Part shown: positions 1-58,017 of the stretch, one piece after another
How positions within the stretch are numbered: the stretch's first letter is position 1
Layout: every line of letters begins with the position of its first letter
DNA from: a virus
Lineage: Duplodnaviria; Caudoviricetes
DNA length: 58,017 bases
IMG/VR virus record: IMGVR_UViG_3300044993_000766
Coordinates: 1-58,017 of that record
Reading direction: 5' to 3' (one strand)
Translations under genes and position numbers: made by a program
Notes under the pieces: generated by a model
The model's input: the letters and a program-made list of their open reading frames with translations, nothing else
Database searches by the model: none
What the model was told of the DNA's origin: nothing

Positions 1-1239
1 ATGCCTCTCACCGATACCGTCATCCGTAGTCGTAAGCCTGAAGCCAAACCCGTTAAGTTGGCGGACAGCGGCGGCTTGTACCTGCTCGTTCAGCCCAGCG
101 GTTCTCGCTGGTGGCGCTGGGATTACACCCGGCCGCATGCGAAGAAGCGCAATACCCTGAGCCTCGGCACCTACCCCGAAATCAGCCTGAAGGACGCTAG
201 GCTGAAAAGAGACGAGGCCAAGACCCTACTTGCCAAAGGCATCGACCCCGGCGAACAACGGAAGGCCACCAAGGCCATAGGCGCAGAACGCGCCAGTAAC
301 AGCTTTGAGGCGATCGGACGCGAGTGGCTTGCCGTCCAGGCGGCCAAGTGGGAAGCCAGCCACCTCGCCAAACAGAGCGGGCGCCTTGAGAACCACGTTT
401 TTCCCTGGATCGGTTCACGCCCGATCGCAGAGATAGGCGTAGTCGATCTGCGCCCAATTCTGGACAGGATCGCCACTCACGGACATCACGAACAGGCCCA
501 TCGCGTTCTTGCGGCGATCGGCTGGGTGTTCAAGTTTGCAATCGCGACAGAACGTGCGGAACGGAACCCCGCGCGGGATCTCAGCGTGCTGTTGCCGCCG
601 CGCCGGAAGCGCCACTACGCCCACCTAAAAGAGCCGGCGGCCGTGGGCGAACTCATGCGAGCCATAGACGCCTTCCGCGGCACATATCCTGTAGCGGTCG
701 CGCTGAAACTGGCTCCGCTGACCTTCGTCCGACCCGGCGAACTTCGCAAGGCCGAATGGACGGAATTCGATTTGGACAACCCCGAAGGGCCGCAGTGGAT
801 CATCCCTCCTGCGAAACGCAAACTCCGCAAGGAGCGGAAGGAAAATCCCGATACCCCTCCTTTGGTCGTTCCGCTATCCACCCAAGCTGCCGCTCTGATC
901 CGCGATCTGCGGCCCTTGACCGGCCAAGCGCGGTACCTTTTCCCAGGCGCTCGCGACCTCACTCGCCCTATGTCGGAGAATACGATCAATGCAGCACTCG
1001 CCCGTATCGGTTACGACGGCGATACGATGACCGGCCACGGATTCAGACACACCGCCAGCACACTGCTCAACGAAATGGGCTTCAATAAAGACGCCATTGA
1101 ACGGCAGCTTGCTCATGTCGAACCCGGCGTGCGTGGTGTGTATAACCATGCACAGCACTTGCCGGAAAGACGAAGGATGATGCAGGCATGGGCTGATTAC
1201 CTCGATACCCTGAAAAAGAGCACCCCAAACACTTTTTAG
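1..1239 (+). CDS. int: P4-like tyrosine integrase with N-terminal arm-DNA-binding domain
   Basis: N-terminal KLADSGGLYLLV...SLGTYPEISLKDAR; catalytic motifs VRPGELR, HGFRH, QLAH, YNHA. Confidence 0.96.
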   Translation: MPLTDTVIRSRKPEAKPVKLADSGGLYLLVQPSGSRWWRWDYTRPHAKKRNTLSLGTYPEISLKDARLKRDEAKTLLAKGIDPGEQRKATKAIGAERASNSFEAIGREWLAVQAAKWEASHLAKQSGRLENHVFPWIGSRPIAEIGVVDLRPILDRIATHGHHEQAHRVLAAIGWVFKFAIATERAERNPARDLSVLLPPRRKRHYAHLKEPAAVGELMRAIDAFRGTYPVAVALKLAPLTFVRPGELRKAEWTEFDLDNPEGPQWIIPPAKRKLRKERKENPDTPPLVVPLSTQAAALIRDLRPLTGQARYLFPGARDLTRPMSENTINAALARIGYDGDTMTGHGFRHTASTLLNEMGFNKDAIERQLAHVEPGVRGVYNHAQHLPERRRMMQAWADYLDTLKKSTPNTF

Positions 1240-1295
1240 CTCACTTTGCACGCAACCAGACACTCACTAAGAACGTGTCGCAGCTCTTCGTCAGC

Positions 1296-4200
1296 TTAGC
1301 CGCCGCCCCCACCGCCGCCATCACCACCCCCACCGTCGCCTTGTGGTCCTTGTGCCGGCGACATTGAGCGCGCGCCCATCCGCATCGTCGGCCCCTTTGG
1401 ACCATCATCGTCCTGCTGCATCGCAATCTGCTGCGCCTGCTCCATCGCATGCTCGCGTGCTTGCATCACAGCCTGGGAGACAACGGACGACTGTTCAAGC
1501 GACTGCGATAGCGCCTGCTCCACGTTAATCGGAACCCGTCGATGCGCGGGGTCATCCAATGAGCCCTGTACGACAAAGAGCGTATCTGGGCGTCCTGTCT
1601 GCGGGTTAACCTTGCCGGGCACGATGTGGTCGTAGCTGGTTATGTTCCATCCTTCGGCCGCCAACGACATAGCCACAACAGATGCACCTAGCTTTTGGCG
1701 CTCATGCTGGGTCAGGCCACCCATGCCGGGGGCAACCTCGATCTGCGACAGAACGTTTTGCGCCCGTAGATACATGCCGTGGGCCGCATGCTTGGGTTCT
1801 GTGACGAGCGGGCCAGCCGACGATGCTGGCTCGGAGGTCGGCGTGTGTCCATGACGCTGATCGTCGGTCGGCTTGTGGTCCTCCTCGCGCTCGTCCCGCA
1901 TCGATGGGGGACGGATTAGCGCCGGATCGGGTGTAGTCGCAATTATCAAAGTAGAGGGCGCATCAATGCGCACGACCGGCTCCGGCTCACGCTCCTTGTC
2001 GTCTTCGACACTACGCCCACCTGAGATGGAAGGGCTGACAGAACGCGGTGCAATCACCGGTTGTGGCGCATCCGGTTCGGACTTTGGGTCGATCAAGAGC
2101 GAGCGGATCGGCGTTGCCTGTTCCGCGCGTTCGCGTTCGCGCTGTGCGGCTAAAGCTTGATCCACAGCATCGCGCGTTCCTTGATCGGCCACCCCGGTTG
2201 CGGGAATGCCATGCATCGTCTGAAACTGGCGAATAGCGTGCTCGGTTTCGGGACCATAGCGGCCATTCTGCGGGATCTGCTCTCCATCAGGGCCACGATA
2301 GCCCTGCCGATCAAGGCGGTATTGCAATAGTTCGACTGAATCGCCGCGGTCGCCCAAGCGCAATGCGTTCGAGTCAGGGCCAGTCGGTTTTTCAGCCGCG
2401 TCTACGCGGGTCTGTTGTGGAGGGATGTCATCGGAACGCGGAGTCAGGGAATCGGGCTGGCGTTCCGGGGTCGCAGATGTCGCTGGTGTCCCATCATGTC
2501 CGATGGTCCGCATAGAAGTCCGTCGGTCCTCGTCTAGCACCTGGGTCTCGTCTGCCCCCCCCTGTTGGGGGGTGTTGCTTTCGGCCTCCATGCGTTCACG
2601 TTCCAGTCGAGAGGCACCATCTTCATGCGCGCTCTGCGCGAGCGCCAATGCGGCCGTTGCCACGAGTGGCACTTCCTGGGTAACGGCATCCTCCGGCATG
2701 CGTTCAGGCCGATGTGTACGCTCCGGCTCGCCCTGAATAGCACGCACCGCACCATTTTCCATCGTCATCCCGCGTGAAGCGACCGCTAGCGTCGCCGCTT
2801 GAACTGTCTCCTGCGTCTGTTCCTGAGACAGGCCTAGCCGGTTCGCTTCGCGCGCCGCCTGCTCGCGTGCGCCGCGCTCCTCCGGGGTCGCCAGTGCGAC
2901 TGCTCGCTCAAATGGCGCTGGGTACGGCGTATCCTCCGTTCTCGCACGCACATCGGCGAGCGCGCGATTGATGTCCTCTGGCGTTGTCACAGCGACGATA
3001 CGCACCACGCCGTCGGCATTCCGGTGGATATGATGAATCGGGCTGTCGGGGCTGTACTGCCCGCTCTCGTCTGTCCCCAGCACCGTCACTGTATTGTCGG
3101 GGCCTATCCCTGCGGCGGCTCTGGTGCGCTGCACAGCAAGGTAACTGGCCTCGAACAGTTCAGGCCGAATCTCACGGTTGATGTCGTGATCCAGGTACGC
3201 TGTGCGTAACAAGGCGCGATCCGCCTGCTCTGGCGTCGGTGGTTGCCAGGACGGCATCCGAGCCAGTTCTCGCTGGTGATCTTGTAGCGCGGGCAGCATA
3301 CGATCACGGGTCAGTTCCAGCTCTAGCGCACGTTGTGCATCTGCCGGTGCGCCGTCATGTATCCATGTCCCTTGCGTATCGCGCCGGTAATGCTTTCCGT
3401 CGGAGGCTTGACGCAGATCGGGGTCAAGTGCGGTCGTCACGGCCGCAGGCATGGTATCCGCTGGTGAGGGAGTCTGGTCGTAACCATAAGCCTTATGCCC
3501 TCGCTGATATTGGGCTGCGATTTCGGCCGAGCTTGCCCTCAGGTTTGCGTCGATGACCCGTACAGCCTGCGCACTCAACTGAGCAGCACGCTCGGGATCG
3601 GCCACGGTACGCTCGACATCGACTGGCATGCGTTCGTTGTCGAGCTTCGTTACGATCCAACGCTCCCACTCACCGCTATCGGCCTTGTAAGTCCAGTTCG
3701 CCGGCGTCTGCCCCAAACTGCTGCGATCTTGTGCATTTGCGGGCTGCACGAAAGGATCAATCGGCTCGGGCACTTTGGCGATGGCCAGTTCCACGGCTTT
3801 TGCACTCGCCAGAGCACTCAACTCGCGGTGCTTGTCGGGCGGGGCCGCAAAAGATTGCTCTTGCGGAATATCGCGACCGTCATCCAGCAAGTCACCACGC
3901 AAATCCTGACGAATCCACTGCTTGCCCGTGTACTTCCAGTTCACGCCCTCACTGGCGATATTGGTGATTCCGTACTGTTGCCACCAATCCACCGCGCGCT
4001 CGGCAGCGGTACCGAATAGGTATGCCTCGCCGAGCACGAGCAGCGCTGTGCCGCCCGTGCCCGTGCCTAAAGCCGCAGCGGTGGTGGTCGCAGCAGCGGC
4101 GCCAACGACAGCGCCCGCGGTTTGAGCGCCTTGGCGCAGATATGCGTCGTTCCCTGCGGTTTCGTTGCCGAGTGTATTTTTGAATACCTCTGCACGCTGG

Positions 4201-6479
4201 TGGGTCTGCGCCCATTCATAGCCAGTCAACCCAACCTCAAGCAGTACACCACCTACCGCCGCGCGGCGGATTCGGGCTCGCTCGATTGCTTCTGGCTCAT
4301 AGGGCAGCAATTCCACCTTCGCCTCACGCGACAGTCGGGCCATCAATCCTTCAACACCTGCCTGTTCAGGTGGGCCAACGTGCGGCGTCCGCTCCACCGG
4401 GCGTGCCAGCGTTTGCAGGCGTTGCGTCATTTCACTGGCCGGTTCGGGCGCCTGCTCTGGGGTATGCACCACCTGCCCGGGCCGCACAATATGGGTGTAG
4501 TCGGGCACCAGTTGCTTAACTTCGCCCGCAGGCGTACTGCGGTCTATCTTCGGCCAATGGCGGAACAGGGCATTGCCTTCTGTAGAATGGTGAATCACGT
4601 CCATTCGGGGGTCGATGGTTTCCGGTACCCGTTGGAAGATCGGTTCACCCGTCAATGCATTACGGAAATCCGTCATCAGGTTCAGGCTGCGGTCGCCCAA
4701 GCCGCTGCGGAAGTAACTCCCCGCGAGGTCCGAATGCGCGCCTGCCACTGTGACGCTCAAGAACCGTTTATCCGCAGAGTGCCCCTCGGGAATGATGCGG
4801 TCCACCGGGAACAAGCCGCGTTGCTCGTCCGCCGCATTGATTTGGAAACCTGAGACTACCGAGGGCGGCAGACGGCGGTCAAAAAAATCTTCCAGGTAGC
4901 CCGTCGGTACCGGGTCGTACAGGCCGACCGACATGGGCACTTGCCCAGGCGTGATGTGATGGCGCGTATATGTCCTGACCGTATTGCCGTGCTCGTCGAG
5001 GGATTCGATCGCGCTGCTGGGGTCGGGGAAGCCGCGCTCATGGATCATCCGGGCCAGCAACGGTACGGTGCTGGCACCCCGGCTGAAGCCTTCGAGATGG
5101 ATACTGATCCGGGCCTGCGGATCCGCTTTGAGTATCTGGTTGATGCGCTCTGCTAACTCCGCATACATATCTTCGGCGCGCGCCAGCGACGTGCGCCCCA
5201 GCGCACCGTCCACGGTATTTTCGATGAGGTTGGTCTGTGTGCCTGGGCCGGCACGATATACGAAATCAACATTCGTGAGTCCATCCCTACGTAAATCTCT
5301 GATTTGTTCACGCAATTTCGCGACATTCGTGGCATGCAAGGGATCGCGATCCACATCGTTGCCCGTGCCATCCAGCAGACCGAACAGCATGTAAGAATGC
5401 CGGTCGTTACGATCCCACAGCGCCGGCACTTTGAATTCGCGCATCTGCGCAGCGGCGCGGTCGTAACTCTGGAGCTGCTCGCGGCTTGCGATGTCGTGCG
5501 GCACATCATCATAGGGCAGCCCATCTGCGTCCAGCCTGATCCGGGTTTTCCCTGACGCCGCATTCGCTATCTTGTCATCCAGCGCATCGAGTGTCCTCGT
5601 AATTGTGGACCTGGGCGCGGATAGCAGATTCGCTGGTGACGAGTCAGGCGACGGTGCGCGCAAAGCATCAAGATGGCGCATGCCTGCTTGCGCGAAATCG
5701 CTGGGTGGGGCCATCCGGTCGGCGAGCGGCCGAGTGACGACCGTGAAAGCCGGCGGCTGCGCAGTCAGAGCCGTCCCAGTAAAATAAGCGCGGCTATCGA
5801 TCAATAATTGCCCTGCATCGCTATATAGCGGTTTTCCGGCATCGTTGACGGCCACATTCAGCTTGCCCACATTCTCATAAGAACGCGCCTGCACAGCCTC
5901 GAATGCAGCGTTGCCACCGCGGTCGGCTTGAAGGTTCGCCAAACTGATGCGGTCGATGTCTTCGATGGTGGTGACACGCTCGTTCGCCAGCACGCGCGGA
6001 AGCTCGCTCGCCCCGAACACGCGGTCCGGCTGGGCGAAGCTGGTGATGGTCCGCACCTCACCCACCGTCTCGGCCGCGAACTTGGCCGAAACGATGTCCC
6101 AGGCGCCGTCCGCGATGCGCTTGCCGTCCGGCCCGATCGTCCCGAACAGGAACTGGTTCGCTTTCGTTCCACTCTCCAGCGGGTCGCTTTCGAAGACGCG
6201 CTCCAGCGTCTCGATCAGTTGCTGATTGCGGCTTCTTTCCGAGTACACATCCAGAAACTTGAATGCTTCGGTCTTGTCGAGAACGCGCACGTCTTCCCCA
6301 GCACTCAGCATACCGCTGATGATTTCGGTCGATGCGATCTCCGGTGCTAACCTGCCGCTGTAGAGAACAGTGACAGACCCCTGTGCCTGAACATCCAACC
6401 TGCTGATGAGCGCGCGCAGTTCCGCTTCCGATTTGATGCCCGGTAATTCGGCATTAGCCTCGGCCGACGAAATATCCAT
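1296..6479 (-). CDS. Xanthomonadales T4SS effector (X-Tfe): ARC-like N-terminal domain, Tle1/DUF2235 phospholipase, PG-binding domain, C-terminal XVIPCD
   Basis: DGTGND, GFSRGA and GAHSD Tle1 motifs; LRLGDRGDSVELLQYRL...YGPETEHAIRQFQ PG_binding_1 signature; LFVVQGSLDDPAHRR...ALSQSLEQSS plus Q-rich tail typical of XVIPCD; GAGG RBS. Confidence 0.88.
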   Translation of the reverse strand: MDISSAEANAELPGIKSEAELRALISRLDVQAQGSVTVLYSGRLAPEIASTEIISGMLSAGEDVRVLDKTEAFKFLDVYSERSRNQQLIETLERVFESDPLESGTKANQFLFGTIGPDGKRIADGAWDIVSAKFAAETVGEVRTITSFAQPDRVFGASELPRVLANERVTTIEDIDRISLANLQADRGGNAAFEAVQARSYENVGKLNVAVNDAGKPLYSDAGQLLIDSRAYFTGTALTAQPPAFTVVTRPLADRMAPPSDFAQAGMRHLDALRAPSPDSSPANLLSAPRSTITRTLDALDDKIANAASGKTRIRLDADGLPYDDVPHDIASREQLQSYDRAAAQMREFKVPALWDRNDRHSYMLFGLLDGTGNDVDRDPLHATNVAKLREQIRDLRRDGLTNVDFVYRAGPGTQTNLIENTVDGALGRTSLARAEDMYAELAERINQILKADPQARISIHLEGFSRGASTVPLLARMIHERGFPDPSSAIESLDEHGNTVRTYTRHHITPGQVPMSVGLYDPVPTGYLEDFFDRRLPPSVVSGFQINAADEQRGLFPVDRIIPEGHSADKRFLSVTVAGAHSDLAGSYFRSGLGDRSLNLMTDFRNALTGEPIFQRVPETIDPRMDVIHHSTEGNALFRHWPKIDRSTPAGEVKQLVPDYTHIVRPGQVVHTPEQAPEPASEMTQRLQTLARPVERTPHVGPPEQAGVEGLMARLSREAKVELLPYEPEAIERARIRRAAVGGVLLEVGLTGYEWAQTHQRAEVFKNTLGNETAGNDAYLRQGAQTAGAVVGAAAATTTAAALGTGTGGTALLVLGEAYLFGTAAERAVDWWQQYGITNIASEGVNWKYTGKQWIRQDLRGDLLDDGRDIPQEQSFAAPPDKHRELSALASAKAVELAIAKVPEPIDPFVQPANAQDRSSLGQTPANWTYKADSGEWERWIVTKLDNERMPVDVERTVADPERAAQLSAQAVRVIDANLRASSAEIAAQYQRGHKAYGYDQTPSPADTMPAAVTTALDPDLRQASDGKHYRRDTQGTWIHDGAPADAQRALELELTRDRMLPALQDHQRELARMPSWQPPTPEQADRALLRTAYLDHDINREIRPELFEASYLAVQRTRAAAGIGPDNTVTVLGTDESGQYSPDSPIHHIHRNADGVVRIVAVTTPEDINRALADVRARTEDTPYPAPFERAVALATPEERGAREQAAREANRLGLSQEQTQETVQAATLAVASRGMTMENGAVRAIQGEPERTHRPERMPEDAVTQEVPLVATAALALAQSAHEDGASRLERERMEAESNTPQQGGADETQVLDEDRRTSMRTIGHDGTPATSATPERQPDSLTPRSDDIPPQQTRVDAAEKPTGPDSNALRLGDRGDSVELLQYRLDRQGYRGPDGEQIPQNGRYGPETEHAIRQFQTMHGIPATGVADQGTRDAVDQALAAQRERERAEQATPIRSLLIDPKSEPDAPQPVIAPRSVSPSISGGRSVEDDKEREPEPVVRIDAPSTLIIATTPDPALIRPPSMRDEREEDHKPTDDQRHGHTPTSEPASSAGPLVTEPKHAAHGMYLRAQNVLSQIEVAPGMGGLTQHERQKLGASVVAMSLAAEGWNITSYDHIVPGKVNPQTGRPDTLFVVQGSLDDPAHRRVPINVEQALSQSLEQSSVVSQAVMQAREHAMEQAQQIAMQQDDDGPKGPTMRMGARSMSPAQGPQGDGGGGDGGGGGGG

Positions 6480-6488
6480 GTGCGGGCC

Positions 6489-6932
6489 TCAGAACTCGAA
6501 CGACACGATCGTGTTAGGAATCTGCTTCCTTGCGCCGTCGTAGCCCCTCGCAGTCAATGCTTCCTTGAGCGTTTCGATGACTTGGCGCAGGCGCACGTCG
6601 TCGAGGTCGTCTGGATAGATTTGGACGATCTTCCCCCAAGCCACGCGATACGGCGATTCGCTTAGCGTTTTCGACCCGCTTGCCCTGTCCACCTTGACGA
6701 AAAATTTTTGCCCATCCATCTCCAGCAGGAATTCGATCCAATACTCCCCATCGCGCGCTGGATTGGCGCCGCGTATTTGGCGGAGGATGATGTTCCGCTC
6801 CCGGTCGATGGTCCATTGCGGGGCGTAATTGTCCGGCAACTTCATCTCGCCCGGATACATGGCCAAATATGACTTGGCAAGCCCATATGTCTCGATGTCC
6901 TCGGCGGACACATATTCATTGACAAACGCCAT
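6489..6932 (-). CDS. Putative cytoplasmic immunity protein (MAFVNEY...WTIDRER type)
   Basis: Start reassigned to ATG 6932 with GGAG RBS; directly upstream of the effector; small, no signal peptide. Confidence 0.6.
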   Translation of the reverse strand: MAFVNEYVSAEDIETYGLAKSYLAMYPGEMKLPDNYAPQWTIDRERNIILRQIRGANPARDGEYWIEFLLEMDGQKFFVKVDRASGSKTLSESPYRVAWGKIVQIYPDDLDDVRLRQVIETLKEALTARGYDGARKQIPNTIVSFEF

Positions 6933-6948
6933 CGTTGCTCTCCGCAGG

Positions 6949-7485
6949 TCAAAATGTCTTTGTCCACGCCAGCTTAAGGTCGCGCAGACTATCGCTGTTC
7001 CTGACCGCCGGGTCACGGGGCTGCTTAAGTTCCACCAAACCGCGCATGTAGACATTGATCGTGCGGTCATTGACTTCGAGAAGGATCTCTACACGTCGCG
7101 AGCGATCGTCCAAACCCCACCCATCCTTGACCTCATGCTCTTGCGCGTTATGCAGAACCAGGCGATCGGGGAATATCTTCTCGAAGTTCAGCTTTGTGCT
7201 CCGCGCAACTCCATCCATGGCCGTCCACCAAATTTCAATGATCGGCGAGAAGACATCACTCGGCATGATGGCGAACCCTGCGGTCCAGTCGTCTTTCCAG
7301 TCGGGGCTCCTGGGTTCGCCGGACGAACTGAATCGGTTCCTTTGGGAAATATGCTGTTGGTTTATGAATATGACCGAGCATTCAAGGGTGTTATAGCATC
7401 TGGCGTCAAAACTAAATCTGTCGAACCTCAACGGCCACGGCTCGCGCGGCACTCTTTTCTTGAACAGTTTTCCGAGAATAAACAT
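6949..7485 (-). CDS. Putative immunity protein of the type found beside Tle1-like XVIPCD effectors
   Basis: WPLRF..FSFDARCYNTLEC and ILLEVNDRTINVYMR motifs resemble Xanthomonadales X-Tfi proteins (from memory); probable start ATG 7485 with GAGG RBS; ORF is open to 7767. Confidence 0.62.
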   Translation of the reverse strand: MFILGKLFKKRVPREPWPLRFDRFSFDARCYNTLECSVIFINQQHISQRNRFSSSGEPRSPDWKDDWTAGFAIMPSDVFSPIIEIWWTAMDGVARSTKLNFEKIFPDRLVLHNAQEHEVKDGWGLDDRSRRVEILLEVNDRTINVYMRGLVELKQPRDPAVRNSDSLRDLKLAWTKTF

Positions 7486-7896
7486 TTCAGCACCCTCTGG
7501 ATCGGTCGGAATTTCGTCTACGGCTAAAGCTGTCTGCACAGGAGTCGTTCGCTTTGGCAGGTTGGGCTTGCGCTTGGTCTGCACCGGCACGCCGCCAGCA
7601 GGCATTGGGCCATTTTCGCGCAAAGTCCTTTCATTAGCGATCTGCATGTCCCGAAGAAGCTGGAGGTCGTGATGGGTATCCTTTTTGCGCAAAGCCGAGG
7701 GCCTGCCCAAGTCTGACTCACCACTGGATTCGTTTGGATTCATCTGTACATCAGCCTGCGAACGCATCCATCATGAAATTCAGACCTGCCATGCGACAGC
7801 CTTTTACTGATCTGACTCCTACTTTTGATGCCTTCATGTTCAAAACCTATCCTCAATTTACTGGCGCCTTGCGCCGATAGTAGCGGCACAAAATTA

Positions 7897-9240
7897 TCAG
7901 TGGATAGCAAAATCAATTGATGCGCCTTTCTTGATCGAAATTCGATGGATCATGTGCGTGCCGTATGTCCTCCAGTACGCCTCCCACTCACTCTCTGGGC
8001 ACTCAAAGGTGAAGGCCCACACCATTTCAAGCGCCTCATCAATGGCAATGCACTTGTGCACGATTTCGTTCGTTCGGCCGGGTTCTCTATCCCGATACCT
8101 CAGCGTGACCACCCTCAAACCGTTTTCAGTATGATCGTCCTCGATCAATCTATCGCCATCTTCAATTCGGATTTCAAAATGAAGAATATAGTCGCGATAG
8201 ACGCGATCCCCTCCGGGCCAATAGCCGGATTTCATTCCGCTCATGACGTGTAAGGTGAAGCCCGTCTCAAACGGTTCTTCTCGCGAGAAGCGCGCCGGGC
8301 TCGTCGCATACACATCCGTGGCAATACCATCTCTTACTGGACGCGCCTCCAGCGCAACCACATGCCATGACTCGGGCTGAAAAAAGAAGGCATTTCCGAA
8401 CTCCACCCACCTGAAACCGTAGGGCACTGGGACCACTCTTACAGCAGATGTCCCTAATTCTGCGACATTGTCAGCGCCCATATTTGACGATGCGGCAATG
8501 CGCGCCTCATCTTTGTTCGATGCAATCCAAGCCGATGATTGTCCCGTCACATGACCCAAGGCAGGTTCAGGCTGGCGTTGTGAATTTGCGGATGAATCGG
8601 CATTGCTCGGCTTTCTGGTGAGCTTTCGTTGACTTGGCAGTCTGTCGCGGTCGTCCAGAAAGCCTGTCCACCGCGCAATCCAATATGCGCTCGTTGCCGC
8701 AACCCAAGTCCAACCCAAGCCGATCAGGGTGCCCCTTAACGTCATGCTGCTACTGATGAGCACCAAAGTAAAAACGATGGGCGAGAGCACGATCACCGGA
8801 ATAAGCCCGATCAACATTGGCTTAACGATCCACCTCCATTCCGGCAGACTGAGAATCGCAGCTTTTGCAGCGCGATGACTTTCCTCGCGCAAGCGCGATG
8901 CCAGGACCAGACGGTCTATAACCGACATCAGACGCTGCCGATTGTCCAGACGGGAATACCACCCGCTGGCCAATCTGCGACGCAACATTTCACGCGCTTC
9001 GGCGGACCCCTTGATGACGATCCATACTGAATAGAAGGATGCGATAAGCACAGGCGGAACAGCGCATGCAATGACGAGGCCTAACTGACTTCCAAAGACC
9101 TCAATAGCAAAGCCTTCAGACCGCGTAGACATCAGGTTGGGCAAAATCTCAATCGCGATCCAGCCAAACATGGCCGCCCATGCAGCAAGCACGAACGCAA
9201 TCATGATCCTGTCGATGAACTTACCTAGAATTCTCCACAT
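7897..9240 (-). CDS. Membrane protein (about 4 TM) with C-terminal soluble domain, function unknown
   Basis: 447-aa ORF with four hydrophobic segments in the N-terminal half; lower GC than the phage core. Confidence 0.7.
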   Translation of the reverse strand: MWRILGKFIDRIMIAFVLAAWAAMFGWIAIEILPNLMSTRSEGFAIEVFGSQLGLVIACAVPPVLIASFYSVWIVIKGSAEAREMLRRRLASGWYSRLDNRQRLMSVIDRLVLASRLREESHRAAKAAILSLPEWRWIVKPMLIGLIPVIVLSPIVFTLVLISSSMTLRGTLIGLGWTWVAATSAYWIARWTGFLDDRDRLPSQRKLTRKPSNADSSANSQRQPEPALGHVTGQSSAWIASNKDEARIAASSNMGADNVAELGTSAVRVVPVPYGFRWVEFGNAFFFQPESWHVVALEARPVRDGIATDVYATSPARFSREEPFETGFTLHVMSGMKSGYWPGGDRVYRDYILHFEIRIEDGDRLIEDDHTENGLRVVTLRYRDREPGRTNEIVHKCIAIDEALEMVWAFTFECPESEWEAYWRTYGTHMIHRISIKKGASIDFAIH

Positions 9241-9504
9241 ACAATTTTTCCCTCCGCATGCTTATACCCGCATCCTGCTTTTTTAGGCTCTTATTCTGTA
9301 CTTAATCACAATCTTGGACCTAGTTCATTTTGCACACCGCATCATGCTGCGACCCAGGGCTAAAAGCGTCCAGCAACACCATGGTTAAGGAAACAGGTAT
9401 AGCACAATCGCTAGCGCCACCCTTGCCCAAAACAATACCAAATCCGCGATGACTTCAATGGTAGTTCTTTCGTCTTCAAAGCGTCCACGACGGAGCGAAA
9501 ACAA

Positions 9505-9903
9505 TTAGTGGTTCCTCCTGCACGGGACTGGTTCCCCACGCTGAATCCGTTGGTAGATTTCTTCACGATGCACCGGCACGCTACGCGGGGCCTCGACGCC
9601 CACCCGCACCTGCCGCCCTCTTGCGAGGGCCGTCAGACCGCGCTTCGAACAGCCGTTGATACACACGACGAATTCTTCGCCAATGCGGAGCGACTCGCCC
9701 AGCAGAAGCGAAATCACATAGCGTCGATGGCGGCGCCCGTACTCTGAAGGCTCCACCAACACGTCGGCATCGTCCGTGACGGTCAACGCGGCAGGCGCAG
9801 CCAGCGCAACAGTGACGTGGCCCCGCACTTTTGAGCGGATGGTCAGCCGCACGCCATCACCGATGCGGATGCTTTCGCCCACGCGGCGCGTGAGGATCAA
9901 CAT
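9505..9903 (-). CDS. csrA: CsrA/RsmA-family protein with internally duplicated CsrA domain
   Basis: MLILTRRVGESIRIGD N-terminus, second LLGESLRIGEE repeat, C-terminal QVRVGVEAPRSVPVHREEIYQRIQ. Confidence 0.9.
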   Translation of the reverse strand: MLILTRRVGESIRIGDGVRLTIRSKVRGHVTVALAAPAALTVTDDADVLVEPSEYGRRHRRYVISLLLGESLRIGEEFVVCINGCSKRGLTALARGRQVRVGVEAPRSVPVHREEIYQRIQRGEPVPCRRNH

Positions 9904-10086
9904 AGCGCACCCCACCTACTGCTGTATGAGACACTTTGCTGCCAACAGGGCGCGCACCGGCTAGCGCAATCTTTCACTAGACCGAACACGCTACCGCTTC
10001 CGTTTTGATCTACGATCAGCGCATCGATCTTCATCCTGTTTCTCCTTGAGAAATAACAGTGGAGTCGCCCGGCACGGCGGCTTGTC

Positions 10087-10461
10087 TCAAGCCTCCGAGT
10101 TCGCTGCTGAATGCCGCTGCTGCGCTGAGTCGCCACGACGAACGCTGCGGCCCGGCGCATCAATCTCCAATACGAAGCTGCGCAACACGGTCGCACCCAC
10201 CACAGGCGGCTGCCGGTCGATGCGTACCGTCATGCCTTTGACCCAGAACGTTTCGCCTGCGGCCAACCACAGCACGCCCACCACGTTCCCATGCGAGTCG
10301 CAATCGCTCTTGACGGTGTTCGACCGAGGCTCCTCGCCATCCGCGCACTGCTGTGCCGTGACCATGACGAGGCAGCAGTCAGCGTCTTTGCCAATCACCA
10401 CCATCCGCACGTCATCGCCGATCCAGACCGGTTCGCGCACGGCCACTTGCATGCGCACCAC
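10087..10461 (-). CDS. Divergent tandem CsrA-like protein
   Basis: GTG start with GAGG RBS gives MVRMQVAVREPVWIGDDV, colinear with the CsrA N-terminus; second repeat LAAGETFWV...LEIDAP. Confidence 0.62.
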   Translation of the reverse strand: MVRMQVAVREPVWIGDDVRMVVIGKDADCCLVMVTAQQCADGEEPRSNTVKSDCDSHGNVVGVLWLAAGETFWVKGMTVRIDRQPPVVGATVLRSFVLEIDAPGRSVRRGDSAQQRHSAANSEA

Positions 10462-10554
10462 ACTTTGCCTCTGCCTTCTGCAACGGGACTGCCTATGTAC
10501 CTTATTGCCGCCACGCTCGCAACAAACACTTGTAGCATGTAGCAACATTTTACA

Positions 10555-10860
10555 TTAGCGCTTGCCGGTCGCGACCGCCCTGCGTTTGGTCACGGGCCGG
10601 CGGCCCAGGGCGCTACGCGCGACCGACCGCGCCGGCCGCTTTGGCGATGCGGGCACACTGTCGATGAGCAGCAGCAAGCGATGCGTCGCAGCGCCTGCAC
10701 CCAAGGCGACCGGCAGCGGCTCGCCGTTACTGCCGCACAGGCTGGCTTGCTCGGGCAGGGTGAAGTCGATCGCCCAGCCACCGACCAAGGGCTGCACACG
10801 GATATCGAGACCATGCAGCATCGCGGGGATGGAAGGCGCTTGCGCGCGACTACGGGGCAT
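10555..10860 (-). CDS. Small hypothetical protein in the CsrA-like operon
   Basis: ATG 10860 with AAGGA RBS overlapping the upstream gene's stop region. Confidence 0.5.
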   Translation of the reverse strand: MPRSRAQAPSIPAMLHGLDIRVQPLVGGWAIDFTLPEQASLCGSNGEPLPVALGAGAATHRLLLLIDSVPASPKRPARSVARSALGRRPVTKRRAVATGKR

Positions 10861-11281
10861 GCAGAGGTTCCTTCTGTCGTAGATGAAGAAGCGGTACACA
10901 GGCGGCCGGGCGCACTGGGGGCCTGGGGCGCAGGCGCGCGCGCAGCCGCGCATGGCGCGCAATGGCCAGCTCTTGCGGGGCATCTACGCAGACCCGGTAC
11001 GGGCGCAGCAAGCTGGCCGCAGTAGGCATCGCGAGCGTCTCAATCCGCAGATACGTCGCACCCACCCAGAAGCCAGCACCAGGGGCGAGGGCCAACACCG
11101 AACTGATCCAGCCCGCATCGCCAGGGGTGCTGGCGCGAAACCCGCGCTCGACGACCAGGGCGCAGTCCCAGGCGGTTTCGACAAACACGTAGATCAACCC
11201 CGCCGCGCACCCTGTCACTTGCAGACAAGCGCCGACGCCCAATTGCAAGCGTTCCCCTGCGGCGCAGTCGATCGCGCCCAT
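10850..11281 (-). CDS. Divergent tandem CsrA-like protein
   Basis: MGAIDCAAGERLQLG..., second repeat LAPGAGFWVG...RVCVDAPQELAIAR; TGAATG coupling to the upstream gene. Confidence 0.62.
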   Translation of the reverse strand: MGAIDCAAGERLQLGVGACLQVTGCAAGLIYVFVETAWDCALVVERGFRASTPGDAGWISSVLALAPGAGFWVGATYLRIETLAMPTAASLLRPYRVCVDAPQELAIARHARLRARLRPRPPVRPAACVPLLHLRQKEPLHAP

Positions 11282-11719
11282 TCACGGCCCACTCGAAAGT
11301 TGCCGGCGCCCGTCACCGTCCATCCGCGACATGGGCAGCGCGGTCGCAACGGGCGCCGGCAGGAGGGCAGGGTTGGAGGCAACAGGCTGCGCAGCATCGC
11401 CCGCACGGCGCTGCGTAATGCCGATATGAAGCCAGTTGTCGCAGTCCGCGGCCAGCGGCACCAGCTCGCCGGGCAACCAGACCTGAACCTCGAACGGCCC
11501 GAGGGTGAACCTGCGGAGGGCTTGCAGGGAAAACAAATAGGTCCAGACGCCCACCGTGCCGGCAATGGGGGTGACAGGCGCACCGTCCAGCGTGAGGCGG
11601 GTGCCGGCAGGCGCGGTCGCGCCCAGAACCACCCTCTCCCCCTGCCGGCGGTGGATCGCGATTCGAATGTTCTCACCGAGGCGCAGCGCGCACCCGATCT
11701 GGCATGTCTCGACCCGCAT
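11282..11719 (-). CDS. Divergent CsrA-like protein, first gene of the operon
   Basis: MRVETCQIGCALRLGENIRIAIHRRQGERVVLGATAP matches the CsrA beta-strand pattern (GxxVxLGIxAP); GGAGG RBS. Confidence 0.68.
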   Translation of the reverse strand: MRVETCQIGCALRLGENIRIAIHRRQGERVVLGATAPAGTRLTLDGAPVTPIAGTVGVWTYLFSLQALRRFTLGPFEVQVWLPGELVPLAADCDNWLHIGITQRRAGDAAQPVASNPALLPAPVATALPMSRMDGDGRRQLSSGP

Positions 11720-11766
11720 CCTGCGCCTCCCTTATTCCCGTGGGCGGTGCCCACCGTTACCGGCCA

Positions 11767-11802
11767 AGGAAAGCATTGCTCAGAAGAATTGTCAATGGCA
11801 AT
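11767..11802. promoter_or_regulatory. Divergent promoter/operator between the csrA-like operon and the repressor
   Basis: Minus-strand TTGACA (11790-11795) with 17-bp spacer to TG-n-TTTCCT; near-perfect inverted repeat ATTGTCA-A-TGGCAAT at 11788-11802 overlaps it. Confidence 0.5.
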
Positions 11803-11847
11803 ATTTATTTCTATCGGAAAGTCTCCAGGTCGAGTAGGATCGCGATC

Positions 11848-12510
11848 ATGAACAAGTACACCGAGGCTTTGGTCGCCGCGATGGGCAAGAGACGCATCCG
11901 CAGCCGGACGCTTGCTGCGGAAGTCGGCACGATCAGTGAAAACGCTATCGCGCAATGGCGCAGCGGCCGGCGTCCGGTCCCGGTCGAGTACGCACCCAAG
12001 CTGGCGAAGTTGCTTGGCGTACCGCCGCAGTCCATCAGCGAATCCTACGATCGACTTCTGCAATCCGGTGTCATCACGTCTGCGGAGGGCGGCCACGAAG
12101 CATGGGCAAATCCGCCTGCGGGCCATGCAGTCATTGAGCGATTGATAGGGTTTGGCCGTGCGGACGAACAGGAGCGGCTCTGGCTGCCGGAACTCATGCT
12201 GCGGCGGGAATTGGGCGCGACACCGATCGAGAATGTCCGTTGGGTCACACTACATTCGCGGACGATGGAACCGGAAATCAAACGCCATGCCGTGGTGCTG
12301 GTGGACATCAGCGCCACCCGGCATGAGGAGGTCGTCGATGGCCGACTGTACGCCTACTCGCTACTCGGGCGGTCAGATATTCGTCGGATCACGATTCGTC
12401 GGGATGCCTGGATACTGATCGGCGACAACGAAGAACGGATCAAGACCAGCGTACCTACCGCGGACTTGCCGGAGCTTCACTTGCTTGGCATGGTCATCGG
12501 CTGGCTATGA
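11848..12510 (+). CDS. XRE-type HTH repressor with S24-like C-terminal domain, probably non-autocleaving
   Basis: HTH SENAIAQWRSGRRPVP; C-terminal SRTMEPEI...VVLVD...DGRLY...IRRI...GDN...LLGMVI; ATG 11848 with AGGA RBS. Confidence 0.85.
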   Translation: MNKYTEALVAAMGKRRIRSRTLAAEVGTISENAIAQWRSGRRPVPVEYAPKLAKLLGVPPQSISESYDRLLQSGVITSAEGGHEAWANPPAGHAVIERLIGFGRADEQERLWLPELMLRRELGATPIENVRWVTLHSRTMEPEIKRHAVVLVDISATRHEEVVDGRLYAYSLLGRSDIRRITIRRDAWILIGDNEERIKTSVPTADLPELHLLGMVIGWL

Positions 12511-12633
12511 CGGCGGTATTTGCGCCTAGAATACGCCAGACGCAGGCTGCTGAGCATAACAGGCGGACACCCCGGGGCTGCATCACCAGCCGGCACAAGG
12601 AACAGGGAGCAGGACGTGGATTACCCCAATGGA

Positions 12634-14136
12634 ATGAGAATCGCGAAAGGACTGGCGCTCGCCATCGGCTATTGCATTGCCTATCTCGTACTTCGCTATT
12701 TCTCATATGACCAATGGTTTCTTCCGGCAGGATTACGGGCGGTCTGTCTTTTCTTTTTGCCCTATCGATATTGGCCACTTGTTTTCATAGGAGATGCCGC
12801 CGCAGTGATGTATGGGCGCATCCCGGCAGAAACCGAAAAAAATCAGATCTGGGTTTATCTTGGCCCATTTATGCTGATTGCAGGGACCTCAATTGCACCA
12901 TATTTACTTCGAAAAAGGCTGGCGAACGCACAAGCGATTGCGCATAGATTGCCGATTGCGGCCGCATGTATCTCGGCATGGGGCGGCATTTGCACAGTTG
13001 CGTTAAACGCGACACTTGGAGGTCCAGATGAATACGCTACGTTGGATTTTTTTATAACAAAACTCTTTGCAAATTATTTGGGCGCACTGCTGGGGCTGCT
13101 GCCATTTCTGATTTGGATCAATAGGCACCACTATATAGGACAACTTAAAAAAGCGGCACGAAATATTGTGCTTTCGGCCATATCGATTGCACTCATGTTT
13201 GCCTACTTGGAATACTGGCACACAGGTAGCGAAGTAGCGAGAAAAGCGGTACTAATGCTGATGATCTGTCCAGCGTTGTTTCTCACTTACTATCACGGGT
13301 GGCTAGGCGCAGCATTCGGCGTCATTCTTGTCAATATCGGCATCGCACAGACTATGACCTATATGCGAACTCCCGGTATTCCAGTCCCATACGACGAAAG
13401 CGTTTTTCTCGCTCAGATCGGACTATCCATCGCAGCGTCCGCTTTTCTGATCCTGGGAACGAGAATTACGTCCCATTACGAGAATGCGATTGAATCAGGT
13501 GTCGCAGAAAAAAAAGCCAGGAAAATATCGCGCATAGCACTACTCTCGAACGAAGAAGACGCCCGAGACCAAGTTATTTGCATGGCACAGCTACATTTAC
13601 TTCTGGATGAAAAACAGGAAGAACTTGTCCACTGGCTCAAGGCTAACGGCAAACATGAGGAGGCTTTCAACCTCAAAAGCAGTGGTGCGCAACGGCGTAA
13701 GAAGTTCCATGAGAATGCCTTGGCGGTTTACCCCATCGGCATCGAAGAAAAGGGCTTATTCGCCGTCATCCACTCGCAGACCTTCGAGGATCGATGGACA
13801 AACGGTATACCGATGGCGATCAGTCTGGATAAAGGCGACCCGAAGAAACTCTCCATTGAATTGCAAGTCGCTGCATACCGCTGCCTGTGTAGCGCGGTTG
13901 TGCTGATGTGCGACTGGAGGCCAGAAGAGCTGCACATGCGCGTTCGTGTCTGGCAGACAACCTTGCACCGAGGCGTCTATTTCTCAGTGTCAGCATTCCG
14001 CCCAGGAGAACCACAAGCGACTCAGGCGGGCGCTGCTTCCTCTTTGTATCTCGACGCAAAGGTCAGTGCGCATGGCGGCATTCTGCGCCACCATGCGCAC
14101 CGAGTTAGCGTCCTGCTTGCGGAAGAAATGACTTAG
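12634..14136 (+). CDS. MASE1 membrane sensor with degenerate histidine-kinase-like C-terminus
   Basis: WFLPAGLRAVCLFFLPYRYWP MASE1 signature, many TM helices; YPIGIEEKGL and LQVAAYRCL resemble HisKA_3/HATPase linkers; start may be GTG 12616. Confidence 0.82.
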   Translation: MRIAKGLALAIGYCIAYLVLRYFSYDQWFLPAGLRAVCLFFLPYRYWPLVFIGDAAAVMYGRIPAETEKNQIWVYLGPFMLIAGTSIAPYLLRKRLANAQAIAHRLPIAAACISAWGGICTVALNATLGGPDEYATLDFFITKLFANYLGALLGLLPFLIWINRHHYIGQLKKAARNIVLSAISIALMFAYLEYWHTGSEVARKAVLMLMICPALFLTYYHGWLGAAFGVILVNIGIAQTMTYMRTPGIPVPYDESVFLAQIGLSIAASAFLILGTRITSHYENAIESGVAEKKARKISRIALLSNEEDARDQVICMAQLHLLLDEKQEELVHWLKANGKHEEAFNLKSSGAQRRKKFHENALAVYPIGIEEKGLFAVIHSQTFEDRWTNGIPMAISLDKGDPKKLSIELQVAAYRCLCSAVVLMCDWRPEELHMRVRVWQTTLHRGVYFSVSAFRPGEPQATQAGAASSLYLDAKVSAHGGILRHHAHRVSVLLAEEMT

Positions 14137-14154
14137 ATCGCAAGGCTTATGCGC

Positions 14155-14556
14155 TTACTCCGCGGGCCGAACGATCCAGCGATCTTGATCCGACTGCCGG
14201 TAGAAGATGACCTCAATCTTGTTGTCCCGATACACCATGCGGCCTGTGACCGGGGACTGCTCATCGGTCTGAATTACCCAAGACGTTGCGTCGATTTGCA
14301 GGGCCGAAACACGCACCCCGCTCACTGCGTTATTGATTTCCATATAGCGGACGCCCTGCCATGTGGCCTCCTGCTTCTGCCAAGCAGGGTCGCGCACCAA
14401 ATCAACGACGTTGGGCATCGTTGACGCCGAACCGCTCGTTACTTTTGGTGCATCACCGCCAGTACCTACTTGCGCATGGGCAGAAGCACTGGTGAACATC
14501 GTCGCAAGCAGCAGAACTGCAAGTGCGATCGCATATCGGAAAGCCGGAATGGCCAT
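14155..14556 (-). CDS. Small secreted/periplasmic protein
   Basis: Sec signal peptide ending ASAHA-Q; convergent with the MASE1 gene. Confidence 0.75.
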   Translation of the reverse strand: MAIPAFRYAIALAVLLLATMFTSASAHAQVGTGGDAPKVTSGSASTMPNVVDLVRDPAWQKQEATWQGVRYMEINNAVSGVRVSALQIDATSWVIQTDEQSPVTGRMVYRDNKIEVIFYRQSDQDRWIVRPAE

Positions 14557-14745
14557 GTCAATCTCCTTGAAAATGTCCGTGATATGTGTGTTAGCGCATG
14601 CACTTCAAAATCTGACATGCGCTAACAGTTTTGCGCCCGCAAGATATAGCGTCTCCGGGGCTGTAGGACGGTAGCACCACCACACGTAGCGCAATGTGCG
14701 CATGCCACAGTCCGCCATCCAGTTCCCGTTACTGTCTGCGTTGGG

Positions 14746-17700
14746 TCATTCACCGCCAACACCTTCTTCTTCAGCAATTCGCTGCCGCAGTGCCGCATCG
14801 TAGGCAACACCGTTTTCGGCCCGTTTGCTGTATGCCTCACGCGCGCGCAGCGAGCGGCGGATGGTCTGCCCAGTGATGGGCTTTTCGGGGTACGCCTTGT
14901 TGAAGGCCAGTATCTTCCGGCGCACTTCGAGTGCCGCGTCCTGATCGTCCATACGCAGCGCCATGGCATAGGCCGCCAACAGCGCCTTGCGACGGTCGAG
15001 AATGTGTCGCTCGCGGTCCTTGAGTGCGCGATTCACGGCGTACTGCCGCGCCACTTCGGCCGGCGTGAAGCCGATGGCCTGCAAGAATTCATCCTTGAAG
15101 TCGGTATCGGTCACGAGGTCGCCGCGCGTGGAGGTGACGCCTTCTTCGGCATAGCGCAGCGCCTTCATCGCATCCTTGAGCGCCTTGGGCAACATGGTCT
15201 CCACACCGCGATAGACCTGACCTTCGGCAATCAACTGCGTGCCGACAAAGAAGTTTTTTGCGATGCCGAACATCGGCCCCGCCACGTTGTCCATCATGGC
15301 GTAGTAGGCATCGCGGCCGTCCAGTTCGCGATCGGCATCGCGCCACAGCAGTTGCGACATTTCCACGCGGCTGGCGATGTCGGCGCCCGTCAGTGTGTTC
15401 GCTGCACCGTTCATTGCGACTTCCGCGCCAGCTTCACCCAGAAACTGCGCGAGGAATTTGCGGATTTCGGCCTCGGTATCCCACGGGTCGTCCTCATCGC
15501 CGAATGCATGCGCGATAGCGTCGATCACGCCGATGGACAGCGACGCCATCGGCAGGCCCATCGCGCCGGAGAAAAAACCACTCATGACCAGCACACCAGC
15601 AAGATTGCGCCGCGCCAGCCGGCGCACTTCGGGGCTGTCGCCTCGGGTCGCCTTCCAGCCCATACGGCCCAGGTGCCAAAGCATGTTCAGACCGTACTGC
15701 TTGAACATCAGCACGATCTTCGCTGGCCCCGATTGCAGGTAGCGTGCGCGGTTAGCGTTGCTGTAGTTGAAGTGGGTCGCGGTAATGGTGTCGGCCGCAA
15801 AACGCACGGCGGCATCGAATGATTGCCCCGCGTCGCGCGCAAGGCGATAGGCCGCCATGCCGGACGCTTCGCGGTTCAGCACTTCTGCGGTGTGAAACAG
15901 CCAGCCGATGAGTTCCATCGCGCGCGCCAGCTTGGGGTTGTAGGTGGCAAGACCGCCCTCGGCCAGCCCCATCAGCGCGTGGGTCTGCGTCTTGTCGAGC
16001 ACACCGGCCTGCTGCAAAGCGGCGTGGGCTTTGACCTCATCCGGGCGCTTGAGCACCTTCTGCGCATGTCCGGCCGTGCGCGCCGAGTCGTTCATGGCGC
16101 GCATGAGGTGGCGCATGGCGTTCGCCGGGCCGAATTGCGACGCCAACTGCGGGAAGGTCAGGACGGCGGTCTGAGTGAGGTTGACCAGCGCCGCCGCTGG
16201 CGTCACACCCAGGAAGTAGACAAAGCCGATCGAGGACAGACGGTTGGTCATCGCGCTGTCCTGCGGATTCAGCACCCACTGGTGACGCTGATCCAGCTCG
16301 CCGAGGATGGCGTCCATCGCGACGACAGCACGGGTGTCGGTGTCCGGCTCGCGCCTGCGAATATCCTGCGCCTCACGCAGATCCGCCAAGGTGCGCTCCA
16401 GCACATGCCCATACCGCAGCCGCGCGAGCTGATGCGCGCCATGTGCCATGTTGTGAGCGAAGGCGCGCAGCGCATCAGGATCGAAGCCGGCGACGCCTTG
16501 CCGGTGGATCGCATGCTTGCGCATCGACAACTCCGGCAGCGTTTGCAGGTAGGTTTGATAGATCGCGTCCTGCGTTTTCTCCGACACACCGGCTTTACGC
16601 AGTTGTTCGATCACGTCGGCGACGAACGAGCCGCTGGGCGCGTCCTTGGCTTGCGCGCCGCGCAGCCGACCGCGAGCCTTGACCGCGAATCCGCGCGCCT
16701 TGAACGCCGCTTCCCTGCGCTCAAGCGCGGCCGGACTGTCGAGCATGAGAAACACCGGCTCGCCGTCGCGCTCGGCCGCTATGAAGTATTCGCCGTATCG
16801 CTGCAAGGGGAAGTAGACGCCCTGAAGGCGATGGGTCTCGAACTGCTGTCGAATCGAAAACACCAGCTTGCGCTTGAGGCCGTCCGGCGCCTCGCTGGCT
16901 TCGATGCGCTGAGCGAGCGCGTCTTCGACTTGCTGGGAGCGGTCGCGGTACAGGTTACGCATCTGCCGGTAGAAGCCCTGCGCCTCCGGCGACAATGCCT
17001 GCCACTGCGCGCGAAGCGTCGGGTAGATGCGCTTTCGGGATTCCTCGCGCCCCGGCATGCCGCGCAAGCGGCGGGCTTCTTCCATCATGTCGATCTTGTT
17101 GTCGGCGCTGCGCCCGAGCATCTGCTCGCGCAGGGCTTTGAGCGCCTCGCGGATATTCTTGCGATTAGCATCGTGCAACTGCCCGCCATAGCGGAATTGC
17201 AGCACCTGGTACGCCTCGGCCGGATCGACGCCTTCGAGCGTCGCCCGGTGCATCAGATCGAACAAACGCTTGGCCTCGGCCTTGTGGCGTCCGGCCCAGC
17301 GGCGGACGCTCTCGGCGAGGTCCGCACCCTCCTCCAGCAGTGCGTTACGGTCGGCCGACATGGCGTCGAGCTGGCGGGAGAATCCGGCGATGGCCGGGTC
17401 GTAGTCGCTGCCCAGTTCGGTCAGGTGGTTGGTGGCCAGTGCGCCCAGCCAGACGCTGCGGCTGGCGTCCTTGAGTTTGGCCGGGGTGCTGTCGCGCAGC
17501 CACTGTCGCACGCGATCAAGCCGGCTTGCGTCTTCATCCTGCCGCACTACGGCGTCCACGTCGGCCAGAAAACCCTCCGGCGCACGCCGGCTGAACATCG
17601 GCAACCCCTCCGCGACGGCGGTCCGCATGGCGGGTGTGATGTCGAGGGCGTGAACGTCCAGTGGAGGCGACCGGAAGCGCGGACGAATCTGTGCGGTCTT

Positions 17701-20700
17701 CGCCTGCCCACCCAACGGACGCGCCCACCGGTTGACCACCGCAGGCAGGATGCCGTCGTAGTAGCCGCCCATGCCGGCATCGCCCAGGTGGAGCGAGAGC
17801 GCATCCAGACGCCGCAGAGGCGTGCCACGCGAGCTGCCGCGCGGGGATAGGTCGCCCTCGCCCGCGCGGACGCGCGCGGCCACCTTGGCACCCAGCAGCG
17901 AGGACAGCAGGTTCGCCGGCACCTCCATTTCCCGCACCACGTCGCCCTGCTTCAAGCCAGCGACGCGGAACGCGCCCGAAGGCATGGGCATATAGTCGAT
18001 GGCATCGACCTGTTCGCCCCGCGAATAGCGCGAGGTCTGCTGCGCGCCGGTCGTCCAGCCGATGCGCTGGAAGCCACGTTCGGCCGCCATCCGCACCATG
18101 CGTTTGATCGCAAGCAACGTCCAGTCTTCGGTGGACTTGAAAGGCGCGTCAGGTGCGACGTTGCGATCGGCGCTTGGACGATACCCGTAGCGCCGGCCGT
18201 GCTGGTGCCAATCGGACTGGATCTCCTCAATGAACAGCATGCGCTTGCCGTCCACGTCCTCGCGCTCGTTGTAGCGGATGTGGACAAGGACATTCTTTAC
18301 AGAGGGGTAGTGTTCGCTATGGAAAGGTTCGTCGGGGTTGCGGCTCGATGGCTGCACCGGAAAAGTCAGGAGCAGTTCGCGGTACTCGCGCCCGCCTTCC
18401 ATCTGGTAGCTCGCGTATCGGCCTTCCGCAGAAACGAATGGCGCAGTTGTTTCTATGCCCGCCGAAAGGGTTTCAAGATCGTGCCTCTGCGATTCGGTCA
18501 GTGTGCGCTCATCGACTTCCTGGCCGTCACGCATGAGAGCAACGCCATACGACGGAAGCGTTTCGATCTCGAACCCCGCTGCCTGCAATCGATCCAGCGC
18601 CGCGTCGTAGCGGGCGACATCTCCGCCGATTTGCTGTTCGCCGATCCGCACCTGATGGGTGCGCACGAAGTCGGTCAGCGCCTCGCGTGTGATCCGCGCT
18701 TCTCCGGTTACGCTTTCCCGTGTAGTCAGCCAAACATCGACATCGAGCCAGTCGCGTTCCGCCTGCTTGAATCCACCGCGCCGCTGTACGCCATCCAGCC
18801 ATTGTTGCCACTGCTCAGCGGTTCCCCGCCGCGGTGCGCCTTGGGCGCGCTCCAGCGCCTGCAACAATGCCGAGCGAAAGCCCTCCACGCGCGAAAACGC
18901 TGGTGCCATCGACTCTTTGAGTGACAAGGCACGCTCGCTGCCGCCCAGCCGAACCTGCCTCGCGGCACGCATGACCAACTGACGAAGCTCAGCCTCCGAG
19001 AGCGTCCAGCGCACGCCGAGCTTGCGCAGGAACGCGCGCACGGCCGCGACGACACGATCAAGCACGGAATCCTTCACACCTCTCTCGGCCAGAATCGCGA
19101 TGAACTCGGCAATGGCCGTACTGTCCCAGCCGTTATCCAGGTAGCCACGCCGCGCGTGCTCGGCGAACAGGTCGCGATAGCGCCCCTTCTCTCGCAGACG
19201 ATGGACGCCTTCGGCGATCTGCGCCCACTGCGCCGGCCCGACGATGGTTTCGATGCCGTAGTGACCGATGGCCTCGTGGATCAGCACACGCTGGACGGCA
19301 CGCCGGTTCGGCAGCGCACTGGCCACCAGATAAACAGTGCCCGTGCTGCGCGCGTAATAGCCTTCGGCGAGGTGAACATCCGGCGCGCGCCGCGCTGAAG
19401 CCGGCAGATAGTCTGGGGTTGCGACGACACGCACCACGGGCGCCCCCTTCCAGTCCACCAGCATCTCGTCCACGACCCGCTGCACCTGGGCAACGCTCGC
19501 GCCAGCAGCGGCTGGGTTGCGGCGTTTGCTGAAAGCTCCGGCGTCATCGTCCCGCTGCTGCTGGTAGTCCAGCAGCTCGTCCAGCGCATCGCTGAACCCA
19601 GCCTCGCGCAGCGCCGAGCGCTGCGCCTCCAGCGCCGCATCGAGCATAGGCCGCTCATGCTCGGGAATCTCCGGCCCGCGCACCAGCAACAGCCGCTGCA
19701 CGCGACGATACTGCTCGCGTGCCTCGCGCAACGCCTGTGTCTGCTCGAAAGGCTTGGCGGCTTCGGCCCTGAAGCGTTCGGCCTCGCCTCGGGCGTTCTC
19801 AATACGGGCTTCGGTATCTACGATTTCCGCGCCGATCCGGTCGATATAGTTGTTCAGCCGAGTCAGCAGGCCGGTGGCCGAAAAGGTCTGCGCACCACGC
19901 TCGTAGCTCGTGACCTCGCCCAGATCGGACGACACGCGCACCCATTGGGCATGCACACGATCAATCTCGAAGGTCACGCCGCGATAGGCGAGTTCCACCG
20001 GACTTGCTGCGTCGCTCGGACCGATCAGCGCGCCAACGCGCCGGGCAATAGTCTGAGTCAGCGCCTTGCGCTCCCCGAACCGGGCACCGTCCAGCGTAGT
20101 ACCGCCGGGCACCGCCTCCTTGTCCTCGGGCAAGGGGTGTTGCTTGACTTGGGCTTGCACCTCGCGCAATGCCTTCAGGTAACGCGGGCCACCCATCGCG
20201 GCGTACTGCTCGGCCGTGCGCGCCTGCCGTTGCAGGGCCGTCTGGTTATCGGCGTGCGCCAACTCCAACTGTTCCAGTCGGCGCACGTCATGGCGCAACT
20301 GGGTCTCGCGCAGGATCAGCGGGTCTCCCGACGCGGCGGCCTTCATTTCGGCTGCATTCGCCGCCTCGCCGTCGATGTCCTCGATTTCGGTCTGTTGGCC
20401 GTCGTATTTGCGCAACTGCTCGATGCCGCGCGCCTTGTGTTCCAATAATTGCCAGCGCCGGGTGTCGTAGGTCTGGCGGGTCGCGTAGCGATAGATCGCC
20501 ACCTCAAACCCGTCCGGGTCGCGCTCGTAGAGCTGGTTGCCGCGTCGGATCGCTCGGCCTTCGCGCTGTTCCAGATCGCTCGGCTTCCACGGGGCATCGA
20601 TGTGGTGCAGGCCGACGATGCGATCCTGCACGTTGGTGCCGGCTCCCATCTTTGCGGTCGAACCGAACAGGAACCGCACCTCGCCGCTTTTGACGCGCTT

Positions 20701-23700
20701 GAACAGCTTGTCCTTGGCGTCGGGGTGCGGGTAATCGTGGATGAAGGCGATTTCGTTCGCGGGCACGCCGCCGGCGATGAGCTTGGCGCGCAGATCGTCG
20801 TAGACGTTGAATCCTTCCGCGCCGCTCAGGCCCACGATGTCCTGCAAACTGAGGCTGTCGCCGGCCTCGGCATCGAACCCATTGGCGTCGTTGTAGTCGT
20901 CGATTTCGGCTTGGCTCAGTTCCTGCCCGGCTTCGCGCTCGGCCTCACGTTCGGCGATCCAGCGTTCGCGACGGGCGGGATCGCGCAGGGTCTCCTGCGC
21001 CCAGGCCAGACCCTTGTCACGGCCGCCGGGCAAGATGCGTCGCGCGCGACCGGTCGCCGCGTCGTAGACGGTCGTCGTCGCCCTGGCCGCGGCACCGCGC
21101 ACCACCAGCAGAAACGGCAGTTCCTCCGCGCCCGCGACCGTGTGCGCCGTGCCGCTCGCATGCGCCAGACTGCCATCGTCCTCGCGCACGTAGACGCGCT
21201 GCGGCTTGGTCGCGGCGCTGCGTCGAGCCGTATTGGGCACCGACAAGTCGCAGAACACCAACTGCGTGCCCTTGTCGGCATCCCATTGCCGATACAGCGC
21301 CAGCATGCGCTCCAGCGCCAGATTGATCTTCGAGCCGCGGAAGTCCGGCGCCGCCGGGTCGATCAGCCGATAGTCCAGTCCTGCCTTGTTGGCCTGCCCG
21401 GTCAGGGAGAGCGCATTGACCCGGCCCTTGGTCTGCCGGGTCAACTCGCGGATGCGGGCGAAGCGGCCCAGGATCGACTCCGGGTTGAGGTCGATCTTGG
21501 GAGTCAGGGCCGCTTCCACGATGCCCATCTGGGCGTCCTCGCGCGTCGGATAGACCGCCAGGGCGCGCGGGTAGGCTTCGCCGGGCACCTCGATCTTGAC
21601 CCGGAAGCGGCCGTCTTCGGCCTCCTCGATCGTCGCCGTTTCGCCGCGCCCAGGATTGAAACCGAACACCACGCCGCCGCCCTCACTGCGCGCCAGATGC
21701 GGGACACCCATGAACTCGGCCACCTGTGGCGAGCGTTCGGCCACCACGATCTGCGGGCGGCCACCCAGCAGGTTCGGAACCGGGAAGCGCCCGCCCTTGG
21801 CCGCTTCCTGGGCCTTGAGGTCGTCCAGCGTCACCACGTCCGCGAACGCGCGGTAGTCGGCCATCAGTGACGGCAGGTTCTGGAACTTCGCAAAGCGGGT
21901 CGAAGCACGGAAGCCGGCGCCGGAGGGCGCGACCTCGTACACGTTCTCGATGCTGCCGTACTGCCGCGCCCAGGCATCGAAGACGTGCAAGTCCTTGCGC
22001 TTGAGCGTCGGGTATTGCATGTACCGCTGGAGGTTGAACATTTCGACCAGCGAATTGCTGACCGGCGTACCCGTGGCTGTCACCAGCGGCGCCTTGTCGC
22101 CCAGCGTCCCGAACAGCCACTGCGTCTTGACGAACAGATCGAACGCGCGATCGGAGCCGTTCGGATTGCCCATGCCGGGCACGCGCGACATCGCCGTGGT
22201 GTAAAACAGGTTCTTGAATTCATGAAGTTCATCGACGAACAGGGCATCGACGCCCAACTCGTCGAAGGTCAGCACGCCGTCGCGTTGGCCGATGTTCGCC
22301 AGCTTCTGCTTGACCTTGGCCTCCAAGCGTGCGCGGATGCCCTCCATGTCGCGCACGATGCCGCGGTCGCCGCGCTCGCGCTTCATCTGTTCGATGAGGC
22401 TGGCGATCTCGTCGATCTGTTCGGTCAGGATGCGGGTCTCGGTCTCGGCCGGCAGCCCGATCTTCTTCAGCGAGGAATGGCCGACGATGATCGCGTCCCA
22501 ATCGCCGGTCACGATGCGGGAAAACAGCTTCTTGCGGTTCTCCCGCGTGAAATCGTCCGGTTCCGCCGCCAGCACCACGGCCCCCGGATACAGCCGGGCG
22601 AATTCGGTGCGCCACTGCACGGTCAGATGATTGGGCACGGCGAACAGCGGCTTGCGCGCGACACCGAGCCGTCGCATTTCCATCGCGATCGCGACCATCT
22701 GGAAGGTCTTGCCGGCACCGACGACATGATCGAGCAGCAGTTGACGCGATTGCAGGCCACGCCACACCCCGTTCTGCTGGTGCGCGAGCAGGGTCAGGCC
22801 GGGACTCATGCCCGGCAGGGTCAGATGACTGCCGTCGTAGCGCCGCTCGACGGTGCGGTTCATCTTGTCGTTGTAGAGCGCAAGCAGGCGCTCGGCCCGC
22901 TCGGGGTCGCGCCAAACCCAGGCCCGCCATTCGGCCCGCAGCGCGTTCTGTTTCTCGCGGGCGCGTTCGGTTTCGGCTTCCAGCACAATGCGTTCGATCT
23001 TGCCGTCGCCATGTTTGATCGTCTTGGTCACGACCACCGCGCGCCCGGCGAGGGTCGCCTGGAAAATCTCGGTCGCGCCCATCTCCTTCGTGCCCCAGGT
23101 CGAGGCATTCAGTACCCGATCCGGTTCGCCGACGACGTTCACCAGCCACAGGCCCGACCCGCGCACATAGGTCATGCGCGCGTTCGCGCCCGTCACCTCC
23201 CGATGGAAAGCTTGCAGATCCTCTGCCGGCAGGAACGGAGCGCCGAGCGCGATGGTGATCTCGCTGGGCGTCTTGTCGCGCGGAATGACCTTGGACAACG
23301 CCCCGACGTTGCGGGCGAAGCGCGGATCGCGCCGGGCCGCGTCCTTGGCTTCGACGAGCTTGGTTTTCACATCGCCCGACAGGTAGTCGTCGGCCGTGAC
23401 CAGATTGCCGTCCGGCGTTTCGTACACCAGCGGGCCGAGTTCCTTGACGAGCGCGGTACTGTCCTTGCCGTAGACCTCGGTCATGTAGTCCAGGTCCAGA
23501 CGGCCACGGTAGTTCAGGCTGGCGAGGTAGGCGTCGCGCGCACTGTGGACGGTCACGAAATCCGACGGCGGGAACAGCACGCGACGACGGAAGATATCGG
23601 CTTTCGTCGCCTTCGGGGCGCGCGGCTCGATGCCCTCGCGCTTGGCGACGGTCTCGCTCACGCCGGCGTCGTAGTCGAACTCCAGTGCCAGAAGCAGGCT

Positions 23701-26700
23701 GGCGTCCGGGTCGTCGAAGAACAGGCTACGGTTGGTCCGCGATGCGCTGAGGTGGCCGTATCGCTTGAGGAAGGCGTCATAGCGATCGTTGAGCAGACGA
23801 CGGTTGGCCTCGATCTGCGCCTCGCTCGCGTCCGCGGCGCGTTCCAGGCGCATCTGCTGGCGCAGCACGTCGCGAATCTCGATCATGCCGCGCATGCGCG
23901 CCTCGGCGGTCGCACCGGGCGCCGTCCACGGCGCCGCTTGCGGCTCGCCCATCCGGTCCTCGCCCCGGATCATGATCCGCCCCTCGGCGTCGATGAAGTA
24001 GGCGCCGACCTTCACCCCCTCGGGCACCGCACTGGCGGTCATCGCCTCGGTGCGGTCGATCGGGCTGTAGATGCCCTCCGGCAACGTCCGCGCCCATGCC
24101 GTCAGTTGCGCGGCCAGATCGCCGGAAGGGGCGACGGTGTAGTCGTTGGCCCGGTACATGGTGCCGCCGGCCGTCTGCGTGCCGAGGATATGATCCGGGT
24201 GATCGACGTACCAGGGGTTGATGCGGAAGGAGAACGTCTCGCCCGTGGTCGGGTGTTCTAGCGTCTGTTCGACGGTCTGCACCCAGCGCAGGCGCGCGGC
24301 CCGCGTGTCGTCGCTCGGCGGGTCGGTGTCCGGGGCGCGCTTCTGGAGCACGATGATATCGGTCACGACCTCGGTGCCGGCGTTCTCGGCGAACGCGGTG
24401 TCGGGCAGGCGCGCGGCGGCGATCAGATCCGCCCGCTCCGCGATCCACTGCCGCACGCGACTGTCTTTGGCGTCCAGAAACTGACGCGACACCACCATCA
24501 TCAGCACGCCGCCCGGCCGTAGCTTGTCGATCGACTTGGCGAAGAAGTAGTTGTGGATGCTGAAGCCCGAATACGGGCTGCGCTCAGAATCGACGATGGG
24601 TTCGCTACCGAAGGGCGGATTGCCGATCGCCACGTCGAAAAATTCGCTCGGGACCGCCACGTCCTGAAACCCGCTCTGGCGAATGTGCGCTTTCGGATAG
24701 AGCGCGGCGGCGATTTGCTGGGTCAGCGGATCGAGTTCGACGCCGTAGAGCGTGGAAGCGTTCCGCAGCTTCGCCGGCATCCCGCCGAAGAAATGGCCAA
24801 TGCCGACCGCCGGTTCCAGAATGCGCCCGCGGGTGACGCCCAGACGCACCAGTGCGGAGTACATGCCGTCGATCACGGGCTTGCTGGTGTAGTGGGCGTT
24901 GAGCGTGGACGCGCGCGCCGCGCGCCATTCGGCATCCGTCAGCAGGCCCTGAAGCTCGGCGCGGACTTTCGCCCATTGGGCATTGGCCGGATCGAAGACG
25001 CCCTTCAGCGCACCCCAACCGACGTAGCGCGCGAGTTGGCGACGCTCTTCCGGCGACGCCGGCCGCTGTTCGGCGGCCATCGCCTTGACGATGCGGATCG
25101 CAGCGAGATTGTCCCGCGCCTTGCGCGCGAGCCCGCCTTTGCCCAGATCGTCGGCCAAGCCCTCGACGGCCTGCTCGGCTGTATCCACTTCCGTCGCGGT
25201 GGCGGCGACAACGCCGGCCTCTGGCCCCGCGGCAGGCTCGGCCTGCGGCGACGCGGTCTCGGCCACAACGGAAGAGGCCGCAGGATCGTCGATCGCTGCG
25301 GCCTCTTGGGTCAGGCGCTCTCGCTGCCCGGTTCGGGCGGAGGGGGATCGTCGTCGTCGGTCGTTGGTGGCTCCAGCGACAACTCCCACACCTGCGCCTT
25401 CTCCCAGCTCGACAGATGATTCAGGCTCGTATCGGCCTTCGCCCGTTCCTCCTCGGCGGTCTGGTTCGCCAGCGCCTCCAGGTAGTATCCCGACCGGATC
25501 AGTTTCTGCACCCGCTTGGGCCAACCCAGCATCCAGCGGTTCGCGACCTCGCGCGCGGTCGGCGACATCGCCAGCAGTTTCGCGCGCACGTCGGGGGGAT
25601 AAAGTTTCGGTTTGACCAGTTCCTGCATCGGTGGTGTCCTCCGGGTTGGCCTCGTCCGATCGCGCAGCTCGCGCTTGTGGGAAGGTCGTAGTGTCAGTTT
25701 GCGTCGAAGCGCCGCCAGACGGAAGCGGCTCGGACGCGCGCGAGGGGCTCGCTGCGATCTGAATATCCGCCCACAGGCGGTTGGTGCTGCTGGAGAAGGT
25801 GACGATGCCACCATCCACTGCATAGCGCGCGCCGAACCGACCACCGCTGTTGACCGCGCCAGCCCGCTCGAACGCCGAGCGAAGCGCACCCAGCGCGTTT
25901 TCCACCTCGGTGACGTGGCTGAAGGTTGCCGGAAACGCCACCCGCCCCGGCTGACCGGAACGTACCTGAGCCACTAGATCGTCCACGAATGCGGCCAGGA
26001 TCGTGTCGTTGCCGCTTGGCGAAGGCGCGTCGCGCATCGCCCGCGATGCGTCCAATGGCGTCACCGCGTCGCGCCTCTCCATCGCGACAGGTGCTTCCTC
26101 TATGCCCGCAGCGCGGGCCGCCGAGGCTTCGATCTGCGGCTCGATCTTCGTCCATCGCTCCGACCACGGCACCTCACGGCGCTGCTCGATTTTGCCCTTA
26201 TGACTGACGGTGATCGTGGTATTGGGGTCCAAGCGCACCCAAGGGAAACCGGATTTCTCGTAGAGAGTGCCGCGCGCAGTCTCGGAGGTGCCCAGCAGTA
26301 GCGACATGGAGGTCGCCTGTACCCGATCGCCGATCGCGAGGCCCGCAGCAGCTAGCGCCTGCATCCGGCGTCCACGATGCCCGTCATTGGAGGCGTCGGC
26401 CAGTCGTTTGAGAATCGGAAATAGTCGGCCGTACTCTTGGGTCGCACGGTATCGTTTCAAACCGCCAAAGGCCCGCGCACGCTTCTCCTGCCACTGCCGC
26501 GCATCTGCATAGCTGGCGAAATCGGGGAAGGTTTCCACAGGCGCACGCTGTTCCGCCTCGCGCCGGGCGCGACGTTCGGCGTCGCGGGCCAGTTCTGTCG
26601 CGCGATCTGTGCCAGCCCAGCGAAAGATCGCGTCCTCCGTCGCGCCGCGTCCACGCGGCAGCCGGATACCGGTCGCCGCAGTGAACACTGCGCGACTGGC

Positions 26701-28920
26701 CGGATTCGCCTTCGCATCGCCCAGGTTGCGCGCGACCAAGCCACGCCCATTGCGGCGCTCGATCAAGTCGATCAGCTCATCTGCACTGCGGACGTAGAAC
26801 GCGCTATCCGGGTCGGTCACGTTCGGGAATTTCCGGCGCATGGTGTCGAGGAACACCGAATGTAACTCCGCGCGGTCCAGCGCCTCGACGGAACGAGGCG
26901 CATCGGGAGTTTCGTCATTGATTGCGCCTTCGGCCGTGGCGGCTGTGGTCACATCCGGTGGCGACACGGTGCCAGCCTCGCCAGCCCGTATTGCGCGCAG
27001 GGCTGCCGCCTCGGTATCGATGGCGTCAAGCTGTACCGCTGCCTGACGCGCTTGCGCAATCTGCGCCAGCATGCGCATATTGGCAACCTGCTCGGCAGGA
27101 TCGACCATGCCGGGCGCACGGTCCTTAGTCGCCTGCGCCTTCCGCTGCTCCCGTACACGGTCGATCAACGGATTCATCCGTGCGGCAGGCAGGCCTGGGT
27201 AACGAGTTTCGACGAAACGTCGCACGTCCCCGCGCGTCGGGCGCGGCTCGGCCTTCCAGTCGTTGAGGAAAGCGTGAATCGCAGCCATTACCGCCTCCGG
27301 CTCGGGCGGCGGAGTCAGGACTTCTCCGGTTTCTGGGTCGATGCCTTCCGGCACGGCCGCAGAGACAGGCGGGATCTGCGATGTTGCGCGCGAACTGGGT
27401 GTGGCCCCAACAGCAACATCCGTGCGCAGCGCGTGATCGCGTGCAGCCGCGCGTACATCCGGGCTCTGCCCGGTCGCCTCCAGGTTCCGTGCCAGTCGCA
27501 AGTCGGCCGCACGTTGTGCGTTCTGCTGCGAAGGCGTCGAGGCCACGCCCTCTGGCGTCACCAGAACCGGCGCACGCGGATCAACCGTGCCGAAACCCGG
27601 CTGGCCATCAGGGGCAGGCAACGCGAGCGGAGCAGGCGGCACCTCTGGTATCGGCCGGTTCGGAATGCCGCCCAATGCGCCATACACGCCACCGCCGATC
27701 GCGCCCGCCGCGAAGCTGTCCAGGTACTCCGTCAGCGCCTCGCCATCGGTCAGCGACTGCGCCGCACCAAAGCGCTGCGCGGCCTGCTGGACCGCTTCGG
27801 TCGTGCCCTCGGTCAGCGCATTCTTGCCGAATGCCGTGGTCATCCTCCGCGCGAGTCCACCCGTGCCGCCGACACCTTTCAGCAACGTATCGGCCAACAC
27901 CTTGTCGCCGAAGGTCTCCGCCGCCCCGTAAATCGCACCGCCCGCCAGCACGCGCGCGAGGTCGATTTCCCCGCCGGTCTCTTGCGTTTCGCCGTAAGCC
28001 GCGTTGTAAGTGTCGCCGAACCCGCGAGCCGTCGCGCCTGCCGCCAGCGCGGTCACGCTGCCGATCTCCCGCTGCAACGTGCGAGTCAGGAATTGCTGCC
28101 CCAGTGCCGCCGCTTCGCGTTTTGCGATGTCTTCCGCCGTGCCGGCGGCGATGCGCTTCGCCGCGTGTTCGGCGACCAGCGCCGCGGTGCGTTCACGCAG
28201 TTCCTTCTTGATCGCGGTCTTGCCGAGCAGGCCCGCAATCGCGCCTGTGATGTTGCCGAGGACCGGCACCTCTGAACCTGCCGCCGCACCGGCAGCAGCC
28301 GTGATGAGCGATTCGACGACGCTCGGCAGCATCTGACCCACATTGTACTGTGCCCAGTCGAACAAGTTACCGGTGGTGTCCAGCACACCTTCGCCGCTGC
28401 CCCACGCGCTGCTGAGGCTGTCGGTCGGGCGGGCTGTCGCGCCTATTTCCCGATTGAGCGCCTGGGCGCGCTCCGCCCAGCCGTGCGCGGTGTCATCGGC
28501 CCCAAACAGATCGGCAGCCAGCGCCCCAAGACCGTAGACCGAGGCTTTTGTGCCGGGCCAGTAACTTTTCACGCCGCGCACGAAATCGCCGTCATCGCTG
28601 GCCGTCACATGCGAAGGCGAAGGGTCTGGATTGCTCGCTCGAAACGCCGCTTCCATTTGTGCCAGATCGGTACCTGTCAAGCGCGCAACTTCCGGCAGTG
28701 CGAGCGTCACGTACTCGTTGCGGATTGCACGCTGCCGTTCCGGTGGCGCGGTGTCGTAGCCAGTGCGCGCCCGCACCTTGCCCCAGTGATACTTGTCGAT
28801 CACCTCAGGGGTGAAGGTCGGCGCCTGCGGCTTGTTCGCGCCATAGGCGATGTTCATCCAGTCGGGCACCGCCGGATTCCAGGTGCGCGGCGCGAGTGGG
28901 TTGTAGGGATCGGTCGCCAT
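14746..28920 (-). CDS. darB: Giant DarB-like polyvalent virion/ejection protein: N6-adenine methyltransferase, SNF2 helicase, zincin-like HExxxH, PLxRFG and C-terminal LPD-type domains
   Basis: ILEPAVGIG and GNPPF methyltransferase motifs; HVVGAGKT, DELH, ATGTP, GTNVQ, EQREGR helicase motifs; HEAIGHYG; EEIQSDW; YFPLQRYG. Confidence 0.88.
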   Translation of the reverse strand: MATDPYNPLAPRTWNPAVPDWMNIAYGANKPQAPTFTPEVIDKYHWGKVRARTGYDTAPPERQRAIRNEYVTLALPEVARLTGTDLAQMEAAFRASNPDPSPSHVTASDDGDFVRGVKSYWPGTKASVYGLGALAADLFGADDTAHGWAERAQALNREIGATARPTDSLSSAWGSGEGVLDTTGNLFDWAQYNVGQMLPSVVESLITAAAGAAAGSEVPVLGNITGAIAGLLGKTAIKKELRERTAALVAEHAAKRIAAGTAEDIAKREAAALGQQFLTRTLQREIGSVTALAAGATARGFGDTYNAAYGETQETGGEIDLARVLAGGAIYGAAETFGDKVLADTLLKGVGGTGGLARRMTTAFGKNALTEGTTEAVQQAAQRFGAAQSLTDGEALTEYLDSFAAGAIGGGVYGALGGIPNRPIPEVPPAPLALPAPDGQPGFGTVDPRAPVLVTPEGVASTPSQQNAQRAADLRLARNLEATGQSPDVRAAARDHALRTDVAVGATPSSRATSQIPPVSAAVPEGIDPETGEVLTPPPEPEAVMAAIHAFLNDWKAEPRPTRGDVRRFVETRYPGLPAARMNPLIDRVREQRKAQATKDRAPGMVDPAEQVANMRMLAQIAQARQAAVQLDAIDTEAAALRAIRAGEAGTVSPPDVTTAATAEGAINDETPDAPRSVEALDRAELHSVFLDTMRRKFPNVTDPDSAFYVRSADELIDLIERRNGRGLVARNLGDAKANPASRAVFTAATGIRLPRGRGATEDAIFRWAGTDRATELARDAERRARREAEQRAPVETFPDFASYADARQWQEKRARAFGGLKRYRATQEYGRLFPILKRLADASNDGHRGRRMQALAAAGLAIGDRVQATSMSLLLGTSETARGTLYEKSGFPWVRLDPNTTITVSHKGKIEQRREVPWSERWTKIEPQIEASAARAAGIEEAPVAMERRDAVTPLDASRAMRDAPSPSGNDTILAAFVDDLVAQVRSGQPGRVAFPATFSHVTEVENALGALRSAFERAGAVNSGGRFGARYAVDGGIVTFSSSTNRLWADIQIAASPSRASEPLPSGGASTQTDTTTFPQARAARSDEANPEDTTDAGTGQTETLSPRRARETAGDVADRARGREPLDAGLAQAGAETDPVGILPGGAGEPDRRGGTGEGRYEPESSVELGEGAGVGVVAGATNDRRRRSPSARTGQRERLTQEAAAIDDPAASSVVAETASPQAEPAAGPEAGVVAATATEVDTAEQAVEGLADDLGKGGLARKARDNLAAIRIVKAMAAEQRPASPEERRQLARYVGWGALKGVFDPANAQWAKVRAELQGLLTDAEWRAARASTLNAHYTSKPVIDGMYSALVRLGVTRGRILEPAVGIGHFFGGMPAKLRNASTLYGVELDPLTQQIAAALYPKAHIRQSGFQDVAVPSEFFDVAIGNPPFGSEPIVDSERSPYSGFSIHNYFFAKSIDKLRPGGVLMMVVSRQFLDAKDSRVRQWIAERADLIAAARLPDTAFAENAGTEVVTDIIVLQKRAPDTDPPSDDTRAARLRWVQTVEQTLEHPTTGETFSFRINPWYVDHPDHILGTQTAGGTMYRANDYTVAPSGDLAAQLTAWARTLPEGIYSPIDRTEAMTASAVPEGVKVGAYFIDAEGRIMIRGEDRMGEPQAAPWTAPGATAEARMRGMIEIRDVLRQQMRLERAADASEAQIEANRRLLNDRYDAFLKRYGHLSASRTNRSLFFDDPDASLLLALEFDYDAGVSETVAKREGIEPRAPKATKADIFRRRVLFPPSDFVTVHSARDAYLASLNYRGRLDLDYMTEVYGKDSTALVKELGPLVYETPDGNLVTADDYLSGDVKTKLVEAKDAARRDPRFARNVGALSKVIPRDKTPSEITIALGAPFLPAEDLQAFHREVTGANARMTYVRGSGLWLVNVVGEPDRVLNASTWGTKEMGATEIFQATLAGRAVVVTKTIKHGDGKIERIVLEAETERAREKQNALRAEWRAWVWRDPERAERLLALYNDKMNRTVERRYDGSHLTLPGMSPGLTLLAHQQNGVWRGLQSRQLLLDHVVGAGKTFQMVAIAMEMRRLGVARKPLFAVPNHLTVQWRTEFARLYPGAVVLAAEPDDFTRENRKKLFSRIVTGDWDAIIVGHSSLKKIGLPAETETRILTEQIDEIASLIEQMKRERGDRGIVRDMEGIRARLEAKVKQKLANIGQRDGVLTFDELGVDALFVDELHEFKNLFYTTAMSRVPGMGNPNGSDRAFDLFVKTQWLFGTLGDKAPLVTATGTPVSNSLVEMFNLQRYMQYPTLKRKDLHVFDAWARQYGSIENVYEVAPSGAGFRASTRFAKFQNLPSLMADYRAFADVVTLDDLKAQEAAKGGRFPVPNLLGGRPQIVVAERSPQVAEFMGVPHLARSEGGGVVFGFNPGRGETATIEEAEDGRFRVKIEVPGEAYPRALAVYPTREDAQMGIVEAALTPKIDLNPESILGRFARIRELTRQTKGRVNALSLTGQANKAGLDYRLIDPAAPDFRGSKINLALERMLALYRQWDADKGTQLVFCDLSVPNTARRSAATKPQRVYVREDDGSLAHASGTAHTVAGAEELPFLLVVRGAAARATTTVYDAATGRARRILPGGRDKGLAWAQETLRDPARRERWIAEREAEREAGQELSQAEIDDYNDANGFDAEAGDSLSLQDIVGLSGAEGFNVYDDLRAKLIAGGVPANEIAFIHDYPHPDAKDKLFKRVKSGEVRFLFGSTAKMGAGTNVQDRIVGLHHIDAPWKPSDLEQREGRAIRRGNQLYERDPDGFEVAIYRYATRQTYDTRRWQLLEHKARGIEQLRKYDGQQTEIEDIDGEAANAAEMKAAASGDPLILRETQLRHDVRRLEQLELAHADNQTALQRQARTAEQYAAMGGPRYLKALREVQAQVKQHPLPEDKEAVPGGTTLDGARFGERKALTQTIARRVGALIGPSDAASPVELAYRGVTFEIDRVHAQWVRVSSDLGEVTSYERGAQTFSATGLLTRLNNYIDRIGAEIVDTEARIENARGEAERFRAEAAKPFEQTQALREAREQYRRVQRLLLVRGPEIPEHERPMLDAALEAQRSALREAGFSDALDELLDYQQQRDDDAGAFSKRRNPAAAGASVAQVQRVVDEMLVDWKGAPVVRVVATPDYLPASARRAPDVHLAEGYYARSTGTVYLVASALPNRRAVQRVLIHEAIGHYGIETIVGPAQWAQIAEGVHRLREKGRYRDLFAEHARRGYLDNGWDSTAIAEFIAILAERGVKDSVLDRVVAAVRAFLRKLGVRWTLSEAELRQLVMRAARQVRLGGSERALSLKESMAPAFSRVEGFRSALLQALERAQGAPRRGTAEQWQQWLDGVQRRGGFKQAERDWLDVDVWLTTRESVTGEARITREALTDFVRTHQVRIGEQQIGGDVARYDAALDRLQAAGFEIETLPSYGVALMRDGQEVDERTLTESQRHDLETLSAGIETTAPFVSAEGRYASYQMEGGREYRELLLTFPVQPSSRNPDEPFHSEHYPSVKNVLVHIRYNEREDVDGKRMLFIEEIQSDWHQHGRRYGYRPSADRNVAPDAPFKSTEDWTLLAIKRMVRMAAERGFQRIGWTTGAQQTSRYSRGEQVDAIDYMPMPSGAFRVAGLKQGDVVREMEVPANLLSSLLGAKVAARVRAGEGDLSPRGSSRGTPLRRLDALSLHLGDAGMGGYYDGILPAVVNRWARPLGGQAKTAQIRPRFRSPPLDVHALDITPAMRTAVAEGLPMFSRRAPEGFLADVDAVVRQDEDASRLDRVRQWLRDSTPAKLKDASRSVWLGALATNHLTELGSDYDPAIAGFSRQLDAMSADRNALLEEGADLAESVRRWAGRHKAEAKRLFDLMHRATLEGVDPAEAYQVLQFRYGGQLHDANRKNIREALKALREQMLGRSADNKIDMMEEARRLRGMPGREESRKRIYPTLRAQWQALSPEAQGFYRQMRNLYRDRSQQVEDALAQRIEASEAPDGLKRKLVFSIRQQFETHRLQGVYFPLQRYGEYFIAAERDGEPVFLMLDSPAALERREAAFKARGFAVKARGRLRGAQAKDAPSGSFVADVIEQLRKAGVSEKTQDAIYQTYLQTLPELSMRKHAIHRQGVAGFDPDALRAFAHNMAHGAHQLARLRYGHVLERTLADLREAQDIRRREPDTDTRAVVAMDAILGELDQRHQWVLNPQDSAMTNRLSSIGFVYFLGVTPAAALVNLTQTAVLTFPQLASQFGPANAMRHLMRAMNDSARTAGHAQKVLKRPDEVKAHAALQQAGVLDKTQTHALMGLAEGGLATYNPKLARAMELIGWLFHTAEVLNREASGMAAYRLARDAGQSFDAAVRFAADTITATHFNYSNANRARYLQSGPAKIVLMFKQYGLNMLWHLGRMGWKATRGDSPEVRRLARRNLAGVLVMSGFFSGAMGLPMASLSIGVIDAIAHAFGDEDDPWDTEAEIRKFLAQFLGEAGAEVAMNGAANTLTGADIASRVEMSQLLWRDADRELDGRDAYYAMMDNVAGPMFGIAKNFFVGTQLIAEGQVYRGVETMLPKALKDAMKALRYAEEGVTSTRGDLVTDTDFKDEFLQAIGFTPAEVARQYAVNRALKDRERHILDRRKALLAAYAMALRMDDQDAALEVRRKILAFNKAYPEKPITGQTIRRSLRAREAYSKRAENGVAYDAALRQRIAEEEGVGGE
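25311..25628 (-). CDS. Probable nested out-of-frame gene (105 aa) inside the giant ORF
   Basis: GGAGG RBS about 9 nt before ATG; globular-looking MQELVKPKLYPPDVRAKLL...ANRWMLGWPKRV; overlaps a low-complexity linker of the host ORF. Confidence 0.65.
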   Translation of the reverse strand: MQELVKPKLYPPDVRAKLLAMSPTAREVANRWMLGWPKRVQKLIRSGYYLEALANQTAEEERAKADTSLNHLSSWEKAQVWELSLEPPTTDDDDPPPPEPGSESA

Positions 28921-29675
28921 TAGCGCAGCATCCTGAGCAGGGTTTCGAGGGGCGTCGGGTCGTTCGCGGCATCGTGCGTCGTCGGCATCGGCGCAATCGG
29001 ATCGAAGGGCACCGTGTCGGGCGCGGGCGCTGCCGCCGTCTGCGCCTGACCCGGCAGGGCGTAGGCTGCCGAGGGCAGTGCGAACGGCAGCGCGGGCGAG
29101 GCGGCAGGACGCCAGACCGGGGTCGGCGTGGTGGCGGATGGTGTCGCCTGCGTCGCAGGCGCAAAGGGGGCATAGGCGGCGCGCTGCGCGGGCACGGCAG
29201 CCGATGCGAGCGCGGCTGCACCTCTACCGCGTCGGGCAAAGTCGGCCAGCACCTGGGCCTTGGTCTTGCCGTGCAGATGGGGGTTGGCGCGGTACGCCGC
29301 GCGCGTCACCAGCGACTGCATCGGCGTGTCGTCGGTGGCGCCAAGAATCTTGCGTGCGCCTGCCGCGCCGAAATGGTGCGCCAAGTACAGATTGCCCGGT
29401 GTGGCGGCGTAACCGGCGTGCGCCAATTGCTGCGCGCTGTCCTGGTCGTACAGCGCCACCATTTGATCCGAGAGCGCACCATCGCGGCGTTTGTCGAGGA
29501 TCTGCGCGGTCGTCAGCCCCTGCGCCCAGGCCGGTTGGTGGCGCTTGACGAGGCCCAGCCACGTCGAGGCCAAAAACTGATGCTTGCCCAGCGCGCCGGA
29601 GCGTGGGTTGTAGGCGTTGTCGTCGCCGCCGGATTCCAGGCGATTGCGAAACGCATCGTAGGCGGCATCGGTCAT
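28920..29675 (-). CDS. Virion-associated lytic transglycosylase-like protein
   Basis: LESGG, ALGKHQFL..TW and NLYLAHHFGAAGA lysozyme-fold motifs; Pro/Ala-rich tail; lies among ejection genes. Confidence 0.82.
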   Translation of the reverse strand: MTDAAYDAFRNRLESGGDDNAYNPRSGALGKHQFLASTWLGLVKRHQPAWAQGLTTAQILDKRRDGALSDQMVALYDQDSAQQLAHAGYAATPGNLYLAHHFGAAGARKILGATDDTPMQSLVTRAAYRANPHLHGKTKAQVLADFARRGRGAAALASAAVPAQRAAYAPFAPATQATPSATTPTPVWRPAASPALPFALPSAAYALPGQAQTAAAPAPDTVPFDPIAPMPTTHDAANDPTPLETLLRMLR

Positions 29676-31216
29676 GGCCGGTACGGTCCTGGGTACGGTT
29701 CGGCGCCATATGACGGGAGGGTGATCCCGTAATCGGTCGTGATCTGCGGTGCGATCGGTTGTGCCTTACGCCGCTGACGTTCGGTGTCGTCCTCCTGCCG
29801 GGCGCGCTGGTAGACGGTGCGTGCATCAAGCAAGGCACGCCGCGCCTGCGCCTCCGCCTGCGCGTAGCGTTCGACCGCGATACGTCGATCGACGCCCCGG
29901 CCAGTGCGTTCGTAGCGTGCCTGAGAGTCCTGTGCCTCTTTGAGCTTGCGCTCCGCATCGCGCCACCGCTGCGCTGCGTCGCGATAATTGTCCAGTGCAT
30001 CGGCGGTGCGTGGCTGCTCGCGCGGACGACGGATCGTGCCGGTCGCTCCGTCGATCTCGATGTTGGCGCCAGCGGCGGCGCTCGACTCCGCAGGCGGTGG
30101 GGCCAGCGCGCGAGCGCGGGCAGGCGTCGAAGCCACCGGCACAGCCGGCGCCGCCGTGGGCGCATCGGCACGCACGCCGAAGCCCAGCGCATCGAACGAT
30201 GCCGCCGGCGGCGTCGCCCGGCCACCGAACAGCGCACTCAGCGCGCGTGTCGCCTCGTCGCGCTGCTGTTGCAGGGAGGCACGTTCGGTGTCGTCCAGCG
30301 CATTCACCAGCGCCTTGTCCAGCGTCTGGATGCGGTGTTCGAGCACGGTCGTCTGACTCTCCTGCGCGGGCGTGAGCGTTGTGCTGCCGCGTGTGGCCGC
30401 GTCGGTGTAGTGCTGCCATGCGGTCGGCGATTGCGCGGTCAGGGTTTGCAGCAACGCGGCAGCCGACGCCGCCGGCATCGTCGGATAGGCGTGACCCTGC
30501 GCATCGGTGTAGGTGATCTTTCCTGCCGCATCCTTGGCGACCTGCCCAAGCCCCGCGGAGCGCAGCAGCGCATTGGCCGTGTCCACGTTCCCGGCGAGCA
30601 GCGCGGTACTCGCATTCGCATACAGGCCGCTGGCGTAGGGTGCGCCGTATTGGCCGGCGACGCCCCGCGCGCCCGGCCACGCCTCTGCCGAGCGCTGTGC
30701 GGCTTGGGCCGATTGCAGTGGATCGACACGCGAGCCGGCCGCATCGCGTGCCGCCGCGTCGGCGACCGGGTTCTGGTAGCGCATATCTTCGGCCGCATCA
30801 CGGGCGCGCTGGTTGTCTGGCGTCCAGGCACGACCCAGCGTGTCGAGCGCGAGTCGGTTCTGTTCGTGGCCCAGTCGATACGCCGACCCCTGCATCGCTT
30901 CCTGTGCTGGCAACAGCCGACCCTGCATCTGCGCCTGATCGGTGTCCAGCCGCCACAGCGCGCCTTGCCGTGTCTCGTAGGCCGGCAGCAGACGGGTGTC
31001 CGCTTCCGCCCGGCGCGCGCCGTAGACGTTGCCGACGTTGATCTTGTCGAGCGAGGTCTGGTGAGTGTTGAACGCGAGATCGTTCGCCAGACCGAAAGTG
31101 AAGGCGCGTTGCCGGGCGTCCGCCTGCCGCGCGGCGGCTTCGTCGAGTTGTTGCAACCACTGCGCCGAACTGGCGCTGGCGCGATCGAGGATCGCGAGCG
31201 GATCGTAAGTCGGCAT
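29672..31216 (-). CDS. Putative internal virion/DNA ejection protein
   Basis: Ala/Gln-rich helical 514-aa protein in the podoviral ejection-gene position; ATGA overlap with the next gene. Confidence 0.6.
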   Translation of the reverse strand: MPTYDPLAILDRASASSAQWLQQLDEAAARQADARQRAFTFGLANDLAFNTHQTSLDKINVGNVYGARRAEADTRLLPAYETRQGALWRLDTDQAQMQGRLLPAQEAMQGSAYRLGHEQNRLALDTLGRAWTPDNQRARDAAEDMRYQNPVADAAARDAAGSRVDPLQSAQAAQRSAEAWPGARGVAGQYGAPYASGLYANASTALLAGNVDTANALLRSAGLGQVAKDAAGKITYTDAQGHAYPTMPAASAAALLQTLTAQSPTAWQHYTDAATRGSTTLTPAQESQTTVLEHRIQTLDKALVNALDDTERASLQQQRDEATRALSALFGGRATPPAASFDALGFGVRADAPTAAPAVPVASTPARARALAPPPAESSAAAGANIEIDGATGTIRRPREQPRTADALDNYRDAAQRWRDAERKLKEAQDSQARYERTGRGVDRRIAVERYAQAEAQARRALLDARTVYQRARQEDDTERQRRKAQPIAPQITTDYGITLPSYGAEPYPGPYRP

Positions 31217-31237
31217 GAGAGCGGTTCCGAAAGGGCG

Positions 31238-32548
31238 TTACGCGAAAGGGGTCATGCGTGCGGCAAGGCCGCGGGCGTCGCGCAGGTTGAGCAAAGTGTC
31301 GTCGCCCGTCGAATCGGCATCGAAGTCGCCGGAGAGGCCGGGCAGGCCGCGCGTGAGCATCGCAGTGCCCATACCGAACGATTGCAGACTGTTCGCACGC
31401 GACTGCTGCATGAGGTAGCCCGAGAAGCGCCCGAAACTCGCCTGCAACGCGCCGTAGTAACCGCTCATACCGCCCATCAACGCATCGTTCGCGCCACCGA
31501 TCGCGGCCGTTGCCGCACGCATATCGCCCGTGGCGCTGGCGTGTAGGCTGCGGCCGATGTTGAACATCTGGAGTTTGCGGTTGAACTGCACGTCGTGGCG
31601 CCGCCATACCTGCAATTCTTCGTAGCGCCACGCATGGTTCACGGCATCGACTTCCGTGCGCGCCCACTCCGAATGAATCTCGCGCAACAGGTTCGCATTC
31701 GCCCCGGCGCAGTACCGCGAGAGCCTGCGGTTCAATCCAGTGATCGCCTTACCGAAGGCGCGCGCGGCATCGTTGCGCGCGCGGCCCATGTGCAATTCAT
31801 ACTGTGGCACATAGCGCGGATCGGATGCGACCTGGGCCATCGTCGCGTCTTCGACCGGCGCGAAGATCGTCGTGTAGCGGCAATACTCCTTCTCCGCCAT
31901 CACGAGCTGGCGATTGGCGAGCGCGGCCTGATCGTTGGCGATGGAGCGCACGAGGTCGCGTTGTTTGCTGGCAATGTAGTTGTCGATCGCGATCTGGATC
32001 GCGACTTGGCCGATGGCCTTCACACCGACGCTATCGAGTTGTTGCTTGTAGGCCAGTTCCGCGAGGTAACGGTCGCGGCCGGCAGCCGGGTTCGGCGTGA
32101 CATGCAGGGTCGGCTGCGCCAGATACGCGAGCAACGCACCGAGACCAGCGCCGACGATGGTACTCGTCACCTGACTGTTGCCGTCCGGGTCGCCGGGCAC
32201 AACTTCGACATTGCCGGTCGCGCAGTTGAAGCGCGGCAGGGTCTGTCCGAAGCCGGCGTAGTCGTCGTCGTTGAGCATCCAACCGAGCAAGCCGCCGATG
32301 CCGGCACCCGCAAGGATCGTGCCCCATGAGATTGTGCCGGGCAGCATCGTCGGCAGGGTCGGGTTGTAGATGACCTGCCGGATCTGCTGATTGATGTCCT
32401 GCCTCTGCTGCGATTCCGCATTGATCCAGGCGTTGACGGCGGAGGTATTGTCGTTCTGGACGAGGTTGCGATGCTGGAGCATCGACATATACGCCGCGTC
32501 CATGAACGACGCGCCACCCCAATTGGTGACGAGAACGGCGGTCGCCAT
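31238..32548 (-). CDS. Putative internal virion/ejection protein
   Basis: Start reassigned to MATAVLV (32548, overlapping the upstream stop); Gly-rich hydrophobic segments and helical body. Confidence 0.6.
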   Translation of the reverse strand: MATAVLVTNWGGASFMDAAYMSMLQHRNLVQNDNTSAVNAWINAESQQRQDINQQIRQVIYNPTLPTMLPGTISWGTILAGAGIGGLLGWMLNDDDYAGFGQTLPRFNCATGNVEVVPGDPDGNSQVTSTIVGAGLGALLAYLAQPTLHVTPNPAAGRDRYLAELAYKQQLDSVGVKAIGQVAIQIAIDNYIASKQRDLVRSIANDQAALANRQLVMAEKEYCRYTTIFAPVEDATMAQVASDPRYVPQYELHMGRARNDAARAFGKAITGLNRRLSRYCAGANANLLREIHSEWARTEVDAVNHAWRYEELQVWRRHDVQFNRKLQMFNIGRSLHASATGDMRAATAAIGGANDALMGGMSGYYGALQASFGRFSGYLMQQSRANSLQSFGMGTAMLTRGLPGLSGDFDADSTGDDTLLNLRDARGLAARMTPFA

Positions 32549-33006
32549 CAGCCGATCTTCTTGCTGTAAGCCGTGGTGGAAGGCCGGAAGCCGGTGAGTA
32601 GCGGCATGCCGCATGTCGGCGCCAGTTCCACGCGCAACTGCGTCGCCTGCCGCTCCTTCGCCCAGGCCTCGAAATCGGCGACCAGTTCGGTCGCCGTCGT
32701 CGCGGTGACGCCCTCGCCTACCGCATCGACCATCAACAGCGGCGCATGCGCCTGAATCTCGCCATCCAGAGGTGCCATCGCGTTGTAGCCCATCAGCAGG
32801 CCGATCGGCACGCCCGCGGCGTTGATCGCGGCGCCGACGTACATCGAAATGCCGCCCGCGCCGGCCAGCACCGGCACCAGCGCGCGCACGATGCCGGCCT
32901 CGTGCGGCGTCGCGTCGGGATCGAGCGCGATCACATAGCGGCGCACCAGATCGACCAGCGCGTCGGCCATGCTGAGGGGAATGTCGTTGTTGCGTTTGAT
33001 GTGCAT
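32548..33006 (-). CDS. GNAT-fold virion assembly protein
   Basis: LVADFEAWAKERQATQLRV...GF...AYSK GNAT-like C-terminus; GGAGG RBS; typical position before ejection genes. Confidence 0.6.
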   Translation of the reverse strand: MHIKRNNDIPLSMADALVDLVRRYVIALDPDATPHEAGIVRALVPVLAGAGGISMYVGAAINAAGVPIGLLMGYNAMAPLDGEIQAHAPLLMVDAVGEGVTATTATELVADFEAWAKERQATQLRVELAPTCGMPLLTGFRPSTTAYSKKIG

Positions 33007-33022
33007 GAAACCTCCAGAAACG

Positions 33023-33046
33023 AAAAACCCCGCCGAAGCGGGGTTT
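33023..33046 (-). terminator. Intrinsic terminator after the moron genes
   Basis: AAACCCCGC-TTCG-GCGGGGTTTTT on the minus strand. Confidence 0.8.
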
Positions 33047-33066
33047 GCGTATGCGTAGCGGGAATA

Positions 33067-33816
33067 TTATTGCTCGAAATCCGTGAGGCGGGCCTGTCGA
33101 AAAGGCTCGAAACCAATCAATTCCAGAAGCATTGCCCCCAGGTGCGTGATCTCGCGCCGGACTCGAAACTTTCTGCCGCCCCATTCCATCTCGGGAACAC
33201 CATTGGCGCCCGTTGAGAGATGATCTTCCATCAAACCAAGCTGCACAAGATGACTGAGATAGCTCTCCTTGAGCGCCGAAGCGGCCATGCGCGCGTTGTC
33301 CGATGGATAGTCTGCCACCACCTTCGGTTCAAGAATCTCTCGGTGCAAGCCCTGAAATTCGTGATGCCCTCTGAAACTGTTGCCCGCATAGTGCCGCAAC
33401 CACACGATTTCGACATCGTTCAACTCTCCCAGAATGCGAAGCAAATGACGGCTATCGTGCTCATCAATCTGTTCTTGGGTCATTTCCGTTGAAAGCACTG
33501 CCGCCAAATACGCCCTGCGTTGATCGCTGGTCGCCCGCGCGGCCTGCCTGACGACCTCCTCAGCCAGCTCCAGAAAGTGGTCGTCGCTCCATTTCCGCTT
33601 TGTCACTTCGCTTTCTATTCCTGCCAGCCGACGATCAAGCTCGGCAGCGAATTTCGCGACGCGATCCAAACGCTGATTCGGAATCGCTATCCCTGCCAAT
33701 TCCGCCAGGATGGACCCCGCAAAAGGCACTGCCCCCAAGAGCGCTTTACTCGCCACGACGGCATGGTCGTGACCGGAGTTTTTCAACTCATCTGGCATAG
33801 AATCATCGTTTGACAT
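33067..33816 (-). CDS. Moron protein, DUF4393/Abi-alpha-like
   Basis: LGAVPFAGSILAE...QRLDRVAKF, AARATSDQRRAYLAAVL, LRILGELNDVEI and a C-terminal winged-helix-like ITHLG pattern; start reassigned to MSNDDS. Confidence 0.55.
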   Translation of the reverse strand: MSNDDSMPDELKNSGHDHAVVASKALLGAVPFAGSILAELAGIAIPNQRLDRVAKFAAELDRRLAGIESEVTKRKWSDDHFLELAEEVVRQAARATSDQRRAYLAAVLSTEMTQEQIDEHDSRHLLRILGELNDVEIVWLRHYAGNSFRGHHEFQGLHREILEPKVVADYPSDNARMAASALKESYLSHLVQLGLMEDHLSTGANGVPEMEWGGRKFRVRREITHLGAMLLELIGFEPFRQARLTDFEQ

Positions 33817-33898
33817 TGAGCGATACCCCGCCAAGATCGGAATTACTCTCTGAAAGAGCGAAAGGCTTGAATATCGACCACATCGGCGCGACAGCGCA

Positions 33899-34552
33899 CT
33901 AGCCTGCCGCTTCAACCGCCTTGACGTGACTGGAAGCGCGCTTACGCCCCTTGGTCAACTCCGCAAGTACGCATTCGGCTAAGGGATAACGCTGATCCAG
34001 TTCCTCGACCAAACGCTTGGCCGCTTCAATGCATAGCGCAAGCCACGTAAAGACTGGCGTGTAGATCAGTCCCACCACGGCGATGGCCACGAGCAGGCCG
34101 GGCGATGCAAAGGGCGTATAGATCAAAATCGCCGCAATGATCCACGGGGAAATCGAAATCAGGTGAAGCCCTCTGGCGGTCCATTTCAGACTAGGCCGCG
34201 CAAAGTAACGGTTGTCAACGAACCCCGAACCGTCGGAGTCAAGGCGAACGATACCGAGCGCGTACTTGCAGTCGCTTAGCATGCGCATCGAATTGTGCCT
34301 GGAGAGCGCCATCTTGATCGCTCGACCGTCCAGCACACAGCGAAACGCATCGGACACCGCAATTTCCCACGCGATGGGATCAGCATGACGCCATCGACCC
34401 GATTTGGTCAGGTCATACAAACGCTTCATGCGCTCTTTCGACAATCGAAGCGCAAGACTGCGAACCTTGTAGAGCAGCAACAGTCCGAGTATCGGCAATA
34501 CGAGCGCCAGCACCCAAGGATAGCGTTCGACCACACCCCCTAACCAGCTCAT
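33899..34552 (-). CDS. Moron membrane protein (about 3 TM)
   Basis: One N-terminal and two C-terminal hydrophobic helices; lower GC; AGGA RBS. Confidence 0.7.
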   Translation of the reverse strand: MSWLGGVVERYPWVLALVLPILGLLLLYKVRSLALRLSKERMKRLYDLTKSGRWRHADPIAWEIAVSDAFRCVLDGRAIKMALSRHNSMRMLSDCKYALGIVRLDSDGSGFVDNRYFARPSLKWTARGLHLISISPWIIAAILIYTPFASPGLLVAIAVVGLIYTPVFTWLALCIEAAKRLVEELDQRYPLAECVLAELTKGRKRASSHVKAVEAAG

Positions 34553-34780
34553 TGCGGATCATCCTCTGAGAAACTCGAACTCGCTTATTTGCACGACCAC
34601 CGTCTCAAACCATGAGAATGGTAGGCAATGCCGCGTGCAGCGCCTTGCCGTCAGCGGGGGCCGTGCCCGACGGCCGTCCGGGTTGGGCGGCCAATGGCCC
34701 CGGACCTGACGAGAGACAGATTAGCCATCTGCGCCTGCCTTTGGAATCGGACATCGGCTCCTCTGAGGGTAGGAATTTTC

Positions 34781-36454
34781 CTACCCCTCCGCGAGTTCGG
34801 CGATGCTGCTGGCGATGTGAAGCTCCCGCAGCACGCCTTTGTCGGGTGATTCCGGCCGTTCGACCTCGATCTCGAACCCCAGGTGCCGGCTCAGGTGCGG
34901 CAGGCGGAACGGGTTGGAATGACGGATTTCGCGCTCAAACCGTAGCCGGTCGTCGGCCCACAGCCTGAATGTGGTCGCGGGGGTGGCTTCGCCCCAGTCG
35001 CCCCGGAACGGATGCGCGTCCCAGACCACCTTCGCCGCCGCCCAGTTGATATGCCCCGGCATGACCGTGCAACGGGTCCGGTAGCGCAGAGGCAGGTAGG
35101 TGCGGCCGGCGTTCCACTGGCCGATGCCGGTCGGCAGCGCCAGGAACAGCGCATCGGTACGACTGCGGTGCAGCGCGGTCGGTCGCAGCGACAGGGCGAT
35201 CAGCCCCAACTGCCGACCGGGATAGGTCGGATCGGTCAGATCGAGCATCCAGCCGCTATTCGCGGTGAAACCGAACCACAGCCCATCATGGACGGCGGCG
35301 AGCAGCGTCTCCGGCCGCAGGGCCGCGAAGTCATCCTCACCCCAATACGCCTGGCTCACGCGCTGGCACTGGCGACCCGAGAGCAACACCAGCCCATCCC
35401 GGCCGGCGTAGAGCGCGCCACCGCTTGGGGTTGTCGCCATCGAGCGGCGCGCTACGCAGGGCATCGGTTCGGGCATCCGAAACACCTCGCGCCTGCCCCA
35501 CTCGTCCGCCTGCGGCGCGATCCAGTAGGGGTGCCCGTCCGTGGCCACGTACAGCCCGCTGTCGGTCCAAGCCAACGCGACGATCGTGTCGTCCAGGTGC
35601 AGGCGGTAGGCATCCGGCCACGCATGGAACTCGTGCGGCTCGCAGACCCAGAGGTCGCGACCCACGGCACCGGCCAATTGCGTGCCGTTCGGCTCGGGGA
35701 CCAGATGGGTCAGTCCTTCCGGCGGCGGGGCGAAGCGCATGGTGGTCAGCGGTTCGCCCAGATCGAGATTCGGTAGGGCATCGTTGACGCCGCCGGCCGC
35801 CGCCAGGAACTCTCCAACTAGGTGAAACTCCTCCATGCGCGGCAAGCCGATCTGCTCGGCCCCGGCATCGCTCGCGGTCAGGCGGTAGAGCCGCAGCGCC
35901 TGCACGTCCCAACCGCCGACCGGCGCGCCGTCCCACTGCACCCGAACGGCGGCACCGTCGTCGATCTTGAACCGCACGCTCGGCAATGAGGGCGGCCCCT
36001 CGTTCCCGAAACGATCCACATACGTCACCACGTAGGCCCGGTACTCGCTGCGCTGGTCGTTCGGCCCGGCCCAGCCCGGCGGCGCGCTGGGGGTCGCGAT
36101 CGGCGGCGTCGGCACAGGCAGACCCAACCGCCACCAGCGTCCGGCCACGGCGTCCGCCGCATCGGCCCAGACAGGGAAGCGCAGATCCTCGCCGACCGCG
36201 ATCACGCGCGGGCAACCGGGCAGACCGGAGACAAGATCATCGACGCCGGGCAGGACGATCCAGCCAGCCTCCGTCCGGTAGATTGTGCGATGTGGCACCC
36301 CACGCGGATCGACCGGTAGCGGTGTGGGATACGCCTCGATGGTGCCGTGCCACAGGTTGACGTTCTCGGCCCAGATCGCCTCATTGCCCTGCAACAGCGT
36401 GTGGTTGAGCCGAGGACGCATGCCGGCAAAGACGGTTTTCTGGAGTGAGGGCAT
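34781..36454 (-). CDS. Podoviral tail tubular/nozzle (stabilisation) protein
   Basis: FAGMRPRL...AENVNL, YVVTYVDRFGNEGPPS, EPHEFHAWP, PFRLP; beta-rich; downstream of adaptor genes. Confidence 0.75.
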   Translation of the reverse strand: MPSLQKTVFAGMRPRLNHTLLQGNEAIWAENVNLWHGTIEAYPTPLPVDPRGVPHRTIYRTEAGWIVLPGVDDLVSGLPGCPRVIAVGEDLRFPVWADAADAVAGRWWRLGLPVPTPPIATPSAPPGWAGPNDQRSEYRAYVVTYVDRFGNEGPPSLPSVRFKIDDGAAVRVQWDGAPVGGWDVQALRLYRLTASDAGAEQIGLPRMEEFHLVGEFLAAAGGVNDALPNLDLGEPLTTMRFAPPPEGLTHLVPEPNGTQLAGAVGRDLWVCEPHEFHAWPDAYRLHLDDTIVALAWTDSGLYVATDGHPYWIAPQADEWGRREVFRMPEPMPCVARRSMATTPSGGALYAGRDGLVLLSGRQCQRVSQAYWGEDDFAALRPETLLAAVHDGLWFGFTANSGWMLDLTDPTYPGRQLGLIALSLRPTALHRSRTDALFLALPTGIGQWNAGRTYLPLRYRTRCTVMPGHINWAAAKVVWDAHPFRGDWGEATPATTFRLWADDRLRFEREIRHSNPFRLPHLSRHLGFEIEVERPESPDKGVLRELHIASSIAELAEG

Positions 36455-36512
36455 AATTCAGGCTTGATGTGCACGATGGCCGATTCCCGGCCACCCACAG
36501 GACACCTTGGAC

Positions 36513-37607
36513 ATGAACACGTCCGCGCAACCGGATGCAGACGACGGGAAGACACCGGAACCACCGCTGCCGCCATCGACAGTGCCGGCAACGACCACGT
36601 TGAACCTGCGTGGCTTGGGTTCGGATGCCGAGTGGAACGAACGCTTCGCCGGCAACCTTCGCTATGTGATCGTCGAATGTGGAAGATTCATGGACCTGCA
36701 TCTGCTGGAAGGCGTGACGGTGGGTTTCGATTACAACGATGCGTTGAACTCTGTGGACCTCGGCTACGAATCGTCTGTCGCCAAGGGATACACGAACGAA
36801 GAAGGTTTGATCGGCGTCGGCAAGCTGCTCCGGGTTCGTCGCGACGACGGCATCAAGGCGCATATCGTCATCGATGCGGGGGTTCTGCACCTCCTCGCAG
36901 AGCCCGAACACCCGTTGTTCCTGTCCACGGCGAACATCCTCGCGCATGAACTGGCGCATGTGAACGTGATGCAGTGGTTCATCGAACACAGCCCCGGCAT
37001 CCTGCTCGAACGTCCCGAAGGCGATTGGGCAACCTATGTGATGCGCGATACCGCTCACATCGTCTGGGAGGAATACGCCGCCTGTCGCTTGAGCGCCAGA
37101 ATTTCCGGCGATCAGGTGATGGAAAACTATGCGAAGAATGTCGAAATCTCGATGGCCGGCGCCGTCCAGAACGCCCGTGAAAGCATCAAGACCTACCGCA
37201 CGCACGGTGATCGTGGACGACTGCTGACCGAAACTCTGACCGCCATCGCCAAGCCCATCAAGATGCTCGCCTATCTGCTCGGACATCTTGATGGGCTGGA
37301 TCGAGAGGCTGACCTCAAAGCCATCGCGCCTGCTTGCGATGGCGACGAGCTATCCCCCGCCGTACTGATCGTGCATGACGCCTTGCGTCAAGCATGGGAG
37401 ACGCGGCACGACTGGCAAGGCATGAAGGGCGTGGACGGGGTCGTCAACGCATTGCTGCGCGCGATGGAGATTGCGGGCATCCAGCTTCGCCTCAGCGAAG
37501 AAGGCGATGGCTCGATGATCCACGCCCCGTTCACTGCGGCCACCCTGCCCAATGGCGAGGCGGATATGGCCATCATCCGGCTCCAGCGCATGCTGGAGCC
37601 GGAATAA
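36513..37607 (+). CDS. Moron: HExxH zinc metallopeptidase-like protein
   Basis: ILAHELAHV followed by WEEYAA (third ligand Glu); antisense to the late operon. Confidence 0.7.
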   Translation: MNTSAQPDADDGKTPEPPLPPSTVPATTTLNLRGLGSDAEWNERFAGNLRYVIVECGRFMDLHLLEGVTVGFDYNDALNSVDLGYESSVAKGYTNEEGLIGVGKLLRVRRDDGIKAHIVIDAGVLHLLAEPEHPLFLSTANILAHELAHVNVMQWFIEHSPGILLERPEGDWATYVMRDTAHIVWEEYAACRLSARISGDQVMENYAKNVEISMAGAVQNARESIKTYRTHGDRGRLLTETLTAIAKPIKMLAYLLGHLDGLDREADLKAIAPACDGDELSPAVLIVHDALRQAWETRHDWQGMKGVDGVVNALLRAMEIAGIQLRLSEEGDGSMIHAPFTAATLPNGEADMAIIRLQRMLEPE

Positions 37608-37629
37608 GCGAGTTCACTCAGGGAACGAC

Positions 37630-38223
37630 ATGGCAATCATGGCCATACTCCTACGCACCCACTTCTCCCTCCATCATGCGCAAGCGGCCACTTTCCACGC
37701 GCGTCAAGCAGCGAATATCGCGCTGGATGGGACAGAGGAGGCTGCGATCGCCCTGGGCGCACACGTCTCGGCGGCCGTGATCTCCGCTGGTGCATTTCTG
37801 GAAGCCACCATCAACGAAATCAGCGAGAACGACGAGCGCAGCGGCGCTTTGGAGCGTCTGAACACCTATCTCAAGGCGCATCACGCCAAGGGCATTCCAA
37901 AGAGCGATCCGCGCTGGCGATCAGCCAAGACCTTGATGGACCTCCGCAACCGACTTGTGCATTACACACACGACTGGCTGGACGAAGGTTCAGATAACAT
38001 GATTGGCGAAAAGGCGCTCAATAAGTCCACGCTTCTGACGCGCATGCAAAAAGAATTTGCATTCCTTCCACCACCAGTAAATTACATTCCACGATTCCTG
38101 TCGCCGGACTGCGCAGCGTGGGCCATCGGCACTGCGACAGCGCTTCTGGATGAGTTCTTTCAGCGACTTAACTCGGAACCCTTTTTCAACCATTTACGAG
38201 ACCGCATCGAAGTTAAACGATAA
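37630..38223 (+). CDS. Moron: HEPN-domain putative RNase
   Basis: AVISAGAFLEATINE helix and LRNRLVHY (Rx4H) motif; GGGA RBS; 22 bp after the peptidase gene. Confidence 0.7.
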   Translation: MAIMAILLRTHFSLHHAQAATFHARQAANIALDGTEEAAIALGAHVSAAVISAGAFLEATINEISENDERSGALERLNTYLKAHHAKGIPKSDPRWRSAKTLMDLRNRLVHYTHDWLDEGSDNMIGEKALNKSTLLTRMQKEFAFLPPPVNYIPRFLSPDCAAWAIGTATALLDEFFQRLNSEPFFNHLRDRIEVKR

Positions 38224-38252
38224 CGATCACCATGCCCATAATCGGCTTCATA

Positions 38253-38891
38253 TTACATCAAGATATGCAGGGGCATTGAAACTTCATCGCGCCGCAGATC
38301 ATGTGCAATGGCCATGCGAAGACTAAGGCGATCCCGCATCTGCGCCGAGTCGAAGTTGGCTATTTCCGCCACTGCATTCTCGAAGATGGCCGAATCAAAC
38401 CATTCCTTATGCCCATAGGCCCCGAACGGCACGGAATGCGGCGGTTCAGTCCTCGCGAACTGAAAACGCTTTTTTGCCATTCTCTCGGCCGCCAAAGCGC
38501 TTGCCTTGTCACCGCCGAAGTAGATGCCGACACTTCGGTCAAGATCAAAGTCGCAGTTGAACTGAGCGGCCCGACTGGTCCAGTCACCGGAGCAACCCAA
38601 CTTTAGCTTCGAGCTGGCCGGGTCTAGCAGCAAATAGACTCGATAGAGCGGCACATTGACCGGCGCGTAGATTCTGCTCGGAACACGGACCCGGTAGAGC
38701 TTCAGAAGTGCGGAAACGAAAATCATGGAGCCAGGATGCTTCATACTGTACTTCGCGGCGCTACGCTCCACTTTTGCCGACCCGATTTGTTCGATCAGGT
38801 ACAGCAGCCGGCGGGCATCCATCTCATTTTCAACGTGGACATCGAAATGATGGGCCGGCAACTTCGGGTGGAATGGACTTATCCTGTTCAT
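38253..38891 (-). CDS. Moron: GIY-YIG/T5orf172-like nuclease-domain protein
   Basis: VYLL...LKLGCS...SR...AERMAK...GHKEWF. Confidence 0.68.
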   Translation of the reverse strand: MNRISPFHPKLPAHHFDVHVENEMDARRLLYLIEQIGSAKVERSAAKYSMKHPGSMIFVSALLKLYRVRVPSRIYAPVNVPLYRVYLLLDPASSKLKLGCSGDWTSRAAQFNCDFDLDRSVGIYFGGDKASALAAERMAKKRFQFARTEPPHSVPFGAYGHKEWFDSAIFENAVAEIANFDSAQMRDRLSLRMAIAHDLRRDEVSMPLHILM

Positions 38892-38989
38892 TGTTAGCCG
38901 CGATCGTTAGTCTGCCTGGGTAATGCTCGAAGCACGAAGCAGATGCAGACTTCAGTTGGACCACAAAATATCGAACAGGGCGGGATAGG

Positions 38990-39487
38990 TCATCGCCTCA
39001 CAACCCGCCCTGTAGCTCCACAAAGCCTCACCCATATCGTCAGTGCCGTTACTTCACAGCCTTCTACAGCCACGCGCCCATGATACCAGCCTGCCGGCGC
39101 TTCGGTCAGATCGTGGTCGATGATGAACGTCGCGACGCCGCCCACGATGGATTCTGCAATGTAGGTCTTCGAGGGCGGCGGCACGACAACCGGCAATCCA
39201 CCATCGCAAGGGCGACACCGCGCCAGCGTCGGCGCCCACTTGCCACAATCGCCGCAATTCGATTCGCCACAGCCGCCACATCCACCCCAGCGGCCTTCCA
39301 TCACGTCATCCGCGCGCGGGTACCGCGGCGTGCAGGCATCCGCGCGGTCCAGCACGGGCTGACACACGCTTTCGCCCTTGCGGGTGACGGTCAAGGTCAC
39401 GTTCGTCACATGGACGGTTGCGCAGTCGCGCATCAGCAGGACATGCAGGCGTTCGGTGTTCGGCTCGACGATCAGCGGACGGGCCAT
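38990..39487 (-). CDS. Cys-rich phage structural protein
   Basis: GGAG RBS, in the late operon; CGGCGESNCGDC segment; beta-rich C-terminus. Confidence 0.6.
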   Translation of the reverse strand: MARPLIVEPNTERLHVLLMRDCATVHVTNVTLTVTRKGESVCQPVLDRADACTPRYPRADDVMEGRWGGCGGCGESNCGDCGKWAPTLARCRPCDGGLPVVVPPPSKTYIAESIVGGVATFIIDHDLTEAPAGWYHGRVAVEGCEVTALTIWVRLCGATGRVVRR

Positions 39488-39496
39488 GCGCTTCTC

Positions 39497-40141
39497 CTAA
39501 ATGGCAAAGTCGCCGCGTTCCGGCACCATCGCCCGCGCGCCGCCCGTGCGACCACGCAGGCGTCGCGTGCGGGCGCGCAGGATGGCGGCGTCGAAGCGTT
39601 GGCTGTAGACGGCTGCCAAGCGGGGATCACTGAACGGGTGCCCAGGCAACAGCAACACATCCGCGAGCCCGCCCTCGACCAGCGCGCGCCCCCACTCCTC
39701 GGCGAGCCGTGCATCGAGCCGGCAGGCATCGTGACGCGGCGCGGCGACGTAGCGCACGCGCAAGGTGTCGCAAGTATCGCCGTCGCGATCGATCCAGACC
39801 GACACATCCGGCGTCTCCAACGCTTCCACCCGGAAACCGCAGCCCGTTTCGATCACGTCCCGGCGCGGATCAAGCATGCTCTCATCAGGCATGCCGCATC
39901 CGATCGACACCGCGACAATGCGCACCACACGCTCGCAGTCTGCCGGCACCACCGGGTAATCGCGCACCCCGCAGGCCATCGGCAATGCCGCCTCGCGTTC
40001 CAGCCATCCGCTGGCTTCGCAGAACCGGATCGCCGCATCGCGCAAGTAGCTGTGTGCCGCGACATCGGGCAAGCCCGGCGTGGCAGCGACCATACGGGCC
40101 AGGAACGGCGCGAAGTCGGTGAAGCCCGGCCCGCAACTCAC
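39497..40141 (-). CDS. Phage adaptor/tail tubular protein A-like
   Basis: GTG start overlapping the upstream TGA; LRDAAIRFCEAS..W, PGHPFSDPRLAAVYSQRF. Confidence 0.7.
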   Translation of the reverse strand: MSCGPGFTDFAPFLARMVAATPGLPDVAAHSYLRDAAIRFCEASGWLEREAALPMACGVRDYPVVPADCERVVRIVAVSIGCGMPDESMLDPRRDVIETGCGFRVEALETPDVSVWIDRDGDTCDTLRVRYVAAPRHDACRLDARLAEEWGRALVEGGLADVLLLPGHPFSDPRLAAVYSQRFDAAILRARTRRLRGRTGGARAMVPERGDFAI

Positions 40142-40848
40142 GGCTGCGCCCCTTCCGGCGCGCGCCCGGCCTGCGAGACTGCGACAAGCCGTTCCTTCGC
40201 CTCGGAGACGCCGAGCATGGCGTAGAAGTGCTGACGGTGCGCTTCCTGCTTGGCGAAGGACTGCGCCGATTCCATATCGACGCTGTAAGCGCGGTACAGC
40301 ATCCATTCGATCAGCGCATTGTGCATGCGCGCGGGCGTGACCAGCCGATCATTGCGCGGATCGGCATCGTCGATTTGCGCGAGCGTCATCGCCTCGGGGG
40401 ATTGCTGGCACACCAGGGCGACGGTGTACGCCTGCCCGTCGTCGGGTACGGGCGGATCGACGAAGAACGCGCGCGGGTCTTGCGGCGTGAAGCTGTAGCC
40501 GCGCACGCGGTAGTCTCCGCAGACGCTGACCGGCGCGCAGCCGGTGTCGGCGAACGCCTGCAACAAGCCGTCATCGACCTTGCGCGCGCGACCGGCATCG
40601 CCCGCCGACCCGATGATTTTCTGCAACTGGCAACCCTCCGGCAGCGGACCCTGTCGCGCACCCGGCACCAGGGCGAGCACGTCCGTCTGTGCGTACAACT
40701 CCGGCCGGTACAGATAGACCTGTCGCTGGGCGTCGTTGAGGTAGTCCAGCAGATCGGCACGAGTCCAGCGGATGTGCTCGAAGCCCGGTTCGGCATCGTT
40801 GAGCAAGCGCGCGACTTCGCCGATTAGCGCCGCCGCGAACTCGGCCAT
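40138..40848 (-). CDS. Head-tail adaptor (DUF6682-like)
   Basis: LLND...RWTRADLLDYLNDAQRQV..RPE and ALIEWMLYRAYSVD. Confidence 0.75.
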   Translation of the reverse strand: MAEFAAALIGEVARLLNDAEPGFEHIRWTRADLLDYLNDAQRQVYLYRPELYAQTDVLALVPGARQGPLPEGCQLQKIIGSAGDAGRARKVDDGLLQAFADTGCAPVSVCGDYRVRGYSFTPQDPRAFFVDPPVPDDGQAYTVALVCQQSPEAMTLAQIDDADPRNDRLVTPARMHNALIEWMLYRAYSVDMESAQSFAKQEAHRQHFYAMLGVSEAKERLVAVSQAGRAPEGAQP

Positions 40849-41249
40849 TACAGCGCCGCTCCGCTGGCGCCGTCGTCGATGCGCTGATTACGCTGCTTGA
40901 CCGCCTTGCGCTTGGTCTCGCCGGCCCGGTTATGGGCATCCTCGAACCCACCTTCCAGGCCAGCGGTCGCCATGTCGAGCGGATTGCCGTGGATGTCGGT
41001 TTCGATGGTGGGCACGGTGAGAATGGAGCCGACCTTGCGGATCGTTTCGCCTGCCTGCTCGAAGTCGCGGCCGTTGGTGGTATAGCCGGGCGTGAGACCC
41101 GGTAACAGCTCGAACTCGTCATCGCGCGGATACAGATGGCCGTGTTCGTCCTGCAAGACCTGCATCTTCTCGCCGGTATGTTCGATGTTGCGGTGGATGT
41201 CCAGCGACGTATGCGGCTGGGTCGTTTGCGGCATGGGAAAAGGTTGCAT
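40848..41249 (-). CDS. Phage hypothetical protein
   Basis: GAGGA RBS; TAATG coupling to the adaptor gene. Confidence 0.65.
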   Translation of the reverse strand: MQPFPMPQTTQPHTSLDIHRNIEHTGEKMQVLQDEHGHLYPRDDEFELLPGLTPGYTTNGRDFEQAGETIRKVGSILTVPTIETDIHGNPLDMATAGLEGGFEDAHNRAGETKRKAVKQRNQRIDDGASGAAL

Positions 41250-41266
41250 GCGAGTCCTCAGGCAAG

Positions 41267-41290
41267 AAAAAGCCCCGCCGAAGCGGGGCT
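41267..41290 (-). terminator. Intrinsic terminator after the capsid genes
   Basis: AGCCCCGC-TTCG-GCGGGGCTTTTT on the minus strand. Confidence 0.82.
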
Positions 41291-41324
41291 GTGGGGGTGA
41301 CGCGGCGGAGGATGTGCGCGGCGA

Positions 41325-41954
41325 TCAGTTGCCGGTGTCGGGGTGGAAGATCACCGCCGAGACAGTGAGCCGCAGTTTCGTGGCGCCGGTCGCGGGCCAC
41401 CCCACCACGGCGAGCGTCACCGCATCGGCCAGCGGCTGCCACGCATTGACCAGGACGTAACCGCTACCCAGGACCGCGCCGTCGATCGCGGCGTTGAACG
41501 CGCCGCGCACCGAGGACAGATCGAGGGTGACGCCGGCTTCGGCCGATTCGACTTTCCAGTACACGCCATGCAGGAAGCAGCCCGGCGGAATGACGATCGG
41601 GTAGATCACGTCCTCGTTGGCGATGTCGTGGCAGACCAGATACTGCTGCAACCCCGGCTGCAAGCGACCCTCGTCGCCATTGGGCACGACGCAATCGCCG
41701 CGCATGGTGTAGCCGGTATCGACCAGCGCCGGATAGAAGTCCAACGAGCGCGAGAGGCCATAGGCGACGTGGACCTTGTGCCCGGCCGCTTCGGTATTCA
41801 CCCGATCGAGCAGTTCGGTGGTGAGCGCGCCGGCCAGATCGGCCGGCGTGGGACAGGCGGTGCAGCCGTCGTCGATCCAGCCGGCGGCGCTCTGGCCGAA
41901 CAGCGCATCGAACGGGGTCTTGCCGCCGCCGTGGTACAGGTGGTGGTAGGCCAT
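41325..41954 (-). CDS. Putative capsid decoration/cement protein
   Basis: Immediately after the major capsid gene and before the terminator; GAGGAG RBS at MAYHHL; beta-rich C-terminus. Confidence 0.6.
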   Translation of the reverse strand: MAYHHLYHGGGKTPFDALFGQSAAGWIDDGCTACPTPADLAGALTTELLDRVNTEAAGHKVHVAYGLSRSLDFYPALVDTGYTMRGDCVVPNGDEGRLQPGLQQYLVCHDIANEDVIYPIVIPPGCFLHGVYWKVESAEAGVTLDLSSVRGAFNAAIDGAVLGSGYVLVNAWQPLADAVTLAVVGWPATGATKLRLTVSAVIFHPDTGN

Positions 41955-41964
41955 GAAGGTCTCC

Positions 41965-42915
41965 TCAATTGAAGCGCACGTAGGCGACGCCGAGCTGCTC
42001 GGGGAACAGCGGCTTGTGTCCGAAGATCGACAGGCCACGGAAGTAGCTGCCGAAGAAGTGTTCGGACTTGATGACATCCGCATCCGAAAGCTGCTGCACG
42101 TAGCCGGTCGCCATGCGTCGGCCGAAGATCACGAAACTGCACTGCGCATTGGCGGTGGTGTCGTAGACGGTCGGGACGAAGTTCGAGCCGAGCAGGCGGA
42201 AGCCGGCCGGATCGAGGTTGCGCATGGGTTTGCCGCTGGCATCGACGAGGAAGCTGCGCGGCAGGCCGGTGACGAAGGCGTTGGACAGCGGCGAGGTGAA
42301 CAACGGCGCGGTCGCGGCCGGGGGCAGGATCATGAACATCTCGCCCGCCTCCCAGACATTGCTCTCGCACATCACCTGATTGCAGCGGGCAAAGAACTCC
42401 AGCAGGTTGCCGCCGGTGATCTGGAGCGGATTGCCGACCGCGCCCAGATTGACGTTGCGGCTGTTGAGACCGGCGTTGATGCCTTTGTTATACGGCGCGG
42501 CATCGCGGATCATCTTGGCGAGGATCGACTTCTCCTGCGCGTAGCCGACCGACCGGCCACCCGAGGTGATGAGGACGGTTTGCAGTTCGTCCGCGTTGCG
42601 GATCTGCTTCACATCGACGCGATCAAGCTTGTAGTTCCAATAGAACCCCTCGTCAACCGTGAGCGTGGTGGTCTCGATCTCGGGCGTATCGGTCTGGAGC
42701 CGGATGTTCTTCTGGTAGCGGTGGATGCGCGCGACCGGCTCGCGCTGGAAGGTGATCTGGTCGCCGAACTGGCGCAGTTGTCCGGTGTAGGTGGTGGAAG
42801 TGATGTCCTTCATCAGCGTTTCGGCATACGAACGCATCAGAAAGCGCGGATAGAAGTGCGGCTGGATCAGCGACCCGCTGTACTGCGGGTAGCCGGTCGC
42901 GGCGGGGATGGTCAT
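41965..42915 (-). CDS. Major capsid protein
   Basis: 316 aa after the scaffold gene; ITSTTYTGQLRQFGDQITF and FGSYFRGLSIFGHK..PE patterns of podoviral HK97-fold capsids; GGAG RBS. Confidence 0.85.
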   Translation of the reverse strand: MTIPAATGYPQYSGSLIQPHFYPRFLMRSYAETLMKDITSTTYTGQLRQFGDQITFQREPVARIHRYQKNIRLQTDTPEIETTTLTVDEGFYWNYKLDRVDVKQIRNADELQTVLITSGGRSVGYAQEKSILAKMIRDAAPYNKGINAGLNSRNVNLGAVGNPLQITGGNLLEFFARCNQVMCESNVWEAGEMFMILPPAATAPLFTSPLSNAFVTGLPRSFLVDASGKPMRNLDPAGFRLLGSNFVPTVYDTTANAQCSFVIFGRRMATGYVQQLSDADVIKSEHFFGSYFRGLSIFGHKPLFPEQLGVAYVRFN

Positions 42916-42974
42916 GGAACGTGTCTCCGTGAGTCAGCGTGGGGAATGCGCTGTCCACGGCCCTCAAGCGAAGA

Positions 42975-44012
42975 TCAGGGATCGACCCGACCCTCGCGTA
43001 GCGCCTGCTGGAAAGCGCGCTCGAACTGCTGAAGCTCCTGAAACGTCTTCTGCCCGCGTTGCCACAGCCCCATCATCGATTCCATATCGCCCGAGCGGAA
43101 CCGCTGGCCGGCAACCGGTGCGCCGCCCGCGTGGATGCGGTCGGGCACGGCGAGCGCGTCCAACGCCGAGGGCGACGCGGTGCGATCGGTGGGAGCGGCC
43201 TTGCGCTGCTGGAACGCCTGCACGATTTCGACGATGCCGTCGATGTCGCGGCGGGCGTCCGCCTCTTGCAGCGCCTGATTGAAGGTCTTGCCGCCGCCGA
43301 AGGGCATCGGCTGGAACACGAAGCTCGCCCACTCGCTGTCCTGAAACACCGATTGCGCGGTGCCGAGGCGCTGCGCGAGGCGTTCGCGGAAGCCTTGGGC
43401 TTCGCTTTGCGTCAGGCGGGTTTCGAGCGGCTTGACCTGTTCGGTGACTTGCTGTTGCAAGCCATCGACCTTGGTCAAGAGCGCGCGAATCGCCTTGGCG
43501 CCGTTCTCGCCGAACTCGAAGGCCAGATCGTCGTCGCTCAAGTCGCCCAAACCATCACCCGCCGCAGGAGCGCGCGCGGGATCGGTCGGAGTTTTCTGCT
43601 TGAGCGCGTCGAGTTCCTGCGCCTGTCGCTGCGTGAGATCGCGCAGCAATTGCAGTTCGGTGCTCGTGTCCAGTCCGTCGCCCTGCCCGCTCCGCGCCTT
43701 GAGGGTGCGGACTTCTTCGGACAGGCGCGGGACTTCGGCGTCATACTTGCCCTTCAGGGCGTGATAGCGGGCTTCCCACTTCGCGTCGTCGGCGCTCGAT
43801 GCGGCGGTATCCGAGCCGGACGGGTCCGGGTCGGGTCGCCAGGAGTCGAGGTTGACGTATTGCGCATCGGGCGCGGCCGGCGAGGCCGGTATCGCGACAG
43901 GAGCGGCGGGTGTGGGCGGTGTGTCAGGGGCCGGCGTCGGCGGGGTGCGTGTCGCACCCGGCGCGGCGTCGGCCTGCTGTTGCAGTTGTTCAAGCGAGAA
44001 AAAATCGGACAT
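42975..44012 (-). CDS. Capsid scaffolding protein
   Basis: WEARYHALKGKYDAEVPRL coiled coil, C-terminal ALREGRV; start reassigned to MSDFFSL with GAGG RBS. Confidence 0.8.
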   Translation of the reverse strand: MSDFFSLEQLQQQADAAPGATRTPPTPAPDTPPTPAAPVAIPASPAAPDAQYVNLDSWRPDPDPSGSDTAASSADDAKWEARYHALKGKYDAEVPRLSEEVRTLKARSGQGDGLDTSTELQLLRDLTQRQAQELDALKQKTPTDPARAPAAGDGLGDLSDDDLAFEFGENGAKAIRALLTKVDGLQQQVTEQVKPLETRLTQSEAQGFRERLAQRLGTAQSVFQDSEWASFVFQPMPFGGGKTFNQALQEADARRDIDGIVEIVQAFQQRKAAPTDRTASPSALDALAVPDRIHAGGAPVAGQRFRSGDMESMMGLWQRGQKTFQELQQFERAFQQALREGRVDP

Positions 44013-44172
44013 GAGAACCTCGGGGTCGGAGCCGCGACGGGGCCGCGCGGCATCGCGCCGGAGCCGTGACATGCGGCTGGCCAGCCGGTGGCATCGGTGT
44101 TCCGGTGCGACGCGCTGCGGGCGTCGTCGGTATTCCTGGGAGGACGAGAAACCGGCGTGCGCCGGGGTGGCA

Positions 44173-44442
44173 CTACAGCAACGGGTCGTGCGACGCCGCT
44201 GCGGCGGTGTGGGGGGTGCTGTCGGCGGACGCCGCCAGCACGTAAATCTGTCGAATGGCGCGCGCTGCGCCCTGCTGGCGCAGCATGTCGGTCGTGTCGT
44301 CCATGCCGACGAGCCGGTCGGCGGCGTCCTGGTCGAGCTGCGCGAGGTGCGCGACGAAGATGCGCCACGCATTTGCGTTCGCGGACAGCGAACGTACTGC
44401 ATCGCGCACGCGCGCGAATTCGCGCTGTGGATCGCGGCTCAT
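44173..44442 (-). CDS. Small helical phage protein (Bbp19-like position)
   Basis: 89 aa with LRQQGAARAI; ATGA overlap; precedes the scaffold gene. Confidence 0.6.
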   Translation of the reverse strand: MSRDPQREFARVRDAVRSLSANANAWRIFVAHLAQLDQDAADRLVGMDDTTDMLRQQGAARAIRQIYVLAASADSTPHTAAAASHDPLL

Positions 44443-44837
44443 GCGAGCGCCTGCGTCACGCCGTTGCGACGCAGGACAATCACCGTCGGCATATCGATGC
44501 CCGGCGCGACGCCTTCGGCGACCAGCCGATAGCGGCCGGGCAGCACGACGGCGAGTTGGGTATTCGTCGGATCGAGTTGCAGCGGTTGGCCGTGGTGAAT
44601 GGCAGGGGCGTACAGTGTGGTGTCGCGAAACCCCGTCACCATGTCTACACGCACACGCTGGCCCGGTTTCAGATCGAACGCGCAGACCACGGCCGCAGGC
44701 GCAATCACCTCAAACTCCGGCGATTCGACCGAATCGCTCAGCGGCGACAGGTACACGTCGTCGCGGCGGCCGTTCGCCTGTCCGGCGTACCCCAGAATGC
44801 CGGGCGCGCAGCCCGGTGTATTGAAAATGCTGGTCAT
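44439..44837 (-). CDS. Phage structural hypothetical protein
   Basis: GAGG RBS; LAVVLPGRYRL resembles LAIPGTYRV in 47946-48326. Confidence 0.6.
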   Translation of the reverse strand: MTSIFNTPGCAPGILGYAGQANGRRDDVYLSPLSDSVESPEFEVIAPAAVVCAFDLKPGQRVRVDMVTGFRDTTLYAPAIHHGQPLQLDPTNTQLAVVLPGRYRLVAEGVAPGIDMPTVIVLRRNGVTQALA

Positions 44838-44844
44838 GCCGGCC

Positions 44845-45297
44845 TCACACGCACTCGACGTTGACGCCGAGTTGCACGGTGTCCACGGCTGCCGTATCGA
44901 TCACGGCGCCATCGCTCACGCGGCGCAATTCCAGCGTCGCGGACAGGAAGCGGCCACCGGAGGCGCCGGAGAGCGTGTATGACCAGCCGAGCACGCGCCC
45001 GGCCGCCAGCGACAACCACGCGCCGACGACCACGCCATCGGGCGCGTCGCCGCTGGCGACACGCAGTTCGTAGTTCGACGCCACATCGCCCGTGGCGAGC
45101 CAGCGCCCGCGATTGCCGGGCGTCGCGGGCGCAAGGCTGGAGCCTTCGGTCACGCTCCCGTCTTGGCGAATGTCGATGAAATACTGCACCGACGCGCCCG
45201 CACCGCCGTTCACGACAAAGCAACCGCCTTGCGCACGCTCGAAGGGGAAGCCTGTGGTGCTTCCCGCCACCACCGGGTTACAGACGATATTCGCCAT
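44845..45297 (-). CDS. Beta-rich protein paralogous to the C-terminus of the fibre protein
   Basis: GRWL..YELRV..GAWLSL..LELRRVSDG versus GNWI..FEVRV..VWLSL..VQIRRSSD in 45314-46948; GGAG RBS. Confidence 0.62.
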   Translation of the reverse strand: MANIVCNPVVAGSTTGFPFERAQGGCFVVNGGAGASVQYFIDIRQDGSVTEGSSLAPATPGNRGRWLATGDVASNYELRVASGDAPDGVVVGAWLSLAAGRVLGWSYTLSGASGGRFLSATLELRRVSDGAVIDTAAVDTVQLGVNVECV

Positions 45298-45313
45298 GTT
45301 GTTCGCTCCGAAC

Positions 45314-46948
45314 TCAAGGGCACTGGGCATTGATGCCCGTGTAGACCTGAAAACCGCCGTAAGGCTCGTCCACGACGAGTTGCTGGTCGCTGCTGCGGCG
45401 GATCTGCACGCGACCGCCGATCAAGCCACTGGTGCCGCAGCCGAAGGTGCGCGTCCAAGCGCGCGCGACGCCGAGCGACAACCACACCTCCAACGCATCG
45501 GGACCGCCCGACAACCCGCCGCTGACGCGCACCTCAAAGTCGGCCGGATTGACGCCGCTGCTGCCGATCCAATTACCACCATCGCCCGCCGCAGCGCCGC
45601 CGATGTCGCCGTTCGGCGTGATCGTCAGATCGGCGGTGTAGACGTTGGCGTTCGGTGGCGTGCAGTCCAGCGCGAAGCACTGCCCGGTATCGCGCGCCAG
45701 CGCGCCGGCCGGCAGTCCGGGCGTCGCCGGCAGCAGATGGCAGACCGTCGCCGTTGTCGCACCCGCGACGATCTGGCTGGAGAGCGTGGTCAGCACCGGC
45801 CCGCTGGCCGTGCCGTCGTAACTGGCGCACACCTGACCACCATCGACGACGCTGCCGCTGACGTTCACGACGAAGGGGAAGCCGCCGACCGGCGCGGGGC
45901 CATTGAGGTAGACCGTCCAGCACACCGTCTCGCCGGGCGACACCGCGCCGGGGTGATCGCTGGTGATGTCGATGAGCGCAAGCGTCACGTCATTGTCGGT
46001 GATCGTGACCGGCACGCGCCCGCCCGGGAAGGTCGGAATACGCGGCGTGGTGCCGATGTCGAACCCCAGTTCGCGATCCGGCTCGTCGATCGTGTCGTCG
46101 GTCGTCTGCACGCACACGCTGGCGCGCGACTGGCCGATGGGAATGGTCAGCGGCGAAGTGATGGCGTAGCCGTGGATCGCCTGCTCATCGCCCGACAGCG
46201 ACACCGGGATCGTCACCGCCGCGCCGGTGACGGGCGCATTCAGCACGATCTCCCAACAGACGTTCGTGCCCTCGGGTACGGTGTAACCGGGTGAGACGTT
46301 GACCGACGTGATCGTATGCGTCGAGGGTGGCGCCTCGTCGTTGTCGAGGATCGCGACACAGGCACTGCCACCGGCCGACAACCGCGGCGCATCGACTTGC
46401 AGGCAGAGTTCGCGCGGTCCCAGCACCGTGCCGTCGTCGAGCGTCGCGACGCAGACTTCCACCGCCGCCTGCCCGACCGGAATGACGACGCCGGTCGGCG
46501 CGGGATAGCCGCGCAGCGCCTGTTCCGAACCGAACAACGCCAACGTCAGCGGTAGATCGCGGCCGGCGACGGCTGGCGTCACTTCGATCCGCCAGCACGC
46601 TGGCTGCCCTTCGACGATCGGCGTCGCCAGCGGCAGGATACCGATCAGCGTGTGCTGCGAGTCGCAACAGGTATTCGTGATGATCCGCGTGCCGCCCGGC
46701 CCGCCCGTGATCGCGATCCCAGGACCGGCGACGATGCGGTTGAGGAAGGTCTGTTGCGCGAGTTCAATGGCAACGGCCAGTTCCGCGCACGTCGGAATCG
46801 CGTTGCCGGGCGCATGATCCGCGCCGGCACAGGTCTTGAACACGCGGGCGAAGGATTCTGGCGGAATCACATCCGGCGGCAGGGTATCGCCGGGCGCGAA
46901 CGGCGTGTGCTGTCCGCGCTCGTATTTCAGGGGGCGACGCTCGGGCAT
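45314..46948 (-). CDS. Fibre/spike-like protein with Calx-beta/Ig-like repeats
   Basis: Repeated EG..CW.I...IPxGQ...VCV.TxDD...REL...I.DND units; GGAG RBS. Confidence 0.72.
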   Translation of the reverse strand: MPERRPLKYERGQHTPFAPGDTLPPDVIPPESFARVFKTCAGADHAPGNAIPTCAELAVAIELAQQTFLNRIVAGPGIAITGGPGGTRIITNTCCDSQHTLIGILPLATPIVEGQPACWRIEVTPAVAGRDLPLTLALFGSEQALRGYPAPTGVVIPVGQAAVEVCVATLDDGTVLGPRELCLQVDAPRLSAGGSACVAILDNDEAPPSTHTITSVNVSPGYTVPEGTNVCWEIVLNAPVTGAAVTIPVSLSGDEQAIHGYAITSPLTIPIGQSRASVCVQTTDDTIDEPDRELGFDIGTTPRIPTFPGGRVPVTITDNDVTLALIDITSDHPGAVSPGETVCWTVYLNGPAPVGGFPFVVNVSGSVVDGGQVCASYDGTASGPVLTTLSSQIVAGATTATVCHLLPATPGLPAGALARDTGQCFALDCTPPNANVYTADLTITPNGDIGGAAAGDGGNWIGSSGVNPADFEVRVSGGLSGGPDALEVWLSLGVARAWTRTFGCGTSGLIGGRVQIRRSSDQQLVVDEPYGGFQVYTGINAQCP

Positions 46949-46958
46949 GGGAACTCCG

Positions 46959-47267
46959 TCAGGCTTCGACGTGGGTCTGGTCGCAGCAGGTGTTGGTCAG
47001 CAAGACAGTGCCGTCCGGCCGCAGGGTGATCGCGATGCCGGTCCCGGCGATGAGCCGGGCCAGCGCCTGCACGAATGCCTGTTCGATCGCGGCGCGCATT
47101 TCGGCGCATAACGGAATCGCTGCGCCCGGAACGTGAGCCGAACCGGCGCAGGTCACGAACGCGGCAGCGAATCCACCGCCCGGCACCGTGCCCACGGGCA
47201 CCGTGTCGCCTTCGGCGAACGGGCGGTGTACGCCTGCGTCGTATTTGAGGGGACGTTGCGTACTCAT
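46959..47267 (-). CDS. Short paralog of the fibre N-terminal domain
   Basis: RPLKY..G.H.PFA.GDT.P...TCAG..H.PG.AIP.CAE...AG.GIAIT...TNTCCD shared with 45314-46948. Confidence 0.7.
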   Translation of the reverse strand: MSTQRPLKYDAGVHRPFAEGDTVPVGTVPGGGFAAAFVTCAGSAHVPGAAIPLCAEMRAAIEQAFVQALARLIAGTGIAITLRPDGTVLLTNTCCDQTHVEA

Positions 47268-47932
47268 GGCGATGTCTCCGCTCGCGCACGGCGGCGGCGC
47301 GTCGTCGTGGTCGTGCTGCTCGCGACCCTCGCGGTCGCATTAGCGTTGCCGCCGCAATCGACGAAGGCGTAGTACGGCAGCACATAGCCGCCGATGTTGA
47401 CCCAGCCGATGGGACGGCCCAGCAATCCGTCGCGCCCGCCGTAGAGCGTCGTCGGCAGGGTGTCGTTCTCGCTGGTCGCGGGCGGATTCGCGCCCGTGAT
47501 CCCGATGCGCGCACCACTTGTCGCGATGTCGATCGCGTCCTGCATCTCCGCACAGGTCGGAATGCGTGCGCCGGGCATGTGCGCCTGACCCGCACAGGTG
47601 CGAAACACCGCCGCCACCTGGTCCGTGGTCAGCGAGGCGGGTGTCGGGGTTTCGACATGCGTCCCATCCGACATCGAAATGACCAATCGTCCATCGGCGG
47701 TGAAGGTCACGGCGGTCACGCGCACAGTGGTGCCGGGTGTCGGCAATCCGTCGATGGCGGCGGCGAGGTCCGCGCACGTCGCCAGGGGCGTTTGTCCCGC
47801 CAGCACGGGCGCACCCCGGCAATCCGTACCGATGGTGGTCCCCAGCAGCGCACCGCCGACGATGCGTGCATCGATCAGGGTCAGATTGCGGACGGTCGTA
47901 CCGTCGATGTTGATCTCGTCGCAACAGGACAT
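47264..47932 (-). CDS. Fibre-associated structural protein with TCAG/TCAE motifs
   Basis: Start reassigned to MSCCDE with GGAGGAG RBS. Confidence 0.65.
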   Translation of the reverse strand: MSCCDEINIDGTTVRNLTLIDARIVGGALLGTTIGTDCRGAPVLAGQTPLATCADLAAAIDGLPTPGTTVRVTAVTFTADGRLVISMSDGTHVETPTPASLTTDQVAAVFRTCAGQAHMPGARIPTCAEMQDAIDIATSGARIGITGANPPATSENDTLPTTLYGGRDGLLGRPIGWVNIGGYVLPYYAFVDCGGNANATARVASSTTTTTRRRRARAETSP

Positions 47933-47945
47933 GCGTACTCCTCCT

Positions 47946-48326
47946 TCAGTGATTCGCTGGCATAGGCAGCAGCGCCCGGCTTGCCAGCGCCTCGGATTCT
48001 TCCCAATAGACCACCGTGTCCAGGTCGCCCCGGCACACGCGCACGCGGTAGGTGCCGGGGATCGCCAACACCACCTGGTTGTGGCGCTCGCAGAGCACCG
48101 TCTTGCAACCGTCAATGCGGTAGGTCGCCCACAACTCCGGCGCGCTCGGCGGCGCGCAGCAGGCGTCGGCCTGATCCTTGATGCGCGGGTGGATGAGCAA
48201 TTCGATTTCGGCGCAGCCGTGACCGGCGAAGCGCAGAATCACGGGCGCGAAGGTCACTTCGACGTTCGGGGCCTCGTCCGCCAGCGTCGGCAGAGCGCCG
48301 TAGTACAGGAAACCTTCACGGGCCAT
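47946..48326 (-). CDS. Phage structural hypothetical protein
   Basis: GGAG RBS; overlaps the upstream gene. Confidence 0.6.
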   Translation of the reverse strand: MAREGFLYYGALPTLADEAPNVEVTFAPVILRFAGHGCAEIELLIHPRIKDQADACCAPPSAPELWATYRIDGCKTVLCERHNQVVLAIPGTYRVRVCRGDLDTVVYWEESEALASRALLPMPANH

Positions 48327-48639
48327 GCGCTGGCTCCTGCGCGATGACTTCGACCAGCGGATCGCGCTCGATCGTGCGCCACAGCGCGCGCACCATCCGC
48401 AGCAGCAACTGCCACTTCGCCTGCGATTTGCTCGGCACGAAGACCACCGGGTCTTGCCAGTACAGCGTGCGTCGCTGCGCGCGGTCGCTCACGCCATCGG
48501 GCCGGTAGCCGGCGCTGCGATGGCCGAAGCGCACGAAGAACGCCTGCGCGTTCGTGTCGATGCGGTGGATGAAACCTGGGCCGTACACGATGTCGAACAC
48601 CGCATCGCCCGGCTGCAACTCGTCGCCGTCCATTCGCAT
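48316..48639 (-). CDS. Phage hypothetical protein
   Basis: Start reassigned to MRMDGDE with GAGGAG RBS; follows the portal gene. Confidence 0.6.
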   Translation of the reverse strand: MRMDGDELQPGDAVFDIVYGPGFIHRIDTNAQAFFVRFGHRSAGYRPDGVSDRAQRRTLYWQDPVVFVPSKSQAKWQLLLRMVRALWRTIERDPLVEVIAQEPAHGP

Positions 48640-48658
48640 GGGGCGGTTCTCCTCGTGG

Positions 48659-50758
48659 TCAGATCGAAACGCCTGCCAATGCATCGACGATGCTGCCCTG
48701 GCGGCCATCGAGCGCCGGCATCGCCGTCGCGGGCGCGCTCGCGGGCATCGCACGGGCACCGACGCCTTCCGCGCCGGCCGCCGGATCGGGCGGCAGCGCG
48801 CCTAGCGCGTTCATCGGCGTCGCCTTGCCGAAAATCAGGTCCGGGTTGAAGCCTTGCAGCCCCACCCAGTCGCGCAGCAGGTTCACTAAACCTTCCCGCG
48901 GCAACAATCCGCCCTGCGCGAACGGCGTGATCGCTTGCAGCGTCTCCACGGTGCGCGCTTGGCGCATCTCGCGGGCCATGATTCCTTTCGCGCCGCGCGC
49001 GACGACCGTCGCGTCGGCCTTCAAGCTCGCATCGGGGTTCAGCAGCATGTTCAGCAGGTAGTACGCTTTGATCGTCGGTTCGATCAGATGCTTGTCGAGG
49101 TTGCCGATGGCCTGCTTGATGCCGCGTAGTGCGCTGTTGTAGAGCAGACTCAAGCCGCCCATCGTCGCCGCCGCACCCGTGGCCGGACTCGTGCCACCGT
49201 AGGCGTAGGCGGGGACGCCGCTGACCTCATCGGCGAGCCGCCAGTAGGCTTGCAGCACCGCATTCAATTCCGCCGCGACGCTCGGAATCTTCTCCATGTT
49301 GATCGCGCGGCCCTTCCCGGCGCCCTGGGTGTAGAACACGCGATACGGGCGGACGAGGTTCGGCGCGTCCTCGCTCTCGTCGAGCAGATCGAGGTTGATT
49401 TCGGCGATTGGACCGGAGGCGTAGGCCATGTTTTGCACCAGCCGACGCGCGGCCGAGTTCACTTGCCGCTGTACGTCGCGCAGAATCTGTCCCAGCCCCT
49501 CGCCCCAGAAGCTGCCGGGGAGTCGCGAGAACGACGCGACCTGATACGGCCGCTGGCCGGTCGGAATTGGGTTGAGCAGCGAACGCAGCACCAGATCGCC
49601 CAGCAGCCAGACGTTCGCCTCGTAATAGGCATCGGGATCGACGCTGCGCTCGCCGAACACGGCGCTCGGCGGCAAGCCTTCAAGCTGGCACCACTCCAGC
49701 AGCACCGCGCCCGGCACCCGGCCCCAGAAGTCCACCACGTCGTAAGTGCCGTCATGGCCCGTGGACGAGGCGTTTGATGCGCCCCAGGCGCCCGCGGTCG
49801 CCAGCCCTTCCAACTGCGCGCGTTCGTTGGCGATCGGGTCGCCGCAAACGTAGCCGCTGGGGTGCAGCGTCAACGCCGTGCGGATCGCACGCTCGGAGAA
49901 ATTCGGCAGGCCGATGCAGTCCGACAGCGCCTTGCCGGTCATCGGCATTCGCTCGCACAGGTAGCTGCCATCCTGCGGATGGGTCGCATCCGGGGCCGGA
50001 TACAGGTCGAAGGGCGAGACGCGCTCAACCCGGACCTTCGTGCGCGCAACGATCCGCAGCCGCTCGCCGTCCCACTGCGGCGCCTGCACCCGGCGCACGA
50101 TGGGCGACTTCAATACCGCACCCGGAAACACCGTCAAATCCTCGATCGCCGCGTCGAACGCCTCGCGCCAGCCGCCCTCTTCGAGCTGGTCGGCGATGTG
50201 CTTCTCCATCCGCGCGCACGCCTCGCGCGCGGTCTCCAGCACGAGGTCGGCGGCCACGTCTTCGAGTTGCTTGATCCGTGCCTGCACCTGATGCGGGGCG
50301 AGATACTGAAGTTCGACGCCGCTGCGCTGCAACTCCACTAGGAACGCCTGCCGCGCCGCCTGCTTGCCGGCGTCGGACAGTTCGGGGATCGGTGTCGGCT
50401 CCACCGTCCAGGGCTTGTCCTCGGCGTTCGCCAGCGTGTCGCGTATCCACGCCTGCGCCGCGCGCATCTTCATCGACGCCAGCGGCATGTAGACATCGAT
50501 CCCGTCCAGCGCACGCGCCAGTTCCGGGTCATACTCGTTGTGACGCATGCGCAGGCAGCGCATCATCGTCTCGTGGACGCTGGCGCCGTTACGCCAGACC
50601 ACAGCTTCCTTGTGCCGCTTGGCGCGCACGAAGGCGTCACGCACGAATGTCCCCAAGCGCGAGCGCAGGCCGACCGACTGTTCGACCTGATAGGCATGCG
50701 CCGCATGCTCCCGCCGCAGCAGGAGGTCGCCTGCGGCGTTGGAAGCGTCTGCGAACAT
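48659..50758 (-). CDS. Portal protein
   Basis: About 700 aa after TerL; ERVSPFDLYP, GSFWGEG, ADEVSGVPAY, ATMGGLSLL motifs of podoviral portals. Confidence 0.88.
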   Translation of the reverse strand: MFADASNAAGDLLLRREHAAHAYQVEQSVGLRSRLGTFVRDAFVRAKRHKEAVVWRNGASVHETMMRCLRMRHNEYDPELARALDGIDVYMPLASMKMRAAQAWIRDTLANAEDKPWTVEPTPIPELSDAGKQAARQAFLVELQRSGVELQYLAPHQVQARIKQLEDVAADLVLETAREACARMEKHIADQLEEGGWREAFDAAIEDLTVFPGAVLKSPIVRRVQAPQWDGERLRIVARTKVRVERVSPFDLYPAPDATHPQDGSYLCERMPMTGKALSDCIGLPNFSERAIRTALTLHPSGYVCGDPIANERAQLEGLATAGAWGASNASSTGHDGTYDVVDFWGRVPGAVLLEWCQLEGLPPSAVFGERSVDPDAYYEANVWLLGDLVLRSLLNPIPTGQRPYQVASFSRLPGSFWGEGLGQILRDVQRQVNSAARRLVQNMAYASGPIAEINLDLLDESEDAPNLVRPYRVFYTQGAGKGRAINMEKIPSVAAELNAVLQAYWRLADEVSGVPAYAYGGTSPATGAAATMGGLSLLYNSALRGIKQAIGNLDKHLIEPTIKAYYLLNMLLNPDASLKADATVVARGAKGIMAREMRQARTVETLQAITPFAQGGLLPREGLVNLLRDWVGLQGFNPDLIFGKATPMNALGALPPDPAAGAEGVGARAMPASAPATAMPALDGRQGSIVDALAGVSI

Positions 50759-50768
50759 CACGGGCGGT

Positions 50769-52229
50769 TCACCATGCGAAAGTCGAATCCGACGCCGACG
50801 CGCGGCGCACGCTGCCGGTTCCCTTCGGGAACACGGCGCCGATGTCGTAAATACGCGCCATGCTGTCGAGCATGTCGTCATGGACGCCGGCCGGGAAGGT
50901 CAGGTACTCCTCGTTGACGAATCGCTCCATCACGTCCACCGGCTTGCCGTCGTGCAGCGCCTTGGGCAGTGCGCGCGGCAACCACCAGCGACCGTTCTCG
51001 AAGTCCGGCTCCAACCGCTTGATCCGCGCCTCCTTGGACATCTGGCCGCCGACCTCAAAGACAGTGAAGCGGTAGTTCTCCGCCTCCATCGCCACCGTCA
51101 GGTGTTCGATATCCGCGTCCTTGCCGTATTTCTCGTACCCGACCTTGTGCGGCTTCCACTTGCGGTGCATGCGGATCGTCAACGCCGCGCGTTCGCGCAG
51201 ATTGAGCTTGTCGCGCACGGCGTCCAGCAGGTAATAGCGGCCATCGGTGTTCAATCCGACGACCACCGCCGCCGTGAAATCGGACTTCTTCGCCTTGCTG
51301 CCGGCCGGATCGACCAGCAGGTAGCGATTCATCGGCCGGGCGATGGTGATCGGGATGCTGTCGTACTCGCGCAGCCACGCGCGCTTGAAAAATCCGCCCG
51401 TGCCGGCGACCGGGCGCTGCATGTAGAGCGCCTCCCAGTCGCGGCTGCCGCTGGCGATGCGCTTGAGTTCCAGGGCGGCCTCGGAATACCGCTCCGGGCA
51501 CAGCGCCTGTCCCACTTCCCGCCCCAGCGCGTCGCCTTCCAGCGCCAGCGCCGGCAGGTTAATGACCTCCCAGTCCTCATGCGCGTGTTCGCGCAGCAGC
51601 CAGCCGGCCAGATCGTCTTCGTGCCAGCGCGTGTGCATCAGGATCAGCACCGCGTCTTCGGCAAGGCGCGAGTAGACGACCGACCGATACCAGTCCTTCA
51701 CCCGCTCGCGCACGACCTCCGAATCGGCCTCGGCACGCGACTTGAACGGGTCATCGACCACGAACAGCTTGGACGAGAAGCCTGTCCCGCCGCCCATGAC
51801 CGTCGTCCCGTAATACTGGCCGCCGGCCGTGGTCTGGAAGTCGGTTTTGGCGGTGCTGCTGCCGTCAAGCCGTGATGCGGGGAAGATCGCGCCGTGGATC
51901 GGCGAGCCGATCAGGTCGCGCACCGCCTTGCCGTTGCGCTCCACCAGATCGACGCCGTAGCTCGCCGCGATCACCGGCCAGTCGGGGTGCCGACCCATCA
52001 CCCAGGCGGGCAATTTGCAACTGACGAGCGCGCTCTTGCCATGCTGGGGCGGGGCAAAAATCATCACCCTGGCGCGTCCGCGCCGGATCGCCGCCTCTAA
52101 CCGCCTGCACAGGTACTTGTGCCACGCATAGGGGATGTACTTCGGATCGACCGCGCAGCAGTAGGCCAGCAGGTTGTCGCGCGCGGCCGTCAGCAGCGCC
52201 GCGATCTGCGTCTTATTCGCCGTCGCCAT
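50769..52229 (-). CDS. terL: Terminase large subunit
   Basis: PPQHGKS Walker A, VVDDP Walker B, TRWHEDDLAG, LVDPA and HDDMLD nuclease motifs. Confidence 0.95.
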   Translation of the reverse strand: MATANKTQIAALLTAARDNLLAYCCAVDPKYIPYAWHKYLCRRLEAAIRRGRARVMIFAPPQHGKSALVSCKLPAWVMGRHPDWPVIAASYGVDLVERNGKAVRDLIGSPIHGAIFPASRLDGSSTAKTDFQTTAGGQYYGTTVMGGGTGFSSKLFVVDDPFKSRAEADSEVVRERVKDWYRSVVYSRLAEDAVLILMHTRWHEDDLAGWLLREHAHEDWEVINLPALALEGDALGREVGQALCPERYSEAALELKRIASGSRDWEALYMQRPVAGTGGFFKRAWLREYDSIPITIARPMNRYLLVDPAGSKAKKSDFTAAVVVGLNTDGRYYLLDAVRDKLNLRERAALTIRMHRKWKPHKVGYEKYGKDADIEHLTVAMEAENYRFTVFEVGGQMSKEARIKRLEPDFENGRWWLPRALPKALHDGKPVDVMERFVNEEYLTFPAGVHDDMLDSMARIYDIGAVFPKGTGSVRRASASDSTFAW

Positions 52230-52764
52230 CGGGCGCCCCTGCCTCGGCGACGCCCTCCAGCACCGCCTGCGCGACTCGCTGCAACTGCTCCGGGGTCAGC
52301 GCCTGCGCCGCGTCGAACACACCGAGCGCACCGCCGACCTCGACCTTGCTGCGGTCGGCGTAGGTGGGGCTGAGTTTGGACGCACGCCAGCGGAGGTGTT
52401 GCGCCAGTTCGCGGGCCTTGCCGAGCGACAGCACGTCCGTCGCGGCCCGGATGCCGGCCTCCGCTTCCTCGTCCCAGACCCTGGCCGCCATCCCCGCCGC
52501 CTCGCGCGCGCGCGCGGAACGATTAGGTTCCGCCGCCAGCCACAGCGACAGCGCACCCTGGGTCTTGCCGTAATCCGCTGCGATGGCGGTGTAGGTCTCG
52601 CCTGCGGCGATGCGTTCGCACACGTCGTCCAAGTCCCAGTCCTGTCGCGCCTGCGTTGTCAGCGGCGCGGATGGCAGCGCGGCATCCACCGACGGCGAAC
52701 CCTTGCCGCGCTGCTTCGCAGGCGTGCGCTTGCGTTTGCCGCGCGGGTCTTGGCTGGCGTTCAC
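52213..52764 (-). CDS. terS: Terminase small subunit
   Basis: DVCERIAAGET..IA HTH and RWRASKLSP.YADR (Sf6 gp1-like); GTGA overlap start. Confidence 0.82.
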   Translation of the reverse strand: MNASQDPRGKRKRTPAKQRGKGSPSVDAALPSAPLTTQARQDWDLDDVCERIAAGETYTAIAADYGKTQGALSLWLAAEPNRSARAREAAGMAARVWDEEAEAGIRAATDVLSLGKARELAQHLRWRASKLSPTYADRSKVEVGGALGVFDAAQALTPEQLQRVAQAVLEGVAEAGAPDGDGE

Positions 52765-53066
52765 ACCAGCACCGACACCACCGTCGCCAACGCGCCCGCA
52801 GCCAGTGCGCCGACCACGGCGCCGCGCCAGAACAGGCACACGCCGCAGTCGGTCCACAGCCGTAGCGGCAGCCATGCCAGCACGCGCATCGCGAGGCTCA
52901 CGCGGGCGTCGTCGGCGAGGGCTGCGGCGGGCTCGGAAGCGGGCTCGGTATTGGGCTCGCCGGAGGCGGTAGCGTCGGCGGCGACAGTGGGGGCGGGAGG
53001 TTCGGACGCTGGATCGGTCGGCGGCAGGGGGTACAAGGCATGCGGTTCAGTCCTGGTCATGGCCAT
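52761..53066 (-). CDS. Small protein with Pro-rich N-terminus, CxxC and C-terminal TM helix
   Basis: First gene after the tRNA/terminator; DCGVCLFWRG followed by a hydrophobic helix. Confidence 0.55.
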   Translation of the reverse strand: MAMTRTEPHALYPLPPTDPASEPPAPTVAADATASGEPNTEPASEPAAALADDARVSLAMRVLAWLPLRLWTDCGVCLFWRGAVVGALAAGALATVVSVLV

Positions 53067-53097
53067 TCCTGGTGGGTGTGCCGCGCGCGGCGGACAC

Positions 53098-53121
53098 GAA
53101 AACGCCCGCGGTTGCGGGCGT
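53098..53121 (-). terminator. Intrinsic terminator just after the tRNA (tR'-like)
   Basis: ACGCCCGC-AACC-GCGGGCGTTTTC on the minus strand. Confidence 0.65.
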
Positions 53122-53130
53122 GGGGCGACA

Positions 53131-53203
53131 TGGTGGCGGGGACCGGAGTCGAACCGGCGTCTTGGGCAGATGAAGCCCGAGCGGGACCACTCCTCACCCC
53201 GCG
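53131..53203 (-). tRNA. Atypical initiator-like tRNA-Met (anticodon CAT)
   Basis: CGCGGGG...CCCCGCC-ACCA acceptor with unpaired first base, GCCGG-TTCGACT-CCGGT T-arm, GGGC-TTCATCT-GCCC anticodon arm, encoded CCA. Confidence 0.8.
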
Positions 53204-53284
53204 ATCGCGGCAGCAACTCCGCGTGTAATCAGAATCCGGTTTTTCTGCGGAGGCATCACCTCCGCACGCACACCGCGCTCGCGA

Positions 53285-54001
53285 TCACGCACGCGGCACG
53301 GGCGCGACCTCATCGCCGGTACGCAGGGCCGCCGCCAGTTCGCGCCGCGCTTGTGCCTCGGCATCGGAGAGCAGTCGCAGCAGCCATTCGTACATCGGTC
53401 GCCATGTCCGCCGATACGACGCCTCATCGCGATCAATCCGCGCCGCGCGCGCGCGGTCGGATACCGGCAACACGCCGCGCCCTTCGCAGGTTTCGCAAGT
53501 GATGCGCAACGCCTCCAGCATCATCTCGCCGGCACCGCCGCAGTCCGGGCACAGGTTCGGCCGTGCCAGTTCGTCCAACACGGCGCGCCGGATGACGACG
53601 TGCATCTCCGGGCGCCACGGCCACACTGCATCTTTTGCCAGAGCTGCTTTCGCACGTAAGCCCGCGATCCGAACGCGCACATCGGTCGAAACGCGGTTCG
53701 TGGCGAACGCCGCTTCCTCTGCGCAATGCAGTTCCAGTTGCGCGACCTCCAGCACCTGACGCCGCCGCGCAAACTCCGCGCGCTGGCGCTCGGCGATGGC
53801 TTCGTGCAACGCTTCGCGGCTCAGACGCGCACCCTCGGGCCACCATAGCGCGCACAGCACCTCACGGCCCAGCCCCGCCGGCACGAACGCCAGCGCCGCC
53901 GCTACATCCTGCGGGGTCAATTCGCATCCGCCGCCGTGGCCCATTTCCAGGCGGGACGTGGCGGGGTTGAGGCGCGCGAGCATTCTGCGCACATCGGTCA
54001 T
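53285..54001 (-). CDS. Lambda Q-like late antiterminator
   Basis: LTPQDVAAALA, CPDCGGAG/CETCEGRG zinc finger, SYRRTWRPMYEWL; lies before the late operon. Confidence 0.82.
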   Translation of the reverse strand: MTDVRRMLARLNPATSRLEMGHGGGCELTPQDVAAALAFVPAGLGREVLCALWWPEGARLSREALHEAIAERQRAEFARRRQVLEVAQLELHCAEEAAFATNRVSTDVRVRIAGLRAKAALAKDAVWPWRPEMHVVIRRAVLDELARPNLCPDCGGAGEMMLEALRITCETCEGRGVLPVSDRARAARIDRDEASYRRTWRPMYEWLLRLLSDAEAQARRELAAALRTGDEVAPVPRA

Positions 54002-54071
54002 GGTGCAATCTCCTGAAAAGTGTTCATGGTCCGCGCCGCAGCGGCGCGCGTATCGATCGCGCATAGGGTCG

Positions 54072-55544
54072 TCATCGCTGGTCCTCCTGCGAGTACATGC
54101 CCCAGCGCGCGCGGGTCTTGGTCGCGCGCGTCGGTCGGTGAGGGGTGGATGGGAGCATCGGTCTTGGTGGCTCGTCGCAATCGTCGATCCGGCCCACGTC
54201 TAGGCGGCTACGTCCCCAAACGCGCCCGGTGACGCCTTCGCGTTGTTTGGCAATGTTGAGTTCGATCAGGCCGGGATACTCGCTCTCGCGACCTTCCTGT
54301 TCAGCGTAGTAGTCGTCGCGGTAGACGAACACGATTGAATCGGCATCCTGCTCGATGCTGCCCGACTCGCGCAGATCCCGCATAACCGGGCGCTTGTTCG
54401 GACGCGCCTCGACACCGCGATTCAACTGCGAGAGTGCGATCACAGGACAGCCGAGTTCTTTACCGAGGGCTTTAAGGTCGCGCGTGTTCGCACCGATCTC
54501 GACCGTCTCACGGGTCTTGCCCGGCAACGGCATCAGGTGCATGTGATCGACGACAATCAAGTCCACGGGCTGGTGGAGATGTTCGCGACGCGCGCGCACC
54601 ACAATCTGCTCGCACGTCAACGACGGCGTATCGTCGATCAACAAGCTAGCGCCGCGCATGCGCCGCACGCCCTCGGCCACGCGCGCCCAGTACGTTTCGC
54701 TCTCGGCGGTGTCGTCGGCCGGGTGCCGTAGCCACTGCAAGGGCACGTCCATGATCGACGCGATGCATCGGTTGAAGATGCTGACATCGGTCATTTCGAG
54801 GTTGAAGAACAACACGCGCTTACCGCTCAACGCATTCGCGGTGGCGATGTTGATCGCGACCGCACTCTTGCCCATGCCCGGCCTACCGGCCAGAACGATC
54901 AGATCGCCCGGCATCAGGCCGCCAGTGATCGCATTGAACTTCGCCCAGGGTGTCGCGAGGCCACAGAGTCCGCCCTTCTGGTCATAGCGGCGCTGTAAGT
55001 CTGCGAACCAACGCTGGGCGACCTCTGTCATCGTCTTCACACCACCCGCGCGCGGATGGCCCGCCAAGCGCGCGATGGCGTGCTGAGCCTCGGCTATCAG
55101 ATCGCGCGTGTCCCGGCCCTCGGGCTGAAAGCCAGCGTTGACGATGATCGAACCCAAGTCGATCAACTGCCGCAGTTTCGCCTTGTCTACGACGATTTCG
55201 GCATAGGCGGTGATGTTGGCCGCCGATGGCGTGGTGCTGGCCAATTCGACGAGATAGGCGCCGCCGGCTACCTGCTCGGACAAGCCCTGCGCCTCGAACC
55301 ACTCACCGAGGGTCACGGCATCGTAGGGGCATGACTTCGCGGCAAGTTCGCAAACGGCGCGGTAGATCAACTGGTGATCGCGCCGATAGAAATCCTCGGA
55401 CTTGATCCAGTCCGCGATCCGCGTCAGCGCATCCGGCGCGAGCATCAACCCACCCAGGACCGCCTGCTCAGCCTCGATCGATTGCGGCGGCACGCGCCAC
55501 TGCTCCTGGCGGCTGTCGTTGTGGGCACGCGACCGGGCGTTCAC
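54072..55544 (-). CDS. dnaB: Replicative DnaB helicase
   Basis: PPQSIEAEQAVLG, GRPGMGKS, VVDHMHL, LSQLNRGVE, DLRESGSIEQDAD. Confidence 0.97.
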   Translation of the reverse strand: MNARSRAHNDSRQEQWRVPPQSIEAEQAVLGGLMLAPDALTRIADWIKSEDFYRRDHQLIYRAVCELAAKSCPYDAVTLGEWFEAQGLSEQVAGGAYLVELASTTPSAANITAYAEIVVDKAKLRQLIDLGSIIVNAGFQPEGRDTRDLIAEAQHAIARLAGHPRAGGVKTMTEVAQRWFADLQRRYDQKGGLCGLATPWAKFNAITGGLMPGDLIVLAGRPGMGKSAVAINIATANALSGKRVLFFNLEMTDVSIFNRCIASIMDVPLQWLRHPADDTAESETYWARVAEGVRRMRGASLLIDDTPSLTCEQIVVRARREHLHQPVDLIVVDHMHLMPLPGKTRETVEIGANTRDLKALGKELGCPVIALSQLNRGVEARPNKRPVMRDLRESGSIEQDADSIVFVYRDDYYAEQEGRESEYPGLIELNIAKQREGVTGRVWGRSRLDVGRIDDCDEPPRPMLPSTPHRPTRATKTRARWGMYSQEDQR

Positions 55545-56629
55545 TCGCCACGCTCCATGCGATCCATTGCCGCTTCAAAAATCTTCGTCACCACATCCGC
55601 GCGCAGCAGGTAGTCGAAAGTCGGCCGCCAATTCTCGTGCGGCGATCGGTACGGCCCAGTGCCGTTGTTGAACGGATCGTCCTGGCACTCGTCGAAATAC
55701 GCCTGCCAGAACTTCACGCTGCGTCGCTGTGCCGACGCCTGCCATGCCGAGCGGATCAGTGCGCGACGCTTGGGCGACAGCTCCCGCGCCTTCGCCAATC
55801 CCGTCATCGTGGCGTTGTAGGCATCCACGATGGCTTGGTAAGGAATCCGGTCAGCCGAAGGCGACGCTACGCTTTGCTGACCATTAGCGGGGGCGGAGGG
55901 GGCGGCGCCGTCAGGCGACGCACTCCCCTGCTCTTGATTTTCTTCTACCTCTACTTCTGCCTCTGCCTCTTTCGTAGTGCGACCCGTCGCTACGCCGTCG
56001 CTACCCGTAGCGACCGGTCGTCGGTTTGTGGCCCCCGGTGTCTGCTGACCTGGGCGTCCAAGGACGGCGATCAGACAGTCGAGTGCCGGCGACCTTCGGA
56101 ACCATTCGCCTTTGGCACGCTCAGCGGCGAATTCGCAATGGCGTTTCTGTTTGTCGTGTCCGGTGCCTTTCTCGACCGCCAACAATTCGATGTCTGGGTG
56201 CGTGTCCCGTAGATCGGAGCACCGCGACCACGGATTCTTGCTGAACCCGATCTTCACCGTCTCCGAGCGCGGCTCGCCGATGTAATAGACGTAGCCTTCG
56301 GCATCCAACCCAGCGTTGCCACTATCGCTGTCTCCCGCACGGTAGGCGCGATAGTTGATGATCTGCCAGCCGCCGCTGACCTTGCGCAAACGGCGTCCTT
56401 CGTCGTTTTCCGAACGCGAATCGGGGTCGGGCGACTCCAACAAGGTCAGAATCTCGCGAATGCGATCGACCGATTTCATGCAATTCATCGCGAGCGCCGG
56501 AGCGGCGACACGCACCACACCATCGGCATCGGCCTGGGACAGCATCCAGATCCAGACGCGCAACACGTCATCCGGCTGCACCCAGAGCGTGCTGTTGACG
56601 ATGCCGCTGTCCAGCTTGGCGAAACTCAT
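55541..56629 (-). CDS. Phage replication initiator with internal GIY-YIG/MUG113-like domain
   Basis: N-terminal wHTH-like region ending GGWQIINY..YR; YVYYIG..VKIGFSKNP..R..GEWF insert; EAEAEVE linker; C-terminal WRPTFDYLL; upstream of dnaB. Confidence 0.78.
   Translation of the reverse strand: MSFAKLDSGIVNSTLWVQPDDVLRVWIWMLSQADADGVVRVAAPALAMNCMKSVDRIREILTLLESPDPDSRSENDEGRRLRKVSGGWQIINYRAYRAGDSDSGNAGLDAEGYVYYIGEPRSETVKIGFSKNPWSRCSDLRDTHPDIELLAVEKGTGHDKQKRHCEFAAERAKGEWFRRSPALDCLIAVLGRPGQQTPGATNRRPVATGSDGVATGRTTKEAEAEVEVEENQEQGSASPDGAAPSAPANGQQSVASPSADRIPYQAIVDAYNATMTGLAKARELSPKRRALIRSAWQASAQRRSVKFWQAYFDECQDDPFNNGTGPYRSPHENWRPTFDYLLRADVVTKIFEAAMDRMERGE
55985..56015. repeat. Candidate origin iterons within the initiator gene
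   Basis: CGTCGCTAC twice in direct orientation plus inverted GTAGCGAC, next to a pyrimidine tract (55930-55972). Confidence 0.45.
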
Positions 56630-56732
56630 CCCACGCGCTCCATCCGAACCAAGAGGCCAGCGGATTCGATCCGTTGGCGCCACGCAGCCGGTGCGGTCAT
56701 GCGAACGAGCGAGGGCAGGACGCGACTGCGCA

Positions 56733-57197
56733 TTACACCCCCTCCACCAGCGAAGGTGCCGCATACAAGGTCGCCGGCTTGCGCGCGCCCGGCCGCTTCA
56801 CTCGCATCGCGATCAGTTCGCCGCGTCGGATCGCATCGCGTAGCAGGCGTTCCAGCGCGCATGCGCTCGGCGGATCACCCAAGCCCTCTTGGCGCGCCCA
56901 GTTCAGAAACGCCTCTGCCGACCACGGTGTCGTTCGGCTCGATGCGAAACGGTGCAGCAGATCGTCCGCGCGATCGGTCCAGTCCGGGCCGTCGAAGAAC
57001 ACCAGCGCCTCCTTGCGCAACGCTCCACCGGTCGCCGCCTCGATCTGGCGCGCGCGCTGGGGCGTGATCGCAATCGCACCCCGCTCCCAATGCGACACCA
57101 GCCCCTGGGTACAGGGGCAGCCGGCATCGGCGAGTAGCGTGGCGAATTGGGCTTGGGTCAGACCCAGGGCACGGCGGTAGTCGGCAAGGCTTTTCAT
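56733..57197 (-). CDS. cro: Cro-like repressor with C-terminal extension
   Basis: LTQAQFATLL...TQGLVSHWERG HTH and IEAATGG; divergent from cI. Confidence 0.85.
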   Translation of the reverse strand: MKSLADYRRALGLTQAQFATLLADAGCPCTQGLVSHWERGAIAITPQRARQIEAATGGALRKEALVFFDGPDWTDRADDLLHRFASSRTTPWSAEAFLNWARQEGLGDPPSACALERLLRDAIRRGELIAMRVKRPGARKPATLYAAPSLVEGV

Positions 57198-57276
57198 GCC
57201 GATAGATTACGCGCCATATTTACTAGGTCAATACTTGTATTGACTTAATATCGCGTCATGTATTAGGATCGCTCAT
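57198..57276. promoter_or_regulatory. Lysis/lysogeny switch with back-to-back promoters and operators
   Basis: Palindrome GTCAATAC-TT-GTATTGAC (57227-57244) gives TTGACT..18..TAGGAT (+) and TTGACC..16..TAATCT (-). Confidence 0.8.
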
Positions 57277-58017
57277 ATGACGCCGCGCCCTCACAGCTCA
57301 AAACCCTCACCAGCCGACATCGCCGCTGCCCAGCGCCTCCGCGCACACTGGCTGGAACGCGGCAGCAAGCCGACCCAGCTCCAACTCGCCACCGCCCTGG
57401 GCGTGACCCAGGGCGCGATCAGTCATTACCTGAACGGTCGGAACAAGATGAGCTTCACGACGCTCGCGCTGCTCTGCCGGGAATTGGAAATCGACCCCTC
57501 GGCGATCCGCACCGATCTACCTGAACAGCAGTTGCTGTCCTCGCCGAATGAGGCGGCCACCGGGCGGGTGTCTATCGCAGCCACTGAGACGCGCGGAGCC
57601 TACGTTCGTGTCTCACAGCTAGACGCGACAGCAGCAATGGGCGAAGGCACGATCAACGCGGATTACCCTGAAATCATAGGCTCGATCGACATCGCGGCGA
57701 GCTATTTGCGCAACCTCTTCGGTTACGTGCCGCCGGCCGGACGCCTACGCATCATCACCGGCCGGGGCGAGTCGATGGCCCCCAAGATCATGCCCGGCGA
57801 TACCTTGATCGTGGATACCGGCATTACCGCTTACCAAGGGGATGGCATCTACTTGGTCAACAGCGGCCACGGTCAGCAGATCAAACTGCTACAGGATCGC
57901 GGCGATGCGCTCTACGTGTGCAGCGTCAACCCCGACTACCCCGCCTTCCCCGCGCCGCGATCATTGGTCATCGGCGGCAAGGTCTGCGTGAAGAACCGTT
58001 TTGAGCGGCTTGAATAA
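57277..58017 (+). CDS. cI: CI-like repressor (XRE HTH + S24 peptidase)
   Basis: TQLQLATALGVTQGAISHYLNG HTH; AAMG cleavage region; GESMAP Ser and QIKLL Lys catalytic dyad. Confidence 0.93.
   Translation: MTPRPHSSKPSPADIAAAQRLRAHWLERGSKPTQLQLATALGVTQGAISHYLNGRNKMSFTTLALLCRELEIDPSAIRTDLPEQQLLSSPNEAATGRVSIAATETRGAYVRVSQLDATAAMGEGTINADYPEIIGSIDIAASYLRNLFGYVPPAGRLRIITGRGESMAPKIMPGDTLIVDTGITAYQGDGIYLVNSGHGQQIKLLQDRGDALYVCSVNPDYPAFPAPRSLVIGGKVCVKNRFERLE

Follow-up and report, generated by a model that had tools for sequence, protein, structure and literature searches.

The genes described here belong to the accessory region, or cargo, of a prophage from a Lysobacterales-type (Lysobacter-like) host, which agrees with the mobile location suggested in a preliminary description of the DNA. 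In the stretch analysed (58,017 nt, referred to as the window), four minus-strand genes, P1 to P4, appear to form an operon located between a regulator and a sensor gene on the opposite strand and a set of downstream cargo genes:

1296-6479, minus strand: predicted X-Tfe-type effector of 1727 aa with Tle1-like lipase, PG_binding_1 and XVIPCD domains
6489-7070, minus strand: o193, downstream co-directional cargo
6949-7767, minus strand: o272, downstream co-directional cargo
7897-9240, minus strand: o447, downstream co-directional cargo
9505-9903, minus strand: P1, tandem CsrA protein of 132 aa
10087-10461, minus strand: P2, degenerate tandem CsrA-like protein of 124 aa with a GTG start
10555-10863, minus strand: ORF5, a coding-like frame between P3 and P2, not CsrA-like
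10850-11281, minus strand: P3, degenerate tandem CsrA-like protein of 143 aa
11282-11719, minus strand: P4, 145 aa, with a CsrA-like N-repeat, a diverged second repeat and a poorly conserved tail
11848-12510, plus strand: divergently transcribed HTH_3 and S24-like regulator (HTH_3 E 7e-6; Peptidase_S24 22.5 bits, cut-off 23.3)
12520-14136, plus strand: MASE1 membrane-sensor protein (Pfam MASE1 E 5.7e-21)

All four reading frames of the array are present with the N-termini quoted earlier, and their products of 124-145 aa are about twice as long as CsrA. The stop codon of P4 and the start codon of P3 abut (TGAATG). Scans for terminator-like sites (9500-11800) and for promoters (6300-12200) were both negative. 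ORF5 had no match in Pfam, PHROGs or PADLOC, in a tblastn search against 174 loci or in a comparison with a 93-aa ORF of locus L008, and its hhalign probability to the P1 family was 0.1%. PHROGs likewise contained no match to P2 or P3; ten proteins submitted to PADLOC and the region 6000-15000 submitted to Rfam yielded no matches.

CsrA/RsmA (PF02599) is a homodimeric, GGA-binding translational regulator whose chains of around 60 amino acids swap the strands beta1 and beta5; its fold is a five-stranded barrel followed by a C-terminal helix. Judged by profile scores, P1 is a true tandem CsrA. The Pfam CsrA model matches it twice (E 5.2e-22), and the two halves scored singly reach 41.1 and 39 bits, both above the cut-off of 27. 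P1 also exceeds the cut-offs of the NCBIfam CsrA equivalogs (76.1 vs 73 and 71.4 vs 70.1) and matches CsrA chains in the PDB with an E-value of 1e-20. Proteins of the P1 type, which databases label 'carbon storage regulator', form at least 82 protein clusters of 128-161 aa from many sources; none was found at E<=1e-22 among 401 order-level genomes when 10 candidates per genome were scored. The matches listed in a search of genome contigs with the P1-family profile were mostly canonical CsrA.

P2, P3 and P4, whose relatives are labelled 'hypothetical protein', fall outside the CsrA threshold of PF02599, and their homology becomes visible only in profile-profile and PDB profile searches. P2 and P3 have no Pfam CsrA match at all. 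The profile of the P3/P2 family aligns with that of the P1 family over 112 columns and both repeats (hhalign, 98.4%) and with canonical CsrA through its N-repeat (97.3%) and C-repeat (94.5%); used as a query against a library of 1.84 billion proteins, it finds full-length tandem CsrA proteins. The best nine PDB matches of P3 are all CsrA (E 1.3e-4 to 6.8e-3). In the Atlas, a search with P3 found neither a structure nor a feature match that could be used, and the model of P3 there is too poor (pLDDT 0.42). P4 matches Pfam CsrA with its N-terminus only, at 13.7 and 15.1 bits and thus under the 27-bit cut-off; its N-repeat reaches 97-97.8% against CsrA in hhalign, and its best eight PDB matches are all CsrA. 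In a mediocre Atlas model of P4 (pLDDT 0.60), residues 1-105 resemble a CsrA cluster of 105 aa (TM 0.56/0.75). Across the families, profiles scored 35-57 against canonical CsrA, whereas column-shuffled profiles scored at most 14-17 (30 controls each), and the unrelated, overlapping ORF5 gave the 0.1% to the P1 family mentioned above; the likeness of the family profiles to CsrA thus exceeds chance. The turn and core residues of CsrA (G9, E10, G15, A36-P37 and a G33-equivalent) are retained.

The assignment of all four double-length proteins to the CsrA superfamily therefore holds, through Pfam for P1 and through profile comparisons for P2-P4. The proposed tandem repeats were recovered in P1, P2 and P3, whose second repeats end in the xAP motif, as had been stated for at least three of the proteins. 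For P4, which lacks this ending here, the second repeat could not be recognized by direct comparison with CsrA (0.4%). The second repeat of a Lysobacter-type P4 subfamily matches the C-repeats of P1 (62.5%) and P3 (86.9%); the whole P4-family profile scores 18.2 against the P1 C-repeat, below the shuffled maximum of 22.6. A CsrA-like nature of the second repeat of P4 is thus suggested only via the P1 and P3 profiles, at 62-87%.

High-GC DNA yields long chance ORFs in many frames, and with P2 and P3 lacking a Pfam match the divergent ORFs might be regarded as chance frames or decaying csrA pseudogenes, and P1 as a fusion of adjacent genes created by assembly or annotation. This is very improbable, since dN/dS values lie between 0.08 and 0.39 across unsaturated pairs, the GC3 of the array ORFs is 0.73-0.81 (P2 0.77; ORF5 0.80), and the P4 and P3/P2 families comprise 146 and 44 members, respectively. 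The P1 architecture, moreover, is found in 82 proteins of 128-161 aa from many sources with the same asymmetry (see below), which speaks against a fusion artefact. Median dN/dS values of 0.29-0.36 (0.29 for the P3 family, 0.34 for the P4 family) reveal purifying selection in all three families, P1, P3/P2 and P4, and the pseudogene explanation was rejected on this ground.

The array had been described as progressively diverged, which the data do not bear out. Local serial duplication was rejected, as tree and synteny identify P1, P3/P2 and P4 as three old families that travel together. P2 aligns with the P3 family over 98 columns (94.7%), and taken alone it scores 60.9% with the P1 family but just 17.9% with CsrA; in the tree it forms a long, isolated branch together with P0126. 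By these comparisons, P2 is a separate lineage within the P3/P2 family and no recent copy of P3. Since each kind of repeat, N or C, finds its match in the same kind, P3, P2 and P4 probably derive from the two-repeat ancestor of P1.

The two repeats of P1 differ in their composition:

9769-9903, minus strand: P1 N-repeat (residues 1-45), helix-less
9724-9768, minus strand: P1 basic linker of about 17 residues (around residues 46-60)
9508-9723, minus strand: P1 C-repeat and helix (residues 61-132), a complete repeat

According to PMC7652899, each RNA-binding surface of CsrA is formed by beta1 and beta5 of opposing monomers, and L4 and R44 are critical. In P1, the CsrA RNA-binding residues are found on one composite surface, made of beta1 of the N-repeat and beta5 of the C-repeat, and not on both. 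Among 88 rows of the P1 family, beta1 of the N-repeat retains L2 and L4 in all 88, R6 in 85 and R7 in 77, and the H, R, E and E of beta5 in the C-repeat are present in 83, 87, 88 and 84 rows. On the opposite surface, the R44-equivalent of the N-repeat is an aspartate in 79/88 rows, and the equivalents of R6 and R7 in the C-repeat are hydrophobic. The two surfaces have net charges of +2.90 and -0.69 (canonical CsrA: +2.82), an asymmetry observed in 86 of the 88 rows. The suggestion that P1 combines one intact with one degenerate RNA surface is thereby corroborated, and P1 resembles a CsrA dimer made naturally as a single chain, of whose RNA-binding faces one works.

The preliminary description had also assigned the RNA-binding residues to P1 only, and indeed LTRR and VHREE are retained by no other protein of the array. 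In the P3/P2 family, an R44-equivalent is kept in 36 of 38 rows together with a hydrophobic L4-equivalent, and the other RNA-binding residues are gone; P4 retains none of them, and its second repeat carries an invariant signature of its own. Because the R44- and L4-equivalents persist, residual or altered RNA binding by P3/P2 is possible. Extending this thought, P2, P3 and P4 could be RNA-binding regulators with a changed, non-GGA specificity, so that the locus would encode several independent post-transcriptional regulators. The R44- and L4-equivalents would lie on the same composite surface as in P1, the tails of the proteins are rich in arginine at the C-terminus, and selection is purifying in all three families. 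However, the equivalents of R6 and R7 have become Asp-Cys in P3 and Thr/Cys-Gln in P4, P4 lacks an HREE-like segment here, and a candidate target motif for such proteins was not found, which makes this explanation unlikely. More probably, P2-P4 no longer bind GGA RNA and act as partners, as modulators or with other ligands.

A synteny survey of 12 distinct loci recovered the order P4-P3-P1 in 10, so that the cluster proved to be conserved, and the S24-like HTH regulator and the MASE1 protein adjoin it in 10/12 as well. In one genome, that of Lysobacter brunescens, P4 is found with the S24-like regulator and MASE1 in the absence of P3 and P1, and one further locus has the module without P4; the four proteins are therefore not an obligate set. 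A P4-family member was found in 1/401 order-level genomes; scanning viral contigs for P4 with a single-protein pattern gave no match, though P4 homologues occur there. The L. brunescens arrangement, with S24 and MASE1 as sole companions of P4, would fit a recruitment of P3 and P4 to a role that does not involve RNA, with the old barrel as a scaffold, for example in metal or redox sensing through Cys/His residues tied to the S24-like regulator and MASE1 and not to P1. Cys6 is indeed conserved (P4 81/93, P3/P2 31/38), as are C93 (92/93) and H98 (91/93) of P4. Nevertheless, the case for such a role consists of conserved residues, the array proteins matched no known metal-binding family, and P4 and P3 accompany P1 in those 10 of 12 loci. 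We consider it even less likely than a changed RNA specificity.

The S24-like regulator does not appear to be a self-cleaving repressor of the LexA/CI type, as the Ser/Lys dyad is missing: the serine position is occupied by Thr here and by Ser in 2/10 homologues, and the lysine position is Arg in 10/10 homologues and Lys in none. The prophage's own CI-like repressor retains both residues. The C-terminal 228 aa of the MASE1 protein had no Pfam match at E<=1. On the other side of the array, the XVIPCD of the 1727-aa protein scores 49.6 bits against PF20410 (X-Tfes_XVIPCD; cut-off 24.9), which classifies it as a probable X-Tfe, that is, a Xanthomonadales type IV secretion effector, and as a predicted antibacterial toxin. 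Homologues of o272 and of the effector lie downstream of the cluster in 6 loci. In the 8 loci with at least 3 kb of downstream sequence, the downstream cargo is an X-Tfe in 6, TcB-like in 1 and of unknown type in 1; the cluster is thus usually located upstream of an X-Tfe gene.

A short motif that spans the P4 start codon hints at a binding site of the GGA type:

11716-11724, minus strand: GCAGGATGC motif

The GCAGGATGC motif occurs five times in the window, compared to 1.0 expected, and none of 100 shuffles reached five copies. It is found at the P4 start in 7/11 loci, and a further copy (9270-9278) lies in the leader that precedes the next gene. The RNA fold of the P4 leader is unexceptional (z -0.23), and the consensus hairpin, at -1.66 kcal/mol, has little stability. 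The GGA motif is therefore a weak signal that marks a candidate site.

Taken together, we propose that the genes of this locus form an operon for CsrA-superfamily proteins with two repeats in a single chain, in which P1 is a monovalent regulator that tunes the translation of the cargo and the paralogs do not bind GGA; we assign this reading a probability of roughly 0.55. Its predictions for the fold, for the binding of RNA and its stoichiometry, and for targets and partners are as follows. The predicted RNA surface built from beta1 of the N-repeat (L2, L4, R6, R7) and beta5 and helix of the C-repeat (VHREE) is intact, and the symmetry-related surface has been stripped of its arginines and is now acidic; one GGA site is therefore expected to be bound per molecule. 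P1 could occlude the Shine-Dalgarno region and, unlike CsrA dimers, would be unable to bridge two sites. P3, P2 and P4 have lost the GGA-binding residues and gained new invariant ones under continuing purifying selection. Gene order suggests that control of the operon lies with the MASE1 sensor and with the S24-like HTH regulator transcribed divergently from it, and that the operon might tune the translation of the co-directional toxin and immunity cargo and perhaps of host CsrA targets. A precedent for such a target is the X-T4SS operon of X. citri, which is repressed by host CsrA according to PMC7286519. A more elaborate reading, a conserved mobile cassette that uses single-chain CsrA barrels as a new regulatory logic, is doubtful. 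In it, the monovalent P1, unable to bridge sites, might evade being captured cooperatively by sponge RNAs with several sites. The neofunctionalised pseudo-dimer paralogs P3/P2 and P4 would gate either P1 or the CsrA of the host, depending on the MASE1/S24-like sensor pair, and an external signal would thereby set the type IV-secreted toxin and immunity genes, and possibly a CsrA-repressed host secretion machine.

The repeats of P1 resemble CsrA/RsmA above threshold, and the N-repeats of P3/P2 and P4 as remote homologues. P1-P4 differ from CsrA in being single two-repeat chains instead of dimers of chains of around 60 aa; P1 would have one RNA surface instead of two, and P2-P4 lack the set of binding residues. 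The closest counterparts are engineered. Re-CsrA (PDB 5Z38), a CsrA(1-44)-linker-CsrA construct, adopts the fold of the native dimer and has a single ligand site, as PMC5864733 states, and it shows the same order of a helix-less first repeat, a linker and a complete second repeat. The predicted intact site of P1, formed by beta1 of the first and beta5/helix of the second repeat, corresponds to that of Re-CsrA and of the single-surface R44A heterodimers described in PMC7652899. P1, however, is natural and conserved; its linker, some 17 residues long, is basic, and its second surface has become acidic. In these two articles, single-face CsrA is described for engineered proteins only (PMC7652899, PMC5864733). 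A description of a natural tandem CsrA was not found in the literature searched, which included one comparative CsrA paper, and supplements may list such proteins.

CsrA homologues on mobile elements, including plasmid-borne RsmQ (PMC9928087) and csrA alleles of Pseudomonas phages and plasmids (PMC7366521), have been proposed to disturb the translational control of their hosts. P1 is likewise a mobile-element type of CsrA, as are csrT/csrR of a Legionella ICE. However, each of these homologues has a single repeat and dimerises, and RsmQ forms heterodimers as well. Single-repeat csrA was found in 15 phage and 39 plasmid records; none of these 54 records matched P1 at a coverage of at least 80%, and P4 was unmatched in phage and plasmid collections. 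The protein antagonists FliW and CesT, which are not homologous to P2-P4, offer a precedent: they modulate CsrA through contacts on its RNA surface or close to it, and by analogy P2-P4 may have such a role.

CsrA is a model for tight repression by a symmetric dimer whose two RNA faces bridge sites. A natural, conserved one-face single chain, if true, would offer a direct test of what bivalency does. Full repression of glgC requires both pockets of CsrA, according to PMC7652899. The degenerate paralog families under selection would indicate that the CsrA barrel lends itself to another purpose. Finally, in prophages as well as islands, the cluster keeps a fixed position between a sensor/regulator pair and toxin cargo, which suggests that mobile elements come equipped with post-transcriptional control of their own.

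By its gene content, the window, a provirus record, is a real prophage: it encodes an integrase, the large terminase, an SU10-type portal and adaptor, a DnaB helicase and a CI-like S24 repressor. The cargo, which includes four double-length CsrA-like proteins (P1 to P4), is flanked by the integrase on one side and the virion genes on the other.

1-1239: integrase, prophage hallmark gene
11282-11719, minus strand: P4, first in transcription order
10850-11281, minus strand: P3, second, after P4
10555-10863, minus strand: ORF5, after P3; coding-like, unrelated to the CsrA-like genes
10087-10461, minus strand: P2, after ORF5
9505-9903, minus strand: P1, after P2
minus strand, after P1: cargo genes o447, then o272, then o193
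minus strand, after o193: 1727-aa effector with Tle1-like lipase, peptidoglycan-binding and XVIPCD (C-terminal secretion) domains
11848-12510, plus strand: HTH_3/S24-like regulator, divergent from P4
12520-14136, plus strand: MASE1 protein, divergent from P4

The stop codon of P4 abuts the start codon of P3 (TGAATG). Scans revealed no terminator-like site within the cluster and no promoter in 6300-12200. GC3 of the cluster genes is 0.73-0.81, and median pairwise dN/dS is 0.34 for P4, 0.29 for P3 and 0.36 for P1 (0.08-0.39 for P4 and 0.10-0.21 for P3 in pairs with dS<0.5). ORF5 (GC3 0.80) has an AAGGA ribosome-binding site ahead of its ATG at 10861-10863, which overlaps the P3 stop codon; family searches gave no match for ORF5, and the fetched loci contain no homologue. 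The low-GC spacer between P2 and P1 holds a small ORF of 46 codons (9897-10037, minus strand, ATG 10035-10037), which is preceded by AAGGAG and has two further GGA motifs; as its GC3 is only 0.59, this stretch could be a leader and not a gene. The prophage also encodes a 4724-aa polyvalent protein with LPD39, Eco57I-type methylase and helicase domains (14746-28920, minus strand) and a tRNA-Met (53131-53203, minus strand).

The two halves of P1 each exceed the Pfam cut-off for CsrA alone (41.1 and 39 bits vs 27). A word-index search with the family profile revealed 82 P1-type proteins of 128-161 aa, which score 145-245 bits, cover 87-100% of P1 and are annotated in their sources as 'carbon storage regulator' only; below this set, scores drop to 125 bits or less, and canonical CsrA is reached at about 76 bits. 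The RNA-binding surface of CsrA is composed of beta1 and beta5 from opposing monomers, with L4 and R44 being critical (PMC7652899). In an alignment of 88 rows (the P1-type proteins, four other tandem forms and two loci), the first, or N-repeat, of P1 conserves L2 and L4 (88/88 each), R6 (85/88) and R7 (77/88), and its R44-equivalent is Asp in 79 rows. The second, or C-repeat, conserves the H, R, E and E residues (83, 87, 88 and 84 of 88, respectively), and its R6 and R7 equivalents are hydrophobic. The net charges of the two composite surfaces are +2.90 vs -0.69, with asymmetry in 86 of the 88 rows; the same positions of canonical CsrA carry +2.82. Between the repeats lies a linker with a median length of 17 residues, which carries a net charge of +4.3. 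Residue pattern and charge asymmetry thus bear out the preliminary description, in which P1 was proposed to have one functional RNA surface. An engineered chain of CsrA(1-44), a ten-residue linker and full CsrA is reported to fold like the native dimer and to keep one ligand site, formed by beta1', beta4, beta5 and the helix (PMC5864733); P1 has the same layout and, by analogy, would fold in the same way.

As a lone query, P3 retrieved two relatives from the word index. A search of 1.84 billion representatives with a 10-sequence profile yielded 44 proteins at E<=1e-3 (26 at E<=1e-10), 35 of which were aligned, leaving out three long repetitive and six short or partial proteins. Some of the weaker rows are full-length two-repeat proteins carrying LTRR and VHREE motifs; in sequence, they bridge the gap to tandem CsrA. 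The P3/P2 profile used for hhalign had 38 rows left once six bridge rows had been removed, and 30 column shuffles served as control.

hhalign comparisons of the P3/P2 profile
N-repeat vs canonical CsrA: 97.3%, score 47.9, shuffle maximum 16.6
C-repeat vs canonical CsrA: 94.5%, score 35.2, shuffle maximum 14.7
Full length vs P1 family, 112 columns: 98.4%, score 81.3, shuffle maximum 15.5

Both repeats therefore match CsrA, as had been proposed. The top nine PDB matches of the 35-row P3 profile, again without bridge rows, are all CsrA (E 1.3e-4 to 6.8e-3), and the next match follows at E 0.25. In hhalign, P2 aligns with the P3 family over 98 columns (94.7%); as a single sequence, it attains only 60.9% with the P1 family and 17.9% with CsrA. 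In the tree, P2 and a 96% identical relative share a long branch that falls outside the core clade of P3. No counterpart of P2 was found among the other fetched loci, and P2 and ORF5 therefore look like an insertion particular to the lineage of the window.

The P4 family has 146 members at E<=0.01, and a precomputed CsrA Pfam match is present in 7 of the 120 members listed. The proposed relationship to CsrA holds for the N-repeat of P4 (97-97.8%), but not for a direct comparison of its second repeat (0.4% in hhalign). With the whole-family profile, this second repeat scores 18.2 against the P1 C-repeat, below the shuffle maximum of 22.6. Full-length alignments extend into it (81 columns with P1, 96.7%; 80 columns with P3, 98.0%), and in the Lysobacter-type subfamily it aligns over 53 columns with the C-repeats of P1 (62.5%, 27.0 vs a shuffle maximum of 15.2) and P3 (86.9%, 29.9 vs 15.2). 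The top eight PDB matches of P4 are all CsrA (E 5.5e-4 to 0.022), and residues 1-105 of an Atlas model (pLDDT 0.60) align to a 105-aa CsrA cluster with TM 0.56/0.75. The signature of P4 comprises F63, S64, W81, A90 and G100, present in 93/93 rows, C93 in 92 and H98 in 91. We read P4 as a two-repeat derivative with a remodelled second repeat.

Across families, N-repeats align with N-repeats at 94-98%, and C-repeats score higher against C-repeats than against N-repeats. This matching is as expected if a single ancient tandem duplication preceded the duplication of the gene, and not if the array arose by local serial decay, which its earlier description as 'progressively diverged' could suggest. 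R6 is replaced by Cys in P4 (81/93) and P3/P2 (31/38), and P3/P2 retain the R44-equivalent in 36 of 38 rows. P2 to P4 most likely do not bind GGA.

The survey of 15 loci (11 distinct), with the window as a twelfth, agrees with the expected conservation of the cluster: P4, P3 and P1 occur together in 10 of 12 distinct loci, in one of which the contig ends within P1. One locus (L008) has a P2/P3-like gene and P1 without P4, and in Lysobacter brunescens P4 is accompanied only by the S24-like gene and the MASE1 gene. The exact length of the longest contig, a rough proxy, is the same as that of a P4-family row for 30 of the 82 P1-type rows. The S24-like/MASE1 pair adjoins the cluster in 10/12 distinct loci; in L004 (2030-5088), a hybrid histidine kinase and a REC-GerE response regulator are found instead. 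The S24-like regulator has Thr and Arg in place of the Ser/Lys dyad (Ser in 2/10 homologues, Lys in 0/10) and is probably not a self-cleaving SOS repressor, whereas the prophage CI-like gene (57277-58017) keeps both residues. For the C-terminal 228 residues of the MASE1 protein, Pfam has no matching family at a threshold as loose as E<=1, and NCBIfam gives a faint UhpB-like match only. Among eight distinct loci with at least 3 kb downstream, six carry an o272-like gene and a homologue of the Xanthomonadales type IV secretion effectors (X-Tfe), one a TcB-like gene and one ORFs without Pfam matches. The TcB-like gene (L171, 7420-10707, plus strand; SpvB, FG-GAP and TcdB middle/N domains) replaces the X-Tfe after the cluster, and the cassette may thus accompany different toxin cargo. 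The sole close genome-contig match is a short contig (4349 bases; L169, the contig of L084) of a Bosea sp. MAG; as every other relative with a name belongs to Lysobacter or Xanthomonadaceae, this contig may have been binned wrongly.

Reference collections rarely contain the cassette: of 401 genomes sampled from the order, one has the P4 family and none was found to have P1-type proteins (best 10 candidates per genome). Searches of 50,697 phage records and 72,556 plasmid records gave no match to P4, and csrA in these records (15 phage, 39 plasmid) is single-repeat only. Known mobile CsrA homologues include plasmid RsmQ (PMC9928087), Pseudomonas alleles (PMC7366521, the main text of which does not contain 'tandem', 'fusion' or 'fused') and Legionella csrR/csrT on an ICE. 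A literature search of main texts found no paper describing natural tandem or single-face CsrA. Several other two-repeat forms, two with both repeats intact (P0251, P0252) and three compact ones of about 100-114 aa (P0256, P0267 and L010 6001-6345), suggest that tandem fusion of CsrA has arisen more than once.

P1 may act as a monovalent GGA binder, which could mask a ribosome-binding site; bridging two sites would not be possible. CsrA dimers with one R44A pocket reportedly no longer repress glgC fully, owing to the loss of bridging (PMC7652899). The P4 start codon lies within GCAGGATGC, just after a GGGAG Shine-Dalgarno, in 7/11 loci, a second copy precedes o447, and the window contains five copies vs 1.0 expected; the motif at the P4 start hints at a putative autoregulation. 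The fold of the P4 leader RNA is not exceptional. The divergent promoter region (11740-11800, minus strand) and related loci share a conserved TTGACAAT...GCAATGNTTTNCTTG block and an inverted repeat, which differs in sequence between loci, with double changes in 5/7 pairs and a weak consensus fold. P2 to P4 may be partners, altered-specificity binders or sensors. In X. citri, host CsrA is reported to repress the X-T4SS operon (PMC7286519), and this circuit could therefore be within reach of a phage-borne CsrA encoded next to an X-T4SS effector.

Follow-up and report, generated by a model that had tools for sequence, protein, structure and literature searches.

A recurrent cassette of tandem CsrA-like proteins, a divergent repressor and a MASE1 pseudo-kinase appears to be an undescribed regulatory module of Lysobacter-like bacteria

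Organization of the locus

The cassette occupies positions 9505-14556 of the window (the whole stretch of DNA analysed, 58,017 nt). Tandem CsrA-like genes on the minus strand are divergent from a gene encoding an HTH/S24-like repressor, which is followed by a gene encoding a MASE1 protein and, convergent with the latter, a gene for a protein with a signal peptide (Table 1). The CsrA-like side consists of four paralogous two-domain genes (A, B, D, and F) and two small ORFs (C and E). Every element listed in a preliminary description of this DNA was found where it had been placed, with three corrections. That description also noted the lack of a response regulator; indeed, no match to a response-regulator family was obtained among the 10 ORFs scanned (8 cassette ORFs and the two just outside).

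Table 1. Features of the cassette and of the genes downstream of its CsrA-like side
Feature	Positions	Strand	Size	Remarks
Possible downstream cargo	1296-9240	-		TM protein 7897-9240; ORFs 6949-7767 and 6489-7070; X-Tfe-type toxin 1296-6479
Gene F	9505-9903	-	132 aa	Last CsrA-like gene; predicted single-chain tandem CsrA
ORF E, putative	9897-10033	-	45 aa	Good SD
Gene D	10087-10452 (ORF open to 10548)	-	about 121 aa	Extra tandem CsrA-like paralogue
ORF C, putative	10555-10860	-	101 aa	Start picked by eye: internal ATG with SD
Gene B	10850-11281	-	143 aa	Tandem CsrA-like, B family; start abuts the A stop
Gene A	11282-11719	-	145 aa	First operon gene; tandem CsrA-like, A family; strong SD AAGGGAGG
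Divergent control region	11720-11847	.		Imperfect palindrome TTGTCAATGGCAA at 11789-11801
HTH/S24-like repressor	11848-12510	+	220 aa	Catalytic dyad missing
MASE1 protein	12616-14136 (ORF open from 12520)	+	506 aa	Degenerate DHp+CA histidine-kinase-like C-terminus
Small secreted/periplasmic protein	14155-14556	-	133 aa	Signal peptide with AHA-Q, by eye

Tandem CsrA-like proteins

The F protein matched Pfam CsrA in two stretches (E 6.1e-22; 77.8 bits, cut-off 27), both halves were recovered in a second scan, and they aligned with a phage CsrA profile at 99.2% and 99.5%. In the AF2 model (pLDDT 86.7, pTM 0.80), the CsrA strand pattern was repeated twice, and CsrA, RsmA, and RsmE chains could be superposed on it with a target-normalised TM of 0.80-0.86 (rmsd 1.2-3.5 Å, 60-66 columns; 1.2-1.7 Å for one half). 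F thus models as a single-chain CsrA repeat, which resembles the CsrA/RsmA/RsmE homodimers but carries the two repeats in one polypeptide. In RsmE-RNA structures, each RNA face is built from β1 and β5 of opposite subunits. Among the 41 sequences of the F family, conservation was restricted to β1 of the first repeat (L2, R6, G9, and G15 invariant in the N-half) and to β5 and the helix of the second (A105, R113, E114, and E115 invariant in the C-half, P106 nearly so), which predicts that F has kept only one of the two RNA faces of an ordinary dimer.

The A protein was detected by Pfam CsrA with an E-value of 0.062 only. Against a profile of 20 phage CsrAs, its N-half aligned at 98.4% (E 4.5e-15) and its C-half weakly (E 0.005), and in a profile-profile comparison the A family matched the F family over 108 columns (99.6%, E 1.9e-24). 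The B and D proteins had no match in the Pfam scan; 13 ORFs in other loci were relatives of B. The profile of the B/D family aligned with the F family over 116 columns (98.4%, E 5.9e-15), with the A family at 97.2%, and with single CsrA at 90.8% for the N-half and 45% for the C-half. D, whose gene is absent in the closest relatives, matched B-type and F-type ORFs of other loci in phmmer searches, aligned within the B family, and was recovered by the B model with hmmsearch (E 1e-33). Judged from these profile alignments, A, B/D, and F are one tandem-CsrA superfamily. The A family has its own invariant residues (C6, R25, R29, P51, S64, R69, and H98); since A, B, and D have no β5 HREE motif, it is doubtful that they bind RNA. 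ORF C had no match in Pfam, NCBIfam, or PADLOC, no relative in the fetched loci, and no similarity to CsrA.

A full-text literature search returned no paper on a CsrA tandem pseudodimer, and a survey of Pseudomonas CsrA proteins uses neither "tandem" nor "fusion".

The repressor and the divergent control region

The repressor matched HTH_3 (E 8.8e-6) and, with 22.0 bits (E 1.4e-4), fell just below the Pfam cut-off of 23.3 for Peptidase_S24, so that its S24 assignment is weak. It was colinear with the window's own cI-type protein (hhalign, 177 columns, E 0.0014), and its C-domain scored 22.7 versus at most 16.9 in 20 shuffles. The former designation as an HTH-S24 gene is supported by the HTH match and the colinearity, but not by the Pfam threshold for S24. 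In the repressor family (n = 62), the nucleophile column is occupied by Ala (40), Thr (11), Ser (10), or Met (1), with Thr139 in the window, and the Lys column contains Arg in 62 out of 62 sequences and Lys in none, with Arg179 in the window. Since the family is devoid of the Ser-Lys dyad, it may plausibly be controlled without RecA-stimulated self-cleavage, in line with the non-cleavable, SOS-independent repressor postulated earlier. Gifsy-type and 186-type prophages also have non-cleavable cI/LexA-like repressors, inactivated by antirepressors, whose C-terminal domain serves for binding and not for self-cleavage, as may be the case here. The cassette differs in its candidate partner: instead of a small antirepressor induced by SOS, it is the membrane pseudo-kinase whose gene comes directly after that of the repressor.

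The palindrome in the control region is found nowhere else in the window (0.19 occurrences expected), and its complement reads TTGACA, a -35-like element on the CsrA strand. Three relatives (L085, L089, and L162) have a perfect 6-1-6 palindrome at this site. TGTCAA was present in 39 out of 45 intergenic regions (mean of 1.5 after shuffling), and the type of intergenic motif co-varied with the HTH helix region in seven groups, each with its own motif. A consensus promoter scan of the control region gave no site, and the -10 element of the window, read by eye, is poor.

The MASE1 protein and the secreted protein

The MASE1 gene, which likely starts at 12616 or 12634, encodes a protein with a clear Pfam MASE1 match (E 5.7e-21). 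Even at E ≤ 1, HisKA and HATPase were unmatched in all 74 members of the family, and no Pfam kinase family was detected in them. Yet the family aligned over its full length with E. coli UhpB (hhalign, 96.4%, E 1.4e-9), and the C-terminus alone did so with an E-value of 0.0022, above 20 shuffles. The AF2 model of residues 296-506 (pLDDT 90.1) had the DesK cytoplasmic domain DesKC as its top Foldseek match (E 3.2e-7) among 143 matches at E ≤ 0.001, and those listed were mostly histidine kinases. As in UhpB/DesK-type (HisKA_3) kinases, the MASE1 membrane domain is followed by a DHp hairpin and an α/β CA domain. In contrast to these kinases, none of the histidines in or around the phospho-acceptor site is conserved in the family and the N-box and G-box positions of the UhpB alignment are not conserved; moreover, the partner gene encodes an HTH/S24-like repressor in place of a response regulator. 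According to the model, the C-terminus is a DesK/UhpB-type kinase core fold devoid of conserved His or ATP-binding motifs, which agrees with the pseudo-kinase proposed before.

The gene for the secreted protein ends 18 bp from the MASE1 stop. The protein had no match in the family scans; in its family, the N-terminal region just after the signal peptide varies and contains CxC, and the mature protein (~110 residues) has a conserved core. The window protein is devoid of both the CxC motif, found in 54 out of 66 relatives, and an 11-residue segment found in 64 out of 66, and this copy may be defective.

Recurrence and distribution of the cassette

A search from the sensor side yielded 115 relatives, of which 80 loci were kept, 76 of them with an intact MASE1 ORF. 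Among these 76 genome loci, a relative of the secreted-protein gene lay downstream of the MASE1 gene in 73, the repressor was found in 55, tandem CsrA in 50, and all four in 46. The gene order was the same in the latter 46 loci, with variable, otherwise unrelated flanks, and no other ORF cluster was shared by more than nine loci. When metagenome loci were searched from the CsrA side, the repressor was present in 7 out of 7, the MASE1 gene in all 6 that were long enough, and the secreted-protein gene in 4 out of 4. The whole order was also kept in five out of six related viral contigs. The gene-neighbourhood comparison suggested in the preliminary description thus reveals a conserved cassette, which is a real unit and no chance neighbourhood. 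Many Lysobacter-like bacteria carry it, and as a regulatory module it seems not to have been described before. Most cassettes have housekeeping genes as neighbours and lie outside prophages, and a genome can carry several divergent copies, with diverse alleles. No MASE1 protein matched among 50,697 deposited phage records, and tblastn with the repressor gave no match in 72,556 plasmids, Legionella plasmids among them.

The same description had held that independent occurrence of the components, combined with deletions having no effect on one another's expression, would speak against a common system. All four parts are joined in the 46 loci, but exceptions exist on both sides. In Xanthomonas, Dyella, and a single Pseudomonas sp. 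record, the MASE1 and secreted-protein genes stand without a repressor gene or any CsrA-like gene. Such loci number about 16 out of 76 when those truncated at a contig end are discounted (the repressor ORF is absent in 21), and the MASE1 sensor can therefore serve other outputs. Conversely, the CsrA-like genes can manage without the MASE1/secreted-protein pair, as A-B-F do in the sixth viral contig (L004). The corresponding place is taken there by a hybrid kinase (HisKA, HATPase_c, REC, and Hpt) and a regulator with REC and GerE domains; from these domains, a classical pair has replaced the sensor and the DNA-binder together.

These exceptions could mean that two independent modules lie side by side: a MASE1 sensor and its periplasmic partner signalling elsewhere, and a repressor-controlled CsrA-like operon of the kind found on mobile elements, such as Legionella lvr. 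Pairwise identities of MASE1 proteins were correlated most with those of the repressors (rho 0.81) and less with those of the secreted proteins (rho 0.59), and A was correlated with F (rho 0.72), although such values are weak evidence of interaction, since linkage alone links adjacent genes and related loci are not independent. Across the divergent promoter, co-divergence was low (rho 0.26 for A with the repressor, 0.27 for A with MASE1), which fits two modules; the value of 0.26 indicates that the two halves of the cassette recombine freely. However, the repressor, where present, always sits between the MASE1 side and the CsrA side, its divergence tracks that of the MASE1 protein most closely and not that of the CsrA-like genes, and in L004 sensor and regulator were swapped together. 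We therefore regard two separate modules as unlikely.

No other gene accompanies the MASE1 gene as faithfully as the secreted-protein gene, and the 3' ends of the two overlap in 33 out of 61 pairs. A part in sensing is in keeping with this distribution, although the window copy is without two conserved features. Its fidelity, the convergent arrangement, the variable N-terminus, and the several alleles per genome would also suit cell-cell recognition or quorum sensing, in which the MASE1 protein would be the receptor for the secreted protein of its own allele or for a peptide derived from the latter. We find this quite improbable: the secreted protein co-diverges with MASE1 less than the repressor does, the conserved core of the mature protein is more like that of a folded periplasmic partner than of a pheromone precursor, and MASE1 domains expose little periplasmic surface.

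Anti-phage defence or superinfection exclusion, in which the membrane protein would sense infection and the CsrA-like proteins stop translation, is hardly more convincing. The location in the prophage accessory region, by the integrase end, would be suitable, as would the multiple divergent copies and their allelic diversity, and a Gabija-like pair (OLD-TOPRIM ATPase and UvrD-like helicase) lies near a Xanthomonas-type MASE1 pair (L140). Nevertheless, no PADLOC model matched any of the 10 proteins, the cassette contains no enzyme-like effector, and the usual neighbours are housekeeping genes rather than defence islands.

Downstream toxin genes and the lysogeny switch of the prophage

The cargo genes are on the same strand as the CsrA-like genes, and a search of that strand from 9200 to 9505 revealed no terminator-like site. 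The X-Tfe-type toxin has Tle1-like, PG_binding_1, and XVIPCD domains, and the order F, 6949-type ORF, X-Tfe was also observed in L004, L005, L008, and L166. X-Tfe-type genes lie directly downstream in the window, two genome loci, and several viral relatives; an Rhs gene does so on the same strand in 11 out of 80 loci, in all 11 on that side. Among the ORFs examined in 38 loci (n = 66), RHS_repeat was detected in 9 and XVIPCD in 2. Control of a neighbouring toxin operon, as put forward earlier, is thus consistent with a minority of loci; it is not a general function, because most cassettes have housekeeping neighbours.

The other role put forward, control of lysogeny, is not supported. At positions 56733-58017 lies another HTH/S24-type gene, whose product has a Ser and a Lys where the dyad would be expected; a Cro-like HTH gene diverges from it, with replication genes (DnaB) alongside. 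Since this is likely the cI/cro switch of the prophage, it is highly improbable that the cassette is a lysogeny switch or a second immunity region, as its divergent repressor layout, allele-specific candidate operators, and occurrence in the six related viral contigs might suggest. Furthermore, the adjacent giant virion protein was unmatched in 76 out of 80 genome loci, and the phage records and housekeeping flanks described above point the same way.

Comparison with known systems

By analogy, the closest known system is probably the Legionella lvrRABC module, which belongs to type IV secretion systems of genomic islands and ICEs, is present in several copies per genome, and includes LvrR, with domains like those of SOS-response regulators, and LvrC, a CsrA-domain protein (PMC3864950). 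CsrA paralogues of the CsrT type are co-inherited with ICEs (PMC7366521). The likeness, as far as LvrR and LvrC are concerned, is that both systems combine a mobile-element regulator with a CsrA-domain protein. The cassette differs in that no T4SS is attached to it in the window, it includes a MASE1 pseudo-kinase and a secreted protein, and its CsrA-like proteins are fused tandem repeats, with one to four paralogues.

Proposed mechanism

Four kinds of components travel together: the MASE1 protein, the convergent periplasmic protein, the repressor, and one to four tandem CsrA-like proteins. Our tentative reading, possible rather than probable, is that this is a regulatory cassette of Lysobacteraceae, complete in itself and able to move horizontally, in which a sensor acts on the repressor by contact and the CsrA-like proteins are the output. 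The repressor would bind the allele-specific palindrome on or beside the TTGACA -35 element and keep the CsrA-like operon off. As the repressor is predicted to be unable to cleave itself, some partner would have to control it, and the pseudo-kinase is the likeliest candidate. This protein and the periplasmic one would together relay a cue from the envelope or from outside the cell, capturing or freeing the repressor with no phosphotransfer. Derepression would yield single-chain CsrA pseudo-dimers, the F type retaining one composite RNA-binding face formed by β1 of the first half and β5 and the helix of the second. These could bind GGA-type leaders monovalently, thus either changing the translation of target mRNAs or competing with the bivalent CsrA of the host. 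Downstream genes on the same strand would be co-expressed, namely the T4SS X-Tfe toxin cluster in the window and an Rhs toxin elsewhere.

Conservation of the cassette

The four kinds of genes found in the cassette, namely those encoding CsrA-like proteins, an HTH/S24-like repressor, a MASE1 protein and a secreted protein, very probably form one functional module. A search of species-representative genomes with a MASE1 profile returned 115 relatives, from which 80 loci were kept, nearly all of them from Lysobacteraceae and with up to four loci in a single assembly. At the 76 loci with an intact MASE1 ORF, the secreted-protein gene was present 73 times, the repressor gene 55 times and at least one tandem CsrA gene 50 times, and all four kinds were present at 46 loci; these counts are lower bounds, some contigs ending inside the cassette. 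The gene neighbourhood, which the preliminary description had proposed to compare across Xanthomonadales, was thus conserved, mostly in Lysobacteraceae. The repressor ORF was missing from 21 of the 76 loci, in some cases through contig ends, and no other ORF cluster was common to more than nine loci. The reverse search, performed with a profile of the A family, gave seven metagenome loci, all with the repressor; MASE1 was found in each of the six loci that reached far enough, and the secreted protein in four out of four.

Coordinates of the features of the window
Feature	Position	Strand	Description
Integrase	1-1239		
X-Tfe-type effector	1296-6479		Tle1-like lipase, peptidoglycan-binding (PG_binding_1) and XVIPCD domains
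F	9505-9903	minus	Pfam CsrA (PF02599) twice, E 6.1e-22
ORF E	9897-10033	minus	45 aa; plausible ribosome-binding site
D	10087-10452	minus	without Pfam match
ORF C	10555-10860	minus	101 aa; plausible ribosome-binding site
B	10850-11281	minus	without Pfam match
A	11282-11719	minus	faint Pfam CsrA match, E 0.062; strong Shine-Dalgarno
Repressor	11848-12510	plus	HTH/S24-like
MASE1 protein	12616-14136	plus	
Secreted protein	14155-14556	minus	
Polyvalent protein	14746-28920		4724 aa; domains of Eco57I-type methylase, SF2 helicase and LPD39; closes the virion gene block
tRNA-Met (anticodon CAT)	53131-53203	minus	between terminase and replication blocks
Cro-like HTH protein	56733-57197	minus	
HTH/S24-type (cI-type) protein	57277-58017		246 aa; divergent from the Cro-like gene; by reading and alignment

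Full-length relatives of F were observed in six viral contigs, five of which showed the order secreted protein, MASE1, repressor, A, B and F. The sixth, L004, carried A, B and F with an X-Tfe cluster, the genes for the repressor, the MASE1 protein and the secreted protein being replaced. At L004:4030-7088, a REC+GerE regulator was located directly upstream of A-B-F on the same strand, with a divergent hybrid kinase (HisKA, HATPase_c, REC and Hpt domains). Pairs of the GacS/GacA type have this architecture, which here directly precedes the tandem CsrA genes. In this contig, the sensor and the DNA-binding protein are exchanged for a classical pair at the same position.

An alternative is that the components occur independently of one another in other genomes. 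This applied to A-B-F in L004 and to the MASE1/secreted-protein pair, which was found alone at about 16 loci (Xanthomonas, Dyella, one Lysobacter record and one Pseudomonas record), but not to the cassette as a whole, given the 46 loci with all four kinds. When 74 MASE1 proteins were placed in a quick tree, a single change of state was enough to explain the pair-only rows (support 74). Distant tandem CsrAs without any cassette partner were present in two further viral contigs, L010 and L045. In one Xanthomonas group, the MASE1/secreted-protein pair lay beside VirB5-like and VirB6/TrbL genes and a Gabija-like pair; in a locus of this kind (L140:1976-7795), the latter consisted of an AAA_15/OLD-TOPRIM protein and a UvrD-like helicase, with the VirB5-like and VirB6 genes on the opposite side.

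Pairwise identities across loci were correlated within each arm of the cassette (MASE1 and repressor, rho 0.81; A and F, rho 0.72; MASE1 and secreted protein, rho 0.59) and between the arms (A and repressor, rho 0.26; A and MASE1, rho 0.27), each value being reached by none of 200 permutations. Linkage and shared ancestry suffice for correlations of this kind, and interaction is not needed for them; what can be read from them is that recombination has often separated the two arms at the divergent promoter.

Tandem CsrA-like proteins

F matched Pfam CsrA PF02599 in two stretches with 77.8 bits (cut-off 27), as well as two NCBIfam CsrA equivalog models with 75.7 (cut-off 73) and 71.2 (cut-off 70.1). 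A, B and D remained below the Pfam CsrA cut-off and were tied to CsrA solely by profile-profile comparison, for which family alignments were made from related loci. Against 20 phage single-domain CsrAs, both halves of F were matched (N-half, 99.2%, E 2.8e-19; C-half, 99.5%, E 7.3e-23), as was the N-half of A (98.4%, E 4.5e-15); the C-half of A gave a weak match (E 0.005). The A and F families aligned over their full length (99.6%, E 1.9e-24), and the B/D family was related to both F (98.4%, E 5.9e-15) and A (97.2%, E 4.4e-11). These comparisons therefore identify four paralogous tandem CsrA-like genes in the window. With three family models, one such gene per cassette was counted in 32 of 64 loci, two in 25 and three in six, some of the loci being truncated and some adjacent genes being merged by the script; four were present in the window alone. 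No relatives of the small ORFs C and E were found in any fetched locus.

We compared 41 sequences of the F family. Invariant residues were L2, R6, G9 and G15 in the MLxLxRRVGE strand of the first repeat, and A105, R113, E114 and E115, with P106 nearly so, in the APxxVxVHREEIY segment of the second. The second repeat lacked the arginines of its own first strand and the first repeat lacked HREE, conservation being confined to beta1 of the N-half and to beta5 and the helix of the C-half. In CsrA/RsmE dimers, each RNA face is formed by strand 1 of one subunit and by strand 5 and the helix of the other. The conservation pattern, read against this geometry, therefore predicts that F is a single-chain pseudo-dimer with one intact RNA face: whereas CsrA is a homodimer with two identical RNA-binding faces, F is one chain with two unequal repeats. 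In the A family, Cys6 and His98 were invariant and HREE was absent. It is doubtful that A, B and D bind RNA in the canonical way.

The AF2 model of F (pLDDT 86.7, pTM 0.80) exhibited two successive CsrA-like strand sets, with strand 5 and the helix closing the second set only. A Foldseek search gave no matches at E ≤ 0.001. CsrA, RsmA and RsmE chains were nevertheless returned with probability 1.00, target-normalised TM-scores of 0.80-0.86 and rmsd of 1.2-3.5 Å, at 41-45% identity over 60-66 columns and E values of just 0.05-0.26, and the modelled F thus contains the five-strand and helix fold of a CsrA protomer. The top rows by E-value, NEAT domains, were rejected as chance matches (rmsd near 16 Å).

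When the F profile was run against 1.84 billion representatives, 28,084 matches were returned at E ≤ 0.001, mostly ordinary CsrAs, with 23 at E ≤ 1e-30; the best 150 included several dozen full-length, one-stretch matches of about 100-250 aa. In the same library, a protein of 2972 aa (P0022) had 13 stretches that matched the tandem-CsrA profile (E 1.2e-32), and it may consist of many CsrA-like repeats in a long array.

MASE1 protein and secreted protein

In all 74 proteins of the MASE1 family, MASE1 was the sole Pfam domain, HATPase_c and HisKA being absent even at E ≤ 1. The family profile aligned end to end with UhpB of E. coli (2-503 versus 1-497, 96.4%, E 1.4e-9), and the C-terminal 211 residues aligned with the UhpB CA domain over 102 columns (E 0.0022, score 26.8, the highest score among 20 shuffles being 18.6). 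Residues 296-506, modelled with AF2 (pLDDT 90.1), showed helices 2-48 and 52-76 as a hairpin, followed by an alpha/beta domain. Foldseek gave 143 matches at E ≤ 0.001, the best being DesK cytoplasmic domains (DesKC, E 3.2e-7), and the listed rows were mostly histidine kinases and kinase-like modules. TM-scores were moderate (0.39-0.48) and rmsd was high, as expected when two sub-domains are hinged differently. A DHp hairpin and a CA domain of the HisKA_3 type are thus present in the model. For the C-terminus, ESM Atlas clusters of kinase type (0.84-0.86) served as leads only, and a PDB sequence search with a five-sequence MASE1 profile gave chance rows only.

The column of the UhpB phospho-histidine contained Ala in 54 of the 74 sequences, the nearby His327 column contained Gln in 50 and His in 11, and the alignment with UhpB showed no conservation at the N-box and G1 positions. 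The predicted fold, combined with this loss of motifs, supports the earlier designation of the protein as a putative pseudo-kinase. The reported lack of a response regulator also held among the cassette ORFs, which gave no Response_reg match. The protein therefore differs from the HisKA_3 kinases UhpB and DesK: it has their fold, without a conserved phospho-His, conserved N and G1 boxes or a response regulator in the cassette. When two copies of residues 296-506 were modelled together with the full repressor, scores were 0.32, 0.27 and 0.32, versus 0.00, 0.29 and 0.00 for the controls. No matches to the MASE1 protein were found in deposited phages. In X. citri, a mutant of XAC1778, a MASE1 "sensor kinase", is reported to be biofilm-defective (PMC3130047).

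The secreted protein was characterized by a signal peptide with an AHA-Q site, both read by eye, and had no family match in Pfam or NCBIfam; the ESM Atlas yielded no usable match, and its model was poor (pLDDT 0.49). Among 66 relatives, 54 exhibited a CxC or CC motif directly after the signal peptide and 64 an 11-residue segment of the LPIGxDADRV type. The window's protein lacked both the CxC motif and the segment. In its closest relative, L084, the segment was missing too and CxC was kept; the protein of the window may have degenerated or may represent a sub-type of its own. The gene and the MASE1 gene converge: among 61 pairs, 33 had overlapping 3' ends (median -4 bp), and in 10 more these ends lay within 30 bp of each other.

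Repressor and divergent control region

Pfam identified HTH_3 in the repressor (E 8.8e-6, 26.1 bits, cut-off 23), together with Peptidase_S24 below its cut-off of 23.3 (E 1.4e-4, 22.0 bits). In an hhalign comparison with the cI-type protein of the window, the family profile was colinear for 177 columns (E 0.0014); taken by itself, the C-terminal domain scored 22.7, versus at most 16.9 in 20 shuffles. A PDB sequence search with the profile returned weak HTH rows only, and deposited plasmids gave no match to the repressor.

When the catalytic columns were set by alignment to the cI-type protein, the nucleophile column of the 62 family members contained Ala (40), Thr (11), Ser (10) and Met (1), with Thr139 in the window, and the lysine column contained Arg in all 62. 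Since the family lacks the Ser-Lys dyad, self-cleavage of the LexA kind is not expected, in agreement with the preliminary description, which had called the repressor non-cleavable. A91-G92 is a candidate cleavage site in the window, a candidate homolog of the LexA/cI site; in the family, Ala91 was found in 14 of 62 sequences and Gly92 in 39.

The divergent intergenic region, 128 bp long, contained one imperfect palindrome, TTGTCAATGGCAA, at 11789-11801, which was located by eye and by cross-locus comparison and is unique in the window (0.19 expected). A perfect 6-1-6 palindrome was observed at the counterpart site in three related loci (L085, L089 and L162). Of 45 intergenic regions, 39 contained TGTCAA (TTGACA as seen from the CsrA strand), versus a shuffled mean of 1.5. 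Group-specific palindromes or repeats adjoined this motif and changed with the HTH helix region across seven groups, which is the pattern of putative allele-specific operators at a shared -35 element. A consensus promoter scan of 9200-14800 gave no sites, the -10 read in the window being poor, and no repeats were found by a search of 11690-11880. Among sequencing runs, those listed for the region were DNA metagenomes, with no RNA run.

Neighbouring genes and prophage setting

At 38 loci, the 6 kb that follow the CsrA-like genes contained 66 same-strand ORFs; nine of these had RHS_repeat and DUF6531 domains and two XVIPCD, and the rest were housekeeping genes, e.g., glutamate synthase and trp genes. 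By tblastn, an Rhs core was present at 11 of the 80 loci, always downstream of the CsrA-like genes and on the same strand. These loci were scattered in the MASE1 tree, with cassettes 31-70% identical to that of the window. On the other flanks (111 ORFs, 27 loci), the commonest families were housekeeping or regulatory, with no integrase or phage families among the 25 families shown. The cassette is a small unit that recurs at many sites in chromosomes and heads toxin genes in a minority of loci. A link to neighbouring toxin genes, of which control by the cassette had been suggested, has some support: Rhs and XVIPCD toxin genes follow the CsrA-like genes at these loci, but most neighbours are housekeeping genes. 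Flanks of this kind also argue that the cassette is not a phage function.

The window (58,017 bases) corresponds to a complete provirus record in IMG/VR and is a real prophage. Besides the integrase, we identified a large terminase, an SU10-type portal and adaptor, DnaB, an internal virion protein and a transglycosylase. The cassette occupied an accessory region, with late genes on one side and the integrase on the other. Control of lysogeny by the cassette had also been suggested; this function is better assigned to the Cro-like gene and the cI-type gene at 56733-58017, which to judge from their sequences are likely the lysogeny switch. The Cro-like gene is followed by replication genes, DnaB among them, and the cI-type protein has Ser and Lys at the positions expected for the LexA/cI dyad.

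A toxin identity for the polyvalent protein was rejected on account of its methylase, helicase and LPD39 domains; it resembles the giant virion proteins of Bcep22-like podophages and of the P1 DarB type. Moreover, two overlapping ORFs (6489-7070 and 6949-7767) precede the X-Tfe effector and are conserved with it in relatives; the immunity gene of the effector may be among them.

Proposed mechanism and relation to known systems

Starting from the parts and folds, the lost catalytic motifs, the joint inheritance and the operator-like variation, we propose that the repressor would shut off the CsrA-like operon and that the pseudo-kinase and its periplasmic partner would control the repressor by contact. 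The tandem CsrAs would then act on mRNA leaders through one face, and toxin genes downstream would be co-expressed with the CsrA-like genes. This chain, taken whole, is tentative, and we regard it as possible rather than probable.

An extension of it, which we consider unlikely as it stands, is a phosphorylation-free pathway that would feed the Csr network via proteins, not small RNAs, with single-face CsrAs as decoys. The dead kinase and its periplasmic partner would sense contact or envelope damage and would hold or release the dead-protease repressor. Monovalent single-chain CsrAs would fill GGA sites without bridging and thereby relieve repression by the bivalent CsrA of the host. The toxin, X-Tfe here and Rhs elsewhere, would be switched on while the CsrA-controlled secretion machine that delivers it is de-repressed. 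Allele-specific operators and several copies per genome would provide a private trigger for each toxin island. In Xanthomonas citri, CsrA represses the X-T4SS virB operon, according to a published study (PMC7286519).

If the proposal is true, a sensor with a dead kinase fold controls a non-cleaving cI-type repressor, connecting membrane to promoter without phosphotransfer or RecA. Natural CsrAs with one conserved RNA face could also reveal the part of bivalency in Csr regulation, which to our knowledge has so far been probed only with engineered heterodimers. The cassette, which is abundant in Lysobacteraceae and stands repeatedly ahead of contact-dependent toxin genes, might account for the tuning of a host's post-transcriptional network by its toxin islands and prophages. 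Csr control through proteins would also become directly testable in Xanthomonadales, in which no CsrB/RsmZ-type RNA is known to be established.

The nearest described system is lvrRABC of Legionella, in which an SOS-type regulator and a CsrA-domain protein are reported on genomic islands (PMC3864950). The likeness, a regulator of this type and a CsrA-domain protein on a mobile element, is one of architecture only; attachment to a T4SS cluster is a feature of lvrRABC, whereas no T4SS genes were found among the subset of window ORFs scanned. We class the cassette as a "repressor plus CsrA" unit on mobile elements, its sensor arm and its form of CsrA being new. For 10 proteins, no PADLOC-DB 2.0 family of anti-phage defence was matched at E ≤ 0.01; Rfam gave no match and NCBIfam none beyond CsrA. 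A literature search, which covered article texts, found no text on a tandem CsrA or on a MASE1/pseudo-kinase partner.

The cassette was not found on deposited phages or plasmids, and the 21 matches to F in deposited phages included none spanning 80% of it. Genes for csrA on plasmids and in 30 of 2517 phages are surveyed in an earlier report (PMC7366521). Twelve Xanthomonas plasmids, from which the cassette was absent, carried a "carbon storage regulator" of 116 aa; the copy of plasmid pXCV183 (L165:6001-6351) matched residues 1-120 of F and was adjoined by HU and SSB genes.

Follow-up and report, generated by a model that had tools for sequence, protein, structure and literature searches.

The window, a 58,017-nt stretch of viral DNA (Caudoviricetes; IMG/VR record IMGVR_UViG_3300044993_000766) carries a giant ORF that belongs to a podovirus-like prophage and sits among its virion and internal-protein genes, where neighbouring genes include those for an internal virion protein, a portal or adaptor, and a transglycosylase (Table 1). 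The transglycosylase-like gene is listed as ending at 28920, the base at which the giant's ATG begins. Judged by its domains and kinship, the giant is predicted to be a DarB-like, polyvalent methyltransferase-helicase. Its methyltransferase part includes a Pfam Eco57I methylase match at giant aa 1418–1498 (E 2.3e-7, 31.5 bits vs a cut-off of 25.3) and an NPPF motif that is conserved in the methyltransferase alignments A3 and A4. In the helicase region Helicase_C reached 24.0 bits (cut-off 23.5), while ResIII (20.4 bits, cut-off 22.5) and SNF2 (16.8 bits) both fell below their cut-offs. The core formed by the N6-methyltransferase and the SF2 helicase is 35–45% identical over 700 aa to annotated 'DarB-like antirestriction' proteins of the podophages PEp14, Bcep22, JC1 and others, identity of the host gene to P1/P7 darB is 27% over ~190 aa, and the LPD39 domain is a feature in common with the polyvalent proteins of Iyer et al. 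(2017). A homologue of the giant, gp69 of phage JC1, is described as virion-associated on the basis of mass spectrometry (PMC9144972).

Table 1. Positions of the giant ORF, its modules, the nested small gene and adjoining features in the window
Feature	Position	Strand	Remarks
Transglycosylase-like upstream neighbour, 251 aa	28920..29675	-	phrog_4067, E 3.7e-21
Giant host ORF, 4724 aa	14746..28920	-	Predicted polyvalent DarB-like methyltransferase-helicase
Putative module or recombination boundary	25643..25650	.	Just 5' of the Shine-Dalgarno sequence; variants diverge upstream
Predicted disordered linker, giant aa 1041–1261	25138..25800	-	AF2, alignment A4; contains the overlap
Shine-Dalgarno sequence GGAGGA	25637..25642	-	8 nt 5' of the small-gene ATG, within the giant ORF
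Nested small gene	25311..25628	-	ATG, 105 codons, TGA
Host-frame read-through of the small gene, giant aa 1098–1204	25309..25629	-	Low-complexity passenger linker
Start of conserved N6-methyltransferase module	24427..25125	-	Homology common to all relatives from giant aa 1266
SF2 helicase module	20539..22752	-	ResIII/SNF2-like aa 2051–2158; Helicase_C aa 2724–2794
LPD39, large polyvalent-protein-associated domain	16807..17493	-	Pfam E 2.8e-26, 92.8 bits

A small gene lies wholly within the giant ORF, on the same strand and in the +1 frame relative to it, with its ATG at 25628–25626 and its TGA stop at 25313–25311. The minus strand upstream of it reads ...CCCGGAGGACACCACCG-ATG, and its 105-aa product of ~11.7 kDa, MQELVKPKLYPPDVRAKLLAM...HLSSWE...SESA, consists of ~90 conserved, helical residues followed by an acidic proline-rich tail; an AF2 model has five helices at a mean pLDDT of 75. 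A 105-aa nested ORF starting at an ATG had been proposed in the first-pass annotation, and we recovered this ORF with a sequence that matches the excerpts given there. Its Shine-Dalgarno (SD) sequence pairs with the anti-SD at a duplex energy of -9.5 kcal/mol, compared with -2.7 for the local background, and nested relatives have similarly strong signals (means of -7.5 kcal/mol, n=37, and -8.5 kcal/mol, n=10, vs a background of ~-2.9), whereas free-standing copies of the gene have a weaker one (-5.2 kcal/mol). Among 77 distinct aligned small ORFs the start codon is ATG in 75 and GTG in two, and free-standing relatives begin at the same Met as nested copies. At the sequence level, the small gene keeps its own translation start signals, an ATG and a strong SD, together with its own stop; the internal SD could instead be a by-product or a pause site. 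Scanning 25000–26400 for sigma-70 promoters and terminators returned 0 sites, which is uninformative on an internal promoter in DNA of 64% GC.

Read in the host frame, the overlap gives DAGTGQTETLSPRRARETAGD...GQRERLTQ, in which 88% of residues are G/S/P/T/D/E/R/A/Q/K/N and 12% are hydrophobic, compared with 27% hydrophobic residues in the whole giant. GC1/2/3 of the host frame within the overlap is 0.83/0.67/0.47 vs 0.70/0.50/0.79 for the giant as a whole; that of the small frame, 0.67/0.47/0.83, is close to the giant's values and genome-typical. An AF2 model of the giant stretch aa 1000–1400 has pLDDT below 50 and no secondary structure over its residues 42–262. Composition and position agree with the earlier description of the main frame as a low-complexity linker preceding the methyltransferase domain.

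Variants of the locus have the small gene and the methyltransferase-helicase in common and diverge upstream of the boundary that lies just 5' of the SD. Contigs from runs X1 and X10 branch at 25647, and the giant is 97% identical to its relative at locus L007 from aa 1071 onward, compared with 45–56% before that point. An independent 60.7-kb contig contains zero indels over 24900–26094. At plasmid loci and others with a short N-terminus, the host ORF starts 60–134 aa upstream of the small gene with an SD of its own, and these short-type ORFs encode a conserved N-terminal domain opening with MQ[LF]D[LFM]FG, a clamp-binding-like motif; no Pfam family matched the N-terminal domain of the plasmid-type big ORFs. 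The host ORF thus appears real and continuous, and since its frame lacks a stop codon ribosomes must read on.

Frame-specific selection in the overlap

Over the overlap, NG86 dN/dS from 45 close pairs was 0.07–0.72 in the small frame vs 0.86–2.15 in the host frame, and the phase of substitutions switches to small-frame third positions exactly within the small ORF. An independent metagenome contig (X9, 97% identical) differs at 11 positions inside the small ORF; read in the small frame, nine of these changes are synonymous, whereas read in the host frame 10 are non-synonymous. The first-pass annotation had placed selection on the nested frame and had named frame-specific dN/dS as the means of checking this; the dN/dS ranges, the phase switch and the X9 contig all bear it out. 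Purifying selection in the overlap therefore acts on the small frame, while the host frame behaves as a passenger.

With the small protein held fixed, the host frame was open in 7.5% of 5000 synonymous permutations of this gene and in 3.6% of 5000 draws from the codon usage of the host ORF. For 14 lineage representatives less than 60% identical to each other, the joint probability of an open host frame was 10^-11.4 by within-gene synonymous permutation and 10^-24.2 by host codon usage. The host frame is also open at three loci (L052, L071, L083) where the small gene is 46–56% GC, with a permutation chance of <=0.007. Synonymous codon choice in the small gene is biased toward a stop-free host frame, and these tests point to selection keeping the host ORF open across the small gene.

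Nested and free-standing members of the family

Database relatives of the small protein (21 of 26 candidates at E<=1e-3) are 90–115 aa long and 46–86% identical, and a profile search extended the family to 133 cluster representatives, nearly all of 50–170 aa. The motifs ANRW.LGWP and HLS..E are conserved throughout, and the small protein accordingly belongs to a conserved, predicted helical family of ~90 aa carried by mobile elements. A tblastn search of 50,697 phage records with the small protein gave a match at E<=0.01 in Pseudomonas phage 8P only.

We examined 100 loci, 95 of which contain a complete small ORF. The host frame (+2 from the small frame) is open over the entire small ORF at 68 of the 95 and the third frame (+1 from the small frame) at none. 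Wherever methyltransferase-helicase homology follows downstream, the host frame contains no stop across the small gene and the offset between the two frames never varies (60/60 loci, a count that overstates the number of independent events because the loci are phylogenetically related), and one fixed offset would fit a single origin. The first-pass annotation had asked whether homologues sit before or within DarB-like genes; at all 60 loci they sit within. Six further nested loci were found, that of the cultured phage 8P among them. Upstream of the small gene the host frame continues without a stop for 60 to >1800 codons, and in most loci methyltransferase homology begins 3–100 nt past the small-gene stop. 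Presence of the small gene follows kinship of the methyltransferase, as it was found in 21 of 21 methyltransferase relatives of at least 57% identity and in 0 of 58 IMG/VR methyltransferase-helicase relatives of at most 44% identity.

The other frame is closed at 27 of the 35 complete loci without methyltransferase-helicase homology; 11 loci counted as lacking this homology have <600 nt of contig downstream, so that its absence is not established at those 11. Free-standing small genes follow MobA/VirD2+LPD7 or TraI-like relaxases and have an Rv2179c-like exonuclease or HsdM on their 3' side, and free copies that are 72–77% identical to nested ones have the other frame interrupted by one or two stops. 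Nested and free loci are homologous only up to the borders of the small gene, which indicates that the gene can move as a unit. In a 91-column tree, unrooted and poorly resolved, nested and free copies are interleaved with 14 changes of state, at least five of them forced by well-supported branches, and the most divergent family members, on long branches (L092, L066, L093, L097), are free-standing.

Searches for a name, fold or partner returned little. Pfam, PHROGs, NCBIfam and PADLOC offered no family for the small protein, the family profile run against PDB sequences gave 0 matches at E<=10, Foldseek of the AF2 model against PDB and BFVD gave nothing at E<=0.001, and a wide VIA-align comparison with the model reached a best Z of 4.8 with no row distinct. 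The ESM Atlas returned unnamed clusters only, and the invariant residues contain no Cys/His metal-site pattern. A sub-threshold PADLOC match to oMTase was seen in one of five members (E 0.0099, 13.5 bits). Complex prediction for the small protein (A2) with the first 700 methyltransferase residues (A3) scored 0.00 against a mark of 0.32, a figure obtained with no control runs that gives no verdict. Tentatively, the small protein may assist DNA-processing proteins that are transferred or ejected as the element enters a new host, and could do so as a partner or chaperone of such proteins or as a small regulator.

Origin and significance of the embedded gene

Taken together, the locus very probably holds a genuine small gene, +1 out of frame and on the same strand, embedded in a giant DarB-like polyvalent gene. 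A chance ORF, an assembly artefact and a relic were considered and ruled out by the dN/dS values, the phase switch, the independent contigs, the 60 of 60 loci and the permutations. Apparent fusion, by chance or misassembly, of what are really three genes (the small gene, with a polyvalent gene upstream of it and a methyltransferase-helicase gene downstream) is hardly credible: DNA of 64% GC tends to have long off-frame ORFs, the host frame has a non-negligible chance of 0.075 or 0.036 of being open over this single gene, and PGAP gives separate small and methylase genes on two plasmid relatives, but the same frame is open at 60 of 60 loci, small genes of 46–56% GC included, with a joint chance of 10^-11 to 10^-24. 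The host frame moreover contains no stop codon, the independent contig has no indels, and the plasmids carry the conserved N-terminal domain and an SD upstream, in the methylase frame. A frameshift isoform, arising by a +1 shift from the giant frame or by a -1 shift near the small stop into the methyltransferase-helicase, is permitted by the geometry (the host frame is -1 from the small frame, with methyltransferase homology 3–100 nt past the stop), and SD-like sequences stimulate frameshifting at prfB and dnaX. We nevertheless consider it very unlikely, given that a canonical X XXY YYZ heptamer (Y = A or T) occurs in the small frame at 0 of 48 nested loci, that the SD and start codon are conserved at initiation spacing, and that free-standing relatives begin at the same Met; a -1 shift near the stop would not need the host frame to be open, as it is, across the entire gene and a long way upstream, and no true in-frame fusion exists among the 133 representatives. 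The sole long profile match, P0122 (2809 aa), was tried as such a fusion and rejected, its matches being weak and to a repeat. Highly improbable, too, is a selfish homing-type insertion in which the small ORF would provide a mobility function and be tolerated by read-through of the methylase. A stop-free host frame, homology between nested and free loci that ends exactly at the gene borders, the presence of the small gene in unrelated contexts and a published precedent inside a phage methylase (described in PMC11855218) would all fit such an element; the searches of Pfam, PHROGs, NCBIfam and PADLOC, however, yielded no nuclease or other family, the invariant residues show no Cys/His metal-site pattern, and the distribution is not disjunct (21/21 at >=57% methyltransferase identity vs 0/58 at <=44%).

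Our preferred reading is that the small protein has an initiation of its own and that its gene was engulfed by a polyvalent protein gene, in which it serves as the linker. The first-pass annotation had offered two origins, a gene swallowed when modules fused or a true overprinted gene, of which we favour the former because the family is also free-standing (27 loci with the other frame closed) and the small frame has genome-typical GC1/2/3, although a native codon pattern would be expected in the small frame after long-term selection, irrespective of how it arose. De novo overprinting, by which the small gene was born in the giant's unconstrained linker and later became free-standing on conjugative elements, seems unlikely to us. 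A disordered, unconstrained linker would be a permissive cradle, the offset common to all nested copies agrees with one origin within the clade of methyltransferase-helicases, the tree intermixes nested and free states (14 changes, of which at least five are forced by well-supported branches), and the small gene, with homology ending at its borders, is movable as a unit. The genome-typical GC1/2/3 nonetheless belongs to the small frame and not to the host frame of the overlap, and the product is well conserved, W/Y/L-rich and modelled as five helices at pLDDT 75, unlike typical young overprinted products. The most divergent members are free-standing, and methyltransferase-helicases of at most 44% identity lack the small gene (0/58).

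On the preferred reading, one stretch of mRNA would yield two products. Ribosomes translating the giant ORF would read the overlap as part of a ~220-residue disordered tether joining variable N-terminal modules to the methyltransferase-helicase, and other ribosomes would start at the internal SD and ATG and release a free small protein. The likeliest origin would be a pre-existing small gene just 5' of the methyltransferase-helicase that was read through after fusion of an upstream ORF, and the block of SD, small gene and methyltransferase-helicase may later have been shuffled as one module among the polyvalent proteins of phages and plasmids. A more far-reaching candidate, possible but in our view doubtful, is that a pre-existing gene was recruited in its alternate frame as the tether of giant injected or transferred anti-restriction proteins, was kept dual-coding across a phage-plasmid clade, and encodes a dedicated partner of the methyltransferase-helicase, for instance a regulator or a chaperone for assembly or export. 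Were this so, embedding would guarantee co-inheritance through module shuffling, and the small protein would be synthesised from the giant's own mRNA, close to the emerging nascent chain. In a bolder variant the gene would have arisen within the linker and afterwards gained independence on conjugative elements.

The small gene is a further case of the embedded genes exemplified by Rz1 in Rz, comS in srfAB and the hidden HNH gene of ShiLan. As with Rz1 in Rz of lambda-like and Bcep22-like phages, a small same-strand gene with its own start lies wholly inside a larger phage gene. Both frames of Rz/Rz1 encode functional parts of one two-component machine, whereas in the present overlap the host frame encodes a passenger linker (dN/dS of ~1 or more), and the small gene is also free-standing elsewhere. 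ComS is a 46-aa regulator. A DarB-like giant and the embedded spanin class are described together in the Bcep22-like phage JC1 (PMC9144972). [quoted passage not shown] It differs in overlapping sequence for a functional synthetase domain, in place of the disordered inter-module tether found here, and the nested product described here is a conserved, predicted folded protein of ~90 aa in an arrangement conserved over phages and plasmids. The ShiLan type, an HNH endonuclease encoded out of frame in a read-through insertion of a mycobacteriophage DNA methylase, is similar in its phage methylase host, its stop-free read-through and its real protein in another frame, and what the host frame encodes there is regarded as a loop that the protein tolerates (PMC11855218). 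As described there, however, the ShiLan ORF encodes an HNH homing endonuclease, is disjunct in its distribution and lacks a detectable ribosome-binding site, unlike the small gene here, which has no nuclease signature, has a strong SD and is fixed in its methyltransferase-helicase clade (21/21).

Our literature searches turned up no account of an embedded gene within a gene for a DarB-like or polyvalent protein, and no paper on phage 8P; the main text of the polyvalent-protein paper PMC5512222 does not contain the terms 'overlapping', 'frameshift' or 'out-of-frame'. The expectation that annotation pipelines would miss the small gene held for phage 8P, in which the giant is annotated as 'structural protein' only and the small gene is omitted, but not for the two plasmids NZ_CP021369.1 and NZ_CP026547.1, on which PGAP kept the small gene and truncated the big one, with loss of the true conserved N-terminus of the methyltransferase-helicase. 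To our knowledge, well-supported overlapping genes of phages and plasmids are few, and most predictions come without comparative proof. The present case offers a clean frame-specific selection signature, nested and free states, and dozens of diverged copies, and the cultured pair of Pseudomonas phage 8P and its host Pseudomonas stutzeri makes the small gene testable. It suggests one route by which polyvalent proteins may grow, namely by reading through a neighbouring gene, with the off-frame product serving as a disordered linker and the neighbour being kept. The small family, unnamed so far and tied to relaxases and anti-restriction enzymes, would also join the candidate establishment or anti-defence factors.

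A gene nested in the giant methyltransferase-helicase ORF

A same-strand, out-of-frame ORF had been proposed to lie within the giant DarB-like ORF, and an ATG preceded at 8 nt by the Shine-Dalgarno (SD) sequence GGAGGA, 105 codons and a TGA were indeed found inside it, in frame +1 relative to the giant (see table). The minus-strand sequence at the start of this small gene reads CCCGGAGGACACCACCG-ATG. The methyltransferase-helicase core of the giant is 35–45% identical over 700 aa to 'DarB-like antirestriction' proteins (PEp14, Bcep22, JC1 and others) and 27% identical over ~190 aa to P1/P7 darB. Because the neighbours of the giant include an internal virion protein, a portal or adaptor and a transglycosylase, with DnaB and a replication initiator farther off, and IMG/VR classes the record as a provirus, the setting is a podovirus-like temperate phage. 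A second very large ORF, with an endolysin- or peptidoglycan-hydrolase-like stretch, probably encodes another ejected or tail-associated multidomain protein.

The small ORF represents a real protein family. A protein homology search recovered 21 relatives of 90–115 aa (46–86% identity) out of 26 candidates, and a profile search with 40 diverse members as query returned 133 cluster representatives among 1.84 billion (E<=1e-3), nearly all of 50–170 aa. One long profile match, considered as an in-frame fusion, was rejected as a spurious repeat match, so that none of the 133 representatives stands as an in-frame fusion with a large protein. Alignments revealed the common residues Y10, the block A-N-R-W-x-L-G-W-(P), V40 and E60, with H-L, E76 and P-P near-invariant. 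The family has a median pI of ~5, and the AF2 model comprises five helices (mean pLDDT 75). The family has no counterpart with a name in Pfam, PHROG, NCBIfam or PADLOC, nor is there any outstanding PDB sequence or fold match. Two free-standing copies (L034, L037) carry a C-terminal extension of ~70 aa, first acidic and then helical-looking. In three short contigs (L098–L100), the first two low-coverage judging from their names, the small gene is broken across two frames, representing either frameshifted copies or read errors.

Positions of features in the window and in gathered loci (L numbers)
Feature	Location	Strand	Size	Remarks
Small ORF	window 25311-25628	-	105 codons	ATG at 25628, TGA at 25311
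Giant host ORF	window 14746-28920	-	4724 aa	encloses small ORF
Eco57I-type N6-methyltransferase domain	giant aa 1418-1498			Pfam
SF2 helicase motifs	giant aa 2051-2158 and 2724-2794			domain search
LPD39	giant aa 3810-4038			domain search
Second very large ORF	window 1296-6479	-	1727 aa	
Endolysin- or peptidoglycan-hydrolase-like stretch	1727-aa ORF, aa 1332-1451			PHROG matches, E 3e-10 to 6e-6
Small genes with C-terminal extension	L034 614-1105; L037 179-682		163-167 aa in total	free-standing
Small genes broken across two frames	L098 604-874; L099 219-489; L100 701-966			
MQ[LF]D[LFM]FG domain	L001 (NZ_CP021369.1) 7604-8000; L002 (NZ_CP026547.1) 1356-1773		~120 aa	plasmids
Shorter paralogue	L008 5695-5961; L031 257-565			own SD, ATG and stop
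Shorter paralogue, degenerate	L007 5704-5868; L029 671-832			
HsdM type I methyltransferase	L059 4456-5910			adjoins small gene
Eco57I-like methyltransferase	L078 2-1951			adjoins small gene
Cytosine methyltransferase	L001 5728-7455			adjoins small gene
In-frame stop in host ORF	L012 ~6750			147 codons past small gene

Selection on the nested frame and the open host frame

Consistent with the first-pass annotation, the nested frame is the one under selection, as evidenced by dN/dS, the phase of mismatches and the substitutions in an independent run. Nei-Gojobori dN/dS, computed across the overlap for 45 close-relative pairs, was 0.07–0.72 in the small frame and 0.86–2.15 in the host frame. Between the window and six relatives, mismatches outside the small gene were highest at host position 3 everywhere; inside it they peaked at host position 1, which is small-frame position 3 (0.23/0.15/0.10 and 0.32/0.16/0.16). 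A 60.7-kb contig from the independent public run X9 covers 24900-26094 and differs there by 36 substitutions but by no indel; 11 of the 34 listed substitutions fall in the small ORF, where 9/11 leave the small-frame residue unchanged and 10/11 are non-synonymous in the host frame, while 14/23 of those outside are host-frame synonymous. In GC1/2/3 the small frame (0.67/0.47/0.83) matches the giant as a whole (0.70/0.50/0.79), the overlap read in the host frame giving 0.83/0.67/0.47. The description of the main frame here as a low-complexity linker also holds: only 12% of its residues are hydrophobic, compared with 27% for the giant (median of 47 nested loci, 11%), and giant aa 1041-1261 are modelled by AF2 without secondary structure at pLDDT <50.

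The open host frame is not a product of chance. With the small-protein sequence held fixed, the window's host frame stayed open in 7.5% of 5000 synonymous permutations and in 3.6% of draws from the codon usage of the host ORF; in other lineages the permutation value ranged from 0 to 68%. For 14 representatives <60% identical, the chances combine to 10^-11.4 (permutation) or 10^-24.2 (host usage). Three loci with small genes of 46–49% GC (L083, L071, L052) have an open host frame despite a permutation chance of <=0.007.

Among 77 distinct aligned small ORFs, 75 start with ATG and two with GTG. SD duplex energies average -7.5 (n=37) and -8.5 kcal/mol (n=10) in nested loci versus a background of ~-2.9, with -5.2 kcal/mol for free-standing copies, and a canonical -1 slippery heptamer in the small frame was found in 0/48 nested loci. 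Given these conserved starts, strong SDs and lack of a -1 heptamer, we infer independent internal initiation as the simplest mechanism. On plasmids and in similar loci the host ORF starts 60–134 codons upstream of the small gene with its own SD, and encodes a conserved N-terminal domain that opens with MQ[LF]D[LFM]FG and has no Pfam match; as read from these sequences, the host ORF would certainly be meant for read-through across the small gene. In the PGAP annotation of the plasmids this stretch carries no feature, and the 'N-6 DNA methylase' begins only past the small gene. The domain likewise occurs in L052, L071, L083, L087, L062 and L064, and its start, a candidate clamp-binding motif, resembles the beta-sliding-clamp-binding consensus QL[SD]LF.

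Conservation and origin of the nesting

We assembled 100 loci (the window, 2 plasmid records, 3 genome contigs, 20 IMG/VR contigs and 74 metagenome contigs), 95 of which hold a complete small ORF. Across it, the frame +1 from the small frame is open in 0/95 loci and the host frame, +2 from the small frame, in 68/95. As to whether homologues sit before or within DarB-like genes, they sit within: the host frame is open in 60/60 loci with downstream methyltransferase-helicase homology (tblastn, giant as query), which lies in the host frame and starts 3–100 nt past the small stop in most. In the 35 complete loci lacking this homology, 11 of which have <600 nt of contig downstream, the host frame is closed in 27 and merely a short open stretch in 8. 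Nesting also occurs in six further loci including the cultured Pseudomonas phage 8P. A reverse survey of 79 IMG/VR loci from the methyltransferase domain found the nested gene in 21/21 at >=57% methyltransferase identity and in 0/58 at <=44%, so that it is fixed within a single DarB-like clade rather than scattered across these proteins. In L012, an in-frame stop cuts the methyltransferase-helicase ORF although homology runs 5 kb further, reflecting either a nonsense mutation, a pseudogene or a sequencing error. Several loci (L008, L031, L009, L030, L032) carry a shorter paralogue ~300 nt upstream of the first gene, in the same +1 frame and also inside the giant ORF; it is absent from the window.

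In loci with a closed host frame, the gene upstream of the small gene encodes a relaxase (MobA/VirD2 with LPD7, or TraI-like AAA_30) and the one downstream an Rv2179c-like exonuclease, or an HsdM methylase in L059. Free copies of the L063 group, with 1–2 stops in the other frame, are 72–77% identical to nested L062 and L064, with homology confined to ATG-to-stop. The small gene could have been born inside the giant's linker or have existed before being engulfed. On a 91-column tree of poor resolution, nested and free states interleave, with 14 changes of which well-supported branches force at least 5; this leaves room for birth in the linker. Against it speak the one offset common to all nested copies, the native codon signature seen in the small frame, and free-standing branches that run deep. 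We consider such a birth rather unlikely and engulfment of a pre-existing gene the probable origin. The block of SD, small gene and methyltransferase-helicase behaves as a recombination module: identity between the window and its closest relative, L007, is 97% from giant aa 1071 on and 45–56% (about 50%) upstream, and assembly graphs of two public runs (X1, X10) branch at 25647, just 5' of the SD. A recombination boundary at the SD thus separates variable N-terminal modules from the small-gene-plus-methyltransferase block.

Candidate function and known embedded genes

The associates of the small gene are proteins that enter a new host with DNA, namely relaxases, polyvalent proteins and virion-internal giants; mass spectrometry has placed JC1 gp69 in virions (PMC9144972). 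DNA methyltransferases are recurrent associates, and further ones adjoin the gene in three loci (see table), their unrelated contexts hinting at a recurrent tie to DNA modification. An accessory or partner role for host-entering proteins is the best, though tentative, guess, with the remaining weight divided between small regulator, anti-defence factor and other possibilities.

Known embedded out-of-frame genes include Rz1 in Rz (PMC9144972) and comS in srfAB (PMC8160284). The closest known case is a mycobacteriophage methylase in which a read-through insertion hides an out-of-frame HNH (PMC11855218); compared with that case, the small gene lacks a nuclease signature, is preceded by a strong SD and has become fixed within its clade. 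The words overlapping, frameshift and out-of-frame are absent from the main text of the polyvalent-protein paper (PMC5512222), and the literature searched yielded no description of a gene embedded in a DarB-like or polyvalent protein gene. The embedded gene noticed in the first-pass annotation is confirmed and, at the level of sequence comparison, its interpretation is supported. The small gene adds to the known embedded out-of-frame genes with unusually strong comparative evidence, and in Pseudomonas phage 8P a cultured system is at hand for testing it.
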